Source: Syntrophales bacterium (GTDB lineage: Bacteria > Desulfobacterota > Syntrophia > Syntrophales > PHBD01). From it: a DNA stretch of 64,000 nt. Both the position numbers and the translations under genes were made by a program. The notes under the pieces were generated by a model. It had not been told where the DNA came from and did no database searches. It was given only the letters and a program-made list of their open reading frames with translations. The stretch is from assembly GCA_963668175.1 (NCBI GenBank), contig OY764159.1, forward strand, positions 3,520,001-3,584,000. Direction: 5' to 3'. Of the stretch, positions 1 to 64,000 are shown one piece after another; position 1 is the stretch's first letter, and every line of letters begins with the position of its first letter.

Positions 1-75
1 TGCTCCGGGTTACGTTGTAGCCGCAATCGCCGCAGGACCGGCCGTTTGCGGCGAAGCGCCACCGGCAACCCCTTC

Positions 76-804
76 CTAACAGGCGGCCGAGAACAGCAGA
101 TACTTCTTCCGCGCCTCGTCGTCCTCCTGCAATTCGTCGATCGTGCCGCTGTATCCGATAAAACCCTTACCCATCAGATAAACGCGGGTCGCAAGCGACA
201 GGGCCACATTCAGATTATGCTCCACCAGAAGGATCGAAACGCCCGCCTTGTTGATTTCGGCCAGCACGTTTCTGACCTCTTCGACCATGAGCGGCGCCAG
301 GCCTTCCGTGGGCTCGTCGACGAGAAGCAGCTTCGGATTGCCCATCAGGGCTCGCCCGATGGACAGCATCTGCTGCTCGCCGCCGGACAGATATCTTCCC
401 TGCTGGTGGATCCTGTCCCGCAACTTGGGGAAGTGGTGAAAGATTCTCTCGACCGTCCAGCCGTCTCCTCCGGCCGCAGCCTGAACCTTTCCCTTCTTGA
501 TCCCCAGGAGCAGGTTGTCCAGTACGGACAGTTCCGGGAAGATCCTTCTTTCCTCCGGCACATAGCCGATTCCTGCCCGGGCCACCTTGTGACAGGCCGA
601 GCCGGCGTATTCCTTGCCTTCGTATACGACAGAGCCGGTCTTCGGCTTCACCAGCCCGATGATGCTTTTCAGGGCCGTACTCTTTCCCATGCCGTTCCTG
701 CCCAGCAGGCCGACAATTTCGCCGGCGGCAATATGGAGAGAAATGCCCTGCAAGATATGGCTTGCACCGTAGTACGTATTCAGTTCGCTGACTTTTAACA
801 GCAT
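76..804 (-). CDS. livF: Branched-chain-type ABC transporter ATP-binding subunit (LivF-like)
   Basis: Walker A GRNGMGKS, signature LSGGEQQML, Walker B LLLVDEPTEG, LLVEHN. Confidence 0.9.
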   Translation of the reverse strand: MLLKVSELNTYYGASHILQGISLHIAAGEIVGLLGRNGMGKSTALKSIIGLVKPKTGSVVYEGKEYAGSACHKVARAGIGYVPEERRIFPELSVLDNLLLGIKKGKVQAAAGGDGWTVERIFHHFPKLRDRIHQQGRYLSGGEQQMLSIGRALMGNPKLLLVDEPTEGLAPLMVEEVRNVLAEINKAGVSILLVEHNLNVALSLATRVYLMGKGFIGYSGTIDELQEDDEARKKYLLFSAAC

Positions 805-862
805 GCGTTCATCCTATATAATCTGTCGTTGTTCTGTTAGGCACGTTCGCCGGTGCCGTTCC

Positions 863-1627
863 CTATCCTTCGCATATCGCCCTGCAATCCAGGTTCCCGA
901 GATAGGCATCCTTCACCTCCTGATTGGAACAGATCGCATCGGGCGTTCCCGTCGCCAGAACGCGGCCGTAATGAAGCACGGTGATCCGGTCGGCCAGCGA
1001 AAAGACGACGTCCATGTCGTGTTCGATAATGACGACCGTTTTGCCTTCCGTTAACTTCTTGATGAGCTCGATGGTATACTTGCTCTCATCGTACGACATG
1101 CCGGCCGCAAACTCGTCGAGAAGCACCAGTTCCGGATTGATTGCGAGCGCCATGCCGATCTCAAGGGCGCGGTTCTTGCCGTAGGAAAGCTTGCTGGCCG
1201 GGATGTTGCGTTCCTCGACCAGGTTGATCCGTTCGAGCATATCTTCGGTCTCCCTCGTGATCTCGGACATCCTGTCGATCCGGCGCCAGAGATTGAACCG
1301 GATGTTTCTTTTGGCGAGAACCGCAAGGCGAATATTCTGGAACGCCGTCATCCAGGGGAAGGTGCTCGTGATCTGAAAGGAACGTCCGATGCCGATTCTC
1401 GCCAGCCGGTCCGGAGACAATCCGGTCACATCCCGTCCCTTGAACAGAATCCTCCCTTTGCTCGGGTTGTACATACCTGTGATCACGTTGAAAAGGGTCG
1501 TCTTTCCGGCTCCGTTCGGCCCGATGATGGCGTGGCGCTCTCCCTCCCTGATCAGCAGGTTGACGCCCATAAGGACTTTCAATCCGCTGAAATCGTGATG
1601 CAGGTCTTCGATCACCAGGATACTCAT
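863..1627 (-). CDS. livG: Branched-chain-type ABC transporter ATP-binding subunit (LivG-like)
   Basis: GPNGAGKTT, GIGRSFQ, LSYG, IEHDMDVV, C-terminal VKDAYLG. Confidence 0.9.
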   Translation of the reverse strand: MSILVIEDLHHDFSGLKVLMGVNLLIREGERHAIIGPNGAGKTTLFNVITGMYNPSKGRILFKGRDVTGLSPDRLARIGIGRSFQITSTFPWMTAFQNIRLAVLAKRNIRFNLWRRIDRMSEITRETEDMLERINLVEERNIPASKLSYGKNRALEIGMALAINPELVLLDEFAAGMSYDESKYTIELIKKLTEGKTVVIIEHDMDVVFSLADRITVLHYGRVLATGTPDAICSNQEVKDAYLGNLDCRAICEG

Positions 1628-1638
1628 GTATTCTTCTC

Positions 1639-2637
1639 CTAATCCACTTTCGCAGTCGATGCGACTTTTCCCTTCATCGTCATCTTTGTTTTCATTTTGG
1701 ACATTCCCTTTTTTATGAGACCGATAATGCCCGTAGGGGCAAACAGCATCACGATCACAAGGATCGTGCCCGTCAGCAGTTCGATCTTGTCCGTATAACG
1801 GCTGGCCATTTCTTCGATAACCTGGAAGAAAGCCGTCCCCAGCACCGGTCCGAAGAAATTCGAGGCGCCGCCCACTACCGTGCTGACGATGGGTATGTAA
1901 AACACCAGCAGAGAGCCTTCCGGAGAAGCCAGATTATTGAACAGGGTGTATATCGAACCGGCCACACCCGCGAAGGCGGCCGAAGCGATATAGATGACGG
2001 CCTTGGCATGGCTCACCTTGAAGCCCAGATAGGTGATCCTTCGTTCGTTGTCGCGGATGCCTATCTGAACCTGCCCGAAAGGCGTCTTCGTGAAAAACCA
2101 CATGAGCCACACGCAGATTCCCAAAACGATAACGGCAAAATAATAGAAATGATCGTATGCCCCCTGGATGGAAATCGGATTCAGGCCGGGTATTTCAAGG
2201 GCCGGAATGCGGAAATTGCCGATACCGTCTTCGCCCCCTGTTATCTCCTTCAGCCTGTATGCGAGAACGACCATGAACAGATTGAAAGCGAGGTGCCACA
2301 TGGCGAACGAATGCGTCAGCCGGACGGCCAGGGGGCAAAGAATGGCCGCCACGACGACGGCTGCAAGCACGCCGATAGCCAAGGCCGGAAAAAGCGACAA
2401 TCCGTCAATATGCTTCAATGCCAGGGCGATGCCGTAACTCCCGGCGCCGAAGAAAATGGCATGTCCGAAATTCAGGATGCCGGTATATCCCAGAAGCATG
2501 TTGAATGAGACGGAAAAGACGGAAAAGACGGCAAACGTGACGAGCAGGTTGGTATAGTAAGGTCCGACCTTGGGGATCAAAGCCAGCATTATGATCAAAA
2601 CCGGCCACAGGGCCATGTGATATGTTTTTATTTTCAT
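1639..2637 (-). CDS. livM: Branched-chain-type ABC transporter permease (LivM-like)
   Basis: GYTGILNFGHAIFFG, TGGEDGI, IRDNE motifs; start set at MKIKT, an ATGA overlap with the upstream permease stop. Confidence 0.88.
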   Translation of the reverse strand: MKIKTYHMALWPVLIIMLALIPKVGPYYTNLLVTFAVFSVFSVSFNMLLGYTGILNFGHAIFFGAGSYGIALALKHIDGLSLFPALAIGVLAAVVVAAILCPLAVRLTHSFAMWHLAFNLFMVVLAYRLKEITGGEDGIGNFRIPALEIPGLNPISIQGAYDHFYYFAVIVLGICVWLMWFFTKTPFGQVQIGIRDNERRITYLGFKVSHAKAVIYIASAAFAGVAGSIYTLFNNLASPEGSLLVFYIPIVSTVVGGASNFFGPVLGTAFFQVIEEMASRYTDKIELLTGTILVIVMLFAPTGIIGLIKKGMSKMKTKMTMKGKVASTAKVD

Positions 2638-3506
2638 TCTTTCGCTCCAAACAAGCCTTGAGGACGGATAGACAGGACGACGACCATGAATCCCATCATG
2701 AGGACGGGAGCCAATGAGGAGAGGAACTGAATACCGAAGGCGCTCAACATACCGCATATCAGGGATACGATCAGGGCCCCCAGGAGACTGCCGAAACCTC
2801 CCGTGATCACGACGATGAAGGCGTCGAATCCTATCTGGTCGGCCAATCCCGGATAGACGGTCAGGATGGGAGCGATGACGACACCGGCAATACCGGCGAG
2901 CCAGATGCCGAAGCCGAAAACCGACATGTACACGAAGGAAACGTTGATCCCGAGCGCACTGACCATCCCGCTGTCGGAAACCGCGGCGCGAACGATCTTG
3001 CCCAGACGGGTTTTATAAAGAAGCATGGTCATCATTACGATGACCACCAGGCCGAGAGCGATTACAAAAAGCCTGTATTTGGGATAATCGAGGCCCGCTA
3101 CGGACACCATGCCTTCAAGAACGGACGGTTCCGGGACGGGGAGAAACTCCGTCCCCCATGCGGATTTGACGATGCCCGTAATCATGATCGATATCCCCAG
3201 CGTGAAGATCATTTCGCCGAGATAACCGAAGGCATGCACCCGTCTCAGTAAAAACCTTTCCATGAGTATCCCCAGAAAGGCCGTGGCCAGCGGCGCAAGA
3301 AGCAGCGCCATCCAAAAGCTCCCCGTCATACCCGAGATCTGGTAGCAGAAGTAGGCCGCCAGCATGAAAAAAGCGGCATGGGCCAGGTTCAGTATACCCA
3401 TCATCCCGTACACGACCGTCAAACCGGAAGCGATGAGAAACAGGATCATGCCATAGGCAAGCCCGTGGATTGCCTGCGCCACATACATAGAAATTATTGG
3501 ATCCAT
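2634..3506 (-). CDS. livH: Branched-chain-type ABC transporter permease (LivH-like)
   Basis: GLTVVYGMMGILNLAHAAF, TRLGKIVRA, RPQGLFG. Confidence 0.9.
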   Translation of the reverse strand: MDPIISMYVAQAIHGLAYGMILFLIASGLTVVYGMMGILNLAHAAFFMLAAYFCYQISGMTGSFWMALLLAPLATAFLGILMERFLLRRVHAFGYLGEMIFTLGISIMITGIVKSAWGTEFLPVPEPSVLEGMVSVAGLDYPKYRLFVIALGLVVIVMMTMLLYKTRLGKIVRAAVSDSGMVSALGINVSFVYMSVFGFGIWLAGIAGVVIAPILTVYPGLADQIGFDAFIVVITGGFGSLLGALIVSLICGMLSAFGIQFLSSLAPVLMMGFMVVVLSIRPQGLFGAKE

Positions 3507-3587
3507 CCGTTCATCCTCTGCGAGTTGGCGACCGGAACGCGCTTTGTGCCTCTCGTAAGCATGTTCCGGCCGCGCTGTGTTGTTGGT

Positions 3588-5072
3588 TCAATCCCCCCAA
3601 TTGTTCTTACCCCGGCATCGATCGAGCTTCTGATCCATCCAAGGCAAGACCTTGGCGGCCGGTATCCTGTACGACGGTCCGGCCGCACAGGCATTCTTCC
3701 ACCAGTAGTGAGGCGGAATATTGAAGGACACCTTCTGCATGTCCGGCGGAACGTATTCGGATATGCCGAGATCCTGAATAACCTTATGATCGCACGCCCT
3801 CATCTTGACGATTTTACCGTTGTTGAACTGATAAACGTCGCCCTCCCAGACCTTGATGATCTTCTCGGGATCGGTGCTCTTCGCCCTTTCTATGACGCTG
3901 AACAGCCAGAAGGTCTGTTCGATCCACGCCCCGAAGTTACCCAGGGGGTACTGATAGAGCAGCGTGTTGTACGGCGCCTTCCATTTCGTTTTCCACAAAT
4001 TGTTCCATGTTTTGAGATATCGCGACCATTCCGGGTCGTTGGCCGGGAATGTGGGGTGTTCTCCGCGAATGTTGGTCTCTCCCCCGTATTGGGTGATATT
4101 GACCAGATTCTTCGTCCCTTCGATGCCGATTTCATTCAACGTATTGGGCTCGTCGAGGAACAGATTGGCCATGGGAGTCATAATTCCCATTTTTCTCGCC
4201 TGCTTAAGCAGGTTGGAGCCGTCGGGAATCCAGTCGCCGGTATAGACAACCTCGGCGCCGGATGCCTTGATCTTCTCAAGATAGGGTGCGAAATCGGTGA
4301 GAATGAGTTTATGGTAATCCTCGCCGACGATCTGCGCCTGGGGATAGTACTCCTTCAAGCCCTGCTTGAATCCGTCCGCGAGTATGTGGCCGAACGAGTA
4401 ATCCTGACAGAGGATGTAGAATTTCTTTTCTTTTTTCCTGATCTGTCCGTAATAGTAGGCCATCCCCCTCCCGATCTGCCCGGTGGACCAGCCCGTCATG
4501 AACGAATAGCGGGAGAAGTTCGTGGCGTCCTGGAGTTCGTCGGACATGCCGGCGGCGCTCATGGAAATGATCTTGTACTTGGCCGCCGTGTCGTTGATGA
4601 TTTTCATAAGCTGGCTTCCACTCGTTCCCCAATAGACATGGATCTTGTTCTGCAAGGCCATTCTCTCGGCGATCTTTTTGGTCTGGTCCGTTTTTTCCAT
4701 CGTGTCGGCCTTGATGACTTCGACCAGCTTCTTCTTCCCATCCACCCAGATGCCTCCGCTTTTGTTGATCATATGCGCCGACCACTGGACACACAGGAAA
4801 TGGAGTTGTCCATTGATGGCGGACGGACCGGAAAACGGCGATATAACGGCTATCTTGATCGTATCTCCCGTCGGTATGATGGGATTGGCGGGATCGAAGT
4901 CGGACATGTCGACATTCAGGAGTTTTCTGTCAAAAGCGGCATTGAATTTGATTTTCTGATCCGGCTTCTTCTCCTTTTTAGCAGCAAGAGCGGGAGACAT
5001 GGCACAGGGAAGCAGAGACAGGCAAAAAACCATCAGAAGAAGAATCGGAGCAAGCTTACCGACCTGTTTCAT
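3588..5072 (-). CDS. ABC transporter substrate-binding protein (LivJ/K-like, type I periplasmic binding fold)
   Basis: Signal peptide, IKIAVISPFSGP, INKSGG, QDYSFG, TDFAPYLEKIKASGAE; GGAGG RBS. Confidence 0.85.
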   Translation of the reverse strand: MKQVGKLAPILLLMVFCLSLLPCAMSPALAAKKEKKPDQKIKFNAAFDRKLLNVDMSDFDPANPIIPTGDTIKIAVISPFSGPSAINGQLHFLCVQWSAHMINKSGGIWVDGKKKLVEVIKADTMEKTDQTKKIAERMALQNKIHVYWGTSGSQLMKIINDTAAKYKIISMSAAGMSDELQDATNFSRYSFMTGWSTGQIGRGMAYYYGQIRKKEKKFYILCQDYSFGHILADGFKQGLKEYYPQAQIVGEDYHKLILTDFAPYLEKIKASGAEVVYTGDWIPDGSNLLKQARKMGIMTPMANLFLDEPNTLNEIGIEGTKNLVNITQYGGETNIRGEHPTFPANDPEWSRYLKTWNNLWKTKWKAPYNTLLYQYPLGNFGAWIEQTFWLFSVIERAKSTDPEKIIKVWEGDVYQFNNGKIVKMRACDHKVIQDLGISEYVPPDMQKVSFNIPPHYWWKNACAAGPSYRIPAAKVLPWMDQKLDRCRGKNNWGD

Positions 5073-5121
5073 TTACACCTCCTTGAATATTTTAAAACAG
5101 TTCAAACTTCAAACCAATCGA

Positions 5122-5622
5122 TTATTTAACGAACTTAATGGACTTGACGATTTTAGAGAAGTCGTCGTACTTGTAAGGATAACCGACGGGTACCGTATTG
5201 ACCATAACAATGTACCACTTGCCGTTTTTCTCGACACCGAGGGCGACGCCGGCGGCGGCATAGCCGGAGTTGGGCTCGATGAATTCGGTCTCGGTTATGT
5301 ACGCCTTGCTTCCGTCGGCAGTGACGGTCTCCTTGGGGGAATCGGCTTTGAATTCTTTCGCGCTCTCCTTATTGGCCTCGTTCAGGACGTCCAGAAATTT
5401 CGCTCCCGGCGCGTCGAAGGCGATGACGAGCTGCCACGGACATCCGCTGGGTTTCTGGGCCTGAAAAAGGACGGCCGGCGACGCCCCCTTCAACACTTTC
5501 CAGTCCGAGGGATACTGGATGGAGAATTCCTTCGACGTAAACTCCGCCGCCGACAAAGGCATAGCGAATGCGACTAAAAACAAGGTAACCATGATCAATA
5601 GGGATAAAGTTCTTTTAAACAT
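5122..5622 (-). CDS. Secreted hypothetical protein, PsbP/Mog1-like
   Basis: Signal peptide; FSIQYPSDW near the N-terminus and FSKIVKSIKF at the C-terminus resemble PsbP-like domains; GGAGG RBS. Confidence 0.6.
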   Translation of the reverse strand: MFKRTLSLLIMVTLFLVAFAMPLSAAEFTSKEFSIQYPSDWKVLKGASPAVLFQAQKPSGCPWQLVIAFDAPGAKFLDVLNEANKESAKEFKADSPKETVTADGSKAYITETEFIEPNSGYAAAGVALGVEKNGKWYIVMVNTVPVGYPYKYDDFSKIVKSIKFVK

Positions 5623-5800
5623 TGTACACCTCCATATGCTCTTGCGTTTATAGAATTTAACACAACCATGACAAGATTCCCTAGCTTTACGACTTCAAAA
5701 TAACGACTTCAGACCACCTCCCCTCTCTCGCGGCCCCTGCCTGAAGACCGGGACCGCCTCACGGCCGGGCAACCGCACACCTGCCCCCCCTAAAAACCCG

Positions 5801-6673
5801 CTACCTTTGAAATATCTCATACGTGGAAATCGTTTCCAGGTAATGGTCGGGATTGTTCCGAACCAGCATGTCCAGTTCCCTGGCATCTTCTCCAACGAGT
5901 ATCCTCAGGCTCTTAGCCTTGATGCCTTCGACGATGATCGCCGCGGCCGCCTCCGGAGACAGAATTTCCCCGCTCTCATAGTACTGCTGAAAGTATTGGC
6001 TTTCGCGTTCGGCCGTCTCGATCTTTTCCGCCAGGGCGGCCTCGTCCAGACCGAACTTCCCGCTGAACAACTTCATATGCCCCAGGCTGTTGTTAACGAC
6101 GTTGGTCCTGACGGCACCGGGGAAGACGCAGGATACTCCGATATTTGAATGAATCAGTTCGGCGGCCAGCGTTTCCGTGAACGCCCGTACGGCCGCCTTG
6201 CTCGCGTTATAGGCCGACGATTTGGGAAAGGCGGCAATCGCATAGATACTCGATACATTGGCGATGTGCGCCTCCGGCCTCTTTCGGAGGGCGGGAAGAA
6301 ACGCCTTACAGCCGTAAACCACCCCCCAGAAATTGATATTCATGAGGGATTCAAAATAATCGTAAGGGATCTCTTCGATCGGACACCGGGTCGATATACC
6401 CGCGTTATTGATCACGATATCGACCTGGCCGTGCTCTTTTTCCACAAGTTCGGCAAAGGCGTAAACGTCGTCGCGTACACTCACATCCAGCCGATGAGAC
6501 GTGATTTTCCGGTCCGCCCGGCCGGCAAGGGACGCCGTTTCGTCGAGCATGTCCTTATCGCGGTCGGCGATGGCCAGATGACAGCCCAGCCCCGCCAGAT
6601 ACACGGCCATAGCCCGGCCCATGCCCGAGGCAGCGCCCGTGACTACTGCTACCTTTTGATCAAAATCTTTCAT
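5801..6673 (-). CDS. Short-chain dehydrogenase/reductase
   Basis: TGAASGMG, NNAG, NVSS, YNASK. Confidence 0.92.
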   Translation of the reverse strand: MKDFDQKVAVVTGAASGMGRAMAVYLAGLGCHLAIADRDKDMLDETASLAGRADRKITSHRLDVSVRDDVYAFAELVEKEHGQVDIVINNAGISTRCPIEEIPYDYFESLMNINFWGVVYGCKAFLPALRKRPEAHIANVSSIYAIAAFPKSSAYNASKAAVRAFTETLAAELIHSNIGVSCVFPGAVRTNVVNNSLGHMKLFSGKFGLDEAALAEKIETAERESQYFQQYYESGEILSPEAAAAIIVEGIKAKSLRILVGEDARELDMLVRNNPDHYLETISTYEIFQR

Positions 6674-6681
6674 ACAGCCTG

Positions 6682-7251
6682 CTACTCCTTATTCTCCAAG
6701 AAGCCTTGGATGATTTTACGGGTTCCTTCCGTCATGAGTTCGACGACCCTTTGGTCGCTGAATCGCTGTGTCTGCATCCAGTTCTTAAGCGACGCCACAC
6801 CATGCACGAAAATCCAGAGCAGGAAATTGAGCCTGCGCAGCTGCTCCTTCGTCAAGCCTTTCACCAACGGATCGCGCGATAGTTCCTCGCTGTGCTGGTC
6901 GAACGTCGCATCCCCGTATTTCGCCTGCCAGGCGCTGTGGCTCTCATCGTTGATCGCGTGAAATAAATGCGACTCCTCGCGGGCAAACATGATGTAGCCG
7001 ATGCTCCGGTCCAGAGACCTGTTCCCCGTATAGGGCTTCGACTGGTATTCCTTGAGCAGCGCCATAGCCTTCCTGACAATCTCTTCTTCCAAATCGACCA
7101 TCGACTTAAACTGGTGATAAATCGGCATCGTGGACAGATTGAGTTCTTTGGCAATGGACCGAGCCGACAGTTTCGCCCAACCGTATCTGCGCACGACGTT
7201 GAACGCCGCTTCGATGATTTCCTGTTGAGATACTTTCAGGCTTGCCGGCAT
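6682..7251 (-). CDS. TetR/AcrR family regulator (WHG-like C-terminus)
   Basis: HTH LSARSIAKELNLSTMPIYHQF; LWIFVHGVASL; start set at ATG 7251. Confidence 0.88.
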   Translation of the reverse strand: MPASLKVSQQEIIEAAFNVVRRYGWAKLSARSIAKELNLSTMPIYHQFKSMVDLEEEIVRKAMALLKEYQSKPYTGNRSLDRSIGYIMFAREESHLFHAINDESHSAWQAKYGDATFDQHSEELSRDPLVKGLTKEQLRRLNFLLWIFVHGVASLKNWMQTQRFSDQRVVELMTEGTRKIIQGFLENKE

Positions 7252-7265
7252 TGGCGACCCATTCG

Positions 7266-7335
7266 ATAACACCCTTTATTAATAACGATCGTTATTGATA
7301 ATGGGTGTTATAGTTATGCCGTTTCGCTTTGTCAA
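7266..7335 (-). promoter_or_regulatory. Sigma70 promoter overlapped by a triple palindromic operator
   Basis: Minus-strand TTGACA (7335-7330), 17 nt, TATAAC (7312-7307); 46-bp inverted repeat 7266-7311 with 2 mismatches. Confidence 0.75.
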
Positions 7336-7500
7336 GTCCTTTTTTCGCCATTTTCACAACTGCCCATTATGACTTGATATTTTCGCAGAAAAGGGATTGC
7401 CCGTACGCATTCATTCCGGTCGTATCCCTTGCCATACAGGCTGAGCCGACTTTCTGACGGCGATGAGGATGCAGTCCGGTGGGTTCTCAGTGCCTGAAAG

Positions 7501-7705
7501 GATCACAAGAAGCACATCATATCCTTGAGACGAAAACGCAGACTTCGTCCCAGGCTAATCTGCACTGAGATGAATCGGTTTTATGGAATAAAGCTGTCGC
7601 TTACTACAATCTATAGGATTCTCAAAAAAAGCGAGATGCCGCGGACGGATCGTGAAAGAACTTATCGCAAGGAAAATAGGCGTTATAGTCGTCCGATGCC
7701 CGAAG
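7501..7705 (+). pseudogene. IS481-family transposase remnant
   Basis: Frame reads HIISLRRKRRLRPRLICTEMNRFYGIKLSLTTIYRILKK...RRYSRPMP, resembling the IS481 HTH region that precedes the DDE domain; no DDE core follows. Confidence 0.55.
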
Positions 7706-8107
7706 TGAAAAGCGGATTTTACTTTAGTGGCAATGGCTTATTGATGGCTACCAAGAGGAGATACCGGATAGTTCCCGTCATTCCGATTAAAGTCGGATTG
7801 CGATCGACATCCGCCGCCGAGATCATTCTGCAGGAAAGGAGGAGGGACCGGCTTATGGCGGCCGGCCCCTTATAGCAGAGACGGGAGTATATGCAGCCAC
7901 CGATTAAAACATTGCTTCTACTCCGTCCTGCGCTGGAGCGACATTGGCATCCGTCGGCATCCGTGTCATGGATGCATATCGCAGGAATACATACCTTTTG
8001 AATGAGAGCGTCAGCTTGGGCAAGAAGTCCATTTCGGGATTTTCAATCCTGATCCTTCATGAGCAGGAACCCGGTCAGGCTGAAGCAATATGACCGTTTC
8101 TCCCGCA

Positions 8108-9970
8108 TCATCTCCCTTGATCATCTATCGCCCGGTCAGTGTATGATCGGGTATCGGGGACGAACATTGTCGTCGAAACCGCTTCTTCCGCAGAGAGAGG
8201 CCGGCGGCCGTTGTCGGCGCCGAGACCGACCACGTCAACCAACTCTTGAACTACTTCCTCTATTGTAGCCGCCTGGGCATTCATCTCCTCGGAGGCACTC
8301 GCCAATTCCTCGGCATTGGCGGCGTTCTGCTGAACAACCTTGTCCACTTCACGGACGGCCCTGCTGATCTGCTCAATGCCCTGCGCCTGTTCACGGGATG
8401 CATCGTTCATTTCATTAATCAGCGCCGTGGTCTTCTTGCCCGTCTCTCCCATCTCGCGAAACTCAAGGAGGACCCGGTCCACCAATGCGGCGCCCTCTTT
8501 GATGCCGTTCAGCGTTTCTCCGATGATTGCCGCCGTATCTTTCGCCGCATCGGCGGACTTCTTGGCAAGATTTCTGACTTCTTCGGCGACAACGGCGAAT
8601 CCCGCCCCGACTTCGCCGGCGCGGGCGGCCTCTACTGCGGCATTCAGGGCCAGCAGGTTGATCTGAAAAGCGATTTCATCGCTGGTCTTAACGACCTTGG
8701 CGGCCTTGTTTCCCGATTCCGTGACGTGGTTCATGCGAACCTGAGACTCTTTGATGCTCTTATAGCAGGATTTCTGCAAGACATAGGTGGCTTCACCCGC
8801 CCTCACCAGTTCCTCGGCATTATGTGCGGTATTTTTCGTCATCGAACTCATCTCCTCCAGAGTGGATGATGTTTCCTCGATGGCAGACGCCTGTTCCGAT
8901 GCACCTTCCGCCAGGTTCTGGCTTGCAGAAGCGACTTCGCGGAAGGCCGCGGTAATCTGTTCCATGCCGGCATTCAATTGCTCCGAGGCTTTCCGGATCG
9001 GAACCGCGATCCTCGCGGCGGCGAAATAGGCCGCCACGGCTGCGAGCAGGGCGAATAGGACCATTCCTATGAAGATGATATTTCGGACAGCATAAACGGA
9101 GGCCAGCATCTCGTCGACCGGAACCGCCACGATGACACTCCAGCCGTTGATCTTGACAGGCGCGAAACCTGCGTATTTGTCGATCCCGTGGTAAGTGTAT
9201 TTCCGGACACCTGCCTCCCCGGCGGCGGTTTTCCGAATGATCTCCTCCATACCCTGCTCTTTCGCTATGTTGAGCTTAAGAACCTGTTTGGTGTCCGGGT
9301 AGACGATCACCGTCCCTTCCCTGTTGACGATATAGGCGTAACCCGTTTTTCCCAGTTTGACCTGATTGATCTTCGCCGCCAGGTAGGGCACCCGCAACAT
9401 TCCGGCAACCATGCCTATGATGCTGCCGTTCTCGTCCTTCACCGGATAAGGCAGGGCATTGACCGGTGCATTGTACTTTTTCGACATGATGACGGACTCC
9501 ACGCTGGTCTGCCCCTGCATGGTCTTTTTGACGTAGTCCCTGTCCGCGATATTGAAACCCTTGATAACACCCTTGACATCGTCGGCAAAAATGATCGCGT
9601 CCTTTCCCAGAACGACGATCGACTCGTACCGGCTTTCTGTTACGGGCAGAAGCTTATCGAACTCATGTTGCAGCGATTCCGCCTTCTGCGCATCGCCGGC
9701 ATTCATATCCTTCACAGCCGTTATTACGGAGTGCCTCTGGGCCAGCATGGCCATTGCGCCGGATTCCGAAGTAACGACGCTGTCGACCATATCCGCAATG
9801 CTCTTCGCGACAGTGAGCACCTGTGCCTCAGTTTCCTTCTCGATATTCGCCCGGGTGTAATAGACGGCTGCCGCCCCGAGAACAACGACGGGGATAACAG
9901 CCATGAGGCAACCGCCGATCATCAGTTTCGTTTTCAATCCCCCCCTGTTTAAAGACGACCTTCCGATCAT
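8108..9970 (-). CDS. Methyl-accepting chemotaxis protein with Cache sensor domain
   Basis: Two TM helices; Cache-like IADRDYV, GYAYIVN, GWSVIVAVP; signalling tip EIAFQINLLALNAAVEAARAGEVGAGFAVVAEEVRNLA. Confidence 0.93.
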   Translation of the reverse strand: MIGRSSLNRGGLKTKLMIGGCLMAVIPVVVLGAAAVYYTRANIEKETEAQVLTVAKSIADMVDSVVTSESGAMAMLAQRHSVITAVKDMNAGDAQKAESLQHEFDKLLPVTESRYESIVVLGKDAIIFADDVKGVIKGFNIADRDYVKKTMQGQTSVESVIMSKKYNAPVNALPYPVKDENGSIIGMVAGMLRVPYLAAKINQVKLGKTGYAYIVNREGTVIVYPDTKQVLKLNIAKEQGMEEIIRKTAAGEAGVRKYTYHGIDKYAGFAPVKINGWSVIVAVPVDEMLASVYAVRNIIFIGMVLFALLAAVAAYFAAARIAVPIRKASEQLNAGMEQITAAFREVASASQNLAEGASEQASAIEETSSTLEEMSSMTKNTAHNAEELVRAGEATYVLQKSCYKSIKESQVRMNHVTESGNKAAKVVKTSDEIAFQINLLALNAAVEAARAGEVGAGFAVVAEEVRNLAKKSADAAKDTAAIIGETLNGIKEGAALVDRVLLEFREMGETGKKTTALINEMNDASREQAQGIEQISRAVREVDKVVQQNAANAEELASASEEMNAQAATIEEVVQELVDVVGLGADNGRRPLSAEEAVSTTMFVPDTRSYTDRAIDDQGR

Positions 9971-10099
9971 GTGGATTCTCCTTGATAAACGATATTCAAC
10001 GGACGGATCCGTTTACCGATTTAACCGCCTTGATCCTCACTTTTCATGATTTTATTTTGATTTGATGACGACTTGCCGCTTCAACAGACGGCGTTTTCA

Positions 10100-10960
10100 T
10101 CAGGCAGACATTTCGGAAAAATACTTCTCGGCCATGTATGAGCTGCGCACAAACGGCGATGCTGCAACGCTTCTGAAACCTAAATCCAGAGCCCGCCGCC
10201 GATAAAAATCGAAGACTTCAGGGCGGACATATTCCACGACGGGATGATGCGAAGCGGAAGGACCAAGGTACTGGCCGATCGTCAGCATGTCGCAGCCGAC
10301 ATCTCTCAATTCCGACAAGACTTTGGCCACTTCCTCGGCCGTTTCGCCCAACCCCACCATCAGGCCCGATTTGGTCACGCCCTCCGGATACATGGCCTTT
10401 ATCTCGCGAAGCAGCGTCAGGGACCTCGCGTAATCCGCCTGGGGCCGGGCCGCCCGATAAAGTCTCGGCACGGTCTCGATGTTATGACTGACCACTTCCG
10501 GCGCCGCCATAGCTATGGTATTCAGGGCCTGCTTCGAGCCCTGAAAATCGGGAATCAGCACCTCGACGCCCACGCCGGGACAATGGATGCGCAACGACGC
10601 TATCGTGCGGGCAAAATGCGATGCGCCGCCGTCGGGCAAATCGTCCCTGGTCACGGACGTCACGACGACGAAGCGCAGCTTCATCTCTTTGACTTCCAAG
10701 GCAAGCCTCTTCGGCTCGTCCATGTCGAGAGGAAACGGCTTTCCGTGTTTGACGGCGCAAAAACGGCAGTTCCGGGTGCATGTATCCCCCATGATAAGGA
10801 AAGTAGCCACACCCCGCTCGAAGCATTCGCCCTGATTGGGGCAGCACCCCTCCTGGCAGATCGTATGCAGGCGTTGACTGCTCAAACCGGCCTCCACGCT
10901 TTGAAAGGCAGCACCCAAAGGGAGTTTCTTTCTCAACCAGTCAGGTTTCGCCAAGGTCAT
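10100..10960 (-). CDS. lipA: Lipoyl synthase
   Basis: TICQEGCCPNQGEC auxiliary cluster motif, radical SAM CTRNCRFC, C-terminal VRSSY. Confidence 0.95.
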   Translation of the reverse strand: MTLAKPDWLRKKLPLGAAFQSVEAGLSSQRLHTICQEGCCPNQGECFERGVATFLIMGDTCTRNCRFCAVKHGKPFPLDMDEPKRLALEVKEMKLRFVVVTSVTRDDLPDGGASHFARTIASLRIHCPGVGVEVLIPDFQGSKQALNTIAMAAPEVVSHNIETVPRLYRAARPQADYARSLTLLREIKAMYPEGVTKSGLMVGLGETAEEVAKVLSELRDVGCDMLTIGQYLGPSASHHPVVEYVRPEVFDFYRRRALDLGFRSVAASPFVRSSYMAEKYFSEMSA

Positions 10961-11670
10961 GACATCCCCTCATGAATCATCTCCGGAAATTTATGTCTGA
11001 ACGCTTCCCACGACAGCCGCGCCGTTACCGGCACGGCAAATACGAGGGAAAAGGAACGAACGATCATATCCCTCACGCGGTTCATGATCGATCTGCCGCC
11101 CGTATTCACAAAATGCTCCAGAAAAGCGATACCGCGATCGGCAATGCCGCAGGGAACAAAGAATTGATAAATCCCTATATCCTCGAATACATTCAACGAA
11201 AAGCCATGCATGGTAACATGTTCCTTCACTTCCACGCCGACGGCGGCGATTTTCCTGCCGTCCACCCAAACGCCCCGCAAACTCTCTATCCTGCCTGCCT
11301 GGATATCGAATTTCGTAAGGCAGGCAATAAGCGTCTCTTCCAGACGATAAACGAGAAAAGGAATATCGGGTTGAGACGTTTCGACCCGCATGATGGGATA
11401 ACCGACCAACTGCCCCGGATAGTGACACGTCATCTTTCCGCCCCGACTCACCTGGCGGAACGCAATACCCCTCTTTTCCAGCTCTTCATGGGGAACAAGC
11501 AGATCATTCTTATTCCCCTGCCTGCCGGACGTGATAACCGGTTCGTGTTCCAGAAGCAGCAGAACATCATCCCCCTTGCCGGCAACCCTTGCGGCATGGA
11601 TCATCTGCTGGATTCTAAGCCCTTCGTCGTAGGACACGACATCAAGATAGACGGCAATCACGGCGCTCAC
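10957..11670 (-). CDS. lipB: Lipoyl(octanoyl) transferase
   Basis: LLEHEPVIT, RGGKMTCHYPGQLVGYPI, KIAAVG, HGFSLNV, VPCG; start uncertain (GTG 11670, frame open to 11721). Confidence 0.9.
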   Translation of the reverse strand: MSAVIAVYLDVVSYDEGLRIQQMIHAARVAGKGDDVLLLLEHEPVITSGRQGNKNDLLVPHEELEKRGIAFRQVSRGGKMTCHYPGQLVGYPIMRVETSQPDIPFLVYRLEETLIACLTKFDIQAGRIESLRGVWVDGRKIAAVGVEVKEHVTMHGFSLNVFEDIGIYQFFVPCGIADRGIAFLEHFVNTGGRSIMNRVRDMIVRSFSLVFAVPVTARLSWEAFRHKFPEMIHEGMS

Positions 11671-11773
11671 TCCCGATGGTACTTCCCCCCCCGCCCCGCT
11701 AAGGGGAGCGGGGGGAAGCAAGGAACATCCCCTGCGCCGCCGTCATCGGCGGCAATGGGGTGACTGAGAATAT

Positions 11774-12550
11774 CTACAATCTCTCCGCACCTTTTTTCGG
11801 GTCGTCAAAATTTGCGGGTTTCTTGAAACCTAACCGTGTCCAGTATCTCTCCGGCATGACTTCCGGTTTTTTATAAAAATGCCAGGCACAGGGCTTGGAG
11901 GCGTCGGGGTTATACTCCGTAACCCAGAGAGGCCATCCGCCCCACTCGATCATGAGGATCTCGTTCATGGCGCAGTGGATGCAGTAGTAAGGAACGTCGG
12001 CCAGCGACCAACTCCACCAGTAGGGCTTGGACGTCACGCCGAAGTTGTAGGGTTTTCCCAGCCGGGAAGGCGTGCCGTCGACCGGATCGCCCCGGCGGAT
12101 GCGTCCGCCGCTGCCGCAGGGATCGCAGAGGAGTTCATATTTATCTGCGTCTTCCGTGAACGTCAATTCGCCCATCTGCCGGGGACCGCAGCGGTGCGCC
12201 CGGAAAATCTCCGCGTTCAGCATCAGCCGCTGGAACGGCTGCATCTTGGAAAGGCCGCTCCATGTTCGCCGCATCATCCAGGTGCTCTGTGTTGCGCGCA
12301 GCAGGTCGAACATCGCTTCCTCCCCATGCATTTTTGCCACTTTGTCAAAGATGTCGGCCGTCCAGTCCACATACAGGTCATGAAGCCCCTTGGACTCGGG
12401 AACAAAGTATTGGGCCAGCTCCTTGGCAAGCTCCAGTTTGCCTTCGTCGATGCAACGGCAGATCATGTCCCCCGTGGGAACACCCAGATCCTCCAGATCG
12501 TCCTGACGGATCTTTCTCTTGATCAAATCCCATTTTTCGTATTTCAGCAT
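11774..12550 (-). CDS. Conserved-looking Cys/His-rich hypothetical protein
   Basis: In operon, with an RBS; motifs LHDLYVDW, RAHRC, CDPCGSGGR, YYCIHC, PCAWHFYK suggest metal binding. Confidence 0.75.
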   Translation of the reverse strand: MLKYEKWDLIKRKIRQDDLEDLGVPTGDMICRCIDEGKLELAKELAQYFVPESKGLHDLYVDWTADIFDKVAKMHGEEAMFDLLRATQSTWMMRRTWSGLSKMQPFQRLMLNAEIFRAHRCGPRQMGELTFTEDADKYELLCDPCGSGGRIRRGDPVDGTPSRLGKPYNFGVTSKPYWWSWSLADVPYYCIHCAMNEILMIEWGGWPLWVTEYNPDASKPCAWHFYKKPEVMPERYWTRLGFKKPANFDDPKKGAERL

Positions 12551-12600
12551 GATTCGATACCTCTCTTTCCATGCAATGACAATGTGTTGACGACTGTTCG

Positions 12601-13869
12601 CTAATTCTTCATCCTATCGACCGCAGGTTCGTGGTAAAGCACGTCTTCGCCGTACAGGGCCTTGATCTGATCCTCCCCGTATCCCAGAACTTCTGCGAGA
12701 ACATGGTCGTTATGCTCGCCCAGGATGGGTGCATGGCCCCTGATGCAGGAAGGTGTTTCGGACATCTTCAGGGGACTGCCGTACATCTTCATGGGGCCGA
12801 TGAAGGGCTGATCGACGACGGGCATCATTTCCCTCGCCTTGATCTGGGGGTCCGTATCCGCCAGTTCCTTCAGTGTCCGGACGCGCAGGCACGGAACTTC
12901 CACTTCGTCGAGCAGCCGCTCCACTTCTTCGACCGATTCCTGCTCCATGACCCACTCTTCCAACACCTGATGAATGAAGGGGGCATTGGACGTGGAGCAC
13001 CGCGTCGAGACATCCTTCGCCCGGGGATCATTGAGAAGCCAGGCGTATTTTTCCCCCATGAGCTTCACCAGGGGCTGCCATCTGTTTTCCGTCAGGCAGG
13101 CGATGCAGATCAAGCCGTCGTTCTTACCCTTGTAAATGCCGTAAGGGGCGTAACCGGGATGCTGGCGGCCGATCCTCGGAGGTTCGATGGGATTCCCTAT
13201 CGCCTGGCTGATCAGATACCAGGGAAGCGTATTTTCATGGAGGGAAAAGAGGCAGTCCATCATGGAGATGTCGAGGTTCTGGCCGATCCCGCTCATCTTC
13301 TTCGCATAAAGGGCGCCCAGGATGGCTATACATGCATGTACCGCGGCCACCGTGTCGCCGATGGACACCGGGGCGATGATCGGGGGATCGCTCTGGGCGG
13401 TCCAACCGCTGGCGCCCTGGGCGATCATGTCGTACCCGGGCTTGTGGCTGTAAGGCCCCCAGTGGCCGAAACAGGAGATGGAACAGTAAATGATATCGCT
13501 CTTGATCTTCTTGACCGACTCGTAATCGAGTTTCAGCCGGTCCATGACGCCGGGGGCAAAGTTCTCTATCACGACGTCACTCTTTTTAATCAGCTCATGA
13601 ATCACGGCCATCCCTTTCGGGTTTTTCATATTGACGCAGATGCTTTTCTTGCCCCGGTTGACGTTGACGCTGTATGAACTCTGGGTGACGTCGTCATGGG
13701 TCACCCGGTAAGGGAGCCAACGCTCGTTGGCGCCGGCCTTGTATTGCTCCACTTTGATGACATTCGCACCCATATCGGCAAGGGTTTTGGTTGCATGAGG
13801 ACCAGCCAGCACCCAGGTAAAATCCAGAATCGTAACGCCTTCCAAGCACCCCGGTTTCAAATTCTCCAT
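12601..13869 (-). CDS. Class III CoA-transferase (CaiB/BaiF family)
   Basis: VLAGPHAT..LADMGANVIKVE, NRGKKSI, ENFAPG, GYDMIAQ, SIGD, APILGEH. Confidence 0.92.
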   Translation of the reverse strand: MENLKPGCLEGVTILDFTWVLAGPHATKTLADMGANVIKVEQYKAGANERWLPYRVTHDDVTQSSYSVNVNRGKKSICVNMKNPKGMAVIHELIKKSDVVIENFAPGVMDRLKLDYESVKKIKSDIIYCSISCFGHWGPYSHKPGYDMIAQGASGWTAQSDPPIIAPVSIGDTVAAVHACIAILGALYAKKMSGIGQNLDISMMDCLFSLHENTLPWYLISQAIGNPIEPPRIGRQHPGYAPYGIYKGKNDGLICIACLTENRWQPLVKLMGEKYAWLLNDPRAKDVSTRCSTSNAPFIHQVLEEWVMEQESVEEVERLLDEVEVPCLRVRTLKELADTDPQIKAREMMPVVDQPFIGPMKMYGSPLKMSETPSCIRGHAPILGEHNDHVLAEVLGYGEDQIKALYGEDVLYHEPAVDRMKN

Positions 13870-14014
13870 AACCAGTCTCCTTATATATATCAAACCGTGT
13901 CATCCACGGCGCTGTTTTTTTGTTACGTTCCGGCGCCGACAAACCCGCCGCCGGAACGACCCCGCCGTCATTTCAAGGCCTCGGCCCGCACCTTCCTGCC
14001 GGGTATCGCGACAC

Positions 14015-15136
14015 CTACAATCCCAGTTCGGAGGCAATGAGTTGACGATGATAATTGGCATTGCCGTAAGCGTATTCTGAGGCTTTCGCCCTCCTGGAGT
14101 ATATGGGCATGGGATGTTCCACGATGTAGCCCGTACCTCCGAAGATCTGGTGGCCGATGGCCGTCACCTTTTTATAAGCTTCGCTGACCCAGGCCTTCGC
14201 CGAGGAAACGAAACGTGCGGCCGACATGCCGTTATCGAGCATCCAGGAGGCCTTGTAGGTGATGTAGGTGCTGCCTTCAATGGCCATTTTCTGATTGGCG
14301 CAATGATGCTGCACGGCCTGATAGACGCCGATGGGCTTGCCGAATTGCACACGCTCCTTGGCATACGCGACGGTCAATTCCATGACCTTGTTGGAGCCCC
14401 CCAGCATTTCGGCGCATTTACCCACCGCCGCATACTGCAGGACTTTTTCGATGATGGGGCCGGCGCCGTTCAATCCGCCCAGGAGGTCCGACTTCGGGAC
14501 CCGAACGTGATCCAGGACGACCTCGCACAGTTTGTCGCCGGCGGTCGTCTTCAGCACCGTGACCTCGACACCCGCCGCCTTTCCATCCACCAGGAACAGG
14601 GATATGCCGCCGGCGGTCCTTACCGCACAGATGATCTTGTCCGCCACATGGGCATCGGGAACGAAGAGTTTCGTTCCGTTTATGACGTAGGCGTCCCCGT
14701 CCGCCGCGGCCGTTGCTTCGATGAAGGACGGATCGTAAACGGTGCTGCCGGCTTCGCTCAGGGCGAGCGTCATCATGCATTTACCCTCGGCGATTTTCGG
14801 CAGGAGTTCGTCCTTTTGCCCGTCATCCCCCCCGAAAAGAACGGTCAAACCTCCCAAAAGGACGGTGGAAAAGAAGGGCCCCGGAACTGCAGCATAACCC
14901 ATCTCTTCCAGAAGGACAACCAGGTCCGTGAACGAGCCTCCGATGCCTCCGTACTGCTCGGGAAACATGACGGCCATCCATCCCAGTTCGGCCATACCTT
15001 TCCACAGCTCAGGCGTAAATCCCTTTTCGTCCCGGTCCATTTCCAGATACCAGTCGACATTGGGACACGCCTTCTCCAGGAAGCCCCTTGCCGCTTCCTT
15101 CATCATTCTCTGCTCTTCCGTATATGTAAAATCCAT
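14015..15136 (-). CDS. Acyl-CoA dehydrogenase, probable beta-type subunit
   Basis: LWKGMAELGW, NGTKLFVPDA, RVQFGKPIGVYQAVQH; ends YGNANYHR without the GTSE motif. Confidence 0.88.
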   Translation of the reverse strand: MDFTYTEEQRMMKEAARGFLEKACPNVDWYLEMDRDEKGFTPELWKGMAELGWMAVMFPEQYGGIGGSFTDLVVLLEEMGYAAVPGPFFSTVLLGGLTVLFGGDDGQKDELLPKIAEGKCMMTLALSEAGSTVYDPSFIEATAAADGDAYVINGTKLFVPDAHVADKIICAVRTAGGISLFLVDGKAAGVEVTVLKTTAGDKLCEVVLDHVRVPKSDLLGGLNGAGPIIEKVLQYAAVGKCAEMLGGSNKVMELTVAYAKERVQFGKPIGVYQAVQHHCANQKMAIEGSTYITYKASWMLDNGMSAARFVSSAKAWVSEAYKKVTAIGHQIFGGTGYIVEHPMPIYSRRAKASEYAYGNANYHRQLIASELGL

Positions 15137-15166
15137 TTTTATACCTCCGTTCCAATATGGCCTTGT

Positions 15167-16345
15167 CTATCCGCGGGGAAGCCCCAGACCGCGCTGGGCG
15201 ATGACCGTTCTCCCGACCTCGCTCGTTCCCGCCCCTATCGTCGTCATGAAGGAGTGCAGGAACTCCCATTCTATCCTTCCCTTCAGGGGAGCCCACTTGG
15301 AATCCTCCTTCAGTTGGCAGAACTGGTCCAGGATCTGCATCATGCTGTCGACCATGCGCTGTTCCATCTCGGAGACGAATACCTTCGTAATTTCAGGCTC
15401 GCAGGTCATGGGCAGGTTGTTCCATTCCATCCATCGGGCGTGATCGGCCAGCAGCGTGGACATGTCGATTTCCACGGCGATCTGGGCGATCTTGTCCCTG
15501 ACCATGGGGTTTTCGGCCAGCGGCACGCCTTTGAACGTCGTACTCCTGGCGTAGTCGATGATCATATTGAGATAGGGCGTATAGCGGCTCGGTACGAAGA
15601 CGTAATTCCGCTCGGACCCCAGGGCTTCCATCATATAGTAGAAGCCCTTGTTCTTCTCGCCCACGAGCCTGTTCTTGGGAACCTTCACGTCGTCGTAGAA
15701 GATCTCGTTGGTCCTCTCCCCGGACATGGTGATCATGGGTCTGATGGTGATGCCGGGGCTGCGCTGGTCGACGATGAAGAGACTGATCCCCTTGTAGGCG
15801 GAAACCTTGGAGTCCGTCTTGGCGGCCAGCCAGTGGTATTCCGAATAGTGGCTTTCCGTGTTGAACGTCTTCTGACCGTTCACGATGTAACAATCTCCGT
15901 CCTCAATGGCGGTCATTTTCATGTTGGCCAGGTCGGAACCGGCCTCCGGCTCCGTGTAGCCCAGACCGAACTCGATCTCCCCCTGGATAATCCGGGGAAT
16001 GAATTCCTTCTTCATCTCCGCGTTTCCCCTCCGCAGAATCGTGTGGCCGACCATCGTATAAGCCACATCGTTGGGGACATGCGCACCCCAGCGTTTTCCC
16101 AGTTCATCGATCAGGATGAAATCGTATATGGGCGGCAACCCCTTTCCGCCGTATTCCACCGGCCAACTCCATCCCATCAGCCCCGCGGCGTGAAGCTTCT
16201 TGGCGAAACCCCGCCCTAGATCGCCCAAACCAAGATCTTCCCAGTTTTCCCGGGCGATCTCCTCGGTCAGTTCCCTGTCGAGGAACGCAGCTACCTGCTG
16301 ACGGTAGGCTTCCTCTTCCTTTGAAATTCCAAAATCCCAAGCCAT
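15167..16345 (-). CDS. Acyl-CoA dehydrogenase, probable alpha-type subunit
   Basis: GYTEPEAGSDLA, NGQKTF, TIGAGTSEV..VIAQRGLGLPR. Confidence 0.9.
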   Translation of the reverse strand: MAWDFGISKEEEAYRQQVAAFLDRELTEEIARENWEDLGLGDLGRGFAKKLHAAGLMGWSWPVEYGGKGLPPIYDFILIDELGKRWGAHVPNDVAYTMVGHTILRRGNAEMKKEFIPRIIQGEIEFGLGYTEPEAGSDLANMKMTAIEDGDCYIVNGQKTFNTESHYSEYHWLAAKTDSKVSAYKGISLFIVDQRSPGITIRPMITMSGERTNEIFYDDVKVPKNRLVGEKNKGFYYMMEALGSERNYVFVPSRYTPYLNMIIDYARSTTFKGVPLAENPMVRDKIAQIAVEIDMSTLLADHARWMEWNNLPMTCEPEITKVFVSEMEQRMVDSMMQILDQFCQLKEDSKWAPLKGRIEWEFLHSFMTTIGAGTSEVGRTVIAQRGLGLPRG

Positions 16346-16410
16346 GATCTACCTCCCGATTAACTTCAACGTTTACTGGTTCCTGTTGTGCCTCTGTTTC
16401 AACACCGGTG

Positions 16411-18117
16411 CTAAGGCATATGGATGGCCCCTCCCGCCAGCGTCAGCGCCGCTTCCATGATCGCTTCCGAAACCGTCGGATGGGGATGGATGGCATGGGC
16501 CAGTTCCTCGACCGTCATTTCCATGCTCATCCCTAAAACGGCTTCCGCAATCATGTCCGTCGCATGCGGGGCCAGGATATGCACCCCCAGCACCTCACCG
16601 TACTTCTTGTCGGAAATGATCTTCACCATTCCGTCCGTCTCATTGAGGATCAACGCCTTACCGTTTCCCCGAAGCGGGAAGCGGCCGACCTGGACATCGT
16701 GCGTCTTCTTGGCCTCCTCTTCCGTCAAGCCGACCGAGGCCACCTCGGGCGTCGTATAGATGCAGGAGGGCACGGCCCGGTAATTCATAACGGAATCGTG
16801 GCCCAGGGCGTTTTTGACGGCGCATTCGCCTTCGGTCGTGGCGACATGGGCCAGCATAACCCCGCCTATCGCATCGCCGGCGGCGTATATGCCGGGAACG
16901 TTCGTCTCCATGCGGTCGTTGACCTTGATGGCGCCCTTCTCAAGGGCAAGGCCCACCTTCTCCACGTTCAGACCGGTGAAATCCGGTTTCCTCCCTACCG
17001 CCAGGATGACGCTTTCCACGACGCATTCCGACACCTTGTCGTCGACGGCGTAATAGACCGTCTTCTGCCCGTTCTTGCCGCCGATGCCTTTGACTGCCGC
17101 CTTCGTGACGACCTTGACTCCCGAAGAAGCAACTATCTTTTCCAGGGTGGCGGCTATTTCCCGGTCCAGACCGGGAATCAGGTTCGGCATCAGTTCCAGG
17201 ATGGTGACGTCCACGCCCATTCCGTTCAGAAACTGGGCAAACTCCACGCCGATCACGCCGCCGCCGATGACGGCGACGCTTTTCGGAAGCTTCTCCATAC
17301 CCAGCACCTGATTGCTGTCCATAACGCCGGAGGTTTCGATGCCTTCGATAGGCAGCTTGCCCGGTTTCGATCCCGAGGCGATCAGGATCTTGTCGGCGGT
17401 GATTTTCTCTCCCGTCTCCGCAATCTGTACGGTCCGGTTATCGATCAACGCCGCCGTTCCCTTGACGATCTTCACCTTCTTCGCCGTAAGCAGGCTCTTC
17501 ACGCCGTTGCACAACTGCGAAACGACGGTGTTCTTGCGGTTCATGACGGCGGGGAAATCGATTTCGTAGCCCTTGCTGCGGATCCCGAACACTTCCGAAT
17601 GCTTGATGGCACTGGCAATGCCGGCGGAGTGCAGAAAGGCCTTCGTGGGAATGCATCCTAAGTTCAGGCAGGTGCCCCCCAGGGCGTCGCGTTCGATGAT
17701 AGTGACCTCTGCTCCCATGCGGGCCGCACGGATCGCCGCCGGATAACCGCCGACGCCGCCGCCGATTATAACGATCTTTGCTTTTCCCGCCGGTCCCTTG
17801 GGCGCCGGTGCGGGGGATGCAGCCGGCGTCGGTGCTTGTGCCGCTGCAGCGGCAGCGGGAAGCGTGTCGGCTTTTTCGCCGGGCTTCATGAGATAACCCA
17901 CCACGGCCCCTACCGGTACCGTCTCCTGCGCCTTGACGAGAATTTTTCCCAAAGTCCCGTCCTCCGGCGCCTCCACTTCATATGTGACCTTCTCCGTCTC
18001 CAGAACAAAAAGGATATCGCCCTTCTTGACGCTGTCTCCTTCCTTCTTCTTCCACTCTACGATGAGCCCCTCGGTCATGGTTAAACCGAGCTTCGGCATG
18101 ACGATTTCTAATGGCAT
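16411..18117 (-). CDS. lpdA: Dihydrolipoyl dehydrogenase (E3) with N-terminal lipoyl domain
   Basis: ETEKV lipoyl motif, Ala/Pro linker, GGGVGG, GGTCLNLGCIP, GGGVIG, HPHPTVSE. Confidence 0.93.
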   Translation of the reverse strand: MPLEIVMPKLGLTMTEGLIVEWKKKEGDSVKKGDILFVLETEKVTYEVEAPEDGTLGKILVKAQETVPVGAVVGYLMKPGEKADTLPAAAAAAQAPTPAASPAPAPKGPAGKAKIVIIGGGVGGYPAAIRAARMGAEVTIIERDALGGTCLNLGCIPTKAFLHSAGIASAIKHSEVFGIRSKGYEIDFPAVMNRKNTVVSQLCNGVKSLLTAKKVKIVKGTAALIDNRTVQIAETGEKITADKILIASGSKPGKLPIEGIETSGVMDSNQVLGMEKLPKSVAVIGGGVIGVEFAQFLNGMGVDVTILELMPNLIPGLDREIAATLEKIVASSGVKVVTKAAVKGIGGKNGQKTVYYAVDDKVSECVVESVILAVGRKPDFTGLNVEKVGLALEKGAIKVNDRMETNVPGIYAAGDAIGGVMLAHVATTEGECAVKNALGHDSVMNYRAVPSCIYTTPEVASVGLTEEEAKKTHDVQVGRFPLRGNGKALILNETDGMVKIISDKKYGEVLGVHILAPHATDMIAEAVLGMSMEMTVEELAHAIHPHPTVSEAIMEAALTLAGGAIHMP

Positions 18118-18154
18118 AATCTCTTTTCCTCGATGATGTCGTTTCTCTCTATAT

Positions 18155-18172
18155 TGACTGAGCGTTCAGTCA
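18155..18172. promoter_or_regulatory. 18-bp palindromic operator (site 1 of 6)
   Basis: TGACTGAGCGTTCAGTCA, intergenic between the E2 and E3 genes. Confidence 0.7.
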
Positions 18173-18227
18173 TGTTTATTCTAAAAAAATAGACGGCAAA
18201 TAATATGTTTTAAAAATATCCTGTTCT

Positions 18228-19493
18228 CTACTGGGCAAAGACCGGCTCCTCCAGCATCTCTTTCAGTGTTTTCATGAACTTGCCGGCTTCCGCCCCGTCG
18301 ATGGTCCGGTGGTCGTAAGTCAGATTCACGGTCATCATGGGACGGATAACGACCTGCCCGTCCAAAGCGACGGGCTTGTCTATGATGGCGCCGACGGCCA
18401 GGATGGCGTTTTCCGGCTGGTTGATGATGGCCGTGAAGGTCTCCAGTCCGAACATGCCCATGGCGGACAGGGTAAACGTGCCCCCTTTGATGTCGTCGGG
18501 AAGGAACTTGTTCTCTTTGCCCTTCTTGATGAGCGAGACGCGGTCCGCGGCGATTTGGCCGTAACTCTTCTTGTTGATGTCCCGTATGACCGGAACGATG
18601 AGGCCGTCGTCCAGGGCCATCGCCATGCCCATGTGCACGTCGGGCAGGAACAGAACGCCCTTGTCTGTCCAGCGCGTATTGATGATCGGATGCTCCCGCA
18701 GGGCGGCGCCCGTGATCTTCATCATGACGTCGGTAATGGTGATCCGGACCCCGCGCTTCTTTTCGATGTAGGGGAGGAGCATTTCCCGGAGGTCCTGAAT
18801 CTTTGTTGCATCGATGGTGTTCCCCATATAGGCCTGGGCCGCTTCCACCTTGCTTGCCAGCATCTTCTTGGCAATGGTCCGGCGCATGCCTGTGAAAGCC
18901 GCGAGTGAGCCGTCGGCCTCGGATGCGGCGGCCGCCGATGCTCCTGAAGCCGCCGGCGCCTGCGCTGCTTCGGCCGGTGCCTGGCTTGCCCTGGCGGCGG
19001 CCTGCTGCTGTGCTTTCTCTACATCCTGGCGGGTAATACGGCCTCCGGAACCCGTTCCGGCAACACCGGCCAAATCCACGCCCGCTTCGCGCGCGATCTT
19101 CTTGGCCAGGGGTGTCGCCTTGACCCGACCCGCACCCGCGGCGCCTGCTGCGGCTACTGCGGCAGCAGGGGCGACTTCCGACGAACCGGCTGCCGGTGCA
19201 GCAGCGGCTGCCGCCGCAGTCGGCGCTCCGGCGGGAATGGCCGTCGCATCCTCTCCCGGCTTCAGAAGCCACCCGACGACCGCACCTACGGGAACCGTCT
19301 CCTGCGCCTGAACGGCGATTTTTCCCAGGACACCGTCTTCAGGGGCTTCCACGTCGTAGGTCACCTTTTCCGTCTCCAGGACAAAGAGGACGTCTCCCTT
19401 CTTGACCTCTTCACCTTCCTTCTTCTTCCATTCCACAATCAGCCCCTCGGTCATCGTGAGGCCGAGTTTCGGCATGACAATATCTAGCGGCAT
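18228..19493 (-). CDS. Dihydrolipoamide acyltransferase (E2, AcoC/PdhC-like)
   Basis: Lipoyl domain, E3-binding [18 protein letters not shown], catalytic DHRTIDG; start set at MPLDIV. Confidence 0.92.
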
Positions 19494-19504
19494 CGCAACT
19501 CTCC

Positions 19505-20287
19505 CTATTTTCCTGTGAAATTCGGTTTTCTTTTCTCCAGGAACGCACTCGTTCCTTCCTTCATGTCTTCCGTACTGAAACAGGTGATGCAGTTCTTCTG
19601 CGAATATTGGATGGCCTGCTCCAGCGGAAGGTCCATTCCGATTTCCACGGCGTCCTTGCACATCTCCACGGCGATGGGGGCATTGGCCATGATCTTTCTC
19701 GCCATCTCCTCCGCCGCCTTGAGAGCTTCCCCTTTCGGAACGACCTTATTGACCAGGCCGATATTCAGGGCCTCTTCCGCCGTCAGCGTATCTCCGGTCA
19801 GAAGCAGTTCGTAGGCCTTGCCCTTACCGACCAGTCTGGGCAGACGCTGCGTCCCCCCCGTGCCGGGGATGATTCCCAGCTTTACTTCCGGTAGGGCCAG
19901 TTTCGCTCCTTCCACCGCAATCCGGATGGAACACGACAGGGCCAACTCCAGGCCGCCGCCCATGGCCAGACCGTTCATGGCGGCAATCACGGGCTGTCGC
20001 AGTTTTTCAAGCTTGGCATGATTGCGAAGTACGCCTTCATTCCACCGCAGGATCGCCATCGGCGTCATCAGGCTCAGTTCCCTGATGTCGGCGCCGGCCT
20101 GGAATCCTTTGCCGGCCCCTGTCAGGATCAATACCTGGATCTCGTAATCATTGTTCACTGCGTCCAGGGCGTCGGCGAATTCATCGATGAGCTCCTGGCT
20201 GATGGCATTGAAAACCTCCGGACGGTTCAGCGTGATGTATCCGATCCCGTCTTTTTTCTCTAAAATAATCGTCTTGTATGCTTTCAT
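19505..20287 (-). CDS. Enoyl-CoA hydratase (crotonase family)
   Basis: [35 protein letters not shown]. Confidence 0.92.
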
Positions 20288-20317
20288 GTTTTTCTCCTCC
20301 CATGCTGTTCGCAGGAA

Positions 20318-21091
20318 TCACCAGCAGACCTGCCCCCCGTCGATGATAAGGCACGAACCGGTCATAAAGTCGGAAGCCGGGGAAGCAAGATACACAGCCA
20401 GGCCCCGCATGTCGTCCATCTGTCCCAAGCGACCGGCGGGGATGTTTTTCTTGATGATTTTCTTACCGACATCGGTTGCGAAAAAGTGTGTATTCATGGG
20501 TGTTTCGAAGTATCCGGGCTGGATGGCGTTCACCTGAATGTTGTGGCGGACCCATTCCAGGGCCATGACTTTGGTCAGCTGCTTGACGCCTCCCTTGCTG
20601 GCGCAGTAAGCCGACATATTCGGGAAGATGATGTCCGCACCGATGGACGCCACGTTGATAACCTTGCCGCCGTTTCCCTGCAGGACCATCTGCTTTGCCA
20701 CTGCCTGAGTCAGAACGAAAATGCCCCGCAGATCCGTCGCGACCGTCTGATCCCAGTCTTCCTCCGTCATTTTCAGGATGGGTTTCTCGCTGCCGCCGAC
20801 TCCCGCATTGTTGATCAGGATGTCGATATGCCCGTATTTTTCGACCACATCTTTAACCAGGAGGTTAATCTCTTCCGTGCTCGTGATGTCCAGCCTGTGC
20901 GGATACGTGGGGGCTCCGGTCCGGTCGGCGATTTCCTTGCACGCCTCTTCCAGCACGTTGATCCGTCTGGCGCACAGAACGATAGTGGCACCGGCATCCG
21001 CCAACCCTTCTGCGAGACCGCGGCCGATTCCCGTGGCGCCCCCCGTGATGATGGCTACTTTTCCTGTCAGGTCAAAATATGGAATGTTCAT
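20318..21091 (-). CDS. SDR oxidoreductase (KduD/gluconate 5-dehydrogenase-like)
   Basis: TGGATGIG, NNAG, YCASKGG, VNAIQPGYFETPMN. Confidence 0.9.
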   Translation of the reverse strand: MNIPYFDLTGKVAIITGGATGIGRGLAEGLADAGATIVLCARRINVLEEACKEIADRTGAPTYPHRLDITSTEEINLLVKDVVEKYGHIDILINNAGVGGSEKPILKMTEEDWDQTVATDLRGIFVLTQAVAKQMVLQGNGGKVINVASIGADIIFPNMSAYCASKGGVKQLTKVMALEWVRHNIQVNAIQPGYFETPMNTHFFATDVGKKIIKKNIPAGRLGQMDDMRGLAVYLASPASDFMTGSCLIIDGGQVCW

Positions 21092-21106
21092 GGGTTCCTC
21101 CTTGTC

Positions 21107-22159
21107 TTATGGACTAACCAGGATTTTAACATGCTGATCCGGATGCTCCATCAAAGGCATCAACCCTTCTGCAACCAGATCCTTTACTTTGATGTGGCCT
21201 GTGATGAGGTCGCCGACCTTTACACGCCCGTCTTCCAGATAGGCGATAGCAGCGGAAAATTCGTCTTGATAGCCGCTGCTGAAGGCTATTTCCTTCTCAT
21301 GCCCCCAGAGTTTAATGAAGGGAACCGAAATCGGTTTGAGGGCCAAACCGACGATACATATCTTCGCCCTTCGTCCCGTCACCTTGACGCAGGTATCGAA
21401 GGAAGACTGGTTTCCCACACAGTCAAAGGCGATGTCGGCCCGCAGGCCGTCCGTCAGCGCCCCGATCTCCTTCCCGGCATCCACGGCCGTAGGATCGAAT
21501 ACGGCATTGGCACCTGTCTTCGCCGCCGTTTCCATCCGGGCCTTCATCGGTTCGATGACGTAGACATGTCCGGCCCCGGCGGCCTTGCAGGCCTGGAGCA
21601 CGAAAAGACCGATAGGACCGGCGCCGACGATGGCCACATTATCGCCGATTTTCATGCCGCTCCGGTTGACCGCGTGGACCGCCACGGCCAGGGGCTCCAC
21701 CATGGCGCCCATGTCGTCCGTCACGGAATCGGGAAGTTTGTGGATGCCGTACTCGGGATAGACGCCGTATTCCGCGAATGCGCCGTCCCAGGCAAATCCC
21801 ACCGTGCCAAGCTGCGTACACATGATATGGACACCCTTGCGGCAATAATGGCACTTTCCGCAATAAATCAGCGGATTGACGGTGACCCGGTCGCCGGGAT
21901 TGACGGAAACAACGCCGCTCCCGACCGCCAACACATCCGCCGAAAATTCATGACCTAGAACGATCGGCCCTCCGGAGCGCCCTGTCAGGGGATGGGGCTT
22001 CGCGGGAATAATGAACGGGCCGCTCCTGAACTCATGAAGATCGGAACCGCAGATACCGCACTGTTTAATCCGGACCAGAACCTGACCGGCTTCCAATTCG
22101 GGATCGGGATAATCCTCATAACGAATGTCCTCTTTTGAATACCATACCGCTGCTTTCAT
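21107..22159 (-). CDS. Zn-dependent medium-chain dehydrogenase, 2,3-butanediol dehydrogenase-like
   Basis: CGICGSDLHE..GP, LGHEF, CGKCHYC..C, VEPLAVA, GAGPIG, VKILV. Confidence 0.88.
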   Translation of the reverse strand: MKAAVWYSKEDIRYEDYPDPELEAGQVLVRIKQCGICGSDLHEFRSGPFIIPAKPHPLTGRSGGPIVLGHEFSADVLAVGSGVVSVNPGDRVTVNPLIYCGKCHYCRKGVHIMCTQLGTVGFAWDGAFAEYGVYPEYGIHKLPDSVTDDMGAMVEPLAVAVHAVNRSGMKIGDNVAIVGAGPIGLFVLQACKAAGAGHVYVIEPMKARMETAAKTGANAVFDPTAVDAGKEIGALTDGLRADIAFDCVGNQSSFDTCVKVTGRRAKICIVGLALKPISVPFIKLWGHEKEIAFSSGYQDEFSAAIAYLEDGRVKVGDLITGHIKVKDLVAEGLMPLMEHPDQHVKILVSP

Positions 22160-22172
22160 ATCATCATCCTTC

Positions 22173-23150
22173 CTAAAAACTTTTATCCAAGACGGCCTTC
22201 ACGGCCTTGGCGACATCTCCCGCATTCGGCACATAATGTTTTTCCAGGCTGTAGGATGCAGGAACAAAGGGCGCACCCACACGGACGATAGGGGCATCGA
22301 GCTCGTCCAGGATATCCTCGGCTGCCGCCGCAGCGATTTCCGCGCCGAATCCGAACTGCTTCACCGCTTCATGAGCGATAACCAGACGATGGGTTTTGCA
22401 GATGGACCGATAGACTGTTTCCTTGTCCCAGGGCTGGATGGTCATCAGATCGACCACTTCAACGCTTATCCCCTCTCCCGACAGGTCCTGCGCCGCTTTC
22501 AGGGACTCGTTGACCAGGCGCGATGCCGAGACGATCGTAACGTCCGTTCCCTCTCTCTTTACGTCCGCTTTTCCCAGAGGAACCAGATATTCTTCTTCCG
22601 GAACCGAACCCTTCATGGCGTGGAGTGTCTTGTTCTCGATGAAGATGACGGGATTGTCGTCCCGGACGGCCGATTTGAGCAACCCCTTCACATCATAGGG
22701 ATTGGCGGCCATGACGACCTTCAGACCCGGCACATGGGCGAACCAGGCCTCGAGACACTGGGAGTGCTGAGGACCGGCATTGAGCCCGCCGCCTTCGGGC
22801 ATGCGTATAACGATCGGCACTGTGTACTGGTTGCCGAACATATAGCGCATTTTGGCAACCTGATTGACGATGCTGTCCATGCAGCAGGTCACGAAATCCA
22901 TGAACATGATTTCGACGATGGGTCGGAGTCCGCAACTGGCGGCGCCGGCGGCAATGGAAGTGAAACCCTGCTCGCTGATGGGCGTATCGATCACGCGCTC
23001 CGGCCCGAATTTCTCGTACAGGCCTTTGCTAGCTCCGAAAGACCCTCCGGCCAGCCCCACGTCTTCGCCGATCAGGAAGACGCTTTCATCCCTGTCCATT
23101 TCCTCTTCCATGGCTTCTTTTATGGCAAATATATAGCGAATGTCCTTCAT
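22173..23150 (-). CDS. TPP-dependent dehydrogenase E1 beta subunit (AcoB/PdhB-like)
   Basis: IGEDVG, DTPISEQG, EIMFMDF, GPQHSQC, PGLKVV. Confidence 0.92.
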   Translation of the reverse strand: MKDIRYIFAIKEAMEEEMDRDESVFLIGEDVGLAGGSFGASKGLYEKFGPERVIDTPISEQGFTSIAAGAASCGLRPIVEIMFMDFVTCCMDSIVNQVAKMRYMFGNQYTVPIVIRMPEGGGLNAGPQHSQCLEAWFAHVPGLKVVMAANPYDVKGLLKSAVRDDNPVIFIENKTLHAMKGSVPEEEYLVPLGKADVKREGTDVTIVSASRLVNESLKAAQDLSGEGISVEVVDLMTIQPWDKETVYRSICKTHRLVIAHEAVKQFGFGAEIAAAAAEDILDELDAPIVRVGAPFVPASYSLEKHYVPNAGDVAKAVKAVLDKSF

Positions 23151-23173
23151 GCGCTGTTCTCCTCAGACAATTA

Positions 23174-23191
23174 TTAGTGATCGCTCACTCA
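23174..23191. promoter_or_regulatory. 18-bp palindromic operator (site 2 of 6)
   Basis: TTAGTGATCGCTCACTCA, between the E1 alpha and E1 beta genes. Confidence 0.6.
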
Positions 23192-23205
23192 GTTTAGCCC
23201 GCCGA

Positions 23206-24165
23206 TTAAAGATACAGGCCGTCCATCATTTCCGAAACTTCCGGATAAGGGCACTCCCGGGCAAACAGAACCGCTTCTTCTATTTCCCGATCCAAATCGG
23301 CATTGATTCCTTCGATGTCCTGCTTCTTTACGACTTTCGACTTAAGGAGTTCCTTCTCGAAATCCGCAATGCAGTCCTTCGTCATGGCTTGCGCTACGGC
23401 TTCCTTGCCTCTGTATTTCTGTGCATCTCCGACATAGTGCCCGTACCACCGCTCGCTTCTCACCTCGATGAGCATCGGACCGTCCCCTTTTCGCGCCCGT
23501 TCGACGGCTTTTCCGGCTGCTTCGTAAATCTTCAGTACGTCGTTCTCAACAGATATTGCGGGGATATCGTAAGCTTCAGCGCGGCGGGTCACGGTTTCTA
23601 TCGGCATGTGGATCTTCTGCGGCGAGAATTCGGCCCAGCCGTTGTTTTCGCAGACATAGACAACCGGCAGTTTATGGATCGCTGCAATGTTCAGCGCCTC
23701 ATGGAAGGCCCCTTCTCCCGTCGCCCCTTCCCCGAAGGTAGCCACGGCGACACGGTCCGTCTTTTTGTATTTTTCGGCAAAGGCTGCGCCGGTCGCGATT
23801 GGAATGCCGGCTCCGACGATGCCGTTTGCCCCCATGATGCCTCTCGATTTATCGGCCAGGTGCATGGACCCGGATCTTCCGAGGCAGTACCCCGCTTTCT
23901 TGCCAAACAGTTCCGCCATGGCCTGCTTCAAATCGATGCCCTTGGCAATGGCATGACCATGTCCGCGATGCGTCGTTGCTATGTAATCTTCATTCGTCAA
24001 ATGACTGCATACTCCGACGGGTGTCGCTTCCTGTCCGATGCTCACATGGAGAAACCCCAGGATCTCTCCATTAGAGAATACTTCCATGAGTTTCTGTTCC
24101 GTCTTGCGGATCTTGACCATGGATTTGTACATATCGACCAGCTTTTCGTTTGTCGGTTTTACCAT
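23206..24165 (-). CDS. TPP-dependent dehydrogenase E1 alpha subunit (AcoA/PdhA-like)
   Basis: GFLHVSIGQEA, THRGHGH, GSMH, TPP motif GEGA..HEALN..CENN, GHYVGD; GGAGG RBS before ATG 24165. Confidence 0.92.
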   Translation of the reverse strand: MVKPTNEKLVDMYKSMVKIRKTEQKLMEVFSNGEILGFLHVSIGQEATPVGVCSHLTNEDYIATTHRGHGHAIAKGIDLKQAMAELFGKKAGYCLGRSGSMHLADKSRGIMGANGIVGAGIPIATGAAFAEKYKKTDRVAVATFGEGATGEGAFHEALNIAAIHKLPVVYVCENNGWAEFSPQKIHMPIETVTRRAEAYDIPAISVENDVLKIYEAAGKAVERARKGDGPMLIEVRSERWYGHYVGDAQKYRGKEAVAQAMTKDCIADFEKELLKSKVVKKQDIEGINADLDREIEEAVLFARECPYPEVSEMMDGLYL

Positions 24166-24202
24166 AACTCCTCCTTCCGCGTATTCCGATCTCATGACTA
24201 AA

Positions 24203-24220
24203 TGACTAGTCACTCATTCT
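24203..24220. promoter_or_regulatory. 18-bp operator, degenerate (site 3 of 6)
   Basis: TGACTAGTCACTCATTCT, just upstream of the E1 alpha start. Confidence 0.4.
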
Positions 24221-24248
24221 CACGTTTCGATAAAGCCATCATATCTGA

Positions 24249-24938
24249 CTATTTCTTCCCATTTTCATCCGATTTCTTTTCGCTTACGATTAACTCAATC
24301 CCTTTTTCCATGAAATCTATGATTCCCTCTTTGACCTCTTCCATGGAATCGAATCGGCGCGTCAGGCTCCATCGCCTCAGTACCAGCAGCACCGATGCAT
24401 ACGAGAGTATGTCCGCCGCAAGCTTCAATCTGAATTCATCGATTTTCTGATTTTTAAACCGTCTCCTTAACAGCGCCTCAAACAATTCCACATACCTCAT
24501 TTCCTGGGAAAGCACCGTTCTTATGGCGTCAGTATCGTATGCTCCCGACTCTCTGTACAGGAACATGATTTCATCTTGATTTTCAAAGACCAGATCCAGG
24601 TTCTTCTTCATAACCGTGCGGAATTCTTCCCTGGAATCTTCCACATTGTCCAACGCTTCATTCAATCCTTCCGAAAGAATCGTCGTCATGTGCTGGTAGC
24701 AGATATACAGGATGTCTTCTTTGGTTCTTACGTAATTATACATCGTCCCCATCGTGACGCCTGCGGCTTCAGCAATTTCCCGGACCGTCGCTTTATGGAA
24801 TCCTTTTTCCGAAAATACCTTTACCGCCCCCAGAACGATCTGCCTTCTTCTGCTTTCAATAAGATCTTCGTTCTTGATGCTTGATTCTATCCATTTGTTC
24901 TTCACTGGCTTGCTTTTGAAATTTTTTATGAGTGGCAT
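24249..24938 (-). CDS. TetR/AcrR family regulator
   Basis: FSEKGFHKATVREIAEAAGVTMGTMYNYVRTKEDIL. Confidence 0.93.
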   Translation of the reverse strand: MPLIKNFKSKPVKNKWIESSIKNEDLIESRRRQIVLGAVKVFSEKGFHKATVREIAEAAGVTMGTMYNYVRTKEDILYICYQHMTTILSEGLNEALDNVEDSREEFRTVMKKNLDLVFENQDEIMFLYRESGAYDTDAIRTVLSQEMRYVELFEALLRRRFKNQKIDEFRLKLAADILSYASVLLVLRRWSLTRRFDSMEEVKEGIIDFMEKGIELIVSEKKSDENGKK

Positions 24939-25030
24939 ATTTAAACTTCATCCTTGCAATTTTTTTTCGACTATGAAATATATAGCCACACGTTGTCAAT
25001 ATTTAACCAGTTTTTTTTTTGAAAGAACAT

Positions 25031-25087
25031 TGATTGAGCCCTCACTCAGTTTCGTTATTTAATATAGAACAACGTTTTTTTTGTCAA
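25031..25087 (-). promoter_or_regulatory. Sigma70 promoter of the tetR-E1 operon with downstream operator (site 4 of 6)
   Basis: Minus-strand TTGACA (25087-25082), 17 nt, TATTAA (25064-25059); operator TGATTGAGCCCTCACTCA at 25031-25048. Confidence 0.7.
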
Positions 25088-25125
25088 GAACTTTTTCAAA
25101 AGAAAACGAACAGGAGGTCATGTAA

Positions 25126-25656
25126 ATGCAATCGAACATTCAAGACATGAACATCACGACACTTTCAAAAGAAGAGATTCTCGGTTTCCTCGAAGATGCG
25201 TCTTTAAACTGGCTGGCACATGACGGACTATGGTTCCAGGCCGTGGAAGAAAAATATGGAACGGAAAGCGCGAGCCTGTGCAATCAGAAGGCCATCGCCC
25301 AATACTCCGAGATCGAAGCCAAGCGCATTATGAAACGACTCAAACTTCCCAAGGACGGTGGAATCCCCGCATTGATGACAGCCCTTAAGTTCAGAATGTA
25401 CCATCTCATCAACCGTTCCGATTTCCAGGAAGTTACAGATAATCGCTGTATTTTCAGGATGGTAACCTGCCGGGTACAGAATGCCCGCAAGACGAAAGGC
25501 CTCCCTGATTATCCCTGCAAGCCCGTCGGTATTCAGGAGTACAGTCATTTCGCCCGAACCATCGATCCGCGTATCGAAACACGTTGCATTGACTGCCCCC
25601 CCGATGCACATAGCGATGATTATTGGTGTTCCTGGGAATTCACCTTAAAATTATGA
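25126..25656 (+). CDS. DUF6125-like Cys-rich protein
   Basis: WLAHDGLWF, CRVQNAR, YPCK, CIDCPPD..WCSWEF; GGAGG RBS; family assigned from memory. Confidence 0.7.
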   Translation: MQSNIQDMNITTLSKEEILGFLEDASLNWLAHDGLWFQAVEEKYGTESASLCNQKAIAQYSEIEAKRIMKRLKLPKDGGIPALMTALKFRMYHLINRSDFQEVTDNRCIFRMVTCRVQNARKTKGLPDYPCKPVGIQEYSHFARTIDPRIETRCIDCPPDAHSDDYWCSWEFTLKL

Positions 25657-25705
25657 GTGAGCGCTCATTTTTATACTTGACACGGATCTTTTTTTCGGTT
25701 ATATA
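25654..25705 (+). promoter_or_regulatory. Operator (site 5 of 6) abutting a sigma70-like promoter for the MFS gene
   Basis: TGAGTGAGCGCTCATTTT 25654-25671; TTGACA 25677-25682, 17 nt, TATATA 25700-25705. Confidence 0.62.
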
Positions 25706-25919
25706 ACTTCAAACGCTAGCCATAGTCCGTTACAATTTTTTTTGGAGTCGGCATAGAGAATTCATGTTCGTTCATTCGTGATTTCTGCTGGCTCCCCCTT
25801 TTGTGCTTGTTTAACACACTGATATGTTACATTTATCCGGATAAATGTTCGATGTGAGGAAGGAGGTGCCCTAAAAAATTAACGCAGACGAGAAAAAAAT
25901 GTTTTTTTTGTGAATAAAC

Positions 25920-25937
25920 TGAGTGAGTGCTCAGTCA
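25920..25937. promoter_or_regulatory. 18-bp palindromic operator (site 6 of 6)
   Basis: TGAGTGAGTGCTCAGTCA, upstream of the MFS gene. Confidence 0.68.
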
Positions 25938-26139
25938 TTATAGCATATGGATTCTGATCGAGACGAATGTCGTCTATGACGCAGTCATCGGAAATGCTAT
26001 CTTCTATCGGGAAAGACCGAATGATAAGCGCTCCTGATATGAGCAAGCATCGTCTGTACTTCAGGCGCAATCGGCTGCTAACAGCGTGAATCATCTGAAA
26101 CACATATACAGATATAAGACTCCGGGAGGTTAAAAGACC

Positions 26140-27486
26140 ATGAGTGACGCAACGAAAAAAATTTGGGGATACCGGTGGTTTATTCTATTTCTCGTATGGT
26201 TTCTCTACCTTATCAATTACTTCGACCGTATCAGCGTACTAACCTTTTTACCGTTCATCCAGAAAGACCTCAGCCTGAGCGCCGTAGAAATCGGTTGGCT
26301 GGGATCCATCTTCTTCTTTGGATATGCCTTCGCGCAGCTTTCGGCAGGCTTCCTGGCCGATAAGATGGGTCCCAAAAAGACGATGAACATCGCAATTTGG
26401 GCATTTACTCTGGTGACTTTCGTGACAGGCTTTGTCCGCACGTTCTGGCAGTTTATCTTCCTCCGTCTCGCTTTGGCTTTAGGTGAAGGGCATCATTATG
26501 TTCCCGCCGTCCGGGCTATCGCAAACTGGTTCCCCCTTGAAGAGAAAGGCCGTGCCTACGGCTACTTCGCCACGACATGGGCCGTTGCCCCGGCCGTTGT
26601 TCCCTTGGTTGTCACCTGGCTTGCAGCATCATTTTTCGGAGGCGCCTGGCGTCCGATTTTCTTCATCCTCGCCATTCCCGGCCTCCTGGGTATCGTTCTC
26701 CTTTGGAAATATTACGATGACTCCCCGAAGAAGACCTTGGACAAAGGCTATCTGTCCAAAAACGAGTATACACTCATCTCTTCTTCCGTCGGCACCGAAG
26801 CGGCAGAACACGGCAAGACTTACAGCACGGCCATCTTCCTGAAAGACCCCCAGTACTACCTTTTTACCGTCGCTTTTTTCATCCTGCTCATGATCTATTG
26901 GGGAATGACCACCTGGATCAGCACCTTTCTCGTCAAAATGCACGGCCTGAATATCAAGACCATGGGATTTTATGCATCCATGCCTTACATCGTCGCCTTC
27001 TTCTCCATGTGGCTTGGCGGTCAGATCGCCGACAAATTGTTCAAGGGAAAGATGAAGATTGTTACGCTGATCGGTTTTCTGGGATGTATCCCCGCTCTCT
27101 ACTTCATCGGACAGGTCCCGAAAGGCGTCGAGAATCAGGGTACGCTTCTGTTATGGCTCGCCATCGGCGGATTTGTCGTAAACTTCCCCTGGGGCGTTAT
27201 GCAGGCTTTTCCCTCCGTCCGTTATCCGAAAGAAGTCGTCGGGCGCGCATTTGGAATCACGAACGGGCTCGGGCAGTTTGGCGCTTTCATTTCACCCATG
27301 ATCGCGGGTTATCTTGTAATCACTCTGCCTGACAAATCGTACGATTTTGCCAATGTGTTTATCTTCTGGTCCGCCTTGGCCTTTGTAGCTGCCATTATGG
27401 TGCTGTTCCTGAAAGAAAAACCGATCGATCATTCCAAATATGAAATACGGGACGCCGTCAAGGTGAGCGAGGCCCCGGCTAAATAG
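26140..27486 (+). CDS. MFS transporter (anion:cation symporter-like)
   Basis: INYFDRIS, GFLADKMGPK, NWFPLEEKGRA, multiple TM helices. Confidence 0.92.
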   Translation: MSDATKKIWGYRWFILFLVWFLYLINYFDRISVLTFLPFIQKDLSLSAVEIGWLGSIFFFGYAFAQLSAGFLADKMGPKKTMNIAIWAFTLVTFVTGFVRTFWQFIFLRLALALGEGHHYVPAVRAIANWFPLEEKGRAYGYFATTWAVAPAVVPLVVTWLAASFFGGAWRPIFFILAIPGLLGIVLLWKYYDDSPKKTLDKGYLSKNEYTLISSSVGTEAAEHGKTYSTAIFLKDPQYYLFTVAFFILLMIYWGMTTWISTFLVKMHGLNIKTMGFYASMPYIVAFFSMWLGGQIADKLFKGKMKIVTLIGFLGCIPALYFIGQVPKGVENQGTLLLWLAIGGFVVNFPWGVMQAFPSVRYPKEVVGRAFGITNGLGQFGAFISPMIAGYLVITLPDKSYDFANVFIFWSALAFVAAIMVLFLKEKPIDHSKYEIRDAVKVSEAPAK

Positions 27487-27513
27487 ATATTCCCTCCTAT
27501 TCCCCTTCAATAT

Positions 27514-27556
27514 CCGGGCAGAAGGTCCTTATACTGCAACCTTCTGCCCGGTTTTT
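27514..27556 (+). terminator. Intrinsic terminator after the MFS gene
   Basis: 13-bp perfect stem CCGGGCAGAAGGT/ACCTTCTGCCCGG followed by TTTTT. Confidence 0.75.
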
Positions 27557-28263
27557 CCAAGACGAACACTTCAATCATTTCATAAGACACACAACACGGT
27601 TCAAATTGCGGAATAAATCGCAAAAAGACTCGTCGCGGAGAGTGCTGTGTCTGACAAACTCCATGTCTCTCAATCTGTCTGATTTCGGATTGGTTGATAA
27701 CGTATCCGGACAAGAAAGTAACGCTGATGTACGAGGCAGCGAGGACAACGGTCAGGACTTGCTTACGCTGACAAATCTCGCCGCCGTCCTGCATTTTTTC
27801 ATAGAGTGCTCTTCATCCTATTAACATGCCGGCGGTTTTTCCCTTAGAGAACCTTCTGCTCCTATTGTCACAATCTGTTCAACGGTCGCCGCTAACAATG
27901 ACCACCATCCGTATAAAGACCGGCGGCACTTCTCTCACTTCGCTACCCTGTATGCTTTGCACTGTCTTCTTTAACCGTTTTCGACCTCCCGCTTGTCCCT
28001 ACTATTATTGACTAAGCCGTCCATATGCATCCGCTTTCCAGCATTATCTATACTTTCCCCACTCTTCCGGAACGGAAACACCGATGAGGCCATGTTCTCC
28101 ATTGCATCCTTACGATCGCGCGATGCGTTGCGAACAGGCGGCGCCTGCTTCTTTCCCCGGAATACCTAATACCCCGATACTCTCCAACATGCTGCATTAA
28201 TAATGCATTTTCCGGAGAAGAAGAATAATCCTGAGCGCCGGGCAAACTTTTTGGAAAAAAGCC

Positions 28264-28317
28264 TTGACAGATGATAAATAATCTCGTTAATAATCTTGCA
28301 AACAATATTGCTAACAA
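28264..28317 (+). promoter_or_regulatory. Putative promoter with tandem GntR/FCD-type operator boxes
   Basis: TTGACA 28264-28269; TCGTTAATAA (28284), TTGCAAACAA (28296) and TTGCTAACAA (28308) at 12-bp period. Confidence 0.5.
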
Positions 28318-29020
28318 TTATGGCGAGGCTTTTGTATGACCATTGGATGCTACGTCCAGCGGGCATTTCACGATGCGGTGTTATGCCCCGGGGCGCAGGC
28401 CTGGTGTTCCGTACTATCATAAGTAGTCTGTTCGGGAGGAACCTGTGCAGTTTATTCGTTCGAGGATAGCAATTTCAGATGCAGAAGCGACGGATCGTTC
28501 TTTTGTCCCGGCATTCGCTATGCACGTCCTTGAAACGGTATGGATGTACCGTAGTTTCCCGAAACGCAAACATCCCGAAGAAACATCTCATGAAGAACCC
28601 GGTTATACGAATCGGCCCATCCGTCATCATGAAAATCCCGACACAACTATTTCCTCAACCGATCCCGTCACCGAGGCGGCCGACAGAATATGTCCGGTCG
28701 TACAAGGCATCTCCGCGCCTCTTGACGGTATAGGTCAGGCGTCTTCGATCTTCGCCGTCAACATTTCAACACTCCATAGTGACCTTCGTTCCACTCTTCC
28801 TCCAGTGAACGGCATCATCGTGTATTCGCCTGAGATTCCCACCGCCATTGCGCCCGGAAGCATCCGGGCGCAATGGCGGTCCGGTATCAAGGCCTCTCAT
28901 TATACAGAGGCAGGACAGGTCGGGGGCTTAAAAATACGGGACGATTATGGACGTTCTCAAGAGCAACAAGGAGCTGTAGGGCTCTGCAAATATCAGTGAG
29001 GTGAATGTTAAGGAAAGCAT

Positions 29021-29674
29021 ATGTTCTCAGCAGACGACATCTACAAAGCAATTCGCGACGAGATATTCGCGGGGAAACTGAATCCGGGGGAACGCCTGGT
29101 TGAAAAGGAGCTGTGCGAACGGCTGCAGACCACCCGCGGGTATGTCCGCGACGCCCTTAAGACTCTCTCCTCGGACGGGTTCGTCGTCATCAACCGGGGA
29201 AAAGGGGCGACCGTCACCAAGATATCCTACCAGGATACGAAAAATCTCTATGAGTTGCTCGCCGTGTTGGAAGCCAAGAGCGCCGAACTTGCCGCACCGA
29301 ATCTGACACCGGCGGACATAGAGTCCATGAAGGCCATCAATGTGAAAATGCATGGATGCATCGGCGCCAAGGACAGGGCTCAGGCGAGACGGGTCTGGCA
29401 GGAGTCCAACCTGGATTTCCACCGCGTACTCGCGGCCAAATCGGGCAATCAGGATCTGGAAGGCCTTGTGGAGAACATCCGCTGGCGCACGTTCGATTTC
29501 CGTTACGTTGTACTCTTCGAGCCCTACTATCCGCTGTTTGTCGAGCAGCACGAGGCGATTATCGAGGTCATAATAAACAAAAATCTTAAAGGGGTGAGAA
29601 AAATGATGGAAACCCATGTGGAAAAGGCATCGGAGGTGCTTTTGCAGGGCTTGGAAAAAATTCACGGTTTTTAG
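29021..29674 (+). CDS. GntR family regulator (FCD domain), copy 1
   Basis: IFAGKLNPGERLVEKEL..TRGYVRDALKTL; NLDFH, SGN, QHEAII. Confidence 0.92.
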   Translation: MFSADDIYKAIRDEIFAGKLNPGERLVEKELCERLQTTRGYVRDALKTLSSDGFVVINRGKGATVTKISYQDTKNLYELLAVLEAKSAELAAPNLTPADIESMKAINVKMHGCIGAKDRAQARRVWQESNLDFHRVLAAKSGNQDLEGLVENIRWRTFDFRYVVLFEPYYPLFVEQHEAIIEVIINKNLKGVRKMMETHVEKASEVLLQGLEKIHGF

Positions 29675-29739
29675 AGTGGTCACGTTTCAAACACTATCCC
29701 AAGAATGGTTTTGGACCATGCTTGATGTGAGGTTCTCAG

Positions 29740-30603
29740 ATGACAGAAACAATAATTCAGTTGATTATCAATGGTTTGTTGCTGGGCGGTATTTACGCGC
29801 TGTTCAGCATTGGCTTGACGCTGATCTTTGGAGTGCTGGAAGTCGTCAACTTCGCCCACGGCGAATTCCTGATGCTGAGCATGTATCTCACTTACTTTCT
29901 GTTTCAGCTTTTAGGAATGGATCCTTATGTGAGTCTCATCATCACGATTCCCTCTTTCTTCTTATTCGGCATCATTATAGAAAGACTCATCATCCATCCG
30001 CTGTTGAACGATCCGCCCATCAATCAGATATTTGCCACTATCGGCCTCCAGCTGATTTTCCAGAACCTGGCCCTTTTGTTCTTCAAGGCCGATTTCCGGA
30101 CCGTTAAGACGGATTACAGCAATGCCAACCTTATTTTTGGAGAAATGTTCGTTAGTGTGCCGCGCCTGATCGCCTTTGTCATCGCCGGTCTCCTGATCGT
30201 CGCCCTGTTTCTCTATCTTAAGAATACGTTCACGGGGAAATCGATCCGCGCCTTGGCGCAGCAGAGAAAGGCCGCGATGCTCATGGGCATCGATGTCTAC
30301 AAGACCTATATGATCGCCTTCGGCATCGGTATCGCCTGCGTCGGCGCTGCCGGCTCAATTATGATACCGCTCTATTTCGTTTTCCCGACGGCGGGATCCC
30401 TCTTCGTACTAATCGCCTTTGTCGTCGTCATTCTGGGGGGGTACAACAGCCTGGGCGGCACGCTCGTGGCCGGGCTCATCATCGGAGTCATCGAAGGATT
30501 CAGCGGCTTCTTCATCTCGCCGCATCTGAAGGAAGTCGTGTACTTCATCATGTTCATATTCATCTTAATCTTTAAACCAACCGGGCTGTTTGGAAGACGA
30601 TAG
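29740..30603 (+). CDS. livH: Branched-chain-type ABC permease (LivH-like)
   Basis: INGLLLGGIYAL..GLTLIFGV..VVNFAHGEF, KPTGLFG. Confidence 0.92.
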   Translation: MTETIIQLIINGLLLGGIYALFSIGLTLIFGVLEVVNFAHGEFLMLSMYLTYFLFQLLGMDPYVSLIITIPSFFLFGIIIERLIIHPLLNDPPINQIFATIGLQLIFQNLALLFFKADFRTVKTDYSNANLIFGEMFVSVPRLIAFVIAGLLIVALFLYLKNTFTGKSIRALAQQRKAAMLMGIDVYKTYMIAFGIGIACVGAAGSIMIPLYFVFPTAGSLFVLIAFVVVILGGYNSLGGTLVAGLIIGVIEGFSGFFISPHLKEVVYFIMFIFILIFKPTGLFGRR

Positions 30604-30612
30604 GATAAGACA

Positions 30613-32430
30613 ATGAAACAAATACTGACAAACATCACAGAATTAGGAATTCGTTTCAAGAAACAGTTGATCGTGCTCGCCGCAGCCCTCGTCCTGCTGC
30701 TGCCGTTCCTGTTCGACAACCCGTTCTATCAGGATTTGATGATCATGGTGTTCTTCTGGGCCACCCTCGCGCTGGCGTGGAACCTGCTGGGAGGATTCGC
30801 CGGGCAGATTTCCCTTGGCCATGCGGCTTTCTTCGGCATCGGGGCCTACACGTCCACCATCTTGTACCTGACGTTCGGCATATCGCCCTGGATCGGAATG
30901 ATCGCCGGTGCCGGCATCTCCGTCGTCGTTGCCCTGGCGCTCGGGTACCCTTGTTTCCGGCTGACGAGTCATTTCTTTGCTCTGGCTACCCTCGCCTTCG
31001 GGGAGGTGTTGCGCTTGCTCGCTTCCTTCTGGCGGGACCTGACAAACGGCGGGGTCGGGCTCCTGATACCGTTTGACCCGGGCATCGCGAATTTTATCTT
31101 CGAGGATAAGATCGTTTATGCCTATATCATGCTGGCCATGCTGTTCGGTATTCTGATCATCACTTATCTCTTCAGCAGATCGAGATTCGGATACAGACTG
31201 GTCGCGCTCCGGGAAGACCAGGACGCGGCGGAAAGTCTCGGCGTCAATACGCATCGCTCCAAGATGATGGCCCTGCTTATCAGCGTTGTTTTCACATCCA
31301 TGGCAGGCACATTCTATGCGCAATATTTCGCGTTTATCGATCCCGATATCGTCTTTTCTTCGTCGCTCTCCCTGCAACTGGCCCTGCTGTCGATCATCGG
31401 CGGGGTCGGAACCGTTTTCGGCCCGATTCTCGGCGCTGTCTTCCTGACCCCTCTGGACGTCTTTCTGCGGGGCTGGCTGGGGGGCGTTCTTGCCGGTTTG
31501 AACTTCGTCGTGTATGGCGCCATCCTCATCGTCGCCGTCATGTTCTTCCCCTCGGGCATAGCCGGAGGAATCAAGAAATTCTTCGACAGATTCACAAAGA
31601 AGCCGTCCGGGCAGATATCGGCGGAAAAGACCAGTGCGAAGCCCGTGTGCAAGGTCGAGAGCAAGGACCGGGGGTGCATGGACAATGCGTCGCCCCTGAT
31701 GGTCGTCGATTCCATATCGAAGCGTTTCGGCGGCTTGGAGGCGGTGAAGGACTTGAGTTTCACCGTTTACGAAGGGGAGATTCTCGGTCTCATCGGACCG
31801 AACGGGGCGGGGAAAACGACGGTCTTCAATCTCATCAGCGGCTTTATCGAACCGGACAAAGGCAAAATTTCCTTCGGCGAAAAGGACATTACGAACCTGG
31901 GAATTCCCCACTGTTTTTGCCACGAATGCATTGGAAGGACGTTTCAATTGGTCAAGCCGTTTCAGAAGATGACGGTGACGGAAAACGTTATGGTCGGTGC
32001 GTTTGCCTGCTGCAACCGCATACATGACGCCAGGGAAGATGCATACAGGATTCTGGAATGGATTCAATTGTCGCATCATGCCTCGACGATGGCGTCCAAC
32101 CTGACGCTGGCCGAGAGGAAACGGCTCGAGCTCGGCAGGGCTTTAGCGACCAAACCGAAACTGTTGCTTCTCGACGAGGTAATGGCCGGATTGAACCCGA
32201 AGGAGACGGAGGAAATCATCGGCATCGTGAGATCCATCTCCAACGAAGGGATAACGATCATCATGATCGAACACGTCATGAAAGCCGTCATGTCCCTTTC
32301 CGACCGGATCGTGGTAATCGACGGCGGCATCAAGCTGGTGGAAGGTCTCCCCAACGACGTCGTGAAAGACCAAAGAGTGATTGAAGCCTATCTAGGGGGT
32401 GAATACCATGCGAATGCTGGAATTAAATAA
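30613..32430 (+). CDS. Fused LivM-type permease / LivG-type ATPase
   Basis: WNLLGGFAGQISLGHAAFFG, LREDQDAA, then GPNGAGKTT, LLDEVMAG, IEHVM. Confidence 0.9.
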   Translation: MKQILTNITELGIRFKKQLIVLAAALVLLLPFLFDNPFYQDLMIMVFFWATLALAWNLLGGFAGQISLGHAAFFGIGAYTSTILYLTFGISPWIGMIAGAGISVVVALALGYPCFRLTSHFFALATLAFGEVLRLLASFWRDLTNGGVGLLIPFDPGIANFIFEDKIVYAYIMLAMLFGILIITYLFSRSRFGYRLVALREDQDAAESLGVNTHRSKMMALLISVVFTSMAGTFYAQYFAFIDPDIVFSSSLSLQLALLSIIGGVGTVFGPILGAVFLTPLDVFLRGWLGGVLAGLNFVVYGAILIVAVMFFPSGIAGGIKKFFDRFTKKPSGQISAEKTSAKPVCKVESKDRGCMDNASPLMVVDSISKRFGGLEAVKDLSFTVYEGEILGLIGPNGAGKTTVFNLISGFIEPDKGKISFGEKDITNLGIPHCFCHECIGRTFQLVKPFQKMTVTENVMVGAFACCNRIHDAREDAYRILEWIQLSHHASTMASNLTLAERKRLELGRALATKPKLLLLDEVMAGLNPKETEEIIGIVRSISNEGITIIMIEHVMKAVMSLSDRIVVIDGGIKLVEGLPNDVVKDQRVIEAYLGGEYHANAGIK

Positions 32431-33118
32431 TGTAACAACAAAATACGGGGACCTGAAGGCCATCCGCAATATTTCCCTGTCCGTTAATGAAGGTCGCATC
32501 GTCTCCATTGTGGGATCGAACGGAGCGGGAAAGACGACGCTGCTCAGCACCATTTCCGGTGTACTGCGGAGCGCCGAAGGAACGATTTCTTTCGGAGGAA
32601 AGGACCTCACGCATATGCCTCCTCACAAGATCGTCGAGGAGGGCATCGTCCAGGTACCGGAAGGCCGCCTTCTCTTTCCCTATATGAGTGTTCTCGAAAA
32701 TCTGCAGCTAGGAGCGTTCAATTCGAGATCGCGAAAGGAAATCCGTGGCCTCCTGGATAATGTTTACAGCTATTTCCCGAAGCTGGTCGACAGGGCCGGC
32801 CAGTTGGCCGGCACCCTGAGCGGCGGAGAGCAGCAGATGGTGGCGATCGGGCGCGGGCTCATGGCCAGCCCGAAGCTCCTCATGCTGGACGAACCCTCCC
32901 TTGGTTTGAGCCCGCTGATCGTTAAGACCGTGTTCGAGACGATCGAGAAAATCAAGGCCGACGGTATCACGGTGCTCCTTGTGGAGCAGAACGTCTGGCA
33001 GTCGTTGATGATTTCCGACGATGTCTACGTGCTCGAAAACGGCGAGGTCGTGCTGTCGGGACAAGGGAAAGAGCTCCTGAGCGATCCGAGAGTCAAGGAG
33101 GCCTATCTGGGGATATAG
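32408..33118 (+). CDS. livF: Branched-chain-type ABC ATP-binding subunit (LivF-like)
   Basis: GSNGAGKTT, VPEGR, LSGGEQQM, DEPSLGL. Confidence 0.92.
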   Translation: MRMLELNNVTTKYGDLKAIRNISLSVNEGRIVSIVGSNGAGKTTLLSTISGVLRSAEGTISFGGKDLTHMPPHKIVEEGIVQVPEGRLLFPYMSVLENLQLGAFNSRSRKEIRGLLDNVYSYFPKLVDRAGQLAGTLSGGEQQMVAIGRGLMASPKLLMLDEPSLGLSPLIVKTVFETIEKIKADGITVLLVEQNVWQSLMISDDVYVLENGEVVLSGQGKELLSDPRVKEAYLGI

Positions 33119-33180
33119 ATGGGTGCCCCCGGTTGAGGCCGTCATGAATGAAACCCAAGACAAAGGTAAGGAGGAAGGAA

Positions 33181-34446
33181 ATGAAGAGATGTTTGATTGG
33201 TTTGGTTGCCACAGTAACGTGTTTTATCCTGTCCGCCGTCATGCCCTTCAGCGCGAAAGCGGCGGATGTCTTCAGAATCGGGGCACTTTATCCGCTGAGT
33301 GGTCCCATGGCCTTGCTCGGCACGCATGACATGAACGGCGTGGAGCTGGCGACGGAGATGTTCAATGAGAGAGGCGGCGTCAAAGGTAAAAAAGTTCAGC
33401 TGATTAAAAGCGATGTGCCGACGCCCGAGGCCGCCCGGTCCGAGGCGGAGAGACTGGTGAACGTCGAGAAGATAGATTTCCTCTTCGGGACATACTCAAG
33501 TTCGCTCTCTTTCGTGGCTTCATCGGTTGCGGAAAAACACAGGAAGATATTCTGGGAAACCGGCGCGATTGCCGACAACATCACCCAGCGGAAATTCAAG
33601 TACCTTTTCCGGACATGTACGAATTCCAGCGCTTTCGGTTTCGCTGCAGCCGATTTCATCATCGAGAAACTGGCGAAGGATTTCAAGATCGGTCTGAAGG
33701 ATCTTAGAGTGGCCATCGCCCACGAAGACTCCCTGTTCGGTACGTCGGTTATGGCCGCCGCCAAGAAGCGGCTCCAGCAAAAGGGTGTGAACGTCGTGGC
33801 CTTCGAGAGCTACAGCAAATCCATCACGGACCTTTCGCCTTTGGTCATGAAATTCAAGACCCTGAAACCGGACGTCCTTTTGGCCACATGCTACACCAAT
33901 GACGCCATTTTATGGCAGCGCCAGATGCGGGAAATGAACCTGAACGTCAAAGCCGTTGTCGGAACGGGCGGCGGACACGGCATTCTCGATTTCGCCAAGG
34001 CGACCGGGAAGGATTCGGACGGTGTCTTCAGCGCCGACTTCCCCCTCGTCAAGAATCCCAAAAGTCTGACCGCCAAGATCGATCCGCCGCTGAATACTGT
34101 CCGCGAGCGCTACAAGAAGAAGTACGGCGATTATCCTGACCTGCATGCACAGTCCGCCTTTATGAGCGCATGGGTGTTTTACAACTACGTTCTGGCGAAG
34201 ACGAACTCTCTGAATCCGGATCAGATTCGCAAGGCAGCATACGCGATAGACATACCCGTCGGTGGAACCCACATGGGATGGGGCGTCAAGTTTCTGGGCG
34301 AGAACAGTGCGGAACCGGGACAGAACGAGCGGGCTTTTGCCGTCATGATGCAATGGCAGGGCGGCTTAAACTACAGCGTATGGCCCGACAACTACGCGGA
34401 ACGCAAACCGATACTGATACCGCTCCCCAACTGGAGCAGCAGGTAA
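33181..34446 (+). CDS. ABC transporter substrate-binding protein (LivJ/K-like)
   Basis: Signal peptide, RIGALYPLSGPMALLG, GTYSS, HEDSLFG; RBS GGAGGAAGG. Confidence 0.9.
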   Translation: MKRCLIGLVATVTCFILSAVMPFSAKAADVFRIGALYPLSGPMALLGTHDMNGVELATEMFNERGGVKGKKVQLIKSDVPTPEAARSEAERLVNVEKIDFLFGTYSSSLSFVASSVAEKHRKIFWETGAIADNITQRKFKYLFRTCTNSSAFGFAAADFIIEKLAKDFKIGLKDLRVAIAHEDSLFGTSVMAAAKKRLQQKGVNVVAFESYSKSITDLSPLVMKFKTLKPDVLLATCYTNDAILWQRQMREMNLNVKAVVGTGGGHGILDFAKATGKDSDGVFSADFPLVKNPKSLTAKIDPPLNTVRERYKKKYGDYPDLHAQSAFMSAWVFYNYVLAKTNSLNPDQIRKAAYAIDIPVGGTHMGWGVKFLGENSAEPGQNERAFAVMMQWQGGLNYSVWPDNYAERKPILIPLPNWSSR

Positions 34447-34622
34447 CGGCACACGTTTTCAGGTGTTTGGGTATGGCAGGAATGCGCAACACATAACTAC
34501 CAGTGCCAAGTGAAGTCCGTCCTCTGCCGCTACCCTTCGCTGAAAGGCGGGGGGCGGATTTCACGGCACGCTGGCACCCCATTGATCAGGGACAGTTTGT
34601 TATTTTGAAAGGAGCACGGAAA

Positions 34623-36095
34623 ATGATTTCAAGTGATATTTACAAAGATAGAATGGCGAAGCTCAAACCGAACGTCTATCAGGGGGGAAAGTTGGTGGAC
34701 CGCTTCGACCCAAGCATCATCGGGGGCATCAACGTCATTGCCGCTACGTACGATTTCGCCATCGATCCGGAGTTCGAAGGTGTCGGCGTCGCCACCTCCC
34801 ATATCACGGGAGAGCGGATCAACCGGTTCAACCATATCCATCAGAATATGGAAGACTTGCTGAACAAGCAGAAGATGACGCGCCTGTACTGCCAGGAGGT
34901 CGGCGGCTGCATCCAGCGCTGCATGGGTATCGACGCACTGAACGCCCTGTCCATCGCAAGCTACGACGCCGATCAGAAACACGGGACGGATTACTACAAG
35001 CGTTTCATCGAATTCATGAAGAAGGTCCAGAAGGAAGACCTGTCGCTGGTCTGCGCCCAGACGGACGTCAAGGGCAACCGCGTCTGGCGCCCCGCCAAGC
35101 AGAAAGACCCGGACCTCTACCTGCGCGTTGTGGAGAAACGGGCAGACGGCATCATCGTCAACGGCGCCAAGGCCCATAACTCCTGCTCCGTCTATGCGGA
35201 CGAGATCGTCGTCCTGCCGACCCGCAACATGGCGACGGACGAGGCGGACTGGGCCGTGGCCTTCTCCATCCCCGCCGATGCGGAAGGCATCACGCTCATC
35301 AACGGGGCCTTCAATCCGCCCAAGCGTAAACGCCTGGAGGCGCCTTACTGCAACCAGGGAGAATCCCATTCCATGACGATATTCGACCACGTCTTCATTC
35401 CTTGGGAACGCGTCTTTTTATGCGGAGAGACGGAAGAGGCAGGGAAAGCGGCCCTCTTTTTCGCCCTGTACCACCGGCACAGCTACACCGGCTGCAAAGC
35501 GGCCGTATCGGAAATGTTCACGGGGGCGACAGCCCTGGCTGCCGATTACAACGGCATCGCGAACGCCCAGCACGTCCGTCACAAGCTGGCGGATATGATC
35601 CATGTGGTGGATCTGATCTATGCGTCGGGCATGGCCTCGGCCATGAACAGCACGAAGGCCGCGAGCGGCACGTGCATCCCCGACTCGAATTACTGCAACG
35701 CCGGCCGGATGCTGGCGGGCGAAGCCATTTACGGCGAATACGAGTCCCTGGCCGCCATCGCCGGCGGACTTGCGGCCACGCTGCCTCACGAGGAGGATTT
35801 TTATAACGAGAAGACGAGAGCCTATCTCGAGAAGTACATCATGCGCACGCCAGAGGTATCGGCGGAAGAACAGCACCGCGCCTTCCGGCTGTTCCAGGAC
35901 ATGATGTCGTCCGTATGGGGCGGGCACAAGCTGATCGACGCCCTTCACGGCGGCGGCTCCCCGGTGATTGAGAAGGTCGCCATTTACCGGGACCACAATT
36001 TCGAGCATTCGAAGAACATCGTCAAAAAGCTGGCCGGGATCAAATACACCGGATCGACGAAAGGTATCTTCCGGGAGAAACGCTCCTGGTATTAA
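34623..36095 (+). CDS. Divergent 4-hydroxybutyryl-CoA dehydratase-like protein (HpaB/AbfD family)
   Basis: CIQRCMG, QTDVKG, GAKAH, HRHSYTGCK, HGGGSP. Confidence 0.85.
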   Translation: MISSDIYKDRMAKLKPNVYQGGKLVDRFDPSIIGGINVIAATYDFAIDPEFEGVGVATSHITGERINRFNHIHQNMEDLLNKQKMTRLYCQEVGGCIQRCMGIDALNALSIASYDADQKHGTDYYKRFIEFMKKVQKEDLSLVCAQTDVKGNRVWRPAKQKDPDLYLRVVEKRADGIIVNGAKAHNSCSVYADEIVVLPTRNMATDEADWAVAFSIPADAEGITLINGAFNPPKRKRLEAPYCNQGESHSMTIFDHVFIPWERVFLCGETEEAGKAALFFALYHRHSYTGCKAAVSEMFTGATALAADYNGIANAQHVRHKLADMIHVVDLIYASGMASAMNSTKAASGTCIPDSNYCNAGRMLAGEAIYGEYESLAAIAGGLAATLPHEEDFYNEKTRAYLEKYIMRTPEVSAEEQHRAFRLFQDMMSSVWGGHKLIDALHGGGSPVIEKVAIYRDHNFEHSKNIVKKLAGIKYTGSTKGIFREKRSWY

Positions 36096-36335
36096 GCCGC
36101 AAGGCGGCGGATGAAGACTTCCTTCCCTTGCCGGGCATGACGTAGCCCATATTCCCACGGTGCCGTGGGGACAGGGACGAGCATTGAACACACGTCATGT
36201 CCCGGCAAGCAAGGCGGTGAAGGCTGAGAGGATAGATTCTTCACGATATCGCGGGACGGGACGGAAAAACCATGTGAGCAGCGGAGACCCGGTTATCCTG
36301 GATTTCCCAATAAGAATAAGGAGTACATCAACACT

Positions 36336-37199
36336 ATGACTATCAAGACAATAGGGGTTGTAGGGGCGGGGAACATGGGGCGACAGATCGCCCTGCAGTG
36401 CGCCCTGTCGGGTTTCGAGGTTTACTGCACGGACACGATCGCCGTTGTTCTGCAAAGCGCCGAGGCCTTTTCGCGCAAGTGGCTCGCCGACCGCGTCGCC
36501 AAGGGCAAGATGGCCGAGGATGAGGCCAAAACGGTAAGCGCCCGCCTGCACTATACGGCCGAACTGGCCGAGGCCGCCAAGGGCGCAGACCTCATCATCG
36601 AAGCCATCATCGAGATATTGGAAACGAAGCGGGCGCTCTTCAAAGAGCTGGACAAGCTCTGTCCGCCCCACACGATCCTTGCGACCAACAGTTCGTACAT
36701 CGTGAGTTCCAGGATCGCCGACGCCACGAAACGGCCCGACAAGGTCCTGAACATGCACTTCTTCAACCCGGCCCTCGTCATGAAGCTCGTCGAGGTCGTC
36801 CAGGGTCCCCACGTCTCCGACGAAACCGTCGAGACGGTCATCGAAGTCAGCAAGGCGTTGGGCAAGGTGCCCACACGGGTGAACAAGGAGATCTACGGCT
36901 TCATCTGCAACCGGATGTTCAGCGCCATCACGAAGGAGGCCTGCTACCTCCTGGATCTGGGCATCGCCTCCATCGAGGACATCGACAACGCCGCGAAGAA
37001 CGGCCTGGGGCATCCGATGGGTCCCCTGCAGCTCCTCGACATGACGGGGATCGACCTCGAATACTACGTCTCCATGGAGCGTTACCAGGAGACGCGGAAC
37101 CTCGCCGACAAGCCGAGTCCCGGCCTCGTGGAGCGTTACGCCCGGGGCGACTACGGCAGGAAGACGGGCAAGGGATTCTACGATTACACGAAGAAGTGA
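36336..37199 (+). CDS. 3-hydroxyacyl-CoA dehydrogenase
   Basis: GAGNMG, IIEAIIE, ATNSS, MHFFNP, GHPMGPL, GRKTGKGFYDY. Confidence 0.93.
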   Translation: MTIKTIGVVGAGNMGRQIALQCALSGFEVYCTDTIAVVLQSAEAFSRKWLADRVAKGKMAEDEAKTVSARLHYTAELAEAAKGADLIIEAIIEILETKRALFKELDKLCPPHTILATNSSYIVSSRIADATKRPDKVLNMHFFNPALVMKLVEVVQGPHVSDETVETVIEVSKALGKVPTRVNKEIYGFICNRMFSAITKEACYLLDLGIASIEDIDNAAKNGLGHPMGPLQLLDMTGIDLEYYVSMERYQETRNLADKPSPGLVERYARGDYGRKTGKGFYDYTKK

Positions 37200-37230
37200 G
37201 GCGGCGACGTTTTCCGGAAAGGATAGAGAC

Positions 37231-37995
37231 ATGAATTACGAAAACATTCAGTTCGCGGTGAGCGGGGCGACGGCCGTTTTGATGCTGAACCGTCCGAAGG
37301 CGATGAACGCCCTGAACCGCGCGCTTGTGGACGAACTGGACCATGCCGTGGACCGGATCGCGAACGACCCGTCCATCGCGGCGGTTGTCCTCTCGGGCGA
37401 GAAGAACTTCGCGGCGGGGGCGGACATCACGTCGATGGTGGAGATGGACCCGGAAGCGGCGAAGGCGTTTGCCTTCACGCCGACGTATCAGAAGATCGAA
37501 GAGCTGGCAAAGCCGACGATTGCCGCGATATCGGGCTTTGCCCTGGGAGGCGGCCTGGAGCTGGCCCTGGCGTGCGACATCCGGATCGCCGGTCCCGATG
37601 CGAAGCTTGCCTTCCCCGAGATCAATATAGGGATATTCCCCGGCGCCGGGGGGACGCAGCGTCTGCCCCGGCTGGTGGGACCTGCCCGGGCGAAGGAGCT
37701 GATCTTCCTGGGGACGACGCTCGACGCCCAGAAGGCGCTCGAATACGGCCTCGTGAACAGCATCGCGGACGATCCGCTGGACGCGGCCATGAAGATGGCG
37801 TTGAAGCTGGCGGGGAAGCCCGCCGTGGCCCTGGCGCGCGCGAAGGAATGCATCAACATCGCCTCGGAGTCGGGCCTTAAGGCGGGACTGAAAGCCGAGG
37901 CGGAGAAATGGGGCAGCCTCTTTACGACGGCGGACCAGAAGGAAGGCATGCGGGCCTTCCTGGAGAAGAGGAAACCGGTCTACAAGGGTCAATGA
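37231..37995 (+). CDS. Enoyl-CoA hydratase (crotonase)
   Basis: LNRPKAMNAL, FAAGADI, ALGGGLELA, PEINIGIFPGAGGTQRL. Confidence 0.93.
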   Translation: MNYENIQFAVSGATAVLMLNRPKAMNALNRALVDELDHAVDRIANDPSIAAVVLSGEKNFAAGADITSMVEMDPEAAKAFAFTPTYQKIEELAKPTIAAISGFALGGGLELALACDIRIAGPDAKLAFPEINIGIFPGAGGTQRLPRLVGPARAKELIFLGTTLDAQKALEYGLVNSIADDPLDAAMKMALKLAGKPAVALARAKECINIASESGLKAGLKAEAEKWGSLFTTADQKEGMRAFLEKRKPVYKGQ

Positions 37996-38011
37996 TTGGA
38001 AAGGAGCATCT

Positions 38012-39193
38012 ATGAGAGAAGTGGTCATTATCGGCGGTGCGAGAACCGCCATTGGAAACTATATGGGATCGTTGGCGGGGTTCAACTCCGTCGCGCTGGG
38101 CATCTTTGCGCTGAAGGGCGCGCTTGAGAAGACGGGAGTGGCCATGGGCGACCTGGAATGCCTCGTTGCTGGTCACGTGAACCAGGCGGGTGCGCCGGGG
38201 AACTCGGCCAGACACATCGCCATGCGGGCGGGCCTGCCGATTACGTCCTACGCCTACACGGTGCACCAGCAGTGCGCATCGTCCATGCGTGCGGCGGAGT
38301 GCCTGTCCCAGGACATCATGCTGGGGAAGTACGACGTGGGCGTCGTGGTGGGCATCGAGTCCATGAGCACGGCGCCGTATCTCCTGATGGGCGCCCGGAA
38401 GGGATACCGCCTCGGGGATGCGGAAAAGGTGCAGGACAGCCTCATGATCGGGGGCCTGGTCGACGATCTTCTGGGTTATCACATGGGGATCACGGCGGAG
38501 AACATCGCGGCCGATTACGGGATCACGCGTGAAGAGCAGGACGAGTTTGCCCTCATGAGCAACATGCGGGCGTGCAAGGCGATCCAGGAGGGGTGGTTCA
38601 AGGACGAGATCGTCCCGGTGGAGATCAAGACGAAGAAAGGGACGACGGTATTCGATACGGACGAGCATCCGCAGGCGAACACGTCGATGGAGGCGTTGGC
38701 GAAGCTGAAGCCCGCCTTCAAGAAGGACGGGACGGTGACGGCGGGAAACGCCTCCGGACTGAACGACGCGGGGTCGGCCCTGATCATGATGTCGGCGGAA
38801 GCGGCGAAGGCGAAGGGCTTCAAGCCTGTCGCCAGGGTCGTCGCCTCCTCCCCCGGTTCGGTGGAGCCCCGGATCATGGGCATGGGTGTGGTTCCCGCGG
38901 TGCGTAACGCCCTGAAGTTCGCGGGGCTTTCGCAGGACCAGATCGATTACTGGGAGTTGAACGAGGCGTTTGCGGCGCAGGTTTTGGGAGTGAACCGCGA
39001 GTTGAAGATCGGCCTGGACCGCGTGAACGCCGTTGGCTCGGGGATCGGCCTGGGTCATCCGGTGGGGGCGACGGGCGCGCGTCTCATCCTGACCATGATC
39101 AACGAGATGAAGCGCCGGGGCGTGAGATACGGCTGCGCCTCCCTGTGCGCAAGCGGCGGACCCGCCCATGCGTTTATCGTCGAATCTATCTAA
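38012..39193 (+). CDS. Acetyl-CoA acetyltransferase (thiolase)
   Basis: QQCASS, TAGNASGLND, NEAF, GHPVGATG, CASGG. Confidence 0.93.
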   Translation: MREVVIIGGARTAIGNYMGSLAGFNSVALGIFALKGALEKTGVAMGDLECLVAGHVNQAGAPGNSARHIAMRAGLPITSYAYTVHQQCASSMRAAECLSQDIMLGKYDVGVVVGIESMSTAPYLLMGARKGYRLGDAEKVQDSLMIGGLVDDLLGYHMGITAENIAADYGITREEQDEFALMSNMRACKAIQEGWFKDEIVPVEIKTKKGTTVFDTDEHPQANTSMEALAKLKPAFKKDGTVTAGNASGLNDAGSALIMMSAEAAKAKGFKPVARVVASSPGSVEPRIMGMGVVPAVRNALKFAGLSQDQIDYWELNEAFAAQVLGVNRELKIGLDRVNAVGSGIGLGHPVGATGARLILTMINEMKRRGVRYGCASLCASGGPAHAFIVESI

Positions 39194-39213
39194 CCGAAAC
39201 CAGGAGGCACGAT

Positions 39214-40668
39214 ATGGCACTCAAGACGCCTGAAGAGTACGAAGCAAGTCTGCGTAAAATGAACATGAAGATATACCTGATGGGCGAGCGGGTGAAGGAC
39301 CCGGTGGACCATCCCATCATCCGGCCTTCGATGAACTCCGTGAAGAAGACCTACGAGCTGGCCCTGGACCCGTCCTGCGAGGACCTGATGACGGCGACGT
39401 CGTCGCTGACGGGGAAGAAGATCAACCGCTTCTGCCATCTCCACCAGAACACGGACGACCTGATCAGGAAGGTGAAGATGCAGCGTCTGCTGGGCCAGCA
39501 GACGGCGGCGTGCTTCCAGCGGTGCGTCGGCATGGACGCGATCAACGCCGTGGACTCGACGACCTTCGAAATGGACCAGAAGCTGGGGACGGAATACCAC
39601 AAGCGCTTCCGGAACTTTCTCCTCAGGATGCAGGAGGAGGATTGGACGGTGGACGGCGCCATGACGGACGTGAAGGGCGACCGCGGTCTGGCTCCGCACC
39701 AGCAGGCGGACCCGGACCTCTTTGTCCGGGTGGTGGAGAAGAACGACAGGGGGATCGTGGTGCGCGGGGCGAAGGCGCACCAGACGGGTGCGGTGAACTC
39801 GCACTGGGTTCTCGTGATGCCGACGATCGCCATGGGGAAGGACGATGCGGACTATGCGGTGGCGTTCGTCGCCCCGGCGGACGCGGAGGGCATCTTCTAC
39901 ATCTACGGGCGGCAGTCCTGCGATACGCGGAAGCTGGAAGGCGGGACGATCGACGTGGGCAACGCGACCTACGGGGGCCACGAGGCGCTGATCGTCTTCG
40001 AGGACGTGTTCGTTCCGTGGGAGAACGTCCTCATGTGCGGGGAGTGGCAGTACAGCGGGCTGCTGGTGGAGCGGTTCGCCGGTTATCACCGTCAGAGCTA
40101 CGGGGGCTGCAAGGTCGGCGTGGGCGACGTTTTGATCGGGGCGGCGGCGGTTGCGGCGGACTACAACGGAGCGGCGAAGGCCTCGCATGTGAAGGACAAG
40201 CTGATCGAGATGATGCACCTGAACGAGACGCTGTATTCTTGCGGGATTGCGTGTTCGTCGCAGGGGAGCAGGACGGCGTCGGGGACGTACCTGATCGACC
40301 TGTTGCTTGCGAATGTCTGCAAGCAGAACGTGACGCGCTACCCGTACGAGATTGCGCGGCTGGCCCAGGACATTGCGGGTGGCCTCATGGTGACGATGGC
40401 TTCGGAGAAGGATCTGAAGCACCCGGAGATCGGGAAGGTGCTGGAGAAGTACATGAAGGGCAATGCGAGCGTGCCGGTGGAGAACCGTTGCCGGATGATG
40501 CGCCTGGTGGAGAACCTGACGCTGGGAACGGCGGCGGTAGGCTATCTGACGGAATCGATGCACGGGGCGGGTTCGCCCCAGGCGCAGCGGATCATGATCG
40601 CCCGCCAGGGCAACCTGGAACACAAGAAGAAGCTCGCCGAGAAGATCGCCGGCGTAGCCGATAGATAA
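39214..40668 (+). CDS. abfD: 4-hydroxybutyryl-CoA dehydratase
   Basis: CFQRCVG, KAHQTG, GHEALIVF, YHRQSYGGCK, TESMHGAGSPQAQR; GGAGG RBS. Confidence 0.9.
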   Translation: MALKTPEEYEASLRKMNMKIYLMGERVKDPVDHPIIRPSMNSVKKTYELALDPSCEDLMTATSSLTGKKINRFCHLHQNTDDLIRKVKMQRLLGQQTAACFQRCVGMDAINAVDSTTFEMDQKLGTEYHKRFRNFLLRMQEEDWTVDGAMTDVKGDRGLAPHQQADPDLFVRVVEKNDRGIVVRGAKAHQTGAVNSHWVLVMPTIAMGKDDADYAVAFVAPADAEGIFYIYGRQSCDTRKLEGGTIDVGNATYGGHEALIVFEDVFVPWENVLMCGEWQYSGLLVERFAGYHRQSYGGCKVGVGDVLIGAAAVAADYNGAAKASHVKDKLIEMMHLNETLYSCGIACSSQGSRTASGTYLIDLLLANVCKQNVTRYPYEIARLAQDIAGGLMVTMASEKDLKHPEIGKVLEKYMKGNASVPVENRCRMMRLVENLTLGTAAVGYLTESMHGAGSPQAQRIMIARQGNLEHKKKLAEKIAGVADR

Positions 40669-40690
40669 AGCGTTAAAGGAGAAGTAAGTT

Positions 40691-41986
40691 ATGGAAAAGA
40701 CGAAATCTGGGGCTCTTTCCGACGTCACGGTACTCGATTTTTCGTGGGTTCTGGCGGGTCCGCACGCGACGAAAACGCTGGCCGACATGGGTGCCAACGT
40801 CATCAAGGTCGAACGCTACGAAGCCGGCGCCAATGAGCGATGGCAGAATCTCCGCGTGGAGAAGGACGGCGTCATACAGAGTTCCTATCATATCAACGTC
40901 AACCGAGGAAAAAAGAGCATCTGTATAGATCTCAAGAATCCCCGCGGTTTCAAGATCGTCCAGGAACTCATTAAGAAGAGCGATCTTTTGATTGAAAACT
41001 TCGCCCCCGGCGTCATGGAGCGGCTGAAGCTGGATTATGCATCGGTGAAGAAGATCAAGCCGGACATCATTTATTGCTCCATTTCGTGCTTCGGGCACTG
41101 GGGACCGTTCAGCAGCAAGCCCGGTTACGACATCATCGCCCAGGCGGCCAGCGGCTGGGTGGGACGGAGTACGCCGCCCATCATGGCTGCCGTCTCCATC
41201 GGCGACACCACCGCGGCCATGCATGCCTGTACGGCTATGCTGGCGGCCCTGCATCACAAGATCGTAACGGGCGAGGGTCAGAACATCGACATCTCCATGG
41301 TGGACTGCCTGTATTCCCTCCACGAACATGCGCTTCCCTGGTACTGGGCGAGCGAAACCGCCGGGGAGCCGGTCTTGATGGCTAAAACCGGTCAAACGAT
41401 CGTATCTTCCGCTCCGTACGGGATTTATAACGGCAAAAACGGTCATATCGCCGTCGCCAGCATGTCGGAAAACCGCTGGCTGCCGCTGATCGACTTAATG
41501 GGGCCGGATGCGGCCTGGATCAAGGATGACCCGAGGTTCAAGGACGTTCCGACACGCAGCCTTCCGGAAAATACCGCCATCATCCACGAGGTCGTCGATA
41601 AATGGGTTATGTCACAGGACTCGGTGGAAGAGGCCGAACGCAAGCTTGATGCCGCCGGTATCCCCTGTTCCCGTGTGAAGGAGCTGAAGGAACTGGCCAC
41701 CGACGATCCCCATATTAATGCCCGCGAGATGAGCCCCAGGGTCTTTCAGCCTTTCCTCGGCCGCATGAGGATGTTCGGCAGCCCCCTGAAATTCTCCGAG
41801 ACGCCCTCAGAGGTCAGGGGATACGCCCCGTTCCTGGGAGAGCATAACAAAGAGATCCTTTCGCTGTACCTCCGTTATTCGCCGGAGGAGATAGAGTCTC
41901 TTTATAAGGAGAAAATTCTCTATGAAGCGCCGGAAGTGAAACGCCTTCCAGGGGAATTGAAAAAGAACGCAGAGCGGAAAGGATAA
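40691..41986 (+). CDS. Class III CoA-transferase (CaiB/BaiF family), paralogue of 12601-13869
   Basis: VLAGPHATKTLADMGANVIKVE, NRGKKSI, SIGD, APFLGEH. Confidence 0.92.
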   Translation: MEKTKSGALSDVTVLDFSWVLAGPHATKTLADMGANVIKVERYEAGANERWQNLRVEKDGVIQSSYHINVNRGKKSICIDLKNPRGFKIVQELIKKSDLLIENFAPGVMERLKLDYASVKKIKPDIIYCSISCFGHWGPFSSKPGYDIIAQAASGWVGRSTPPIMAAVSIGDTTAAMHACTAMLAALHHKIVTGEGQNIDISMVDCLYSLHEHALPWYWASETAGEPVLMAKTGQTIVSSAPYGIYNGKNGHIAVASMSENRWLPLIDLMGPDAAWIKDDPRFKDVPTRSLPENTAIIHEVVDKWVMSQDSVEEAERKLDAAGIPCSRVKELKELATDDPHINAREMSPRVFQPFLGRMRMFGSPLKFSETPSEVRGYAPFLGEHNKEILSLYLRYSPEEIESLYKEKILYEAPEVKRLPGELKKNAERKG

Positions 41987-42303
41987 TCGATTGCGGGATC
42001 CTGAAATATTTCGAAGCGTCGCCCATTGCCTGTCCTGTCCGTCACGCCTGTTGTCAGGAATCATGCAACGGCATTGTCCGCAATGCACCCCCGAACATGA
42101 CCGGGCAGGCGCGTGGCGGACAGGACATCTGCAGTATTGACAACGGGTCATGGACGCGCTTTTTGCGGTTGTTTCGAAGCCGCGTTCGGAAAACGACTCT
42201 TGAAGACTTTATCGGCGGTTCGCATCGCGAAGATGCCCGACGCATCCGAATGAACGGAAAATCCTGTGGAAATGGTTAATCAGAAAGGGAAGGAGTACTT
42301 CAT

Positions 42304-43107
42304 ATGTTCGATCTCTCAAAATTCTCCTTGAAGGGAAAAGTCGCCATCGTAACAGGGGGCGGCCGCGGCATCGGCCAGGCCATCGCTTACGGCTTCGCCA
42401 AGGCAGGCGCAAAAGTGGCCATATCGAGCCGCAAGGTCGAGGATCTCGAAGCAACGGCCCGTGAAATAACGGCCGCAGGCGGGGAGGCATACGTCGTACC
42501 GGCACACCTGGGCAAGCATGAGGAAATCCAGAGGGTCGTTGACGCCGTCCTTTCTAAGTTTGGACGAATCGATATTCTGGTCAACAATGCCGGCGCAAGC
42601 CCCGCGATGAGCTCCGTTCTCGACTCTGATGAGCGCCTCTGGAACGCCATCATGAATCTCAATCTCAAAGCCGTCTATTTCATGAGCCAGGCCGTAAGCA
42701 GGGTGATGAAGAAACAGGGCGGCGGGAAAATCATCAATATCTCTTCCGTCGATGGCGTCAATCCGGAACCCAACCTCAGTATCTACTCCATCTCCAAGGC
42801 AGGCGTCCGTCAGATCACGCGTTCCTTCGCCATGGAACTGGCGCGCGACAACATCCAGGTCAATGCCATCCTTCCCGGTTCCATCACGACCAAGATGATG
42901 GATTCCCACTGGGGACATCTGTCGCCCGACGAGGCAAAGAAGGAAAAAAATAAAGCGGCCTCGGTGCTTGCCATGGGGCGAATCGGCGATCCTGATGAAA
43001 TTGCCGGCGCAGCTATCTACCTGGCTTCTGACGCGTCAAGCTATACAACGGCGGCGGAGCTTCTCGTCGACGGAGGATTGCTTCTGGGCGCTTATTTGTC
43101 CGAATGA
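42304..43107 (+). CDS. SDR oxidoreductase
   Basis: TGGGRGIG, NNAG, NISS, YSISK. Confidence 0.92.
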   Translation: MFDLSKFSLKGKVAIVTGGGRGIGQAIAYGFAKAGAKVAISSRKVEDLEATAREITAAGGEAYVVPAHLGKHEEIQRVVDAVLSKFGRIDILVNNAGASPAMSSVLDSDERLWNAIMNLNLKAVYFMSQAVSRVMKKQGGGKIINISSVDGVNPEPNLSIYSISKAGVRQITRSFAMELARDNIQVNAILPGSITTKMMDSHWGHLSPDEAKKEKNKAASVLAMGRIGDPDEIAGAAIYLASDASSYTTAAELLVDGGLLLGAYLSE

Positions 43108-43347
43108 AGCGACCGGAGAATGAGGCCAAAAGAGAGGGACGGCAGTCATCGTAAAGATGTCTCCATGACGCCGCGCATTGTCGCGATATATCTGACAGAT
43201 ATCGGTTGCCGCTTCTCGATGACCAATTGACCCTAACGACCCCTGTCCCAAAGAAATACCCGGGGCCTGCGATCTTGCTTGCCGGCCCCGGTCATGGAAT
43301 TCAAAAAAGAGCTGCGTATCCGGATCCTTTTGCGATCTTGCGTAAGG

Positions 43348-44040
43348 CTATTGCTGGCCCATAAATCTTGTATCGTAGTCGACTACCTTATGAAGCGGCA
43401 TATTCTCCAAGCTCCGAAGAAGAACCTCTGATGCCTTTTCTACATGGCTTTCCATCAATTTTCGTATTCTATTGAAATTCTTGCTTTTGATGACCTCAAT
43501 CAACTCTTCGTGTTGCTCGACAAAGAGCGGATAATACGGCTCGAAGAGCACGACATACCGGAAGTCGAACGTACGCCAGCGAATGTTCTCCACCAGTGAT
43601 TCCAATTCCTGATTGCCCGACTTGGCCGCCAGCAACCGGTGAAAATCCAGGTTGGATTCCTGCCAAACACGCCTCGCTTGCGCCCTGTCGTTGGCACCTA
43701 TGCACCCGCGCATTTTCATGTTGATGGCCTTCAGGGTCTCCAGATCCTCCGGTGTCAAATGCGGCGCGGCCAGCTCGGCGCTCTTGGCCTCCAGGATCGC
43801 CAGCAATTCGTAGAGATTTTTCGTGTCCTGATAGGATATTTTCGTGACGGTCGCCCCTCTGCCGCGGCTGATGACGACAAAACCGTCGGCATAGAGCATT
43901 TTAAGCGCGTCTCGAACGTAACCGCGGGTGGTATGCAGCCTGTCGCACAGCTCTTTTTCGACGAGGCGTTCCCCCGGATTCAGCTTTCCCGCGAATATTT
44001 CGTCGCGTATTGTTCTGTAGATATCGTCTTTTGAAAACAT
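43348..44040 (-). CDS. GntR family regulator (FCD domain), copy 2
   Basis: Nearly the same protein as 29021-29674; alternative ATG at 44046. Confidence 0.92.
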   Translation of the reverse strand: MFSKDDIYRTIRDEIFAGKLNPGERLVEKELCDRLHTTRGYVRDALKMLYADGFVVISRGRGATVTKISYQDTKNLYELLAILEAKSAELAAPHLTPEDLETLKAINMKMRGCIGANDRAQARRVWQESNLDFHRLLAAKSGNQELESLVENIRWRTFDFRYVVLFEPYYPLFVEQHEELIEVIKSKNFNRIRKLMESHVEKASEVLLRSLENMPLHKVVDYDTRFMGQQ

Positions 44041-44494
44041 GTCCATTCCTTACGGCAGTTTCTTGATACTCCGTTATTTTCCCGTCCGGACCGGCCCTCG
44101 CGCAAAGGCTGGCCATCGGCTGTACAAGGGAGATGCCCTTTGATCGGGAACCTTCGTTGCCGACCGATTCGCATCCCGCCTGGATATCCCCCGAATGTTC
44201 ATAAGATTGTCAGGATCAGGTCGTGACGGCCGGAGCGGAATTTTCGCCCTTTGCCGTTACTTGAAACACGCGTGGAACAGCGGGCGACGCTGATCGTATG
44301 TTTTTCTTTTCTTTGTCGGTCAAATGGCGGACGGAGGCATTCGTCCTGCAAGACGGTTTCTTTCGATGAAACAATCACGTCGGGTCCTTCAATACCGAGG
44401 GGCCCGTCATTGCCCTCCCTTTTTCCATCATGCGCCTCTTGAGGCTGTGCACCCCGTATATGCTTATCCTGTTAAAGAACCTAACATTAGTAAA

Positions 44495-44523
44495 ATTTTA
44501 TTATAACGAGAGCATTTTGTCAA
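44495..44523 (-). promoter_or_regulatory. Sigma70-like promoter facing gntR copy 2
   Basis: Minus-strand TTGACA (44523-44518), 17 nt, TAAAAT (44500-44495). Confidence 0.55.
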
Positions 44524-44605
44524 TAAGCCATGAGAATAGGCACGATCCGAATCCATTCGGTATAGCCGCGGAGCTACAGATATCCCCGTGTTCACCTGCA
44601 GTAGG

Positions 44606-44755
44606 TCACTGTGGCTTATTAGAAGCGGAGGGATGCCATTCTTCCTCCAATCCCCGTAACCCCATGATCGAAGAAGTACTGGTTATAACGCCCCTTCCCT
44701 GATCTTTCATCGCCCCGGTGACCTGCCGGTTCCATACCCATATCCCCCCGGTGCG
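44606..44755 (-). pseudogene. Possible degraded SDR fragment
   Basis: Manual minus-strand translation TGGIWVWNRQVTGAMKDQGRGVITSTSSIMGLRG..PSASNK* resembles the SDR segment MKxQGxGxIINxSS..YxASK. Confidence 0.35.
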
Positions 44756-44812
44756 TTCGGACGGATACTGCCGCGAAATGAAGGAGAATCAACACAAGGA
44801 GGGATTTTTATT

Positions 44813-45817
44813 TCAGGAGAAAAGCGCTGTCAGGATGGCCCAGAGACCGGCGGACAGCGTACCGGCAATAGGGATGGTCAGGATCCAGGCCCAGACGATG
44901 TTCCCGGCCACGCCCCAACGGACGGCCGATATCCTTTTCGTTGATCCGACCCCCATGATGGCTCCGGTAATGGTATGCGTCGTACTCACGGGAATGCCGG
45001 CAAGGGAGGCGCCGATGATCGATATGGCCGCAGCCGTCTCCGCGCAGAAACCGCCCATGGGTTGGAGCTTGGTGATCTTCGTTCCCATCGTTTTGACAAT
45101 CCGCCATCCGCCCGACATGGTGCCCAGGGCGATGACCGTATAGCAGAGAATGACAACCCAGAAGGGAATATGAAAGACCGGCCCCAGATGGCCGCTGCTG
45201 AAAAGAACAAGGGCGATGATGCCCATCGTCTTCTGCGCATCGTTCATTCCATGGCTGATGCTGTAGATGGCGGCGGAAAGCATTTGCAGTTTTTTGAAGA
45301 TGTTGTTCGACCGGGTAACGTTGCTGCGCCTGGACAGATTCAGAATGATGACCATCATCACAATGCCGAGAAACAAACCGACCATGGGCGAAATGACGAT
45401 GAACGCCGATGTCTTGATGACGCCTTTCCAGACGAGAACGTCCGCCCCGCCCTTCATCAGTCCGGCGCCGATAAGGCCGCCGATCAGGGCGTGGGACGAA
45501 CTGCTGGGAAGACCGAACCACCAGGTAATCAGATTCCAGATGATGGCCCCTCCCAGCGCGGCCACCAGCAGTATATTGTCGACGATGGCCGTATTGACGA
45601 TGCCGGTGCCCACCGTCTTGGCGACCTGGACGTCGAACAGGAAGACGGCCACAAAATTGAAAAAGGCCGCCCAGAGAACAGCCTGCCGCGGTTTCAGGAC
45701 CTGGGTCGAGACGATGGTCGCAATGGAGTTGGCGGAATCGTGAAAACCGTTGATGAAATCGAAAATCAAGGCAAGCACGATGATGAAGATGACAATGGCC
45801 AGGGTTGTGCTTATCAT
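44813..45817 (-). CDS. pit: Inorganic phosphate transporter (PiT family)
   Basis: NGFHDSANSIAT, GLPSSSSHAL, HGMNDAQK, GIPVSTTH. Confidence 0.93.
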   Translation of the reverse strand: MISTTLAIVIFIIVLALIFDFINGFHDSANSIATIVSTQVLKPRQAVLWAAFFNFVAVFLFDVQVAKTVGTGIVNTAIVDNILLVAALGGAIIWNLITWWFGLPSSSSHALIGGLIGAGLMKGGADVLVWKGVIKTSAFIVISPMVGLFLGIVMMVIILNLSRRSNVTRSNNIFKKLQMLSAAIYSISHGMNDAQKTMGIIALVLFSSGHLGPVFHIPFWVVILCYTVIALGTMSGGWRIVKTMGTKITKLQPMGGFCAETAAAISIIGASLAGIPVSTTHTITGAIMGVGSTKRISAVRWGVAGNIVWAWILTIPIAGTLSAGLWAILTALFS

Positions 45818-45822
45818 ATGGA

Positions 45823-46554
45823 TTATTCTTCTATTTCGGTTTTATCGGTCTCGGTGTCCGGGGGCAGGTCCCTGGTGATGGACCAGGCATTGAAGATACC
45901 GAAGAGGACACCGGCGACAACGAGGAAGAGCAAAAATGCGGAAAAACTCTTGTAGGCTTCCATTTGCGTCTTGGCCAGGGTTTCCGTGGCCTTCATCCTT
46001 TCATCGGCCTGTGCTTTCATTTTAGCGACGATGGCATCTATCTGCTCCGTAGGCTCCCGGTCTATACCCCGGACGCTCAGATCCACGCGCCGAGCGGTTA
46101 AGGGATCGGAACCGCGGTATTGCTTAAGGGCCTCGCGGTACTCCCTGCCGAGCCTTTCGTGGTTCGTGATCGCCGAAGGAAGCTCCGGGACGGAGAGTCC
46201 CGTCGTCTTCGTCATGGCCGCAAGAGTCTGCAGGGATTCGCCGACCAGCCGGTCTTCTTCATTGAAGGCCCTGAGATGCCGTTCGTAAAAGTCCTTGTCG
46301 TATCCCCGCAGGAGAATGTTCTTCCATTCCTGGACTTGCTTCTTGAAATGGACTTCCGCCAGACGGGCGGTGTCCGTGGCAAGCATCATGGCCTGTCCCT
46401 CCGTGACGCTTCGGTGCAGGCGGTTGTTTGTCTCCGAAATGGCAATGACGCCGTACAAACCGATAACGACGGTCAGAACGGTAAATATACCGACGGTGAT
46501 GACCACCCGTCGCCTGACGGGAATGTCCTGGAAGAATGTATTCGGTTCTTTCAT
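45823..46554 (-). CDS. Two-TM membrane protein with an MCP-type helical sensor domain and no signalling domain
   Basis: TM, then VHFKKQVQEWKNILLRG..VRGIDREPT, then TM and a short acidic tail; start set at MKEPN. Confidence 0.7.
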   Translation of the reverse strand: MKEPNTFFQDIPVRRRVVITVGIFTVLTVVIGLYGVIAISETNNRLHRSVTEGQAMMLATDTARLAEVHFKKQVQEWKNILLRGYDKDFYERHLRAFNEEDRLVGESLQTLAAMTKTTGLSVPELPSAITNHERLGREYREALKQYRGSDPLTARRVDLSVRGIDREPTEQIDAIVAKMKAQADERMKATETLAKTQMEAYKSFSAFLLFLVVAGVLFGIFNAWSITRDLPPDTETDKTEIEE

Positions 46555-46600
46555 AACTCTGAAGCCTCGCTTACCCTTATGTATCTTTTGACAGACGATT

Positions 46601-46640
46601 GTTGCAGAAATGTGACAGTATTGTGAAGATTCTGTTAAAA
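46601..46640 (-). promoter_or_regulatory. Pho-box-like array A
   Basis: Minus strand TTTTAAC-4-TCTTCAC-4-CTGTCAC-4-CTGCAAC (11-bp period), upstream of the sensor-pit unit. Confidence 0.65.
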
Positions 46641-46756
46641 AGAGGACCAATACTCGGCATTGGCAGCAATATCGGATAGATGCATTTCTCACGGACAACG
46701 CCTGCGCATGCCATATCAAATGTCATCCGATTCCGATTGAACCTTGCGATACGGAA

Positions 46757-46812
46757 GATTCATGGAAAATTCACGATACCGTCATCAAATTGCAACCTGG
46801 CTTCGATATCAT
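46757..46812 (+). promoter_or_regulatory. Pho-box-like array B with -10 element
   Basis: GATTCAT-4-AATTCAC-4-CCGTCAT-4-TTGCAAC (46757-46796), then 10 nt and TATCAT (46807-46812). Confidence 0.65.
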
Positions 46813-46839
46813 TGGGCCAAATTCGGGAAAGGAGAAGCA

Positions 46840-49299
46840 ATGAGCCGAAGCGAGGCGAATTCAGGTTTCTATCTTCGGAACATAGATCACATTCAGGAGT
46901 CGCCGCAGTCCTTGAACCGGATCGTAGGGGCGCTTCACATCCGGACAGACGGTAACAATATCGACTGCCGTACCCTCCCCTTTGCCCCGGGGGATACGAC
47001 GGCGGGAAGCGAGGCGGAATTACAGGCCGCCGTTATCGGACAAAAGACCAATGTCGATCTCCCGTTGATCATCGAACAATCCAATTATTACGCCAATATC
47101 ATCCGCCGGGCGGCGGCCGGCGACACGACCAGAAGGGTCATCACGGACCTGGAAAAGTTTCTTCACACCAATAACGAGCAGGTCTGGGAAAACAGTTGGG
47201 TCCGGTTCCCCCGTTCCGTCTTAAACGGGTTCGCTGAGGCGACTTTCAGGCACGATCTTCTTGCCGACAAGGAAAACCCGTCGCAGGGTGTCCGGACGGA
47301 TGCCGATAAATTCATGTTTACCCGGCAGGAGCGCGAACATATCCGTGTCCCCGTCAGCTATCTCCTGAAGCTCGCTCTGGCCGACGTCCTGGGCGCGGAG
47401 AAAGACCTTCCCCGTTCCATATGGCATTCAGGCCGGGAGCTTATGGACCATTTCCTCAACGACAACACGTCGCCGGAGACCTTCTCTTTTTACGTAACGC
47501 CCCTGAAGGCGGAGGCGGGACAGGGACAGCCGCTGGCAAGGGAAACGGGAAAGCGGTTTCTCCTGACGCAGCTTCTCACCCTGTACGCCAACGAGAAGTT
47601 CCATCTATACGCAACGGGGCAGAAAGCGGCCATCTTCTATTCGCCCCATCCTCCCGTACGGCAGCAGAGGCTCAACAACTGCATCTCCGATGCGTTCTAT
47701 CGCGAGCTTTTCATGAGCCCCTGTCTTTCCGGGTGGACCCGCGGCGAGGCCAAGCAGGACTACATGCATCTATGTCACCGGGTCTTGAGCCGCAGCCAAT
47801 TGAATACCTTGATCAAGCTGCGGGAGGCGGGGATCATCACAAGCAATCTCGTCGCTCTGCCGAATACTTCCAATGTCAGTCTCGCCAACAACGGGACCCA
47901 CATCAGCCTCGGCAGCCGCAAGCTCGGCGAGGCCATGAAAGACAGGACGTCGGGATTTAACAGGGCTTCCGAGAAATATGCCGGAGACCTCGTCGTGAAG
48001 ATGGTGGAACATTTCCTCCCCCTCTTCGTCGGCAGTTACAGCGCGGCCCCGTACCGTCTCGACTACCTGGATTTTCATCCCGAAAAGGTACTGGGGTTCC
48101 TCCCCCATGAACTGGATTACACCCATCTGCGCATGATCTGGCGGCGGTGGCAGAAAAAGGCGGGCATCAAGATCATGGGCCGTCCCACGACGCCTTTCGG
48201 TCCCATCTGGCTCGACCGCATGATCAAGACGGTTTTCGACCTGAAGGGCGATTACGTCCCCGATTACCGTCTGGTCGATTATCTGGTCGCCCTGATGAGC
48301 ACGGAAAAGAGTCCGGCCCTCGACGGCCGCCTGCACAACAGCGATCGCCTCAAGGCGGACCTCGCCGATCTGGGCGTTTTCGACAACAAAATGTCCCTTT
48401 ATCTCTTCGAGAAACTCCGGGAACATGAAGTCATGGGATTTTCCGGATTCGAGGCGCGCCATTACAGCATCTTCTGCCGCTTCGAAGAGGACATGGGGCG
48501 GGCAGCCGCACTGCAGAATCTACTCTATTGCCTGGCCTTCCAGTACATCGCCAAGGGACTCCTGACTCACGATCACATCCCGGACAATCCCGTCGTGGAA
48601 AGCGAACGGAGGCAGATTATCTTCGGGGCGGCTATCGGCATCCCCACGTTCTTCGTTCGCCAGGACACCCAGAATCTCTTCCTGAAGAGAATTGTTTCCG
48701 GAGCGTCCCGTAATCGCCACAGCCGACGGTATCCGGGATATACCCGCGTGCATAACGACGAATACCGGCGGGCGCTTCTTCGGATTTTGCGGGAGGATGC
48801 CGCCGAGTTGATCGAGATGTTCGGCATGCAGGAGGTGATCGACGATCTGTCCCGGCGCCTGGACGATCCCAAGCATTTTTCGGTTGCCGGGCGTCTCAGC
48901 CGTGCCGTCTGCGAAGAAGCAGGCGTCAAATCCCCTCTGCAGGCGGAGGCAGCCGAATTCAACCGGGCCGCCGAGAAGTACTATCGGGAAAAACTGCGTG
49001 CCGGCCACATCGAGGAGAGTCTGCGGTTCTTCGAAGAGGACCTGCTGAATCTGCACCGCGCGGAAGGTCTGCGCCGCGAGACGATCCGTAACGCCGTCCG
49101 TTTTATCCTCCAGGACGGAGATGACCGTCAATTCTTCTCGAAAGTAAGCAAGTCCATAAGTGCTGAGACCGTGACCGAAGAAGACTTGAGAAAACTGATC
49201 TATCTTTTGATTTTAACGATTCATGAGGAAAAATCACACTATGTATGTACAAAAGAACCAGGCAGCACAGGAACACCCCATGCTGCATCACTATGTTGA
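46840..49299 (+). CDS. Large hypothetical protein with GCS2/glutamine-synthetase-fold carboxylate-amine ligase motifs
   Basis: TAGSEAELQ, NDNTSPE, NNGTHISLG, HFLPLFVGSYSAAPY, GFEARH in the expected order; AGGAGA RBS before ATG 46840. The CDS is secure; the function is inferred. Confidence 0.65.
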   Translation: MSRSEANSGFYLRNIDHIQESPQSLNRIVGALHIRTDGNNIDCRTLPFAPGDTTAGSEAELQAAVIGQKTNVDLPLIIEQSNYYANIIRRAAAGDTTRRVITDLEKFLHTNNEQVWENSWVRFPRSVLNGFAEATFRHDLLADKENPSQGVRTDADKFMFTRQEREHIRVPVSYLLKLALADVLGAEKDLPRSIWHSGRELMDHFLNDNTSPETFSFYVTPLKAEAGQGQPLARETGKRFLLTQLLTLYANEKFHLYATGQKAAIFYSPHPPVRQQRLNNCISDAFYRELFMSPCLSGWTRGEAKQDYMHLCHRVLSRSQLNTLIKLREAGIITSNLVALPNTSNVSLANNGTHISLGSRKLGEAMKDRTSGFNRASEKYAGDLVVKMVEHFLPLFVGSYSAAPYRLDYLDFHPEKVLGFLPHELDYTHLRMIWRRWQKKAGIKIMGRPTTPFGPIWLDRMIKTVFDLKGDYVPDYRLVDYLVALMSTEKSPALDGRLHNSDRLKADLADLGVFDNKMSLYLFEKLREHEVMGFSGFEARHYSIFCRFEEDMGRAAALQNLLYCLAFQYIAKGLLTHDHIPDNPVVESERRQIIFGAAIGIPTFFVRQDTQNLFLKRIVSGASRNRHSRRYPGYTRVHNDEYRRALLRILREDAAELIEMFGMQEVIDDLSRRLDDPKHFSVAGRLSRAVCEEAGVKSPLQAEAAEFNRAAEKYYREKLRAGHIEESLRFFEEDLLNLHRAEGLRRETIRNAVRFILQDGDDRQFFSKVSKSISAETVTEEDLRKLIYLLILTIHEEKSHYVCTKEPGSTGTPHAASLC

Positions 49300-50296
49300 A
49301 AGAAACAGCCGCGCAATCCGGCAGGAACGGTTTCGCGGCCACCGCGTCATTCCTTTTATCTACTCCCGCGTCCGGGAGAATTCGCCTCTGTTGTTCCGTC
49401 TTCTGACCAGCCGGAGGATATGCTCCCTCGTCGGTTTTTTGAGTTTCAGCGAGTTCATCAATGAAAGGCTGACCGATCCGCATCGTTTCATGCGGGAAAC
49501 GGGGGTGGACGCGCGGGAATGCCTTGACCTGCCCGTTTCGCTGAATACGCCGAAGAAAATTTTTGAAAGGAAAATCCGTTACTGGGATTGCCGTCCGATG
49601 CCCCACGATCCGGCGGCCGTCGTATCGCCCGCGGATTCGCGAGTGCTTGTGGGATCGTTCGACGAATCGTCAAGCCTTCTTCTCAAGGGAAAATTCTTCG
49701 ATTACGAAGAACTCCTGGGCGTCAACAGGAGACTCTGGCTTGACGCCTTCCGGGGAGGAGATTACGCCGTGTTCCGGCTGACCCCGGATAAATACCACTA
49801 CAACCATACGCCGGTAGCCGGAATTGTGAGAGATCACTACGAAATAGACGGCCGGTATCATGCGTGTCATCCCGCGGCGGTCGTTTCCATGATTACGCCG
49901 TATTCAAAGAACAAACGGGTCGTCACGGTCATCGACACGGACGTGCCGGGAGGCACCGGCCTGGGGCTCGTCGCCATGGTGGAAGTCGTCGCGATGATGA
50001 TCGGCGATATCGTCCAGTGCTACAGCGAATCGCAATATGACCGTCCCGTGTTTCTCTACGACGGTCTTTTTATGAAAAAAGGACAACCGAAGAGCCTGTT
50101 TCGCCCTGGAAGCAGCACGGTCGTCCTGATGTTTCAGAAAAATCGGGTGAGATTTTCCGACGACATCGTCTGGAACATGAGCCGACCGGACGCGGCGTCG
50201 ATTTTTTCCCGCGGTTTCGATCAACCGCTGGTGGAAACGGACGTTATGCTCCGCAGCCTTATCGGAACGGCGAGATTCCAGAAGCCGAACGCCTAG
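49280..50296 (+). CDS. Phosphatidylserine decarboxylase family proenzyme
   Basis: IFERKIR, VSPADSR, FRLTPDKYHYNHTP, KNKR, FRPGSSTVVL; start uncertain (49223/49241/49280). Confidence 0.85.
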   Translation: MLHHYVERNSRAIRQERFRGHRVIPFIYSRVRENSPLLFRLLTSRRICSLVGFLSFSEFINERLTDPHRFMRETGVDARECLDLPVSLNTPKKIFERKIRYWDCRPMPHDPAAVVSPADSRVLVGSFDESSSLLLKGKFFDYEELLGVNRRLWLDAFRGGDYAVFRLTPDKYHYNHTPVAGIVRDHYEIDGRYHACHPAAVVSMITPYSKNKRVVTVIDTDVPGGTGLGLVAMVEVVAMMIGDIVQCYSESQYDRPVFLYDGLFMKKGQPKSLFRPGSSTVVLMFQKNRVRFSDDIVWNMSRPDAASIFSRGFDQPLVETDVMLRSLIGTARFQKPNA

Positions 50297-50366
50297 CGTG
50301 CATCGCGGAAACGGACGGAACAGAAATAATCCATTCACTTTGAGGGAACTTCCCGGGAGGTATCTG

Positions 50367-50807
50367 ATGAGACAGCTGGAATCGTTAATGGATGGGCGGA
50401 AAACGAAGTCCAGAGAAACGGCCATGCACAGTAAGGCCCACGCGGCGATCAGAACGGAGCTTGTCGGGAGGTTGCGCCAGTTGCGCGGCATGGCTTCCCA
50501 CACGGTCAGCGGCATGAAGAACGACAGGGAGAATCCCGCCGATATCATCGACCTCGCTTCGCGGGAGGAGTCCCGGCACATCGAGCTTGCCATCCGGGGC
50601 CGAGAGAGGGAAACCATCCAGGACATCGAGAACGCCATTGCCCGTATCGATTCGGGCGAATTCGGCATATGCGAGGAGTGTAGCGGGGCAATTACGATCG
50701 GACGGCTCCTGGCCAAACCGACAACGACATACTGCCGGACATGCCAGGAGAAGCGTGAAAGGGCTTTCCGGGGACAGGGCCAGCCTGAAATGTTCCGCGC
50801 GGCGTAA
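50367..50807 (+). CDS. DksA/TraR family C4 zinc-finger protein
   Basis: PADIIDLAS (DxxDxA), AIARI..GEFGICEEC..I..RL.AKPTTTYCRTCQ; GGAGG RBS. Confidence 0.88.
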   Translation: MRQLESLMDGRKTKSRETAMHSKAHAAIRTELVGRLRQLRGMASHTVSGMKNDRENPADIIDLASREESRHIELAIRGRERETIQDIENAIARIDSGEFGICEECSGAITIGRLLAKPTTTYCRTCQEKRERAFRGQGQPEMFRAA

Positions 50808-50820
50808 TACCAGGAACATC

Positions 50821-52323
50821 ATGAACGATTCACGTCTCTGGATGAAGAAACTGGCGGACCATTACCGCAGCGTCACCCGCCGCTTTCCCGAAGCAAAACA
50901 CATGATCGTCTTCGACATCGACGGCACGATCCTCGATTCGCGATACATGATCCGCCGCACCCTTCAGTCCTTCGACCGCCATCACGGGACGGAATTCTTC
51001 AGAGACCTCTCCGTTGCCGACATCACCTTCCCCGAAACAGTCCTTGCAGACATCCTGGTATCCCTCGGGCTTCCGGGAGACCGGCAGCGGCAAATCGTCG
51101 CCTGGTATACGGAACACGGCTGGTCGGCCGAATCGGTGCTGGAAGCCCATCGTCCGTTTATCGGCGTGATGGAGGTCATCCGGTGGTTCCAGATTCAGCC
51201 CAATACCCTCGTCGGACTCAACTCCGGCCGGTCCGAGTCGGTCAGGGCGGAAACCCTTTGCTGTCTCAACAAGATCGGAAGGCGCTTCAAGGTCAACTTC
51301 ACGAACGATCTCCTCTATCTGAACCGCAACGGCTGGGACGGCGGGGTCATCGAATCCAAGCTGGAAGGCATGCTTCATTTCCAAAAGGCCGGCTACCGGC
51401 TGTTCGCCTTTGTGGACAACGAGCCGGAGAATCTCGAGGCCGTCGCCTCCATGGACAGGCGGCAGGAGATGATGCTCCTTCACGCCGACACGATCTTTCG
51501 TTCGCAAAGGATGCTCGTACCGAATCGGGCCGTCAGCGGCGACCGTTACGACGTGGCCGAGCTCTTCGCCGAGCATTCGCTGCCCGGCCACATCCAGTTC
51601 GTGTGGCACTCGATCAGCGGCAGGGATAATTTCCTGCGGTTTCTCGCATCCAACGTGCAGTGGGCCGAATTTCCCGTCCGCCTCGGCTACGACGGCAACC
51701 ATCTCGTCATCCGCAACGATTCATACGATGGCGATCTTCCGGAGTACGAAAGTGATGTCCTCTATTTGAAGAAACTTCTTCCCGAGCTTTCCGCAAAGGA
51801 AAAATCGATCAAGATCGACATGAAGGAAGAGACTTTTCCCGTCGATCAACTCATCGATCTTCTGAAACGTTGCGGCTACGACGACAGCCGTCTGTGGTTC
51901 AACGGCAAGATCGAAGCCTTGAAGGAAAAAGGGTTTCGGAAGCTGGCGGCTGCATATCCCCGGGCGATTCTCCAATGCCCCGTCGACGACCTGGTGCCCC
52001 TGATGCTCGGCAGCCCGGCGACCGCCCTGTCCGTCCTCGATACGTTCCGGTCGTGGGGCATTAACCGGGTTTCCCTGAGCTGGAAGACACCGTTCCTGGA
52101 AGCCGCTCTGGAAAAGCTGGAGCGCTGGGGCTTCGAAGTCAATATCTACAATGTGCCCGACCTGGAATCGTTTCTTTCGGCCGTCCTGATGCTTCCCCAA
52201 TCGATTACTTCGGATTTCAACTTTACGCCCTGGCTTCAGGAATCAACAAAATTCCGGGGAAGACATACCGCAAAGGAGTGCCATCTAAGCGGCATAATGA
52301 CACATCCCGGGACAGGAGGCTGA
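50821..52323 (+). CDS. HAD-superfamily phosphatase fused to a PLC/GDPD-like TIM-barrel domain
   Basis: FDIDGT, NSGR, K, VDNEPEN; C-terminal half FVWHS, WAEFPV, IKIDMK, LWFNG. Confidence 0.72.
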   Translation: MNDSRLWMKKLADHYRSVTRRFPEAKHMIVFDIDGTILDSRYMIRRTLQSFDRHHGTEFFRDLSVADITFPETVLADILVSLGLPGDRQRQIVAWYTEHGWSAESVLEAHRPFIGVMEVIRWFQIQPNTLVGLNSGRSESVRAETLCCLNKIGRRFKVNFTNDLLYLNRNGWDGGVIESKLEGMLHFQKAGYRLFAFVDNEPENLEAVASMDRRQEMMLLHADTIFRSQRMLVPNRAVSGDRYDVAELFAEHSLPGHIQFVWHSISGRDNFLRFLASNVQWAEFPVRLGYDGNHLVIRNDSYDGDLPEYESDVLYLKKLLPELSAKEKSIKIDMKEETFPVDQLIDLLKRCGYDDSRLWFNGKIEALKEKGFRKLAAAYPRAILQCPVDDLVPLMLGSPATALSVLDTFRSWGINRVSLSWKTPFLEAALEKLERWGFEVNIYNVPDLESFLSAVLMLPQSITSDFNFTPWLQESTKFRGRHTAKECHLSGIMTHPGTGG

Positions 52324-53624
52324 TGATCAAGACCTTTATCCTCGACACCAACGTACTTCTCCACAACCCCGACGCCCTTTTCGCCTTTGAAGAAAACCGG
52401 GTGATCGTCCCTTTTGTCGTCGTTGAGGAGATCGATTCGCAGAAAATGAGGCAGGACGAGATCGGGAGGAACGCCAGGCTCGTTTCCCGGAATCTCGACG
52501 GCATGAGGGCCCATGGGCATCTTGCCGAAGGCGTGCGGCTTCCCTCCGGGGGAGTCGTTCAGATCGAACTGAACCATCAGAACCTGGACGCATTCCCTGT
52601 GGTTCTGGACAGGGGTAAGTACGACAACCGCATTCTCGCCGTCGCCTGCCATTTCCATAAGGAAAACCCGGGCAGAACGCTCCTGGTAACGAAAGATCTT
52701 AATCTAAGAGTGAAGGCCGATGTCCTCGGCATTCCCGCAGAGGATCTCTTCAAAGACACCGTCGATTACCCGCAGCTCTACGAGGGCGTCGGTCACCTGA
52801 ACGGAACGGCGGAAGACATGAATGCCCTCTATCGGGAAGGAGAACTGGCGCTGAGCGGCAGCGAATGCGCATGCCCCCATCAGTTCTTCGTTCTGAAGGA
52901 CCCGGACAGTCCTTCCCAATCGGCCCTGTGCCGCCACCTGGACGGCACTCTGTACCCTCTGAACTATGCCGATGCGGTCAACTACGGAGTCAAAGCCAGG
53001 AACAAGGAACAGAAATTCGCCCTGGAACTCCTGATGAACGACGATATCCGGGTCGTCACCCTGGTGGGCAGGGCCGGAACGGGAAAGACCCTGCTGGCGC
53101 TGGCGGCAGGCCTGACGAAGGTGGTCGAGCACAAGGTCTATCGGAGGCTCCTTGTCACCCGTCCGGTAGTCCCCATCGGCAACGATTTGGGCTATCTCCC
53201 CGGTTCCAAAGAAGACAAGCTCCGGCCCTGGATGCAGCCGATCTTCGATAATCTGGAATTTCTCCACGCCGACATTAAGCACCGCCGGCAGACGATCGAG
53301 CAGCTCATCGAAAACGGCACGCTGGAAATGGAGGCCCTGACCTATATCCGGGGAAGAAGCATTCCCAAACAGTTCATTGTCTGCGACGAAGCGCAGAATC
53401 TCACACCGGTGATGATTAAGACGCTCGTTACACGCGTCGGGGAAAAATCCAAGATCGTCTTCACCGGCGACCCGGAACAGATCGATAATCCTTATCTGAA
53501 CGCGGGCAGCAACGGTCTGACGTATCTCGTGGAAAAGATGAAAGGCGAGGCGCTGGCCGGCCATATCATCCTGAATAAGGGTGAGCGCTCCGCCGTTGCC
53601 GAACTCGGGGCGAAAATACTTTGA
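52323..53624 (+). CDS. PIN-PhoH fusion protein (PhoH2/YlaK-like)
   Basis: LDTNVLL, DNRIL, TKDLNLR; GRAGTGKT, LGYLPG, YIRGRS, DEAQN, TGDPEQID; TGATG coupling to the HAD gene. Confidence 0.92.
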   Translation: MIKTFILDTNVLLHNPDALFAFEENRVIVPFVVVEEIDSQKMRQDEIGRNARLVSRNLDGMRAHGHLAEGVRLPSGGVVQIELNHQNLDAFPVVLDRGKYDNRILAVACHFHKENPGRTLLVTKDLNLRVKADVLGIPAEDLFKDTVDYPQLYEGVGHLNGTAEDMNALYREGELALSGSECACPHQFFVLKDPDSPSQSALCRHLDGTLYPLNYADAVNYGVKARNKEQKFALELLMNDDIRVVTLVGRAGTGKTLLALAAGLTKVVEHKVYRRLLVTRPVVPIGNDLGYLPGSKEDKLRPWMQPIFDNLEFLHADIKHRRQTIEQLIENGTLEMEALTYIRGRSIPKQFIVCDEAQNLTPVMIKTLVTRVGEKSKIVFTGDPEQIDNPYLNAGSNGLTYLVEKMKGEALAGHIILNKGERSAVAELGAKIL

Positions 53625-53642
53625 TTATGCAAGGAGGCTTCA

Positions 53643-54698
53643 TTGGATCATAACGGACTGGTTCTGTTCATACTGGCGCTTGGCCTGGCCCTGCTCTTTT
53701 CATGGGGGTTCAGGACATTGCCCCGGGAAGGCTGGCAGGTCATGGCCTGCATTCCCCGGGAAAGAAGGGGCGACGGCCTGTGGAACGGCGTGAATTTCAC
53801 CTATTACGGCTTTTTCAATGCCACGGCGAACGTTATGGCGGTTCTGCTTTTGATCGTCCTCCTCAGGTCGGTGCAGGTCGCTCCGGCGTTCATCTTCATG
53901 CTGGCGGCCGGCGGCCTCGGAATCTGCATTCCGGCGTCGAAACTGCTCGCCCGCTGGGTGGAAGGAAAGCCCCACACATTCACCGTGGGCGGCGCTTCGT
54001 TTGCGGGTATTCTCATCCTGCCGTGGACGGTGTTCATCCTCGACACATTCTTCCGGCGATTTTTGGGCGGTCATCTTCCCGTCATGACCGCCATGGCCGC
54101 GATCACGATCGCCTACAGCCTGGGAGAAGGTGTCGGGCGGCTGGCCTGCATCAGCTTCGGATGCTGTTACGGGAAACCCCTTTCCGCCGTCCATCCGCTC
54201 CTGAGAAGAATCTTCGCTAAATATTATTTCGTCTTCGACGGGCCGACCAAGAAGATCTCTTATGCCCACCATCTTGACGGGGAACCCGTGGTCCCGGTGC
54301 AAGCTCTCACTTCCGTTCTTTACACGGCCGCCGCTCTTCTGGGATCGTATCTTTTCCTTGCCGGCCTGCATGCCGCCGCCTTCGTAAGTACCGTGGCAGT
54401 CACCCAGTTATGGCGCCTTGTCTCCGAGTTTCTCAGGGCCGATTACCGGGGTGGCCGGGTCTTCTCCGCCTACCAGATCATGGCCCTCGCAGCGGTCGGT
54501 TACACCGTGTTCCTGATGTCGATCTTTCCGGAACCGGCGGCCCGCGGGGCCGACATCGTTACCGGTCTCGCATCAACCTGGAACCCGGTTGTCATCATAC
54601 TTCTCCAATTATTGTGGGCGGCTATCTATATCTACACGGGAAGGAGCCGCGTCACGGCCAGCGTCGTTTCGCTCTGTGTCGTCAGGGATAAGACTTGA
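53643..54698 (+). CDS. Atypical prolipoprotein diacylglyceryl transferase (Lgt)-like membrane protein
   Basis: Multi-TM; TYYG, GRLACISFGCCYG, PVQ, WRLVSEFLRAD, SAYQ; TTG start with AGGAGG RBS. Confidence 0.75.
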   Translation: MDHNGLVLFILALGLALLFSWGFRTLPREGWQVMACIPRERRGDGLWNGVNFTYYGFFNATANVMAVLLLIVLLRSVQVAPAFIFMLAAGGLGICIPASKLLARWVEGKPHTFTVGGASFAGILILPWTVFILDTFFRRFLGGHLPVMTAMAAITIAYSLGEGVGRLACISFGCCYGKPLSAVHPLLRRIFAKYYFVFDGPTKKISYAHHLDGEPVVPVQALTSVLYTAAALLGSYLFLAGLHAAAFVSTVAVTQLWRLVSEFLRADYRGGRVFSAYQIMALAAVGYTVFLMSIFPEPAARGADIVTGLASTWNPVVIILLQLLWAAIYIYTGRSRVTASVVSLCVVRDKT

Positions 54699-54817
54699 CG
54701 AAGCTTCGGGATTCCGAATATTATCATAGAGGATGAAGGCGTTCCATCTGTTCATTTGTTCATTCGCATTCACAAGAAGGAACCAAGGAAATGCCTCACC
54801 GAGATGCTTTGCCGTGA

Positions 54818-55786
54818 ATGATCCTATCGCTTATCATAACCCGCAGATATGTGCGGACGGCGGCGGCCGTTCTGGCCGTTTTTGTCGTTTCCGTCTTTGC
54901 AGCTCCGGACATTCCATCCTCCTTTTCCTCCCGCCTGCCGTATGCGGCCTTGCTGGCGAAAGAAAAGAATCCCGCTCACCGCTGGTTTAAAAAAAAGAGA
55001 TTGACGAAGCTCCGGGGCGTCGTTCTCGTCGTACACGGCCTGAACCTGAGGCCGGAGCGCATGAAGGCCGTCATCCGCGTCCTGAACGAGGCCGGAATGG
55101 ACGTTCTTAACCTGTCCCTTCACGGTCACGGGGAAAATTATCTGCCCATGGCCGGATTGTCGGATAAAGAGGCCCGCCTGGAATCTTTCCGGCGTGTCAG
55201 TTACACCCTGTGGGCCGGAGAGCTTCGCGACGCCTATCGCAAGGCGCGGGAACGGGCCGATGAGAAAGGCGTTCCCGTCTATTTTGCGGGTTTCTCGCTC
55301 GGGGGGCTCCTGGGGTGTGATTTGCTGGCATCGGATCGCGACGTGTCGTTCCGGCGCATGATCCTCTTTGCCCCGGCTCTCAACGTCATGATCGAGGCGC
55401 ACTTGCTGAAGACCTTGACCCCCTTCCCCAATCTGGTCATCGACAGCCTGTCGCCGCCCTCTTACCGGACCAACGACGGGACGCCCATGGCCGCCTATCG
55501 GGCCCTGTTCGAGGCCATCGCCCATCTTAAAGAGCAGAGTACCGACAGGCTCGATATTCCCACCCTGGTCTTCATCGACGAAAACGACGAATTGATCGAC
55601 GGCCGAAACTTGACGGAGATCGCCTGGAAAGGCCTCACGCGGTGGCGGATCGTGATGCTTCACAGAGACAAAGACGATCCCGGCCCGCAGACACTCTCTC
55701 ACCACCTGATCATCGACGAGGCCGGCACGGGAAGGGAGGCGTGGAAACGAGTCGAGGCGGAGATAAGGCGGCATGTCCGCGAATAA
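54818..55786 (+). CDS. Alpha/beta hydrolase (lysophospholipase/esterase-like), probably exported
   Basis: Hydrophobic N-terminus, VVHGLN, LHGHG, nucleophile elbow GFSLGG, DEL, HH. Confidence 0.82.
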   Translation: MILSLIITRRYVRTAAAVLAVFVVSVFAAPDIPSSFSSRLPYAALLAKEKNPAHRWFKKKRLTKLRGVVLVVHGLNLRPERMKAVIRVLNEAGMDVLNLSLHGHGENYLPMAGLSDKEARLESFRRVSYTLWAGELRDAYRKARERADEKGVPVYFAGFSLGGLLGCDLLASDRDVSFRRMILFAPALNVMIEAHLLKTLTPFPNLVIDSLSPPSYRTNDGTPMAAYRALFEAIAHLKEQSTDRLDIPTLVFIDENDELIDGRNLTEIAWKGLTRWRIVMLHRDKDDPGPQTLSHHLIIDEAGTGREAWKRVEAEIRRHVRE

Positions 55787-55882
55787 AACAAACGGATGTC
55801 CTGCGGTTGAAGGGACAGCAGAAACCGCCATGACCGTGCTTCGGCCGAACGGAGAGGCAGGAATTTACCCCGCGGCAGGTCT

Positions 55883-56272
55883 TCAGGCGCAACGTGCAAT
55901 CAGGGAAAGCACCCTGGTTTCGATCAGGCCCCGGACACGCCGGAAAGTATCGTCATCCATATGAACAGGGTCAGGGATGGACCACTCCTCCCGCTGACCG
56001 GCGGGTATCAACCGGCAGACATCTTCGCATCCCATCGTTATGACGTAGTCGTAGAAATCGGCCGGCAGATCGGCAAGGGACTTGGTAAATTGCCTGTTGA
56101 GATCGCAGCCGATTTCATTCATCATGGCGACGGTTCTGGGATGAACCGCTCGTGACGGCGTCGATCCGGCACTGAAGGCAGCAATCCTGTCCCATCCGTA
56201 GTTTCGCGCGAAGGCCTCCGCCATCTGGCTCCGGCAGGCATTTCCCCGGCAGACGAACAACACTTTTTTCAT
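55883..56272 (-). CDS. arsC: Arsenate reductase / LMW phosphatase family
   Basis: LFVCRGNACRSQMAE, SAGS, ITMGCEDVC, WSIPDP; start set at MKKVLF. Confidence 0.82.
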   Translation of the reverse strand: MKKVLFVCRGNACRSQMAEAFARNYGWDRIAAFSAGSTPSRAVHPRTVAMMNEIGCDLNRQFTKSLADLPADFYDYVITMGCEDVCRLIPAGQREEWSIPDPVHMDDDTFRRVRGLIETRVLSLIARCA

Positions 56273-56343
56273 GGTTTGCCTCACGCGATCCGGAAACCGT
56301 CTTCTTCGTTTCCGGAGAAAGGTTGTCCCGAACATCCATGTTT

Positions 56344-58662
56344 TCATCTCTGCCGCCGGTCGCGAACGTAGACACTGCCCGGCTTCGATTTCGCATATTG
56401 TTTTAACTGGGCCATCTTGGCCGAGATCTCTTTCATGTCCTTTCCGGTTCCGGCCGTGCAGTCGAGAACGGCCATGGAAACGGATACAAAAGGAAACCAT
56501 TTTTCATTGCCGGACCGGTCCAGGGCGAAGATGCCGCCTGCCGCCCTGTCCTCGGAGCTGTAAAGACGGTCGATATGCTTGTCGAAGCTTTCGATGACCT
56601 TCCGGCAAAGTGTATCCACATGCTCGTCCGTGGTGAAAATCAGGAAATCGTCTCCGCCGATATGGCTCAGAAAATCATCTTCGCCGCCGTGATGCTCCAC
56701 GGTCTCTTTCAGAAGGTTGGCCGTATAGAGAATCACTTCATCGCCTTTTTCGAAGCCGTACTTGTCATTGTACGATTTAAAATGATCCAGATCGATAAAG
56801 ATGATACTGAATGCTGCTCCCTGGGAGGCCCGACGCAGATGTTCCTGCTCGATGGCGATATTGCCGGGGAGCCCCGTGAGCGGATTCGCCCCTTTGGCAA
56901 GTTCAACCCTGATTCTGGTCATGGTGTCGAGGAGCGTCTGGACGGAAACGACCCCCTGCATGAGGCCGGTTCTCGTGACGATGATGTTGTCGTAGAGCTT
57001 GATTTTATTCCGGCTCATGGCGGCCTGCGAAACCAGTTCAACAGGGGCGCAGTGGTCGACAATCAGCGGCAGCTTATCCATAATCCTGGCAATAGGTTTT
57101 TCGTAATAGAGGGCGACGCCGTACTTGCGGCCGAGGTGCCTGTCCAGGTGCTGCCTCATGACGAGACCGCACGGTTTTCCGGCTTCGACGACGACAATGC
57201 CGGCCAGGGAGTTGTCGGCGTCAAAAATGGTCTTGACGTCTTTAACCGGCGTCTGCTCCCCTATGGTAATCGCTTCATCCACAATATCTCCGATAGGAAA
57301 GGCATGCTTGAGGAGACGATAGCGGCCGTTATTGACGAAGTGGAGCGTCTTCAGATACGTTTCCCGCGGCGCAGCCTGTTTGGACCGGAACGGTTTACCG
57401 AAGAAATATCCCTGACCGTAATGAACGCCGATATTGGCCAGGGCGGCCAGTTCGCCTTCCTCTTCGACGCCTTCGGCGATGATTTCGCAACCGATTTTCT
57501 CGGAGAAGGTTACAAATGTTTCCATCAGGGCCGTCTTGACCCTGTCTTTATGAATACCCCTGACCAGGGACATGTCGATCTTGATATAGTCGGGCCGGAT
57601 TTCAGCGATGGACTGAAGCGAGGAAAAACCGGAGCCCACGTCGTCCAGGGCCACGAGGAATCCCTGGTCCCGGTAGTTGGCAAGCGTCTTGTTCAAAGCG
57701 TTGAAATCGGTAATGTGATGCCGTTCCGTAATCTCGAAAACGACGTTTTTCGGTTTCATGCCTAAGGCATCGATTAGTCCAAGGGTTTCATCCTCGACGA
57801 AGTGAAGGTCGTTGACGGTCTTCGGATGGATATTGATGAAGACCTTCTGGTCCGGGCCAACCTCACCCAGACCGTTGAGGGCCGATTCGCGGCATATTTT
57901 CTCCAATGGAAAGAGGAGTCCTTCTTCCTCGGCAAAAGAAAAGATAACGTCAGGCCGGTGGAAATAACTATCCTCCGGTCCGCGCACCAAAGCTTCCCAG
58001 CCGAGGACAGCGGCGGAACGGATGGAGATGATGGGCTGGTAGACCGAATGAAACCCGCCCTCTTTGAGTAAACGTTTAAACTCGGGAAGATAGCGAACGG
58101 ATTGCATGTTGATGAACCCCTTGGCAATGGCATAGGCCTTCTTTGTGGCGTTATACAGCATAAGTTCCGTATTGTTCCTCTTGTCCGTGATGACGGCATG
58201 ACCGATATGAATATCCATGTCCCGCCCCGTCAGCAAACGGAACTCCTCGTTCATGGTGTCCTTGATCTGCCTGCGGTAGGCAACGGCCGAGTCTTCCAAT
58301 GTGCCCAGCGTCGGCGCCCGATCGGCTTCCGTGATAAGAATGAAATCTTCGCCCCAGAGGCTTTCAGCCGCGAGAATGCTTACATGGCGCCGGGAGAGGA
58401 TCCCCATGCCGTGAATCAGCGTATCCTTGAAAAGGCCGATAATACGATCGGCAATGTCCATTCCCGCAGCGTTTTCTATTTCGTGAAGCCGGGCGATATC
58501 GAAATAGAATAAGACGACACACTTCCCTTCCTCCAGACTGGCCGACATTTTCCGAAGTAAGCCAGGATCATGGCGGATATTGCTTCGCCCCAGACCTTGG
58601 ATCAGCCCATTGCCGGAGTTGATGTTATGTATATGGATTCCTTCCGCAAATGTATCTTGCAT
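56344..58662 (-). CDS. Cyclic-di-GMP enzyme: degenerate GGDEF-like, EAL, CBS and GGDEF domains
   Basis: N-terminal FDI..WGEDF; YQPI, WEALVR, FEITE, LDDVGSG, IKID, AEGVE, QGY; CBS pair; NPLTGLP, DLDHFKSYND, IGGDDF. Confidence 0.9.
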   Translation of the reverse strand: MQDTFAEGIHIHNINSGNGLIQGLGRSNIRHDPGLLRKMSASLEEGKCVVLFYFDIARLHEIENAAGMDIADRIIGLFKDTLIHGMGILSRRHVSILAAESLWGEDFILITEADRAPTLGTLEDSAVAYRRQIKDTMNEEFRLLTGRDMDIHIGHAVITDKRNNTELMLYNATKKAYAIAKGFINMQSVRYLPEFKRLLKEGGFHSVYQPIISIRSAAVLGWEALVRGPEDSYFHRPDVIFSFAEEEGLLFPLEKICRESALNGLGEVGPDQKVFINIHPKTVNDLHFVEDETLGLIDALGMKPKNVVFEITERHHITDFNALNKTLANYRDQGFLVALDDVGSGFSSLQSIAEIRPDYIKIDMSLVRGIHKDRVKTALMETFVTFSEKIGCEIIAEGVEEEGELAALANIGVHYGQGYFFGKPFRSKQAAPRETYLKTLHFVNNGRYRLLKHAFPIGDIVDEAITIGEQTPVKDVKTIFDADNSLAGIVVVEAGKPCGLVMRQHLDRHLGRKYGVALYYEKPIARIMDKLPLIVDHCAPVELVSQAAMSRNKIKLYDNIIVTRTGLMQGVVSVQTLLDTMTRIRVELAKGANPLTGLPGNIAIEQEHLRRASQGAAFSIIFIDLDHFKSYNDKYGFEKGDEVILYTANLLKETVEHHGGEDDFLSHIGGDDFLIFTTDEHVDTLCRKVIESFDKHIDRLYSSEDRAAGGIFALDRSGNEKWFPFVSVSMAVLDCTAGTGKDMKEISAKMAQLKQYAKSKPGSVYVRDRRQR

Positions 58663-58722
58663 CGCCTCATCCTTTTATGTCTGTTCTTGTTATACGGCGT
58701 GGTTGATTTATGACCGATGAAT

Positions 58723-58762
58723 ATTGCAGGCATGTGACGGCGGAATGATAGTTTGATGAATT
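58723..58762 (-). promoter_or_regulatory. Pho-box-like array C
   Basis: Minus strand AATTCAT-4-CTATCAT-4-CCGTCAC-4-CTGCAAT (11-bp period), about 60 nt upstream of the EAL-CBS-GGDEF gene. Confidence 0.62.
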
Positions 58763-58928
58763 TTTCACACCGGTGCATCTGTCTGACTGCGCCGGTGTCC
58801 CGGTTGCAACGTAGGGATAATGAGATAAAATATAGCTTTTACTCACGGATCTGGGGAGGGACTTTGGGCGGTCGTTTATAAATCGCGGAAAGACAATGAT
58901 CTACCATGTTAAATTGTAATTCAATCTA

Positions 58929-59405
58929 TTAATCGGGAGACTCACTAAGGACATATCTCACCTTCAGATCCGTATCCTTGCGAAGAGAATTGTAAACGGA
59001 ACAGTACGTGTCGCGCGACAGGGAAACGGCACGATCCACTTTTTGAGCATCGATATTTCTTCCCGCAATATGCAGGACAATTTCGATAGCCGTATAATAC
59101 TGCGGCGGGGTCGGATTTCTTTCTCCATTGATCTCTGCTCGAAACCCCGTAAGCGAAACGCGCATCTTTTGCAGTATGGTAACGACATCTATCGCCATGC
59201 ATCCCGCCAGGCTCAGGAGCAAGGCTTCCATCGGCATGCATCCTTCCTCGGCAAGGGCGTCGAATTCTATTTCATATCCCCGCTGCGTCGAACCGAGAAA
59301 AACGAGATCGCGATTCCACGTCAGGACCGTCTTTGCAGCGGGAGCGGTCTTTTCCTTATAGCCTTTCAAGGATTCTTCCTTGAAATCATTCTCTTTTGTC
59401 GACAT
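58929..59405 (-). CDS. OsmC family protein
   Basis: PMEALLLSLAGCMAIDVVTILQKMR, YCSVYNSL. Confidence 0.9.
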   Translation of the reverse strand: MSTKENDFKEESLKGYKEKTAPAAKTVLTWNRDLVFLGSTQRGYEIEFDALAEEGCMPMEALLLSLAGCMAIDVVTILQKMRVSLTGFRAEINGERNPTPPQYYTAIEIVLHIAGRNIDAQKVDRAVSLSRDTYCSVYNSLRKDTDLKVRYVLSESPD

Positions 59406-60556
59406 ATCTCTTTCTCCCTGACGGCAAGAAACACTTTATACAGCACGGTAACGATCAAGAATCCCATGGCCCAGATACCCACAGCAACGGCCGTTTCAGG
59501 CCCCGTGGGCAGGTAACGCGTGATATGCCCCAGAGGAGAAGGCACAAAACCGGTAATCAGAAGTCCCAACCCTTTCTCGATCCAAAGGGCTAGAAAGACC
59601 GCGACGCAGGCGACGGCAAGCGTCGATTCCTTCTTCCGCGTCCCTGGATTGAGCAAAAGGACAAGGGCCAGAATCGCGAGGACGATCGCGAAGGTCATTC
59701 CGTTGGCGACCATATTGTATCCTTCCAGGCCCGCAAAGAGAAACCGGTAATGCTCCATCTCGTCCGGGATCTGGCCGTAGTAGACGGTCCAGAGCTCCAC
59801 CACGATGAAGAAGATGCATGTGATGAAGGCATACGTGACGATCTTCGCCAGGGTATCGACCGCTTTTTTCCCGGCATCGAACCCGCCGAACCTCTTCAGG
59901 ATAAGGCAAAAGAGAATCAGGAGGGCCGGACCGGAGGCAAACGCGGCAGCGAGAAAACGGGGGGCCATGATCGCCGTGAGCCAGAAACTCCGGCCGGGCA
60001 TGCCCGAATAGATGAAGGCCGTCATCGTGTGGATGCTGATGGCCCAGGGGATGGAGAGGTATATGATCGGCTTGACCCAGCGAGGCGGAGGGACGCCTTC
60101 CCGGTCGGCCGTGAGGACCGTCCAGCCGCTGATAAGGTTCAACACGAGATAGACGGTCAGAACAACCATGTCCCAGAAAAGCACCGATGTCAGCGAGGGA
60201 TAGAGCATCACATAGAAGACGCGGGCGGGCTGGCCGAGGTTGACGAAAATGAAGGTCATGCACATGATCACGGAGGCGATGGCGAGGAATTCACCGAGAA
60301 CGGTAATCTTGCCGAAGGCCTTGTAGTCGTGGAGGTAGTATGGCAGGACCAGCATCACGGCCGAGGCCGCGATTCCGACAAGAAACGTGAACTGCGAAAT
60401 ATAGAGCCCCCAGGACACGTCGCGGCTCATGCCGGTGAGGCCCAGGCCGTATTCGAGCTGTCGGAGGTAGAAGTACACACCGGTTCCGAAGAGGACCACG
60501 AGGAACGCAATCCAGATGCCGTATCTCCTGCTTCCCGTCAACGCTTTTTCCAGCAT
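59366..60556 (-). CDS. dsrP: DsrP (NrfD-family membrane subunit)
   Basis: TGMSRDVSWGLYISQFTFLVGIAASAVM, SIHTMTAF, APRFLA; operon order; start set at MLEKAL. Confidence 0.9.
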   Translation of the reverse strand: MLEKALTGSRRYGIWIAFLVVLFGTGVYFYLRQLEYGLGLTGMSRDVSWGLYISQFTFLVGIAASAVMLVLPYYLHDYKAFGKITVLGEFLAIASVIMCMTFIFVNLGQPARVFYVMLYPSLTSVLFWDMVVLTVYLVLNLISGWTVLTADREGVPPPRWVKPIIYLSIPWAISIHTMTAFIYSGMPGRSFWLTAIMAPRFLAAAFASGPALLILFCLILKRFGGFDAGKKAVDTLAKIVTYAFITCIFFIVVELWTVYYGQIPDEMEHYRFLFAGLEGYNMVANGMTFAIVLAILALVLLLNPGTRKKESTLAVACVAVFLALWIEKGLGLLITGFVPSPLGHITRYLPTGPETAVAVGIWAMGFLIVTVLYKVFLAVREKEICRQKRMISRKNP

Positions 60557-60563
60557 GGCAACC

Positions 60564-61352
60564 TCAGAAAATATAATAAACCTGCGGCTTCGTCCCCAGC
60601 TCCGCCTTCCGGCGGATCGAAAATCCCCGGTCCAGAAGCCTGCGGACATCCGAGGCGGGTTCTTCCATGTCCCCAAAAACAAGCGCTCTGCTCTTGCAGG
60701 CCAGCACGCAGGCGGGGAGAAGCCCGCGGGCGAGCCGTTCTTCGCAGAAATTGCACTTTTCGATGACTCCCTTGCTGCGGGTGGGATAATCGGGGTTGAG
60801 TTTCTTGATAAAGGGCCTCGGGTTCCGGAAATTGATGCTTCGCGCCCCGTAAGGACAGGCGGCCAGGCAGATTTTGCAGCCGATACAGCGGTGATAGTCC
60901 ATCATCACGATGCCGTCGGCCCTTTTAAACGTCGCCCCCGTCGGGCAGACCCGTACGCAGGGCGGATTGTCGCAATGGTTGCAGAGGACGAGGAGCGGAA
61001 CCTTCTTCACCGCCTCCATGATGTAGGGATGGTTCTCCGCCGGAAAGATATTGGCAAAGCGCTCCCGCCATATCCACTTCACGTCGTCCTTGGGGTTGCC
61101 GAAGTCGGGGACATTGTGCGCGAGATGGCAGGCGTCGATGCAGTCCCGGCAATCGTCGGGACAATTCCAGGCATTGACCGCCATGCCCCACCGCTTTGCC
61201 GACAGAGGCTTGGCGACAGATGGAGACGCCGGGGCCGGGACAGGCGCCGCGATGCGGTTCCGGGCGGAGACGACCCTCGCGAGAGGTGAACATACGACAC
61301 CGGCGGCCGCCAGACCGGACATGATCAGCATTTCTCTCCGGCTCGTCTTCAT
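60564..61352 (-). CDS. dsrO: DsrO (periplasmic 4Fe-4S protein)
   Basis: Tat signal SRREML, CRDCIDAC, CNHCDNPPCVRVCP, CIGCKICLAACP, KCNFC. Confidence 0.9.
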   Translation of the reverse strand: MKTSRREMLIMSGLAAAGVVCSPLARVVSARNRIAAPVPAPASPSVAKPLSAKRWGMAVNAWNCPDDCRDCIDACHLAHNVPDFGNPKDDVKWIWRERFANIFPAENHPYIMEAVKKVPLLVLCNHCDNPPCVRVCPTGATFKRADGIVMMDYHRCIGCKICLAACPYGARSINFRNPRPFIKKLNPDYPTRSKGVIEKCNFCEERLARGLLPACVLACKSRALVFGDMEEPASDVRRLLDRGFSIRRKAELGTKPQVYYIF

Positions 61353-61753
61353 TTTGGGATATCCTCCGGGATAATATGGCAGTTCCAGCAGTCGGGCTTC
61401 GCCCCCACGTAGGTATGGCACCTGTCGCAGAAATGCTTCTGATTGCTGTGGCAGTTCAGGCACGTTCCCGTCAGGTTCATTTCAAACGTCTTCCCGTTCG
61501 TCGCCGTGTAGATGCGGTTTCCTTTCCGGACGGCACTGTCCCGCCAGGCGACAAGCAGTTTCATATGGTTTGTGCGCATAAAGGGCGTGCTTTCAATGCA
61601 CTTTCTCTCCGCAAGTTTCTTGATCACCGGCGTGTCCAGTTCAAGGTCCGGCGGGGCGACCACCTTGCCCCTGCCGTACCAGAAGGGAAAGGTGGCAACG
61701 ATCAGGAAGACCGCAAGGCCTGCTATGATTAATCCCCTGTCACGGAGTTTCAT
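61349..61753 (-). CDS. dsrJ: DsrJ (triheme cytochrome c)
   Basis: TFPFWY, MRTNHM, three CxxCH (CLNCH, CDRCH, CWNCH). Confidence 0.92.
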   Translation of the reverse strand: MKLRDRGLIIAGLAVFLIVATFPFWYGRGKVVAPPDLELDTPVIKKLAERKCIESTPFMRTNHMKLLVAWRDSAVRKGNRIYTATNGKTFEMNLTGTCLNCHSNQKHFCDRCHTYVGAKPDCWNCHIIPEDIPK

Positions 61754-63359
61754 CTTCCCTTCCTTCCGCCAGCGGATCGCCGCGCAGATCCGTCTGCCGC
61801 GCCTTTTCCCCCTTCATAACCAGGGCATTGGCCAATAGTTCGTGGACACCCATGACCGTCACGCCCGGCACCCAGTAGTCCATGAGAGCGGACAGGGTCG
61901 AACGGTCGATGGCGCATATGCAACCCAACCGGTTTACGCCATGCTTCTCCTTCACGTGCTTCACGGCCATGGCCCGGGGCATCCCCCCCCGCATCCGCAT
62001 CTCGATATTTTCGTCGTTGCCGAGCCCTGCCCCACCCCCGCAGCAGAACGTCTTTTCCCGGATGGTGTCTTCGGGCATCTCATAGAAATGATGCGCGGAA
62101 TTCCGGATGATGTATCGCGGCTCCTCGAAAAGGCCCATGGCCCGCGCGGGGTTGCAGGAATCGTGAAACGTGATCCGCAGGTGGTCGTTCCGGCCGGGGT
62201 CCAGCTTCAGTTTGCCGTTCCTGATCAGGTCGGATGTAAACTCGGTGATGTGTACCATTTTGGTGCCGCGGGCGTTTTCAAACCGCGTTCCCGTGAGCGG
62301 GGAGACAGGCTCCGCAAGGAACTCGGCGGGACCGTTCATCGTGTCCATATACTGGTGGATGACCCGCCACATATGGCCGCATTCGCCGCCGAGGATCCAT
62401 TTGACGCCGAGACGCCTCGCCTCGGCGTAAATCTTCGCGTTGAGGCGTTTGACCAGTTCGTGGGACGTGAAGAGACCGAAGTTGCCACCCTCGGAGGCAT
62501 ACGTGCTGAACGTGTAATTCAGGCCGATCTCATGGAAGAGCATCATGTAGCCCATGCAGGTGTATGTTCCCGGGTCGGCGAAGTAATCGCCCGAAGGTGC
62601 GACGAAAAGAATGTCCGCGCCTTTTTTGTTGATGGGCACCGTAACGCGGACCCCTGTCCGGTCCTCGATATCGTCGGCCAGGAAGTCGAGCATGTCCTTG
62701 ATGCCGCCGGGCTGGATGCCCAGGTGGTTTCCCGTGCGGAAGCAGTTCGCCGCGGGCTCGATGGCCCAGTTGATGTTGCAGCCGACGAGATTCAGGAGTT
62801 CCCTGCCGATCATGGTGATGTCCGCCTGATCGATGCCGTAAGGGCAGAAGACGGAACAGCGGCGGCACTCGGTGCACTGGTAGAAATAGTAGAACCATTC
62901 CTTGAGAACATCCACTGTCAGGTCCCTCGCCCCGGCGAGCTTCCCGAAACGCCTGCCCGCCTCGGTGAAATAACGGCGGTAGACCGACCGCAGCAGTTCC
63001 GCGCGAAGGACCGGCATATTCTTGGGATCGCCGCCGCCGATGTAAAAATGGCATTTGTCGGCGCAGGCGCCGCATCTCACACAGATATCCATGAAGAGTT
63101 TGAAAGACCGGTACTTCTCCAGGCGTTCCCGCATGCCGTCCAGAATGATCTGCTTCCAGTTTTCCGGCAGTTTCCAGTCTTCTTCGTAAGGCTGCCAGGT
63201 TCGCGGGTTCGGCAGGCCGAGATAGGCGAGATTTTTTGCCGCCCCGCTGTAGCTCCAGGTCCCCGGACGAAACGCGACCGGCGTATTCATCCAGGGCGTA
63301 TCCGGCACATCATAATCGATCCGGATGAGTTCTTCGGTTCCCGGCAATTTGATCGACAC
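61740..63359 (-). CDS. dsrK: DsrK (HdrD-like Fe-S subunit)
   Basis: CVRCGACADKC, CTECRRCSVFCP, GECGHMWR, FHDSC, FCCGGG, CAIDR. Confidence 0.93.
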   Translation of the reverse strand: MSIKLPGTEELIRIDYDVPDTPWMNTPVAFRPGTWSYSGAAKNLAYLGLPNPRTWQPYEEDWKLPENWKQIILDGMRERLEKYRSFKLFMDICVRCGACADKCHFYIGGGDPKNMPVLRAELLRSVYRRYFTEAGRRFGKLAGARDLTVDVLKEWFYYFYQCTECRRCSVFCPYGIDQADITMIGRELLNLVGCNINWAIEPAANCFRTGNHLGIQPGGIKDMLDFLADDIEDRTGVRVTVPINKKGADILFVAPSGDYFADPGTYTCMGYMMLFHEIGLNYTFSTYASEGGNFGLFTSHELVKRLNAKIYAEARRLGVKWILGGECGHMWRVIHQYMDTMNGPAEFLAEPVSPLTGTRFENARGTKMVHITEFTSDLIRNGKLKLDPGRNDHLRITFHDSCNPARAMGLFEEPRYIIRNSAHHFYEMPEDTIREKTFCCGGGAGLGNDENIEMRMRGGMPRAMAVKHVKEKHGVNRLGCICAIDRSTLSALMDYWVPGVTVMGVHELLANALVMKGEKARQTDLRGDPLAEGREDETP

Positions 63360-63362
63360 GCT

Positions 63363-64000
63363 TCACTCCTTCTCCACCGGCAATCCGGCCGTTTTCATCT
63401 GCTCGCGGAAGTCGTCCTCGTATTCCTCGTAGGTATGGACCTTGACCGGCGCGTTCCAGGGATTGACGTGACGGCGCATCCGGCTGTCGTTGGCCAGATT
63501 CCGCGTCGGGCTCAAGAAGACCCCTCCCATGTGCATCAGCTTGCTGAAGGGAAACCAGGCCAGAAGAACGCATACAAAAACGAGGTGCGTCTGGAAGAGA
63601 ACGCTCAAATCCTTGGGAATGATGGGCGCAAATGTGACCCATCCCATAGCGAGGCTTTTCACCTGCTCCAGATCCGCGGGATAGACCATCCGCATGAGGA
63701 CGCCCGTTACGGCAATGGACAGGAGCAATAACAGAGAAAAGTGATCGGCAAAAAGGGAGATATATTTCACTTGCACGACAAAAAGACGGCGCAGAACGAG
63801 GAAGGTCAGTCCCGCCAGGAGCGCGATATCGCTCAAATAGAGCACCGGGACGCCGATCTGGAAAAAGCCGTCGATCGCCGACAGGCCATTGATCCAGGAA
63901 GTGACCGGCTCGATAAAGAAGCGCAGATGACGGACCACGATGATCAGGAGCGACCAGTGAAAAAGCATCGCGAAAAGCCAAAGCCATTTTGCGCTGCCGT
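63363..64000 (-). CDS. dsrM: DsrM (NarI-like cytochrome b), 5' end beyond the window
   Basis: FHWSL..RHLRFF, HLVFV, FPFSKLMHMGGVFLSPTRN, RHVNPWN. Confidence 0.92.
   Translation of the reverse strand, partial: GSAKWLWLFAMLFHWSLLIIVVRHLRFFIEPVTSWINGLSAIDGFFQIGVPVLYLSDIALLAGLTFLVLRRLFVVQVKYISLFADHFSLLLLLSIAVTGVLMRMVYPADLEQVKSLAMGWVTFAPIIPKDLSVLFQTHLVFVCVLLAWFPFSKLMHMGGVFLSPTRNLANDSRMRRHVNPWNAPVKVHTYEEYEDDFREQMKTAGLPVEKE

Follow-up and report, generated by a model that had tools for sequence, protein, structure and literature searches.

Three genes of the window (the whole 64-kb stretch of DNA analysed here), which encode a ligase-fold protein (O1), a decarboxylase of the PSD family (O2) and a divergent membrane protein of the Lgt family (O6), form a core that is conserved across related loci, and the explanation that we favour, with moderate confidence, is that this trio makes a phosphorus-free, thioether-linked aminolipid of the BACys class from phosphatidylglycerol-type lipids under the control of PhoB. 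The enzymatic steps, the substrates and the regulation of the trio are those that we infer from the evidence set out below.

Organization of the locus

As described in the initial annotation, six genes share one orientation; they are tightly packed on the + strand at 46840-54698, behind a four-unit direct-repeat array at 46759-46802. The start previously given for the locus, 46757, lies within the non-coding region of this array, with O1 coding beginning at 46840, and the start codons of four genes have been reassigned relative to the earlier calls. The features are as follows.

44813-46554, - strand, pair of genes (two-TM protein and pit) divergent from O1
44813-45817, - strand, pit phosphate transporter (Pfam PHO4, 2.4e-98)
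45823-46554, - strand, two-TM protein with a weak TarH/4HB-like match (Pfam TarH, 6.5e-4)
46595-46638, - strand, second Pho-box-like array (TTAACA / TTCACA / GTCACA / GCAACA), facing the two-TM/pit pair
46759-46802, + strand, Pho-box-like array of four 11-bp units (TTCATG / TTCACG / GTCATC / GCAACC), facing O1
46807-46812, + strand, candidate -10 hexamer TATCAT, 9 nt past the last repeat unit, proposed from the sequence
46840-49299, + strand, O1, 819 aa, ATG behind AGGAGA, with an identical 819-aa database entry
49280-50296, + strand, O2, start set from an alignment of orthologues
50367-50807, + strand, O3, dksA-like, ATG 50367 behind GGGAGG
50821-52323, + strand, O4, start from orthologue alignment
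52323-53624, + strand, O5, ATG behind AGGAGG
53643-54698, + strand, O6, polytopic membrane protein of the Lgt family
55883-56500, - strand, arsC-type phosphatase/reductase, 1.2 kb downstream of O6

The start of O2 overlaps the end of O1 by 20 nt, and the ATG of O5 and the stop codon of O4 have one base in common. Within the O3 reading frame, which opens at 50298, the ribosome site is better at ATG 50367, the most likely start, and the start of O4 was moved downstream because its orthologues match the long ORF only from residue 85 onwards. The pit and arsC flanks noted previously are present in the window, but their conservation extends to only 5 (pit) and 8 (arsC) of 80 loci. A pair of two-TM protein and pit is also found near O1 in locus L052. 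No phoB, phoR or pst gene is found in the 64-kb window itself.

Conservation of the trio

From 573 confirmed stretches 80 loci were kept, and the synteny of the trio was counted on the 68 in which 2.6 kb or more of sequence follows O1. O2 adjoins O1 in 66 of these, O6 lies no more than 6 kb from O1 and on its strand in 64, and both arrangements are found together in 64 of the 68; O1, O2 and O6 are a conserved core. The ligase-psd-lgt synteny to which the initial annotation had drawn attention is thereby borne out (64/68), whereas the six genes as one unit are not conserved: of the 80 loci, 31 have dksA, 12 the HAD fusion and 11 PIN-PhoH. O1 and O2 either overlap or directly adjoin each other. 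Fewer than 250 nt separate O2 from O6 in 40 of 64 loci, and larger gaps are usually occupied by dksA. The taxa named in the titles of the 80 loci comprise Syntrophales, Geobacteraceae, Desulfomonile, Syntrophobacter, anammox Planctomycetota, Nitrospinae, Acidobacteria and NC10, such that the trio-bearing loci span several phyla; a tree of O1 covered 72 of the 80 loci together with the window. Other genes for phosphorus-free lipids were observed near the trio, namely a GT4 glycosyltransferase (6 loci) and an OlsF-like acyltransferase-GNAT fusion (4 loci).

The proteins of the trio

O1, a soluble protein, has no sequence match in Pfam, NCBIfam or the PDB sequences, and of its at least 2949 homologues the 120 listed are all unnamed or ‘hypothetical’. 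The AF2 model (pLDDT 90.2, pTM 0.92) links it, by fold only, to the glutamate-cysteine-ligase / carboxylate-amine-ligase enzymes: above a probability of 0.6, the best Foldseek hits are without exception GshF, GshA, YbdK, PafA or Dop (probability up to 1.00, E-values 7e-4 to 6e-3, target-normalised TM-scores 0.3-0.54). The high-probability matches include GshA (1v4g, 2d32), GshF (3ln6, 3ln7) and YbdK (1r8g). The earlier designation ‘GCS-fold ligase’ therefore holds at the level of the modelled fold, but no sequence relationship with the superfamily was detected (profile comparison with E. coli GshA is non-significant, probability 0.3 %), and the catalytic equivalence of O1 is putative. Conserved residues are located on predicted beta-strands, with E58 and E60 present in at least 90 % of sequences and H354, E538 and R540 invariant. 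O1 exceeds GshA in length by about 300 residues, and its C-terminal region, of about 180 aa, is helical.

O2 matches PS_Dcarbxylase (PF02666, 7e-39) in Pfam, and yet falls below all NCBIfam PSD cut-offs (best equivalog 133 bits versus a cut-off of 371); among structures it matches E. coli PSD (9.8e-14) and a PsiD-like decarboxylase (1.7e-4). In an alignment of 16 members with E. coli Psd, D119, H173, H176 and G277-S-S279-T280 are invariant, so that the catalytic Asp/His residues and the Gly-Ser-Thr autocleavage site of E. coli Psd (PDB 7cnw, 6l06) and of the PsiD-type tryptophan decarboxylase (9jer) are kept. Identity to E. coli Psd is about 28 %; O2 carries about 90 additional, conserved residues at its N-terminus, has one more Ser in its cleavage motif, and its C-terminal chain is unlike that of Psd. 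O2 is thus predicted to be a pyruvoyl-type decarboxylase of the PSD family rather than a canonical PSD orthologue; the substrate of Psd is PS, whereas that proposed for O2 is a gamma-glutamyl or S-lipid cysteine moiety.

The O6 protein of the window reaches 24.5 bits for the Pfam LGT family (2e-05), just under the cut-off of 24.9, and 29 of 32 members of its family match PF01790 (best 9.5e-14), while against the NCBIfam Lgt equivalog O6 scores 21.8 bits versus a cut-off of 334, and a search of the PDB sequences with the family profile found no Lgt. Like E. coli Lgt (b2828; PF01790), O6 is polytopic, with six to seven hydrophobic segments. In an alignment of the two that is of low confidence (probability 1.9 %), two motifs coincide, (F/W)RxxxExxR and GR...G, the latter within a remodelled signature of O6, GEGxGRLACISFGCCYG. 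C169, C174, C175, R166, R258, E262 and R265 are invariant. In the same low-confidence alignment the positions of N146 and E151 are taken by invariant cysteines and H103 is not kept, and the chemistry of O6 may for this reason differ from that of Lgt. These three residues are among those essential for Lgt activity. The acceptor of Lgt is a lipobox protein, whereas that proposed for O6 is a small molecule or lipid.

The accessory genes are less widely distributed (counts above). O3 is assigned as a DksA/TraR-type zinc-finger protein from DksA_N (1.6e-12) and zf-dskA_traR (7.5e-10) matches in Pfam, a TIGR02420 score of 91 bits that lies below the cut-off of 115.5, and its DIIDLA and CxxC...CxxC motifs. 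The O4 protein of the window has weak HAD matches only in Pfam and no relative among PDB sequences; in its family FDIDGT is invariant, a weak HAD match recurs in 9 of 9 members and 2 of 9 match Menorin (PF10223, 2.2e-4), and O4 is assigned as a HAD-type phosphatase domain joined to a C-terminal domain that may be of the PLC/GDPD phosphodiesterase type. O5 is classed by its PhoH (5e-50) and PIN_4 (1.3e-32) Pfam domains as a PIN-PhoH (PhoH2-type) protein (NF053827, 331 bits, below the cut-off of 680).

Proposed phosphate regulation

A matrix was trained on the upstream regions of 70 related loci, with the window left out, and was applied to both strands of the window with a threshold of 11.3 bits, the 99th percentile of shuffles. 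This value is exceeded at only five independent places in the 64 kb, of which the top two are both in the intergenic region between O1 and the divergent two-TM gene: the array at 46595-46638 is the best site of the window (27.1 bits), 41 nt upstream of the ATG at 46554, and the array facing O1 is the second best (23.2 bits). Chance does not account for the four-unit array at 46759-46802. In the training set 45 of 70 loci exceed the threshold, a count that is circular because the same loci trained the matrix, and the loci are also phylogenetically related. An untrained score for TTNACA x4, however, is at least 14 in 21 of 71 O1 upstream regions, as compared with 24 of 1420 shuffles and 0 of 71 intragenic regions. 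Moreover, the O1-derived matrix matches 11 of 15 pstS promoters, at sites kilobases distant from O1, versus 41 of 732 other ORFs. The Pho boxes for which the initial annotation suggested a search do recur, as Pho-box-like arrays, upstream of O1 orthologues, and the array unit resembles the experimentally defined PhoB box of D. vulgaris, (c/t)GT(n)AC (PMC3333781). A consensus promoter scan does not list the candidate -10 hexamer, owing to the absence of a -35 hexamer, as would be expected for a PhoB-type promoter.

Genes of phosphate metabolism also recur in the gene clusters of the 80 loci, including pstB-like (20), pstC/A-like (20), phoU (14), pstS (14), psiE (5) and alkaline phosphatase (4) genes, in addition to genes for a histidine kinase (28) and an OmpR-type regulator (23). 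As part of the best explanation, the locus would be a PhoB-controlled operon.

Proposed pathway and its product

In the proposed pathway O1 would use ATP to couple glutamate, through its gamma-carboxyl group, to the amine of either cysteine or a cysteine-derived lipid, O6 would transfer the diradylglyceryl group of phosphatidylglycerol to the thiol with release of glycerol phosphate, and O2, as a self-processing pyruvoyl decarboxylase, would remove one alpha-carboxylate beside a free amine. Two orders can be envisaged. Either gamma-Glu-Cys would be S-lipidated and then decarboxylated at its glutamyl end, giving 4-aminobutanoyl-cysteine, or S-diradylglyceryl-cysteine would be decarboxylated to a cysteamine lipid, in analogy to the PS-to-PE step, and then gamma-glutamylated; both give an identical head-group formula. 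The HAD/phosphodiesterase-like fusion O4 would probably free phosphate from the released glycerol phosphate, and the DksA-like O3 and the PIN-PhoH protein O5 would probably adjust transcription and RNA turnover in starvation.

Loss of CO2 from gamma-Glu-Cys (C8H14N2O5S) leaves C7H14N2O3S, for which the computed mass of the S-substituted cation, C7H13N2O3S+, is 205.0641. The BACys (‘butyramide cysteine glycerol’) lipids of Desulfatibacillum alkenivorans PF2803T, a member of the same phylum, are phosphorus-free, contain S and N, yield a head-group ion of m/z 205.064 (C7H13O3N2S+), occur only at low phosphate and share their DAG, AEG and DEG cores with PE and PG (Ding et al., 2024; PMC11181052). 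This ion equals the product predicted from ligase, decarboxylase and thiol diacylglyceryl transfer, although the head group as drawn there, N-butyramide cysteine, is an isomer of the predicted 4-aminobutanoyl-cysteine and gamma-glutamyl-cysteamine (PMC11181052). The chemistry advanced in the initial annotation (gamma-glutamyl-X, diacylglyceryl transfer, decarboxylation) thus predicts the elemental formula of the head group of a lipid reported in 2024. No genes for the lipid are named in the available part of that paper (PMC11181052), and a literature search found no paper that names them. D. alkenivorans, the only known producer, is not among the 80 loci kept from the 573 stretches, and a search seeded with the sole ‘Desulfobacteraceae’-labelled locus returned Geobacter-type proteins only.

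Alternative explanations

The regulation and the membrane-lipid enzyme families would equally support a trio that is Pho-regulated and remodels head groups but yields another phosphorus-free or phosphorus-poor lipid, such as an O-linked amino-acid glycerolipid or an amide on PE or PS. The putative nature of the O6 acceptor and the O1 substrates, and the lack of Lgt residues N146 and E151 from O6 in the low-confidence alignment, speak for such a product, which we nonetheless consider unlikely: no other reported lipid fits the combination of ligase, decarboxylase and Lgt as exactly as C7H13N2O3S, and Lgt-family chemistry, to our knowledge, is directed to a cysteine thiol.

Lipidation of a peptide or protein, in which the target of O6 would be a Cys of one particular protein during phosphate stress, with O1 and O2 maturing that substrate, appears improbable. 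All characterised Lgt enzymes that we know of do act on proteins, and the structural neighbours of O1 include PafA and Dop, enzymes that attach Pup to proteins or take it off; however, no conserved small ORF accompanies the trio, O1, O2 and O6 are mostly closely spaced, with the larger gaps between O2 and O6 usually filled by dksA, and we know of no PSD-family enzyme that acts on proteins. The fold modelled for O1, that of glutamate-cysteine ligases, and the arsC-type reductase downstream would also suit a soluble, glutathione-like gamma-glutamyl thiol or amine for redox or arsenate defence, with O6 as only a transporter-like partner, but this is very improbable given that arsC is such an infrequent neighbour, that O6 belongs to the Lgt family and not to a transporter family, and that the regulatory signal is phosphate. 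That O2 and O6, whose Pfam families would fit, are no more than the psd and lgt housekeeping genes beside an unrelated O1 is hardly credible in view of their scores against the nearest NCBIfam equivalogs (133 versus 371 and 21.8 versus 334 bits), the replacement in O6 of essential Lgt residues (low-confidence alignment), the patchy distribution of the trio behind Pho boxes, whereas lgt is near-universal in bacteria, and the tight coupling of O1 to O2 (66/68 loci).

Synthesis of a BACys-class lipid by the trio would share the logic of the known Pho-regulated lipid substitution routes, BtaAB (DGTS), PlcP-Agt (glycolipids) and OlsBA/OlsF (ornithine lipids), in which phospholipids are exchanged for phosphorus-free lipids under PhoB control, with entirely different enzyme families. 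In contrast to these routes, which use free diacylglycerol or acylate an amino acid, the trio would swap the head group directly on phosphatidylglycerol via a thioether. If this explanation is true, the phosphate-starvation trio would represent the genes for a phosphorus-free, sulfur-containing lipid that has had no assigned biosynthetic genes.

Layout and conservation of the locus

The initial annotation had placed six co-oriented, tightly packed genes behind a repeat array, an arrangement that is confirmed by the ORF coordinates: six plus-strand genes, O1 to O6, lie within 46840-54698, with overlaps or gaps of no more than about 70 nt between them. Several of the gene starts have been set shorter than those of the longest ORFs. 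For O1, the start at 46840 was chosen on account of an identical 819-aa database protein and the lengths of the orthologues, and the 851-aa ORF from 46744, which would traverse the promoter, was rejected.

Genes of the locus and its flanks, with the number of loci, out of 80, in which each was detected by tblastn
44813-45817, minus strand: pit, divergent, upstream of O1; 5 loci
45823-46554, minus strand: two-TM protein (weak TarH/4HB-like match), divergent, upstream of O1; 2 loci
46840-49299, plus strand: O1, ligase-fold protein, AGGAGA ahead of the ATG
49280-50296, plus strand: O2, PSD-family protein, 20-nt overlap with O1, start set by orthologues; 76 loci
50367-50807, plus strand: O3, dksA, ORF open from 50298, ATG at 50367 with the better ribosome site; 31 loci
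50821-52323, plus strand: O4, HAD fusion, start set by orthologues; 12 loci
52323-53624, plus strand: O5, PIN-PhoH, one base common to its ATG and the O4 stop; 11 loci
53643-54698, plus strand: O6, Lgt-like membrane protein; 71 loci
54818-55786, plus strand: alpha/beta hydrolase (Hydrolase_4, 1.1e-15) with an N-terminal hydrophobic segment, 3' of O6; 7 loci
55883-56500, minus strand: arsC-type phosphatase, downstream; 8 loci

A scan of species-representative genomes matched at least 600 stretches, 573 of which were confirmed, and 80 loci with O1 relatives were kept. For 68 loci the sequence extends 2.6 kb or more beyond O1; among these, O1 and O2 abut in 66, O6 comes after O1 in the same orientation and no more than 6 kb away in 64, and the two features coincide in 64, so that the ligase-psd-lgt synteny is conserved. 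Taken with the tblastn counts, this identifies O1, O2 and O6 (the trio) as the conserved core and the remaining three genes as optional passengers. The six-gene operon as originally conceived thus survives in its trio, but not in dksA, O4 and PIN-PhoH, which are found in 31, 12 and 11 of the 80 loci; similarly, the pit and arsC flanks are present in the window but are neighbours in just 5 and 8 of the 80. Exceptions to the syntenic arrangement are locus L004, with O6 and O4 upstream of O1; L015, in which O1 has neither O2 nor O6 within 10 kb; L053 (Citrifermentans bremense), where ~5 kb is inserted between O1 and O2; and L054, in which no O6 was found.

By label, the carriers among the 80 loci include Syntrophales, Smithella, Syntrophorhabdus, Syntrophobacter and Desulfomonile, together with Geobacteraceae, anammox Planctomycetota, Nitrospinae, Acidobacteria and NC10. 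Candidate carriers available in culture are Syntrophus buswellii DM-2, Citrifermentans bremense R1, Geomesophilobacter sediminis, Trichlorobacter lovleyi and Geobacter pelophilus. In a FastTree phylogeny of 72 of the 80 loci and the window, the window O1 clusters with Syntrophales. Homologues found from L079, the only locus labelled 'Desulfobacteraceae', are Geobacter and Trichlorobacter proteins. The O1 sequences of L042 and L058, from bins labelled Clostridiaceae and Heliomicrobium, fall inside the Smithella clade and beside the Acidobacteria clade, which could reflect mis-binning or gene transfer.

Elsewhere in the window, the alpha/beta hydrolase, which might be a lipase or lysophospholipase partner, has its own sigma-70-like promoter-like site at 54695-54724. 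The G+C content dips to 0.43 at 24001-26000 (0.52-0.63 elsewhere in the window), a segment that spans a TetR regulator and a DUF6125 protein, with an MFS transporter after it. Several ORFs of 350-700 aa lack a Pfam match at 1e-5 (36928-40806, minus strand; 20486-24201, plus strand; 14114-16219, plus strand); some of these sit where the window is richest in G+C, and they may be real unknown genes or opposite-strand shadow ORFs.

Predicted fold and family assignment of the encoded proteins

O1 belongs to a large and strongly conserved family, with at least 2949 homologues and 753 representative clusters at E <= 0.001; the 120 homologues listed are 57-100 % identical and all unnamed or 'hypothetical'. 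Searches with O1 matched no Pfam or NCBIfam family, even at E up to 10, found no PDB sequence, whether the query was O1 itself (phmmer) or a profile of 45 sequences, and gave nothing usable among the Atlas named clusters. A first AF2 model, for which 27 close homologues were used, was of low quality (pLDDT 67.5) and gave no significant match in a fold search, offering a weak hint at most. The second model, built from 45 more diverse sequences (down to 31 % identity), is confident (pLDDT 90.2, pTM 0.92), and its high-probability Foldseek neighbours in the PDB all belong to one superfamily, the remaining listed matches having probabilities of 0.08 or less. These neighbours comprise bifunctional GshF (E 7.3e-4 and 8.7e-4), E. 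coli gamma-glutamylcysteine synthetase GshA (E 1.1e-3, TM to target 0.49) and YbdK (TM to target 0.54), all three at probabilities of 0.98-1.00, as well as glutamate-cysteine ligases from Francisella, yeast and plants, the Pup ligase PafA and the depupylase Dop.

The model therefore supports a glutamate-cysteine ligase/carboxylate-amine ligase superfamily fold for O1. Since the high-probability neighbours are all from this one superfamily, the earlier designation 'GCS-fold ligase' is kept at the level of fold; it does not carry over to sequence, where hhalign of O1 against E. coli GshA returned a probability of 0.3 %. Invariant acidic, His, E-x-R and RR residues map to beta-strands and helices predicted by the model, and the placement of acidic, His and Arg residues on the predicted strands is as would be expected for such an active site.

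O2 matches PF02666 at 7e-39 (134 bits versus a cut-off of 22) and, in a PDB sequence search, the structure of E. coli PSD (9.8e-14). A weak match to a PsiD-like tryptophan decarboxylase (1.7e-4) implies that the family does take non-lipid substrates. Residues D119, H173, H176, G277, S279 and T280 are invariant across 16 O2-family members and line up with the PAD, YHRVH and LGST motifs of E. coli Psd. Because the catalytic Asp, both His residues and the Gly-Ser-(Ser)-Thr autocleavage site are kept in these 16 members as aligned with E. coli Psd, O2 is likely to be an active pyruvoyl decarboxylase. A canonical PSD orthologue it is not, as it scores below every NCBIfam PSD equivalog cut-off (133.4 versus 371 for NF001941, 88 versus 111.75 for TIGR00163).

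The third core protein, O6, contains six to seven hydrophobic segments and scores 24.5 bits against the Pfam LGT family, slightly below the cut-off of 24.9; 29 of 32 orthologues match PF01790 at E <= 0.01 (best 9.5e-14), and a search of PDB sequences with the O6 family profile found no Lgt chain. The canonical Lgt signature, G-R-x-G-N-x-x-N-x-E-x-x-G with N146 and E151, complemented by H103, is replaced in the O6 family by GEGxGRLACISFGCCYG. In an hhalign alignment with E. coli Lgt, which is of low confidence (probability 1.9 %), Lgt R143 and G154 correspond to the invariant O6 residues R166 and G177, the R239/E243/R246 motif corresponds to the invariant R258, E262 and R265, N146 and E151 are occupied by the invariant cysteines C169 and C174, and H103 is not kept. 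O6 was rejected as a canonical Lgt because, in this alignment, the equivalents of N146, E151 and H103 are absent and the NCBIfam NF000778 score is 21.8 versus a cut-off of 334. 'Atypical Lgt' is a fair label.

As to the passengers, the hallmarks of DksA/TraR proteins are the motif DxxDxA at the tip of the coiled coil and a C4 zinc finger. O3 carries the acidic tip motif DIIDLA, the zinc finger CEEC...CRTC and Pfam DksA-type matches, and is, judging by its sequence, a DksA/TraR protein, with a score under the TIGR02420 equivalog cut-off (91.4 versus 115.5). O5 is a predicted PIN-PhoH fusion of the PhoH2 type, with an N-terminal PIN domain (PIN_4, 1.3e-32, residues 20-157) and a C-terminal PhoH ATPase (5e-50, residues 238-434) in Pfam, and scores 331 against NF053827, under the cut-off of 680. 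For O4, previously described as a HAD/phosphodiesterase fusion, an N-terminal HAD domain is borne out by weak matches in 9 of 9 relatives and an invariant FDIDGT motif. The phosphodiesterase assignment is weakly supported: in 2 of the 9 relatives the C-terminal half of the protein has a match to Pfam Menorin, a family of the PLC/GDPD phosphodiesterase clan. The O4 profile found no credible relative in the PDB.

Pho-box-like arrays and the phosphate link

Four TTNACA-like units with 11-bp spacing are enriched upstream of O1. At a score of at least 14/20, such arrays occur on the coding strand in 21 of 71 O1 upstream regions from phylogenetically related loci, compared with 24 of 1420 shuffled sequences and none of 71 intragenic stretches. 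Refinement of a tied 11-column matrix on 70 related loci, the window being left out, gave the unit consensus TTAACAnAAnT with the core T/G-T-A/C-A-C/T; 45 of the 70 loci lie above the matrix threshold, a figure that is circular because the same loci trained the matrix. In the whole window, only five independent places exceed 11.3 bits, the 99th percentile of shuffles.

Pho-box-like sites in the window
46595-46638, minus strand: array, 27.1 bits, strongest in the window, facing the two-TM protein and pit
46759-46802, plus strand: array, 23.2 bits, ahead of O1
58717-58760, minus strand: site, 16.8 bits, third in the window
Two marginal sites: 11.7 and 11.4 bits

The plus-strand array starts two bases past the start coordinate of the initial annotation; after it come TATCAT (46807-46812), AGGAGA and the ATG at 46840. 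As the stronger array faces the divergent pair, the 285-bp spacer looks, from its sequence, like a bidirectional Pho-controlled region. Pit transporters are not usually regarded as Pho-induced. The two-TM and pit pair also adjoins O1 in locus L052. The array went unreported in a repeat scan of the window because its units are too degenerate, and Rfam matched nothing in the window. The strict pattern TGT-N8-TGT-N8-TGT gave no plus-strand arrays in the other loci; this failure led to the TTNACA reading, with which the distal window array was then found facing the minus strand.

The matrix, whose training set was the O1 upstream regions alone, also matches 11 of 15 pstS promoters, these sites being kilobases away from O1, compared with 41 of 732 other ORFs. 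The O1 upstream unit agrees, in addition, with (c/t)GT(n)AC, the PhoB box established by experiment in D. vulgaris, and with the CTGTCAT repeats of E. coli, as both are given in PMC3333781. Together, the pstS matches and the agreement with the D. vulgaris box indicate that the motif is a Pho box, namely a PhoB-type direct-repeat box in a predicted promoter. The expectation that Pho boxes would recur ahead of O1 orthologues is thus upheld.

A survey in which all ORFs of the 80 loci and of the window at 36-64 kb were clustered adds recurrent neighbours: a histidine kinase (28 loci) and an OmpR-type response regulator, typically just upstream (23 loci), a pstB-like ATPase and a pstC/A-like permease (20 loci each), PhoU and PstS (14 loci each), PsiE (5 loci) and alkaline phosphatase (4 loci). 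The 64-kb window contains no phoBR and no pst genes.

The site at 58717-58760 lies 55-98 nt upstream of an EAL-GGDEF-CBS gene (56344-58662, minus strand), a family that occurs near the trio in 10 loci and has such a site upstream in 4 of 9 genes. The D. vulgaris PhoB targets described in PMC3333781 include HD/EAL genes, and the sites suggest a tie between phosphate status and c-di-GMP. A protein of ~443 aa with no Pfam family lies directly upstream of O1 in four loci (L048:8284-9735, L042:1453-2766, L052:7182-8513, L025:8154-9584) and has a strong Pho-box-like site in all four copies (15.4, 21.1, 23.6 and 29.7 bits); it is absent from the window.

A candidate pathway to a sulfur-containing aminolipid

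In phosphate-limited Desulfatibacillum alkenivorans, PE, PG and cardiolipin are almost wholly replaced by glucuronosyl lipids together with sulfur-containing aminolipids of a new class, tentatively named N-butyramide cysteine glycerols (BACys), which are marked by a head-group ion of m/z 205.064 (C7H13O3N2S+), have diacyl, acyl/ether and diether cores, as do PE and PG, and are absent under sufficient phosphate (Ding et al., 2024; PMC11181052). The sections of that paper used here name no biosynthetic genes for BACys.

We infer every enzymatic step of a trio pathway to such a lipid. The glutamate-cysteine-type ligase O1 would form gamma-Glu-Cys (C8H14N2O5S), from which loss of CO2 by the PSD-type O2 would give C7H14N2O3S; the Lgt-type O6 would then transfer diradylglyceryl from phosphatidylglycerol onto the thiol, yielding a thioether. 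The calculated head-group cation, C7H13N2O3S+, has m/z 205.0641, compared with the reported value of 205.064, a match that leaves isomers indistinguishable. Transfer from existing phosphatidylglycerol would explain how the ether/ester core pattern of BACys is inherited, and would also free glycerol phosphate, a sensible substrate for the putative phosphatase O4. The same formula would result from an alternative order, in which an S-lipidated cysteine is decarboxylated by the PSD-like enzyme to a cysteamine lipid that is then gamma-glutamylated, the O2 step being in this case a close analogue of PS to PE conversion. Both predicted products are isomers of the published drawing of BACys (Ding et al., 2024).

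The proposal of a phosphorus-free aminolipid made in the initial annotation is partly supported, by the trio synteny, the Pho boxes, the enzyme families and the formula match; the six-gene unit is given up, and the proposed product is narrowed to BACys. That the locus encodes a Pho-regulated route for remodelling lipid head groups, whether the product is BACys or a different lipid, we consider likely. Within this broader claim, the trio is the best candidate for the BACys-type pathway, and on balance we lean towards its making the BACys lipid. The stronger proposition, that O1, O2 and O6 form a complete and sufficient pathway for thioether-linked 'sulfur-for-phosphorus' glycerolipids, is put forward tentatively, as something a little short of probable.

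Two further recurrent neighbours may mark glycolipid and ornithine-lipid routes that cluster with the trio: an 802-aa GT4 glycosyltransferase, present in six loci (among them L037:11807-14215), and an OlsF-like acyltransferase-GNAT fusion, present in four (among them L045:16996-18867). This parallels the co-occurrence of glucuronosyl lipids with BACys in D. alkenivorans.

Implications

Among microbial responses to phosphate scarcity, the exchange of phospholipids for lipids without phosphorus is a major one, and the known gene sets for betaine lipids, ornithine lipids and glycolipids leave the sulfur aminolipids reported from a phosphate-starved sulfate reducer in 2024 unexplained. Within the literature searched, the main texts of openly accessible papers, no paper links these gene families with one another, with the Pho regulon or with BACys; the term 'butyramide cysteine' is confined to a single paper, and two recent aminolipid reviews do not mention cysteine lipids. 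The system would thus represent a phosphorus-sparing lipid substitution drawn from enzyme families not previously tied to such substitution.

The locus offers a concrete gene-to-lipid assignment, which would give a function to a 'hypothetical protein' family of at least 2949 homologues, extend the Lgt and PSD families to new substrates, and predict that head groups are exchanged directly on phosphatidylglycerol, freeing glycerol phosphate. If the trio is the complete and sufficient pathway, O6 would become the first member of the Lgt family whose acceptor is not a protein, O1 would define a new glutamate-cysteine-type ligase family without a Pfam model, and the published BACys head group would have to be reinterpreted as 4-aminobutanoyl-cysteine or gamma-glutamyl-cysteamine. 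The trio would also serve as a three-gene marker for the adaptation in genomic and metagenomic data from syntrophs, metal reducers and anammox bacteria. Given its occurrence in well over 500 species genomes, from Syntrophales, Geobacterales and Desulfomonile to anammox bacteria, Nitrospinae, Acidobacteria and NC10, the lipid swap could then be a widespread and overlooked response to phosphate scarcity in anoxic habitats.

Follow-up and report, generated by a model that had tools for sequence, protein, structure and literature searches.

The predicted structure of an 819-residue hypothetical protein, encoded in the window (the whole 64,000-nucleotide stretch of DNA analysed), supports the assignment of its family, at the level of the fold, to the GS/GCL superfamily of carboxylate-amine ligases. 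Among the functions considered, that of an ATP-dependent Glu-Cys ligase is somewhat favoured, acting in a Pho-controlled pathway to BACys lipids together with a Psd-like decarboxylase and an Lgt-like transferase; for this role we infer the substrates, the order of the steps, the product and the control by PhoB. Under phosphate scarcity, the three proteins (below, the trio) probably make a membrane lipid that contains sulfur but no phosphorus. The observations made were the fold of the model, the conservation of residues, the linkage of the genes and a promoter motif common to pstCAB. The genes concerned are the following.

46840..49299, plus strand: ligase gene, an 819-aa stop-free translation with a predicted GS/GCL (glutamate-cysteine ligase) fold, of an unnamed family, soluble.
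49223..50296, plus strand: Psd-like pyruvoyl-type decarboxylase paralogue (PF02666, 134 bits); the ORF as listed overlaps the 3' end of the ligase gene.
50298..50807, plus strand: DksA/TraR-type zinc-finger protein (PF21157 and PF01258).
53643..54698, plus strand: Lgt-like membrane transferase paralogue (PF01790, 24.5 bits).
44813..46719, minus strand: divergent operon of a TarH-like membrane protein (45823-46719) and a PiT phosphate transporter (44813-45817).

The ligase gene is preceded by AGGAG at 46830-46834, 5 nt ahead of the ATG, and the alignment with its homologues, which are about 800–830 aa long, begins at residue 1. The earlier note had described an open reading frame of some 820 aa with five motifs in order, and both the frame and the positions of the motifs were confirmed. 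At least 2949 homologues were determined at E<=1e-3 (8000 scored), together with 753 cluster representatives at 50% identity, and the family is present in 20 of the 201 sampled genomes of the host phylum. In all sources it is labelled 'hypothetical', and the protein Atlas search with the ligase resulted solely in clusters of its own unnamed family. A dedicated search for longer or fused forms found none, which is weak evidence. The maximal Kyte-Doolittle mean over 19 residues was 1.34, corresponding to the lack of a transmembrane segment.

The AlphaFold2 model of the ligase reached a pLDDT of 89.8 and a pTM of 0.91. Its best match by VIA was the gamma-GCS domain of GshF (3ln7_B; Z 16.9, rmsd 4.4, 400 residues aligned), followed by E. 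coli GshA (1v4g_A; Z 16.6, 409 of 509 residues aligned), a YbdK-type chain (1tt4_A; Z 16.1, 337 of 354), Francisella GshA (3nzt_A; Z 15.0), PafA (4bjr_A; Z 14.2) and Dop (9cku_G; Z 13.8). The Z values of plant and yeast GCL were 12.1 and 9.9, respectively, and those of glutamine synthetases 6–9. All of rows 1–19 belonged to the GS/GCL superfamily (Z from 16.9 to 6.0), and from row 20 onward (Z below 6) the C-terminal helices alone were matched. GshF, GshA, PafA, Dop and YbdK also took the top ranks in Foldseek, with a probability of 1.00 at ranks 1–3 and E-values of about 4e-3, so that no match lay at E<=1e-3. The beta-sheet cradle of GS and GCS enzymes, on which the earlier note had made its reading depend, was found in the model, with the 19 top rows from the same superfamily. 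The ligase core of the GCS2/PafA/GS type that this reading had proposed is therefore supported by the model and by the Z values of 16.9–13.8 with GshF, GshA, YbdK, PafA and Dop; it is the fold, not the sequence, that backs the membership. The size was also judged correctly, as about twice that of YbdK-type ligases with large insertions: about 340–410 of the 819 residues could be aligned with the GshA and YbdK-type chains, and the remainder consists of insertions and a C-terminal helical domain.

At the sequence level, searches of the ligase against Pfam and NCBIfam gave no family at E<=10, and neither phmmer nor a profile hmmsearch resulted in any hit among PDB sequences. Alignment A1, which was used for all comparisons of the family, consists of 40 full-length homologues, 31–80% identical to the query ligase, with one row truncated at the N-terminus. 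No hit to GCS2, Glu_cys_ligase, Pup_ligase or Gln-synt was detected at E<=10 with its 40 members; the families that did appear in Pfam were 14 unrelated ones, each from one or two members (best E 0.0088), and no ligase family was among them. The profile-profile comparison of A1 by hhalign gave probabilities of 0.3–0.8% with E. coli GshA (0.3%), E. coli YbdK and a 10-member YbdK alignment (0.4%). The HMM of PF04262 (GshA-type) matched neither the protein, nor the 40 homologues, nor the genome (0 at E<=1), and that of PF04107 (YbdK/GCS2) neither the protein and the 40 homologues at E<=10 nor the genome at E<=1. The complete one-contig genome is without a match to PF04107, PF04262 or PF02955. The ligase is not part of glutathione synthesis; there is no GshB-type match in the genome.

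The five motifs of the ligase, all on the plus strand, are as follows.

Residues 54-62 (nt 46999-47025), plus strand: motif 1, TAGSEAELQ, with G56, E58 and E60; a putative GxExE metal site on the first strand of the cradle.
Residues 205-213 (nt 47452-47478), plus strand: motif 2, FLNDNTSPE, with D208, N209, P212 and E213.
Residues 350-358 (nt 47887-47913), plus strand: motif 3, NNGTHISLG, with G352, H354 and G358; a GxHxxxG strand.
Residues 391-405 (nt 48010-48054), plus strand: motif 4, HFLPLFVGSYSAAPY, with P394, L395 and P404 (plus R406).
Residues 536-541 (nt 48445-48462), plus strand: motif 5, GFEARH, with G536, E538 and R540; an ExR strand.

G56, E58 and E60 were kept in all 39 rows of A1 that cover the region, the 40th being the truncated one. 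D208, N209, P212 and E213, G352 and H354, L395 and P404, as well as G536, E538 and R540 were kept in 40 of 40 rows; the corresponding counts for P394, G358 and R406 were 39, 38 and 36. In the model, motif 1 lies on strand 53-60, E213 starts strand 213-215, and motif 3, P404/R406 and motif 5 lie on strands 353-359, 401-407 and 536-541, respectively. Eleven of the 39 invariant columns of A1 fall inside the 48 motif residues, compared with about 2.3 expected, and judged by the alignment the five motifs exceed chance. The cores of the motifs, whose conservation had been put forward as a test of the earlier reading, are invariant in A1 (39/39 or 40/40), in agreement with that reading. E58/E60, E213, H354, E538 and R540 are putative ligands of the metal and phosphate type.

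The linkage of the ligase to its neighbours was counted in the loci of the best 80 of 536 relatives, which are related and not independent of each other. The Psd-like gene lies directly downstream of the ligase gene in 73 of these 80 loci, and an Lgt-like gene is present in 67. The DksA/TraR-type gene was detected in 22 of the 80, where it separates the Psd-like gene from the Lgt-like one or lies close by. The loci, spread over several phyla, belong to records of Syntrophales, Geobacteraceae, Acidobacteriota, NC10, Nitrospinota, Nitrospiraceae and anammox bacteria. The trio is not contiguous in the window, where DksA-like, HAD-like and PIN-PhoH genes lie between its members. In the divergent operon, the PiT transporter was assigned with 329.8 bits (PF01384) and the match of TarH was weak.

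Both partners of the ligase are paralogues of enzymes encoded elsewhere in the genome, a canonical Psd (167.5 bits) and a canonical Lgt (242.6 bits). The score of the Psd-like protein is far under the NCBIfam equivalog cut-offs; across 70 members of the module, its PAD and HxN motifs and the G-S-S/T motif of self-cleavage are at least 90% conserved. The model of the Lgt-like protein, from which its helix limits were taken, had a pLDDT of 90.4 and matched E. coli Lgt (5azc_A) with Z 13.3 and 232 of 284 residues aligned, the next row being at Z 5.7. The Lgt-like protein retains the Arg of the G-R-L signature, R143 of E. coli Lgt, the role of which is treated in a passage of PMC4728403. H103 is replaced, and the positions of N146 and E151 are invariant Cys. 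All three are essential in E. coli Lgt (PMC4728403), so a different catalysis by the Lgt-like protein is possible.

Two arrays of directly repeated half-sites were detected.

46759..46796, plus strand: Pho-box-type array upstream of the ligase gene, with four in-phase half-sites (TTCAT, TTCAC, GTCAT, TGCAA) at 11-nt spacing.
46601..46628, minus strand: a further array of this type, oriented towards the divergent TarH-like/PiT operon.

The first array is followed by a -10-like TATCAT at 46807-46812, and it is one of six places in the 4.57-Mb genome with at least three in-phase half-sites. Only when set beside the pstCAB promoter of the same genome and the promoter of a PBP_like_2/Mla operon could it be recognised; with the generic E. 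coli-type core TGTCA-N6-TGTCA, the coding-strand array of the window scores just 7/10. The composite motif TCAY-N7-TCAY-N5-TGCAAC (26 nt), written after three of its four sites had been seen, resulted in four sites in the genome compared with none in the reversed control. One of these is at the pstCAB promoter, just downstream of the gene of a PhoB-like response regulator, and the array ahead of the ligase gene has the composite in common with it. The generic core, at 8/10 or more, on the coding strand and within 300 nt upstream, was present in 28 of 73 related loci compared with 9.0% of 6070 control windows, and with both strands counted in 41 of 73 compared with 14.0 of 73 in shuffles; the p-value of this enrichment is overstated because the related loci are not independent. 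No array was found upstream of the best-scoring PBP_like_2 gene (genome positions 703412-704095). The other triple arrays precede genes for an MCP, for a hybrid kinase and for a PilZ protein, so that a regulon wider than Pho alone is possible. The promoter motif common to pstCAB would fit a control of the ligase cluster by PhoB.

By analogy with GshA, the ligase would be a soluble cytoplasmic ATP-dependent carboxylate-amine ligase which phosphorylates the gamma-carboxylate of L-glutamate. E58, E60, possibly E213, H354 and E538 would hold the Mg2+ ions and R540 would act on the phosphate, and the alpha-amine of cysteine would then attack the activated gamma-carboxylate. The Lgt-like protein would transfer the diradylglyceryl group of phosphatidylglycerol (PG) to the cysteine thiol, forming a thioether and freeing glycerol-1-phosphate. 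The Psd-like protein would remove the free alpha-carboxyl from the glutamyl part; a pyruvoyl decarboxylase requires a free alpha-amino acid, and gamma-linked Glu supplies one. The predicted product is S-(diradylglyceryl)-N-(4-aminobutanoyl)cysteine, a zwitterionic and phosphorus-free lipid. According to formula arithmetic and the chemistry expected of the families, the trio can yield a headgroup C7H13N2O3S thioether-linked to diradylglycerol: gamma-Glu-Cys (C8H14N2O5S) less CO2 and the thiol H gives C7H13N2O3S. The whole trio would be under phosphate-starvation (PhoB-type) control.

This headgroup has the formula reported for BACys lipids, and it is on this identity that we link the two. In the part of PMC11181052 (Ding et al. 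2024) concerned with them, the BACys ('N-butyramide cysteine glycerol') lipids of Desulfatibacillum alkenivorans PF2803 are described with a headgroup fragment of m/z 205.064, C7H13O3N2S+, and BACys-DAG(35:0), C45H87O7N2S, as an example; the structure is a tentative MS2 assignment. The same part reports that BACys lipids appear only at 0.0005–0.0015 mM phosphate, which matches the Pho-type promoter at the ligase gene, and that they share their core lipids with PG and PE, which would be expected if PG were the donor. It assigns no genes to BACys. Published genes for BACys were not found in the literature, where PMC11181052 was the only relevant source for 'butyramide cysteine' or 'BACys'. Searches for Dalk locus tags found nothing useful, those for work joining phosphatidylserine decarboxylase, diacylglyceryl transferase and glutamate-cysteine ligase found none, and nothing relevant to Lgt, thioether and phosphate limitation was among the matches listed. 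The name Desulfatibacillum was absent among the 120 matches listed of 2949 for the window protein and the 120 of 2932 for a Desulfonema homologue, which is uninformative.

The least improbable of the alternatives, itself unlikely, is that a GCL-fold ligase serves Pho-controlled lipid remodelling with a product other than BACys, for example by joining an acidic amino acid through an amide to the amine of PE, PS or some other headgroup, or by making a soluble metabolite. The fold, the linkage and the promoter constrain the chemistry loosely, and the changed catalytic residues of the Lgt-like protein would suit such a reading. It is countered by the relatives of the trio, a thiol-directed transferase, a Glu-Cys ligase and an amino-acid decarboxylase, which together predict exactly C7H13N2O3S, whereas a headgroup based on Asp or Ser would by arithmetic have another formula. 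Nor are we aware of another orphan lipid that would suit the trio.

Somewhat less probable again is a swap in the order of steps, in which the Lgt-like protein would produce S-diradylglyceryl-cysteine, the Psd-like protein would convert it to S-diradylglyceryl-cysteamine and the ligase would add the gamma-carboxyl of Glu. The resulting gamma-glutamyl-cysteamine lipid also has the headgroup C7H13N2O3S, since by arithmetic the formula is identical for both isomers. The compound that comes closest to the normal substrate of Psd would be S-lipidated cysteine, and the approximately 400 extra residues of the ligase could bind a lipid substrate. On the other hand, the ligase is without a membrane segment, and the passage of PMC11181052 on BACys fits the loss of the glutamyl rather than the cysteinyl carboxyl.

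A protein-modifying ligase or deamidase similar to PafA/Dop, whose target protein or peptide would then be lipidated by the Lgt-like protein, is very improbable: the Z values of 14.2 with PafA and 13.8 with Dop speak for it, but the values with GshA, GshF and the YbdK-type chain are higher (Z 16–17), it leaves the Psd-like partner with no role, and upstream of the trio the window has the divergent PiT operon instead of a conserved small Cys-rich gene. Dead homologues usually lose residues of the metal and phosphate type. With these residues invariant at 31–80% identity, a catalytically dead scaffold or regulator that keeps the fold is the least probable reading of all.

Returning to the BACys pathway, its fullest form is evenly balanced in our judgement: the ligase would act with the Psd paralogue and with a Cys-substituted Lgt paralogue that faces inward, and the three would convert PG to a zwitterionic thioether lipid and return the phosphate as glycerol-1-phosphate, in a pathway switched on by PhoB and transferred across at least five phyla of anaerobes. 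If so, it would be a new general phosphorus-sparing route and the first instance of the Lgt reaction applied to a small molecule, with Lgt and Psd chemistry recruited for a new small-molecule purpose. The pathway would provide the genes that a lipid class described in 2024 still lacks, explain how anaerobes such as Geobacter, Syntrophus and anammox bacteria could remove phosphorus from their membranes, and give geochemists a gene marker for a sedimentary lipid. The placement in the GS/GCL superfamily gives a testable function to thousands of genes unseen by Pfam and NCBIfam.

Compared with known ligases, the best structural matches were those of the GshA type (1V4G/2D32; 3NZT; the GshF N-terminal domain 3LN7/3LN6; PF04262), with Z 16.6, 15.0 and 16.9, respectively, and 400–409 residues aligned with E. 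coli GshA and GshF. As in the ligase, their cradle strands carry acidic residues, His and ExR in the same pattern, and the chemistry proposed for the ligase, Glu gamma-carboxyl with Cys amine, is also theirs. However, no sequence similarity to GshA was detectable, the lengths are 518 and 819 aa, and unlike GshA the ligase is tied genetically to lipid enzymes and a phosphate-starvation-type promoter.

In the YbdK/GCS2 family (PF04107; 1R8G, 1TT4; Z 16.1), counterparts of four of the five motifs occur among the invariant positions, and their order is the same. The 10-member YbdK alignment is invariant at G15/E17/E19, H136, H138, G140, P159, A163, S168, P169 and E237/R239 and nearly so at G134, and its consensus for motif 4 is YLPHxLALSxNSPFW. 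The order GxExE ... GxHxHxG ... LPxxxALSxxSP ... ExR was found invariant in both alignments, with much wider spacing in the ligase. The residue equivalence is based on the motif order, the strand positions, the start of the 1tt4 range and one insignificant hhalign segment. The 1tt4 range opens at model residue 52 with chain residue 11, which would place G56/E58/E60 on G15/E17/E19 of YbdK if the strand is ungapped. The hhalign segment, the best one obtained (0.4%, not significant), pairs R527/G533/E538/R540 with R228/G234/E237/R239. The ligase differs from YbdK/GCS2 in the absence of an HMM match, in the low profile-profile probability and in being more than twice as long. PafA and Dop (4BJR, 9CKU, 7OXV) have the same superfamily fold as the ligase, with lower Z values than the GCL enzymes; none of the 40 members has a Pfam hit to them, and the local context is one of lipid enzymes. 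Overall, the ligase is most like gamma-glutamylcysteine ligase and belongs to an unnamed large family with about 400 extra residues.

Pho-regulated replacement of phospholipids is known from ornithine lipids (OlsBA/OlsF), betaine lipids (BtaAB), SQDG and the PlcP/Agt glycolipids. Such systems are also treated in a part of PMC11181052. The logic is the same as that proposed for the trio, a phosphorus-free lipid in place of a phospholipid under PhoB control. In contrast, the enzymes and the chemistry of OlsBA/OlsF, BtaAB, SQDG and PlcP/Agt are different, and none of them is known to use a ligase of the GCL fold or a paralogue of Psd or Lgt.

The hypothetical protein for which the earlier note had proposed a GCS2/PafA/GS-type core by eye, referred to here as the ligase, is encoded together with Psd-like (phosphatidylserine decarboxylase) and Lgt-like (lipoprotein diacylglyceryl transferase) genes, and the three are considered as a trio. 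The genes of the region, in window positions, are:

44813-46719, minus strand: divergent operon with a TarH-like membrane protein and a PiT phosphate transporter
46840-49299, plus strand: ligase, stop-free translation of 819 residues
49223-50296, plus strand: Psd-like gene
50298-50807, plus strand: DksA/TraR-type zinc-finger gene, inside the cluster
50587-52323, plus strand: HAD-like ORF
52278-53624, plus strand: PIN-PhoH gene
53643-54698, plus strand: Lgt-like gene
54818-55786, plus strand: alpha/beta hydrolase (Hydrolase_4), directly past the Lgt-like gene

The ligase ATG is preceded by AGGAG at 46830-46834, and an alternative longer reading would begin with TTG at 46744. The homologues are about 800-830 residues long and their alignment begins at the ATG-encoded start. 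All five motifs named in the earlier note were located, at residues 54-62, 205-213, 350-358, 391-405 and 536-541. Their conservation was determined with 40 full-length homologues sharing 31-80% identity with the query, which comprised all full-length-looking rows and a few close ones; fragments among the 50%-identity representatives were excluded. G56, E58 and E60 were conserved in all 39 rows covering that region, and D208, N209, P212, E213, G352, H354, L395, P404, G536, E538 and R540 in 40 of 40. The invariance of the motif cores indicates that the five motifs are real and, as judged from the aligned sequences, exceed the rest of the protein in conservation.

The ligase was recognized by none of the sequence methods used. 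Pfam and NCBIfam gave no match at E ≤ 10, the Pfam ligase families matched none of the 40 family members, and PDB chains were found neither by phmmer with the ligase nor by the family profile. Profile comparison gave probabilities below 1% whether the partner was GshA or YbdK of E. coli or a 10-member YbdK alignment.

The AlphaFold2 model built from the 40-row alignment had a pLDDT of 89.8 and a pTM of 0.91, and was compared exhaustively with 48,161 PDB representatives. The highest scores were obtained with GshF (3ln7_B, Z 16.9, 400 residues aligned), E. coli GshA (1v4g_A, Z 16.6, 409 of 509 aligned) and 1tt4_A (Z 16.1, 337 of 354 aligned), which we take to be the Salmonella YbdK orthologue. 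Francisella GshA (Z 15.0), PafA (14.2), Dop (13.8), the plant and yeast GCL (12.1 and 9.9, respectively) and eleven glutamine-synthetase-type chains (8.9-6.0) were also matched, whereas the matches past rank 19 were confined to the C-terminal helical bundle (residues about 724-806). Foldseek ranked the same families first, the top three with a probability of 1.00 but an E value of only about 4e-3. The structural check suggested in the earlier note thus placed GshF, GshA, YbdK-type enzymes, PafA and Dop on top, and the prediction settles the identity of the ligase as a modelled GS/GCL fold.

The model places the conserved Glu, His and Arg on predicted strands 53-60, 213-215, 353-359 and 536-541. 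For four of the five motifs, equivalents that follow one another in the same succession are present at invariant positions of the 10-member YbdK alignment (G15/E17/E19, H136/H138/G140, P159..P169 and E237/R239). Two weak pointers to residue equivalence were obtained: the aligned range of 1tt4 begins at model residue 52 and chain residue 11, and a single hhalign segment, with a probability below 1%, paired R527/G533/E538/R540 with YbdK R228/G234/E237/R239. The large insertions expected from the size of the protein were also observed, as about half of it is inserted relative to GshA or YbdK. The proposed core stands by fold and conserved residues, but not as membership of a named sequence family (GCS2, Glu_cys_ligase or Pup ligase). 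At that level, the original observation is almost certainly confirmed and its interpretation supported, and the ligase is most aptly regarded as representing a new family, of double size, within the GS/GCL superfamily.

This family, labelled 'hypothetical' in every source, contains at least 2949 proteins at E ≤ 1e-3 among 8000 scored, with 753 representatives at 50% identity, and was present as one copy each in 20 of the 201 sampled genomes of the phylum. Neighbourhoods were studied for the best 80 of 536 relatives, using loci from named genome records of Syntrophales, Smithella, Geobacteraceae, Desulfobacterales, Acidobacteriota, NC10, Nitrospinota, Nitrospiraceae and anammox bacteria. Loci L032, L045 and L004 are those of the culturable Citrifermentans bremense R1, Geomesophilobacter sediminis and Syntrophus buswellii DM-2, respectively. 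A Psd-like homologue lies 3' of the ligase in 73 of the 80 loci and an Lgt-like homologue is present in 67. Four of the seven loci without the Psd-like gene (L025, L043, L075, L080) stop at or shortly past the ligase gene, and in the three that remain (L008, L009, L020) the place of the Psd-like gene is taken by an alpha/beta hydrolase gene.

In 22 of the 80 loci, mostly of Syntrophales and Smithella, a DksA/TraR-type gene separates the Psd-like and Lgt-like genes or adjoins them; alpha/beta hydrolase homologues flank the ligase in seven, and HAD-like and PIN-PhoH homologues occur near the trio in four each. The N-terminus of the HAD-like ORF is of the DxDGT type, Acid_phosphat_B matches the ORF only weakly, and its C-terminal half is unrecognized. 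Speculatively, a phosphatase here could release phosphate from the glycerol-1-phosphate left by the Lgt reaction. The PiT/TarH-like pair is located upstream of the ligase also in L025. Elsewhere in the window, the G+C content fell to 0.431 at 24001-26000, compared with 0.50-0.63 in the rest; this stretch may represent foreign DNA, or else an RNA-encoding or intergenic segment.

Upstream regions (300 nt) were searched without bias for the E. coli-type core TGTCA-N6-TGTCA with at least 8 of 10 positions matching. The core was detected on either strand in 41 of 73 loci versus 14.0 expected from shuffles, and on the coding strand in 28 of 73 versus 9.0% of 6070 control windows, figures in which related loci are not independent and the control windows are mostly coding sequence. 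In the genome of the window, pairs of [TC][TG]TCA[TC] half-sites 11 nt apart occurred 50 times versus 8 in the reversed sequence. Three or more in-phase half-sites were found at six places, one of which (46759-46796) is directly 5' of the ligase gene. A 26-nt composite, TCAY-N7-TCAY-N5-TGCAAC, occurred four times in 4.57 Mb and not in the control:

Site 1: upstream of the ligase gene
Site 2: 46601-46628, in the same intergenic region but on the opposite strand, directed towards the PiT operon
Site 3: upstream of a PBP_like_2 and MlaEFDCA operon
Site 4: between a PhoB-like response-regulator gene and pstCAB

The composite was defined after three of its four sites had been seen, and its evidential weight is its rarity, not its recurrence. 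The genes that follow the remaining triple arrays encode a chemoreceptor, a hybrid kinase and a PilZ protein; it is therefore from pstCAB that we infer a Pho regulon for the ligase promoter. Outside the window, locus L118 of the same genome (G000:C1:3597000-3604200) contains a PBP_like_2 (PstS-family) gene followed by MlaE, MlaF-type, MlaD, MlaC and MlaA genes, the MlaF-type ABC ATPase being fused to a GGDEF domain. Its array is nearly identical to the 40-nt repeat array of the ligase promoter, and this phospholipid-transport operon may be a member of the same regulon.

Canonical Psd (167.5 bits) and Lgt (242.6 bits) are encoded elsewhere in the genome, so the Psd-like and Lgt-like proteins of the trio are extra copies. 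A third PS_Dcarbxylase-family match (125.7 bits) was detected in a 488-aa open frame at another locus, L083 (G000:C1:2315617-2319252). The Psd-like protein retains the PAD, HxN and G-S-S/T motifs, which in Psd enzymes constitute the site of proenzyme cleavage and of the pyruvoyl group. The trio brings together the fold of a Glu-Cys ligase, that of a thiol-directed diacylglyceryl transferase and a decarboxylase of lipid-bound amino-acid headgroups. The genome of the window has no GCS2, GshA or GshB-type match, and glutathione synthesis is therefore not the role of the ligase. In the proposed pathway, the ligase would join the gamma-carboxyl of Glu to the amine of Cys in the cytoplasm, the Lgt-like protein would move the diradylglyceryl of PG to the thiol and set glycerol-1-phosphate free, and the Psd-like protein would strip the glutamyl part of its free alpha-carboxyl. 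The product would be a thioether lipid bearing decarboxylated gamma-Glu-Cys.

Lipids whose headgroup has this composition have been described by Ding et al. 2024. In that study, at 0.0005-0.0015 mM phosphate, PE, PG and cardiolipin of Desulfatibacillum alkenivorans PF2803 give way to glucuronosyl lipids and to new lipids containing S and N, the latter with a headgroup fragment of m/z 205.064 (C7H13O3N2S+), tentatively named N-butyramide cysteine glycerols (BACys), e.g. BACys-DAG(35:0), C45H87O7N2S; the paper names no genes for them (PMC11181052). A literature search on 'butyramide cysteine' and 'BACys' gave nothing relevant beyond this source. By arithmetic, gamma-Glu-Cys (C8H14N2O5S) minus CO2 and the thiol hydrogen gives C7H13N2O3S, and an Asp-based or Ser-based product would have the wrong formula. 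Action of the Psd-like enzyme at the outset, with S-lipidated cysteine as substrate, would instead yield the gamma-glutamyl-cysteamine isomer of the lipid; however, the tentative MS2 reading of the authors favours the 4-aminobutanoyl-cysteine isomer (PMC11181052), which would result from the order proposed here. The link of the trio to BACys is one that we infer. The assignment of the ligase to Glu-Cys ligation within a sulfur-aminolipid pathway under Pho control is coherent, specific and unproven, with a chance of being correct that is even or slightly better. The splitting of the trio by three other genes in this window counts against it, as do the changed essential residues of the Lgt-like protein.

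The Lgt-like model had the Lgt fold (Z 13.3 to 5azc_A, 232 of 284 aligned; next match Z 5.7) with an extra N-terminal helix. In E. coli Lgt, the HGGL His, N146 and E151 (signature G-R-L-G-N-F-I-N-G-E) are essential, and the active site faces a negatively charged periplasmic side, as stated in PMC4728403. In the alignments of the Lgt-like protein, the HGGL His is replaced and the positions of N146 and E151 are invariant Cys (GRLxCxSFGCCYGKP); the signature Arg and the E-F-x-R segment alone are retained. No membrane segment was detected in the ligase by a hydropathy scan, and a cytoplasmic ligase would need the Lgt-like active site on the cytoplasmic side. With helix limits from the structure model, 33 Lgt-like sequences had a mean of 16.9 Lys+Arg in the conserved-residue loops and C-tail versus 1.7 in the alternate loops. 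Compared with the negative periplasmic side of E. coli Lgt, this fits a cytoplasm-facing active site and suggests, as a prediction, that the Lgt-like active site is inverted relative to the E. coli enzyme.
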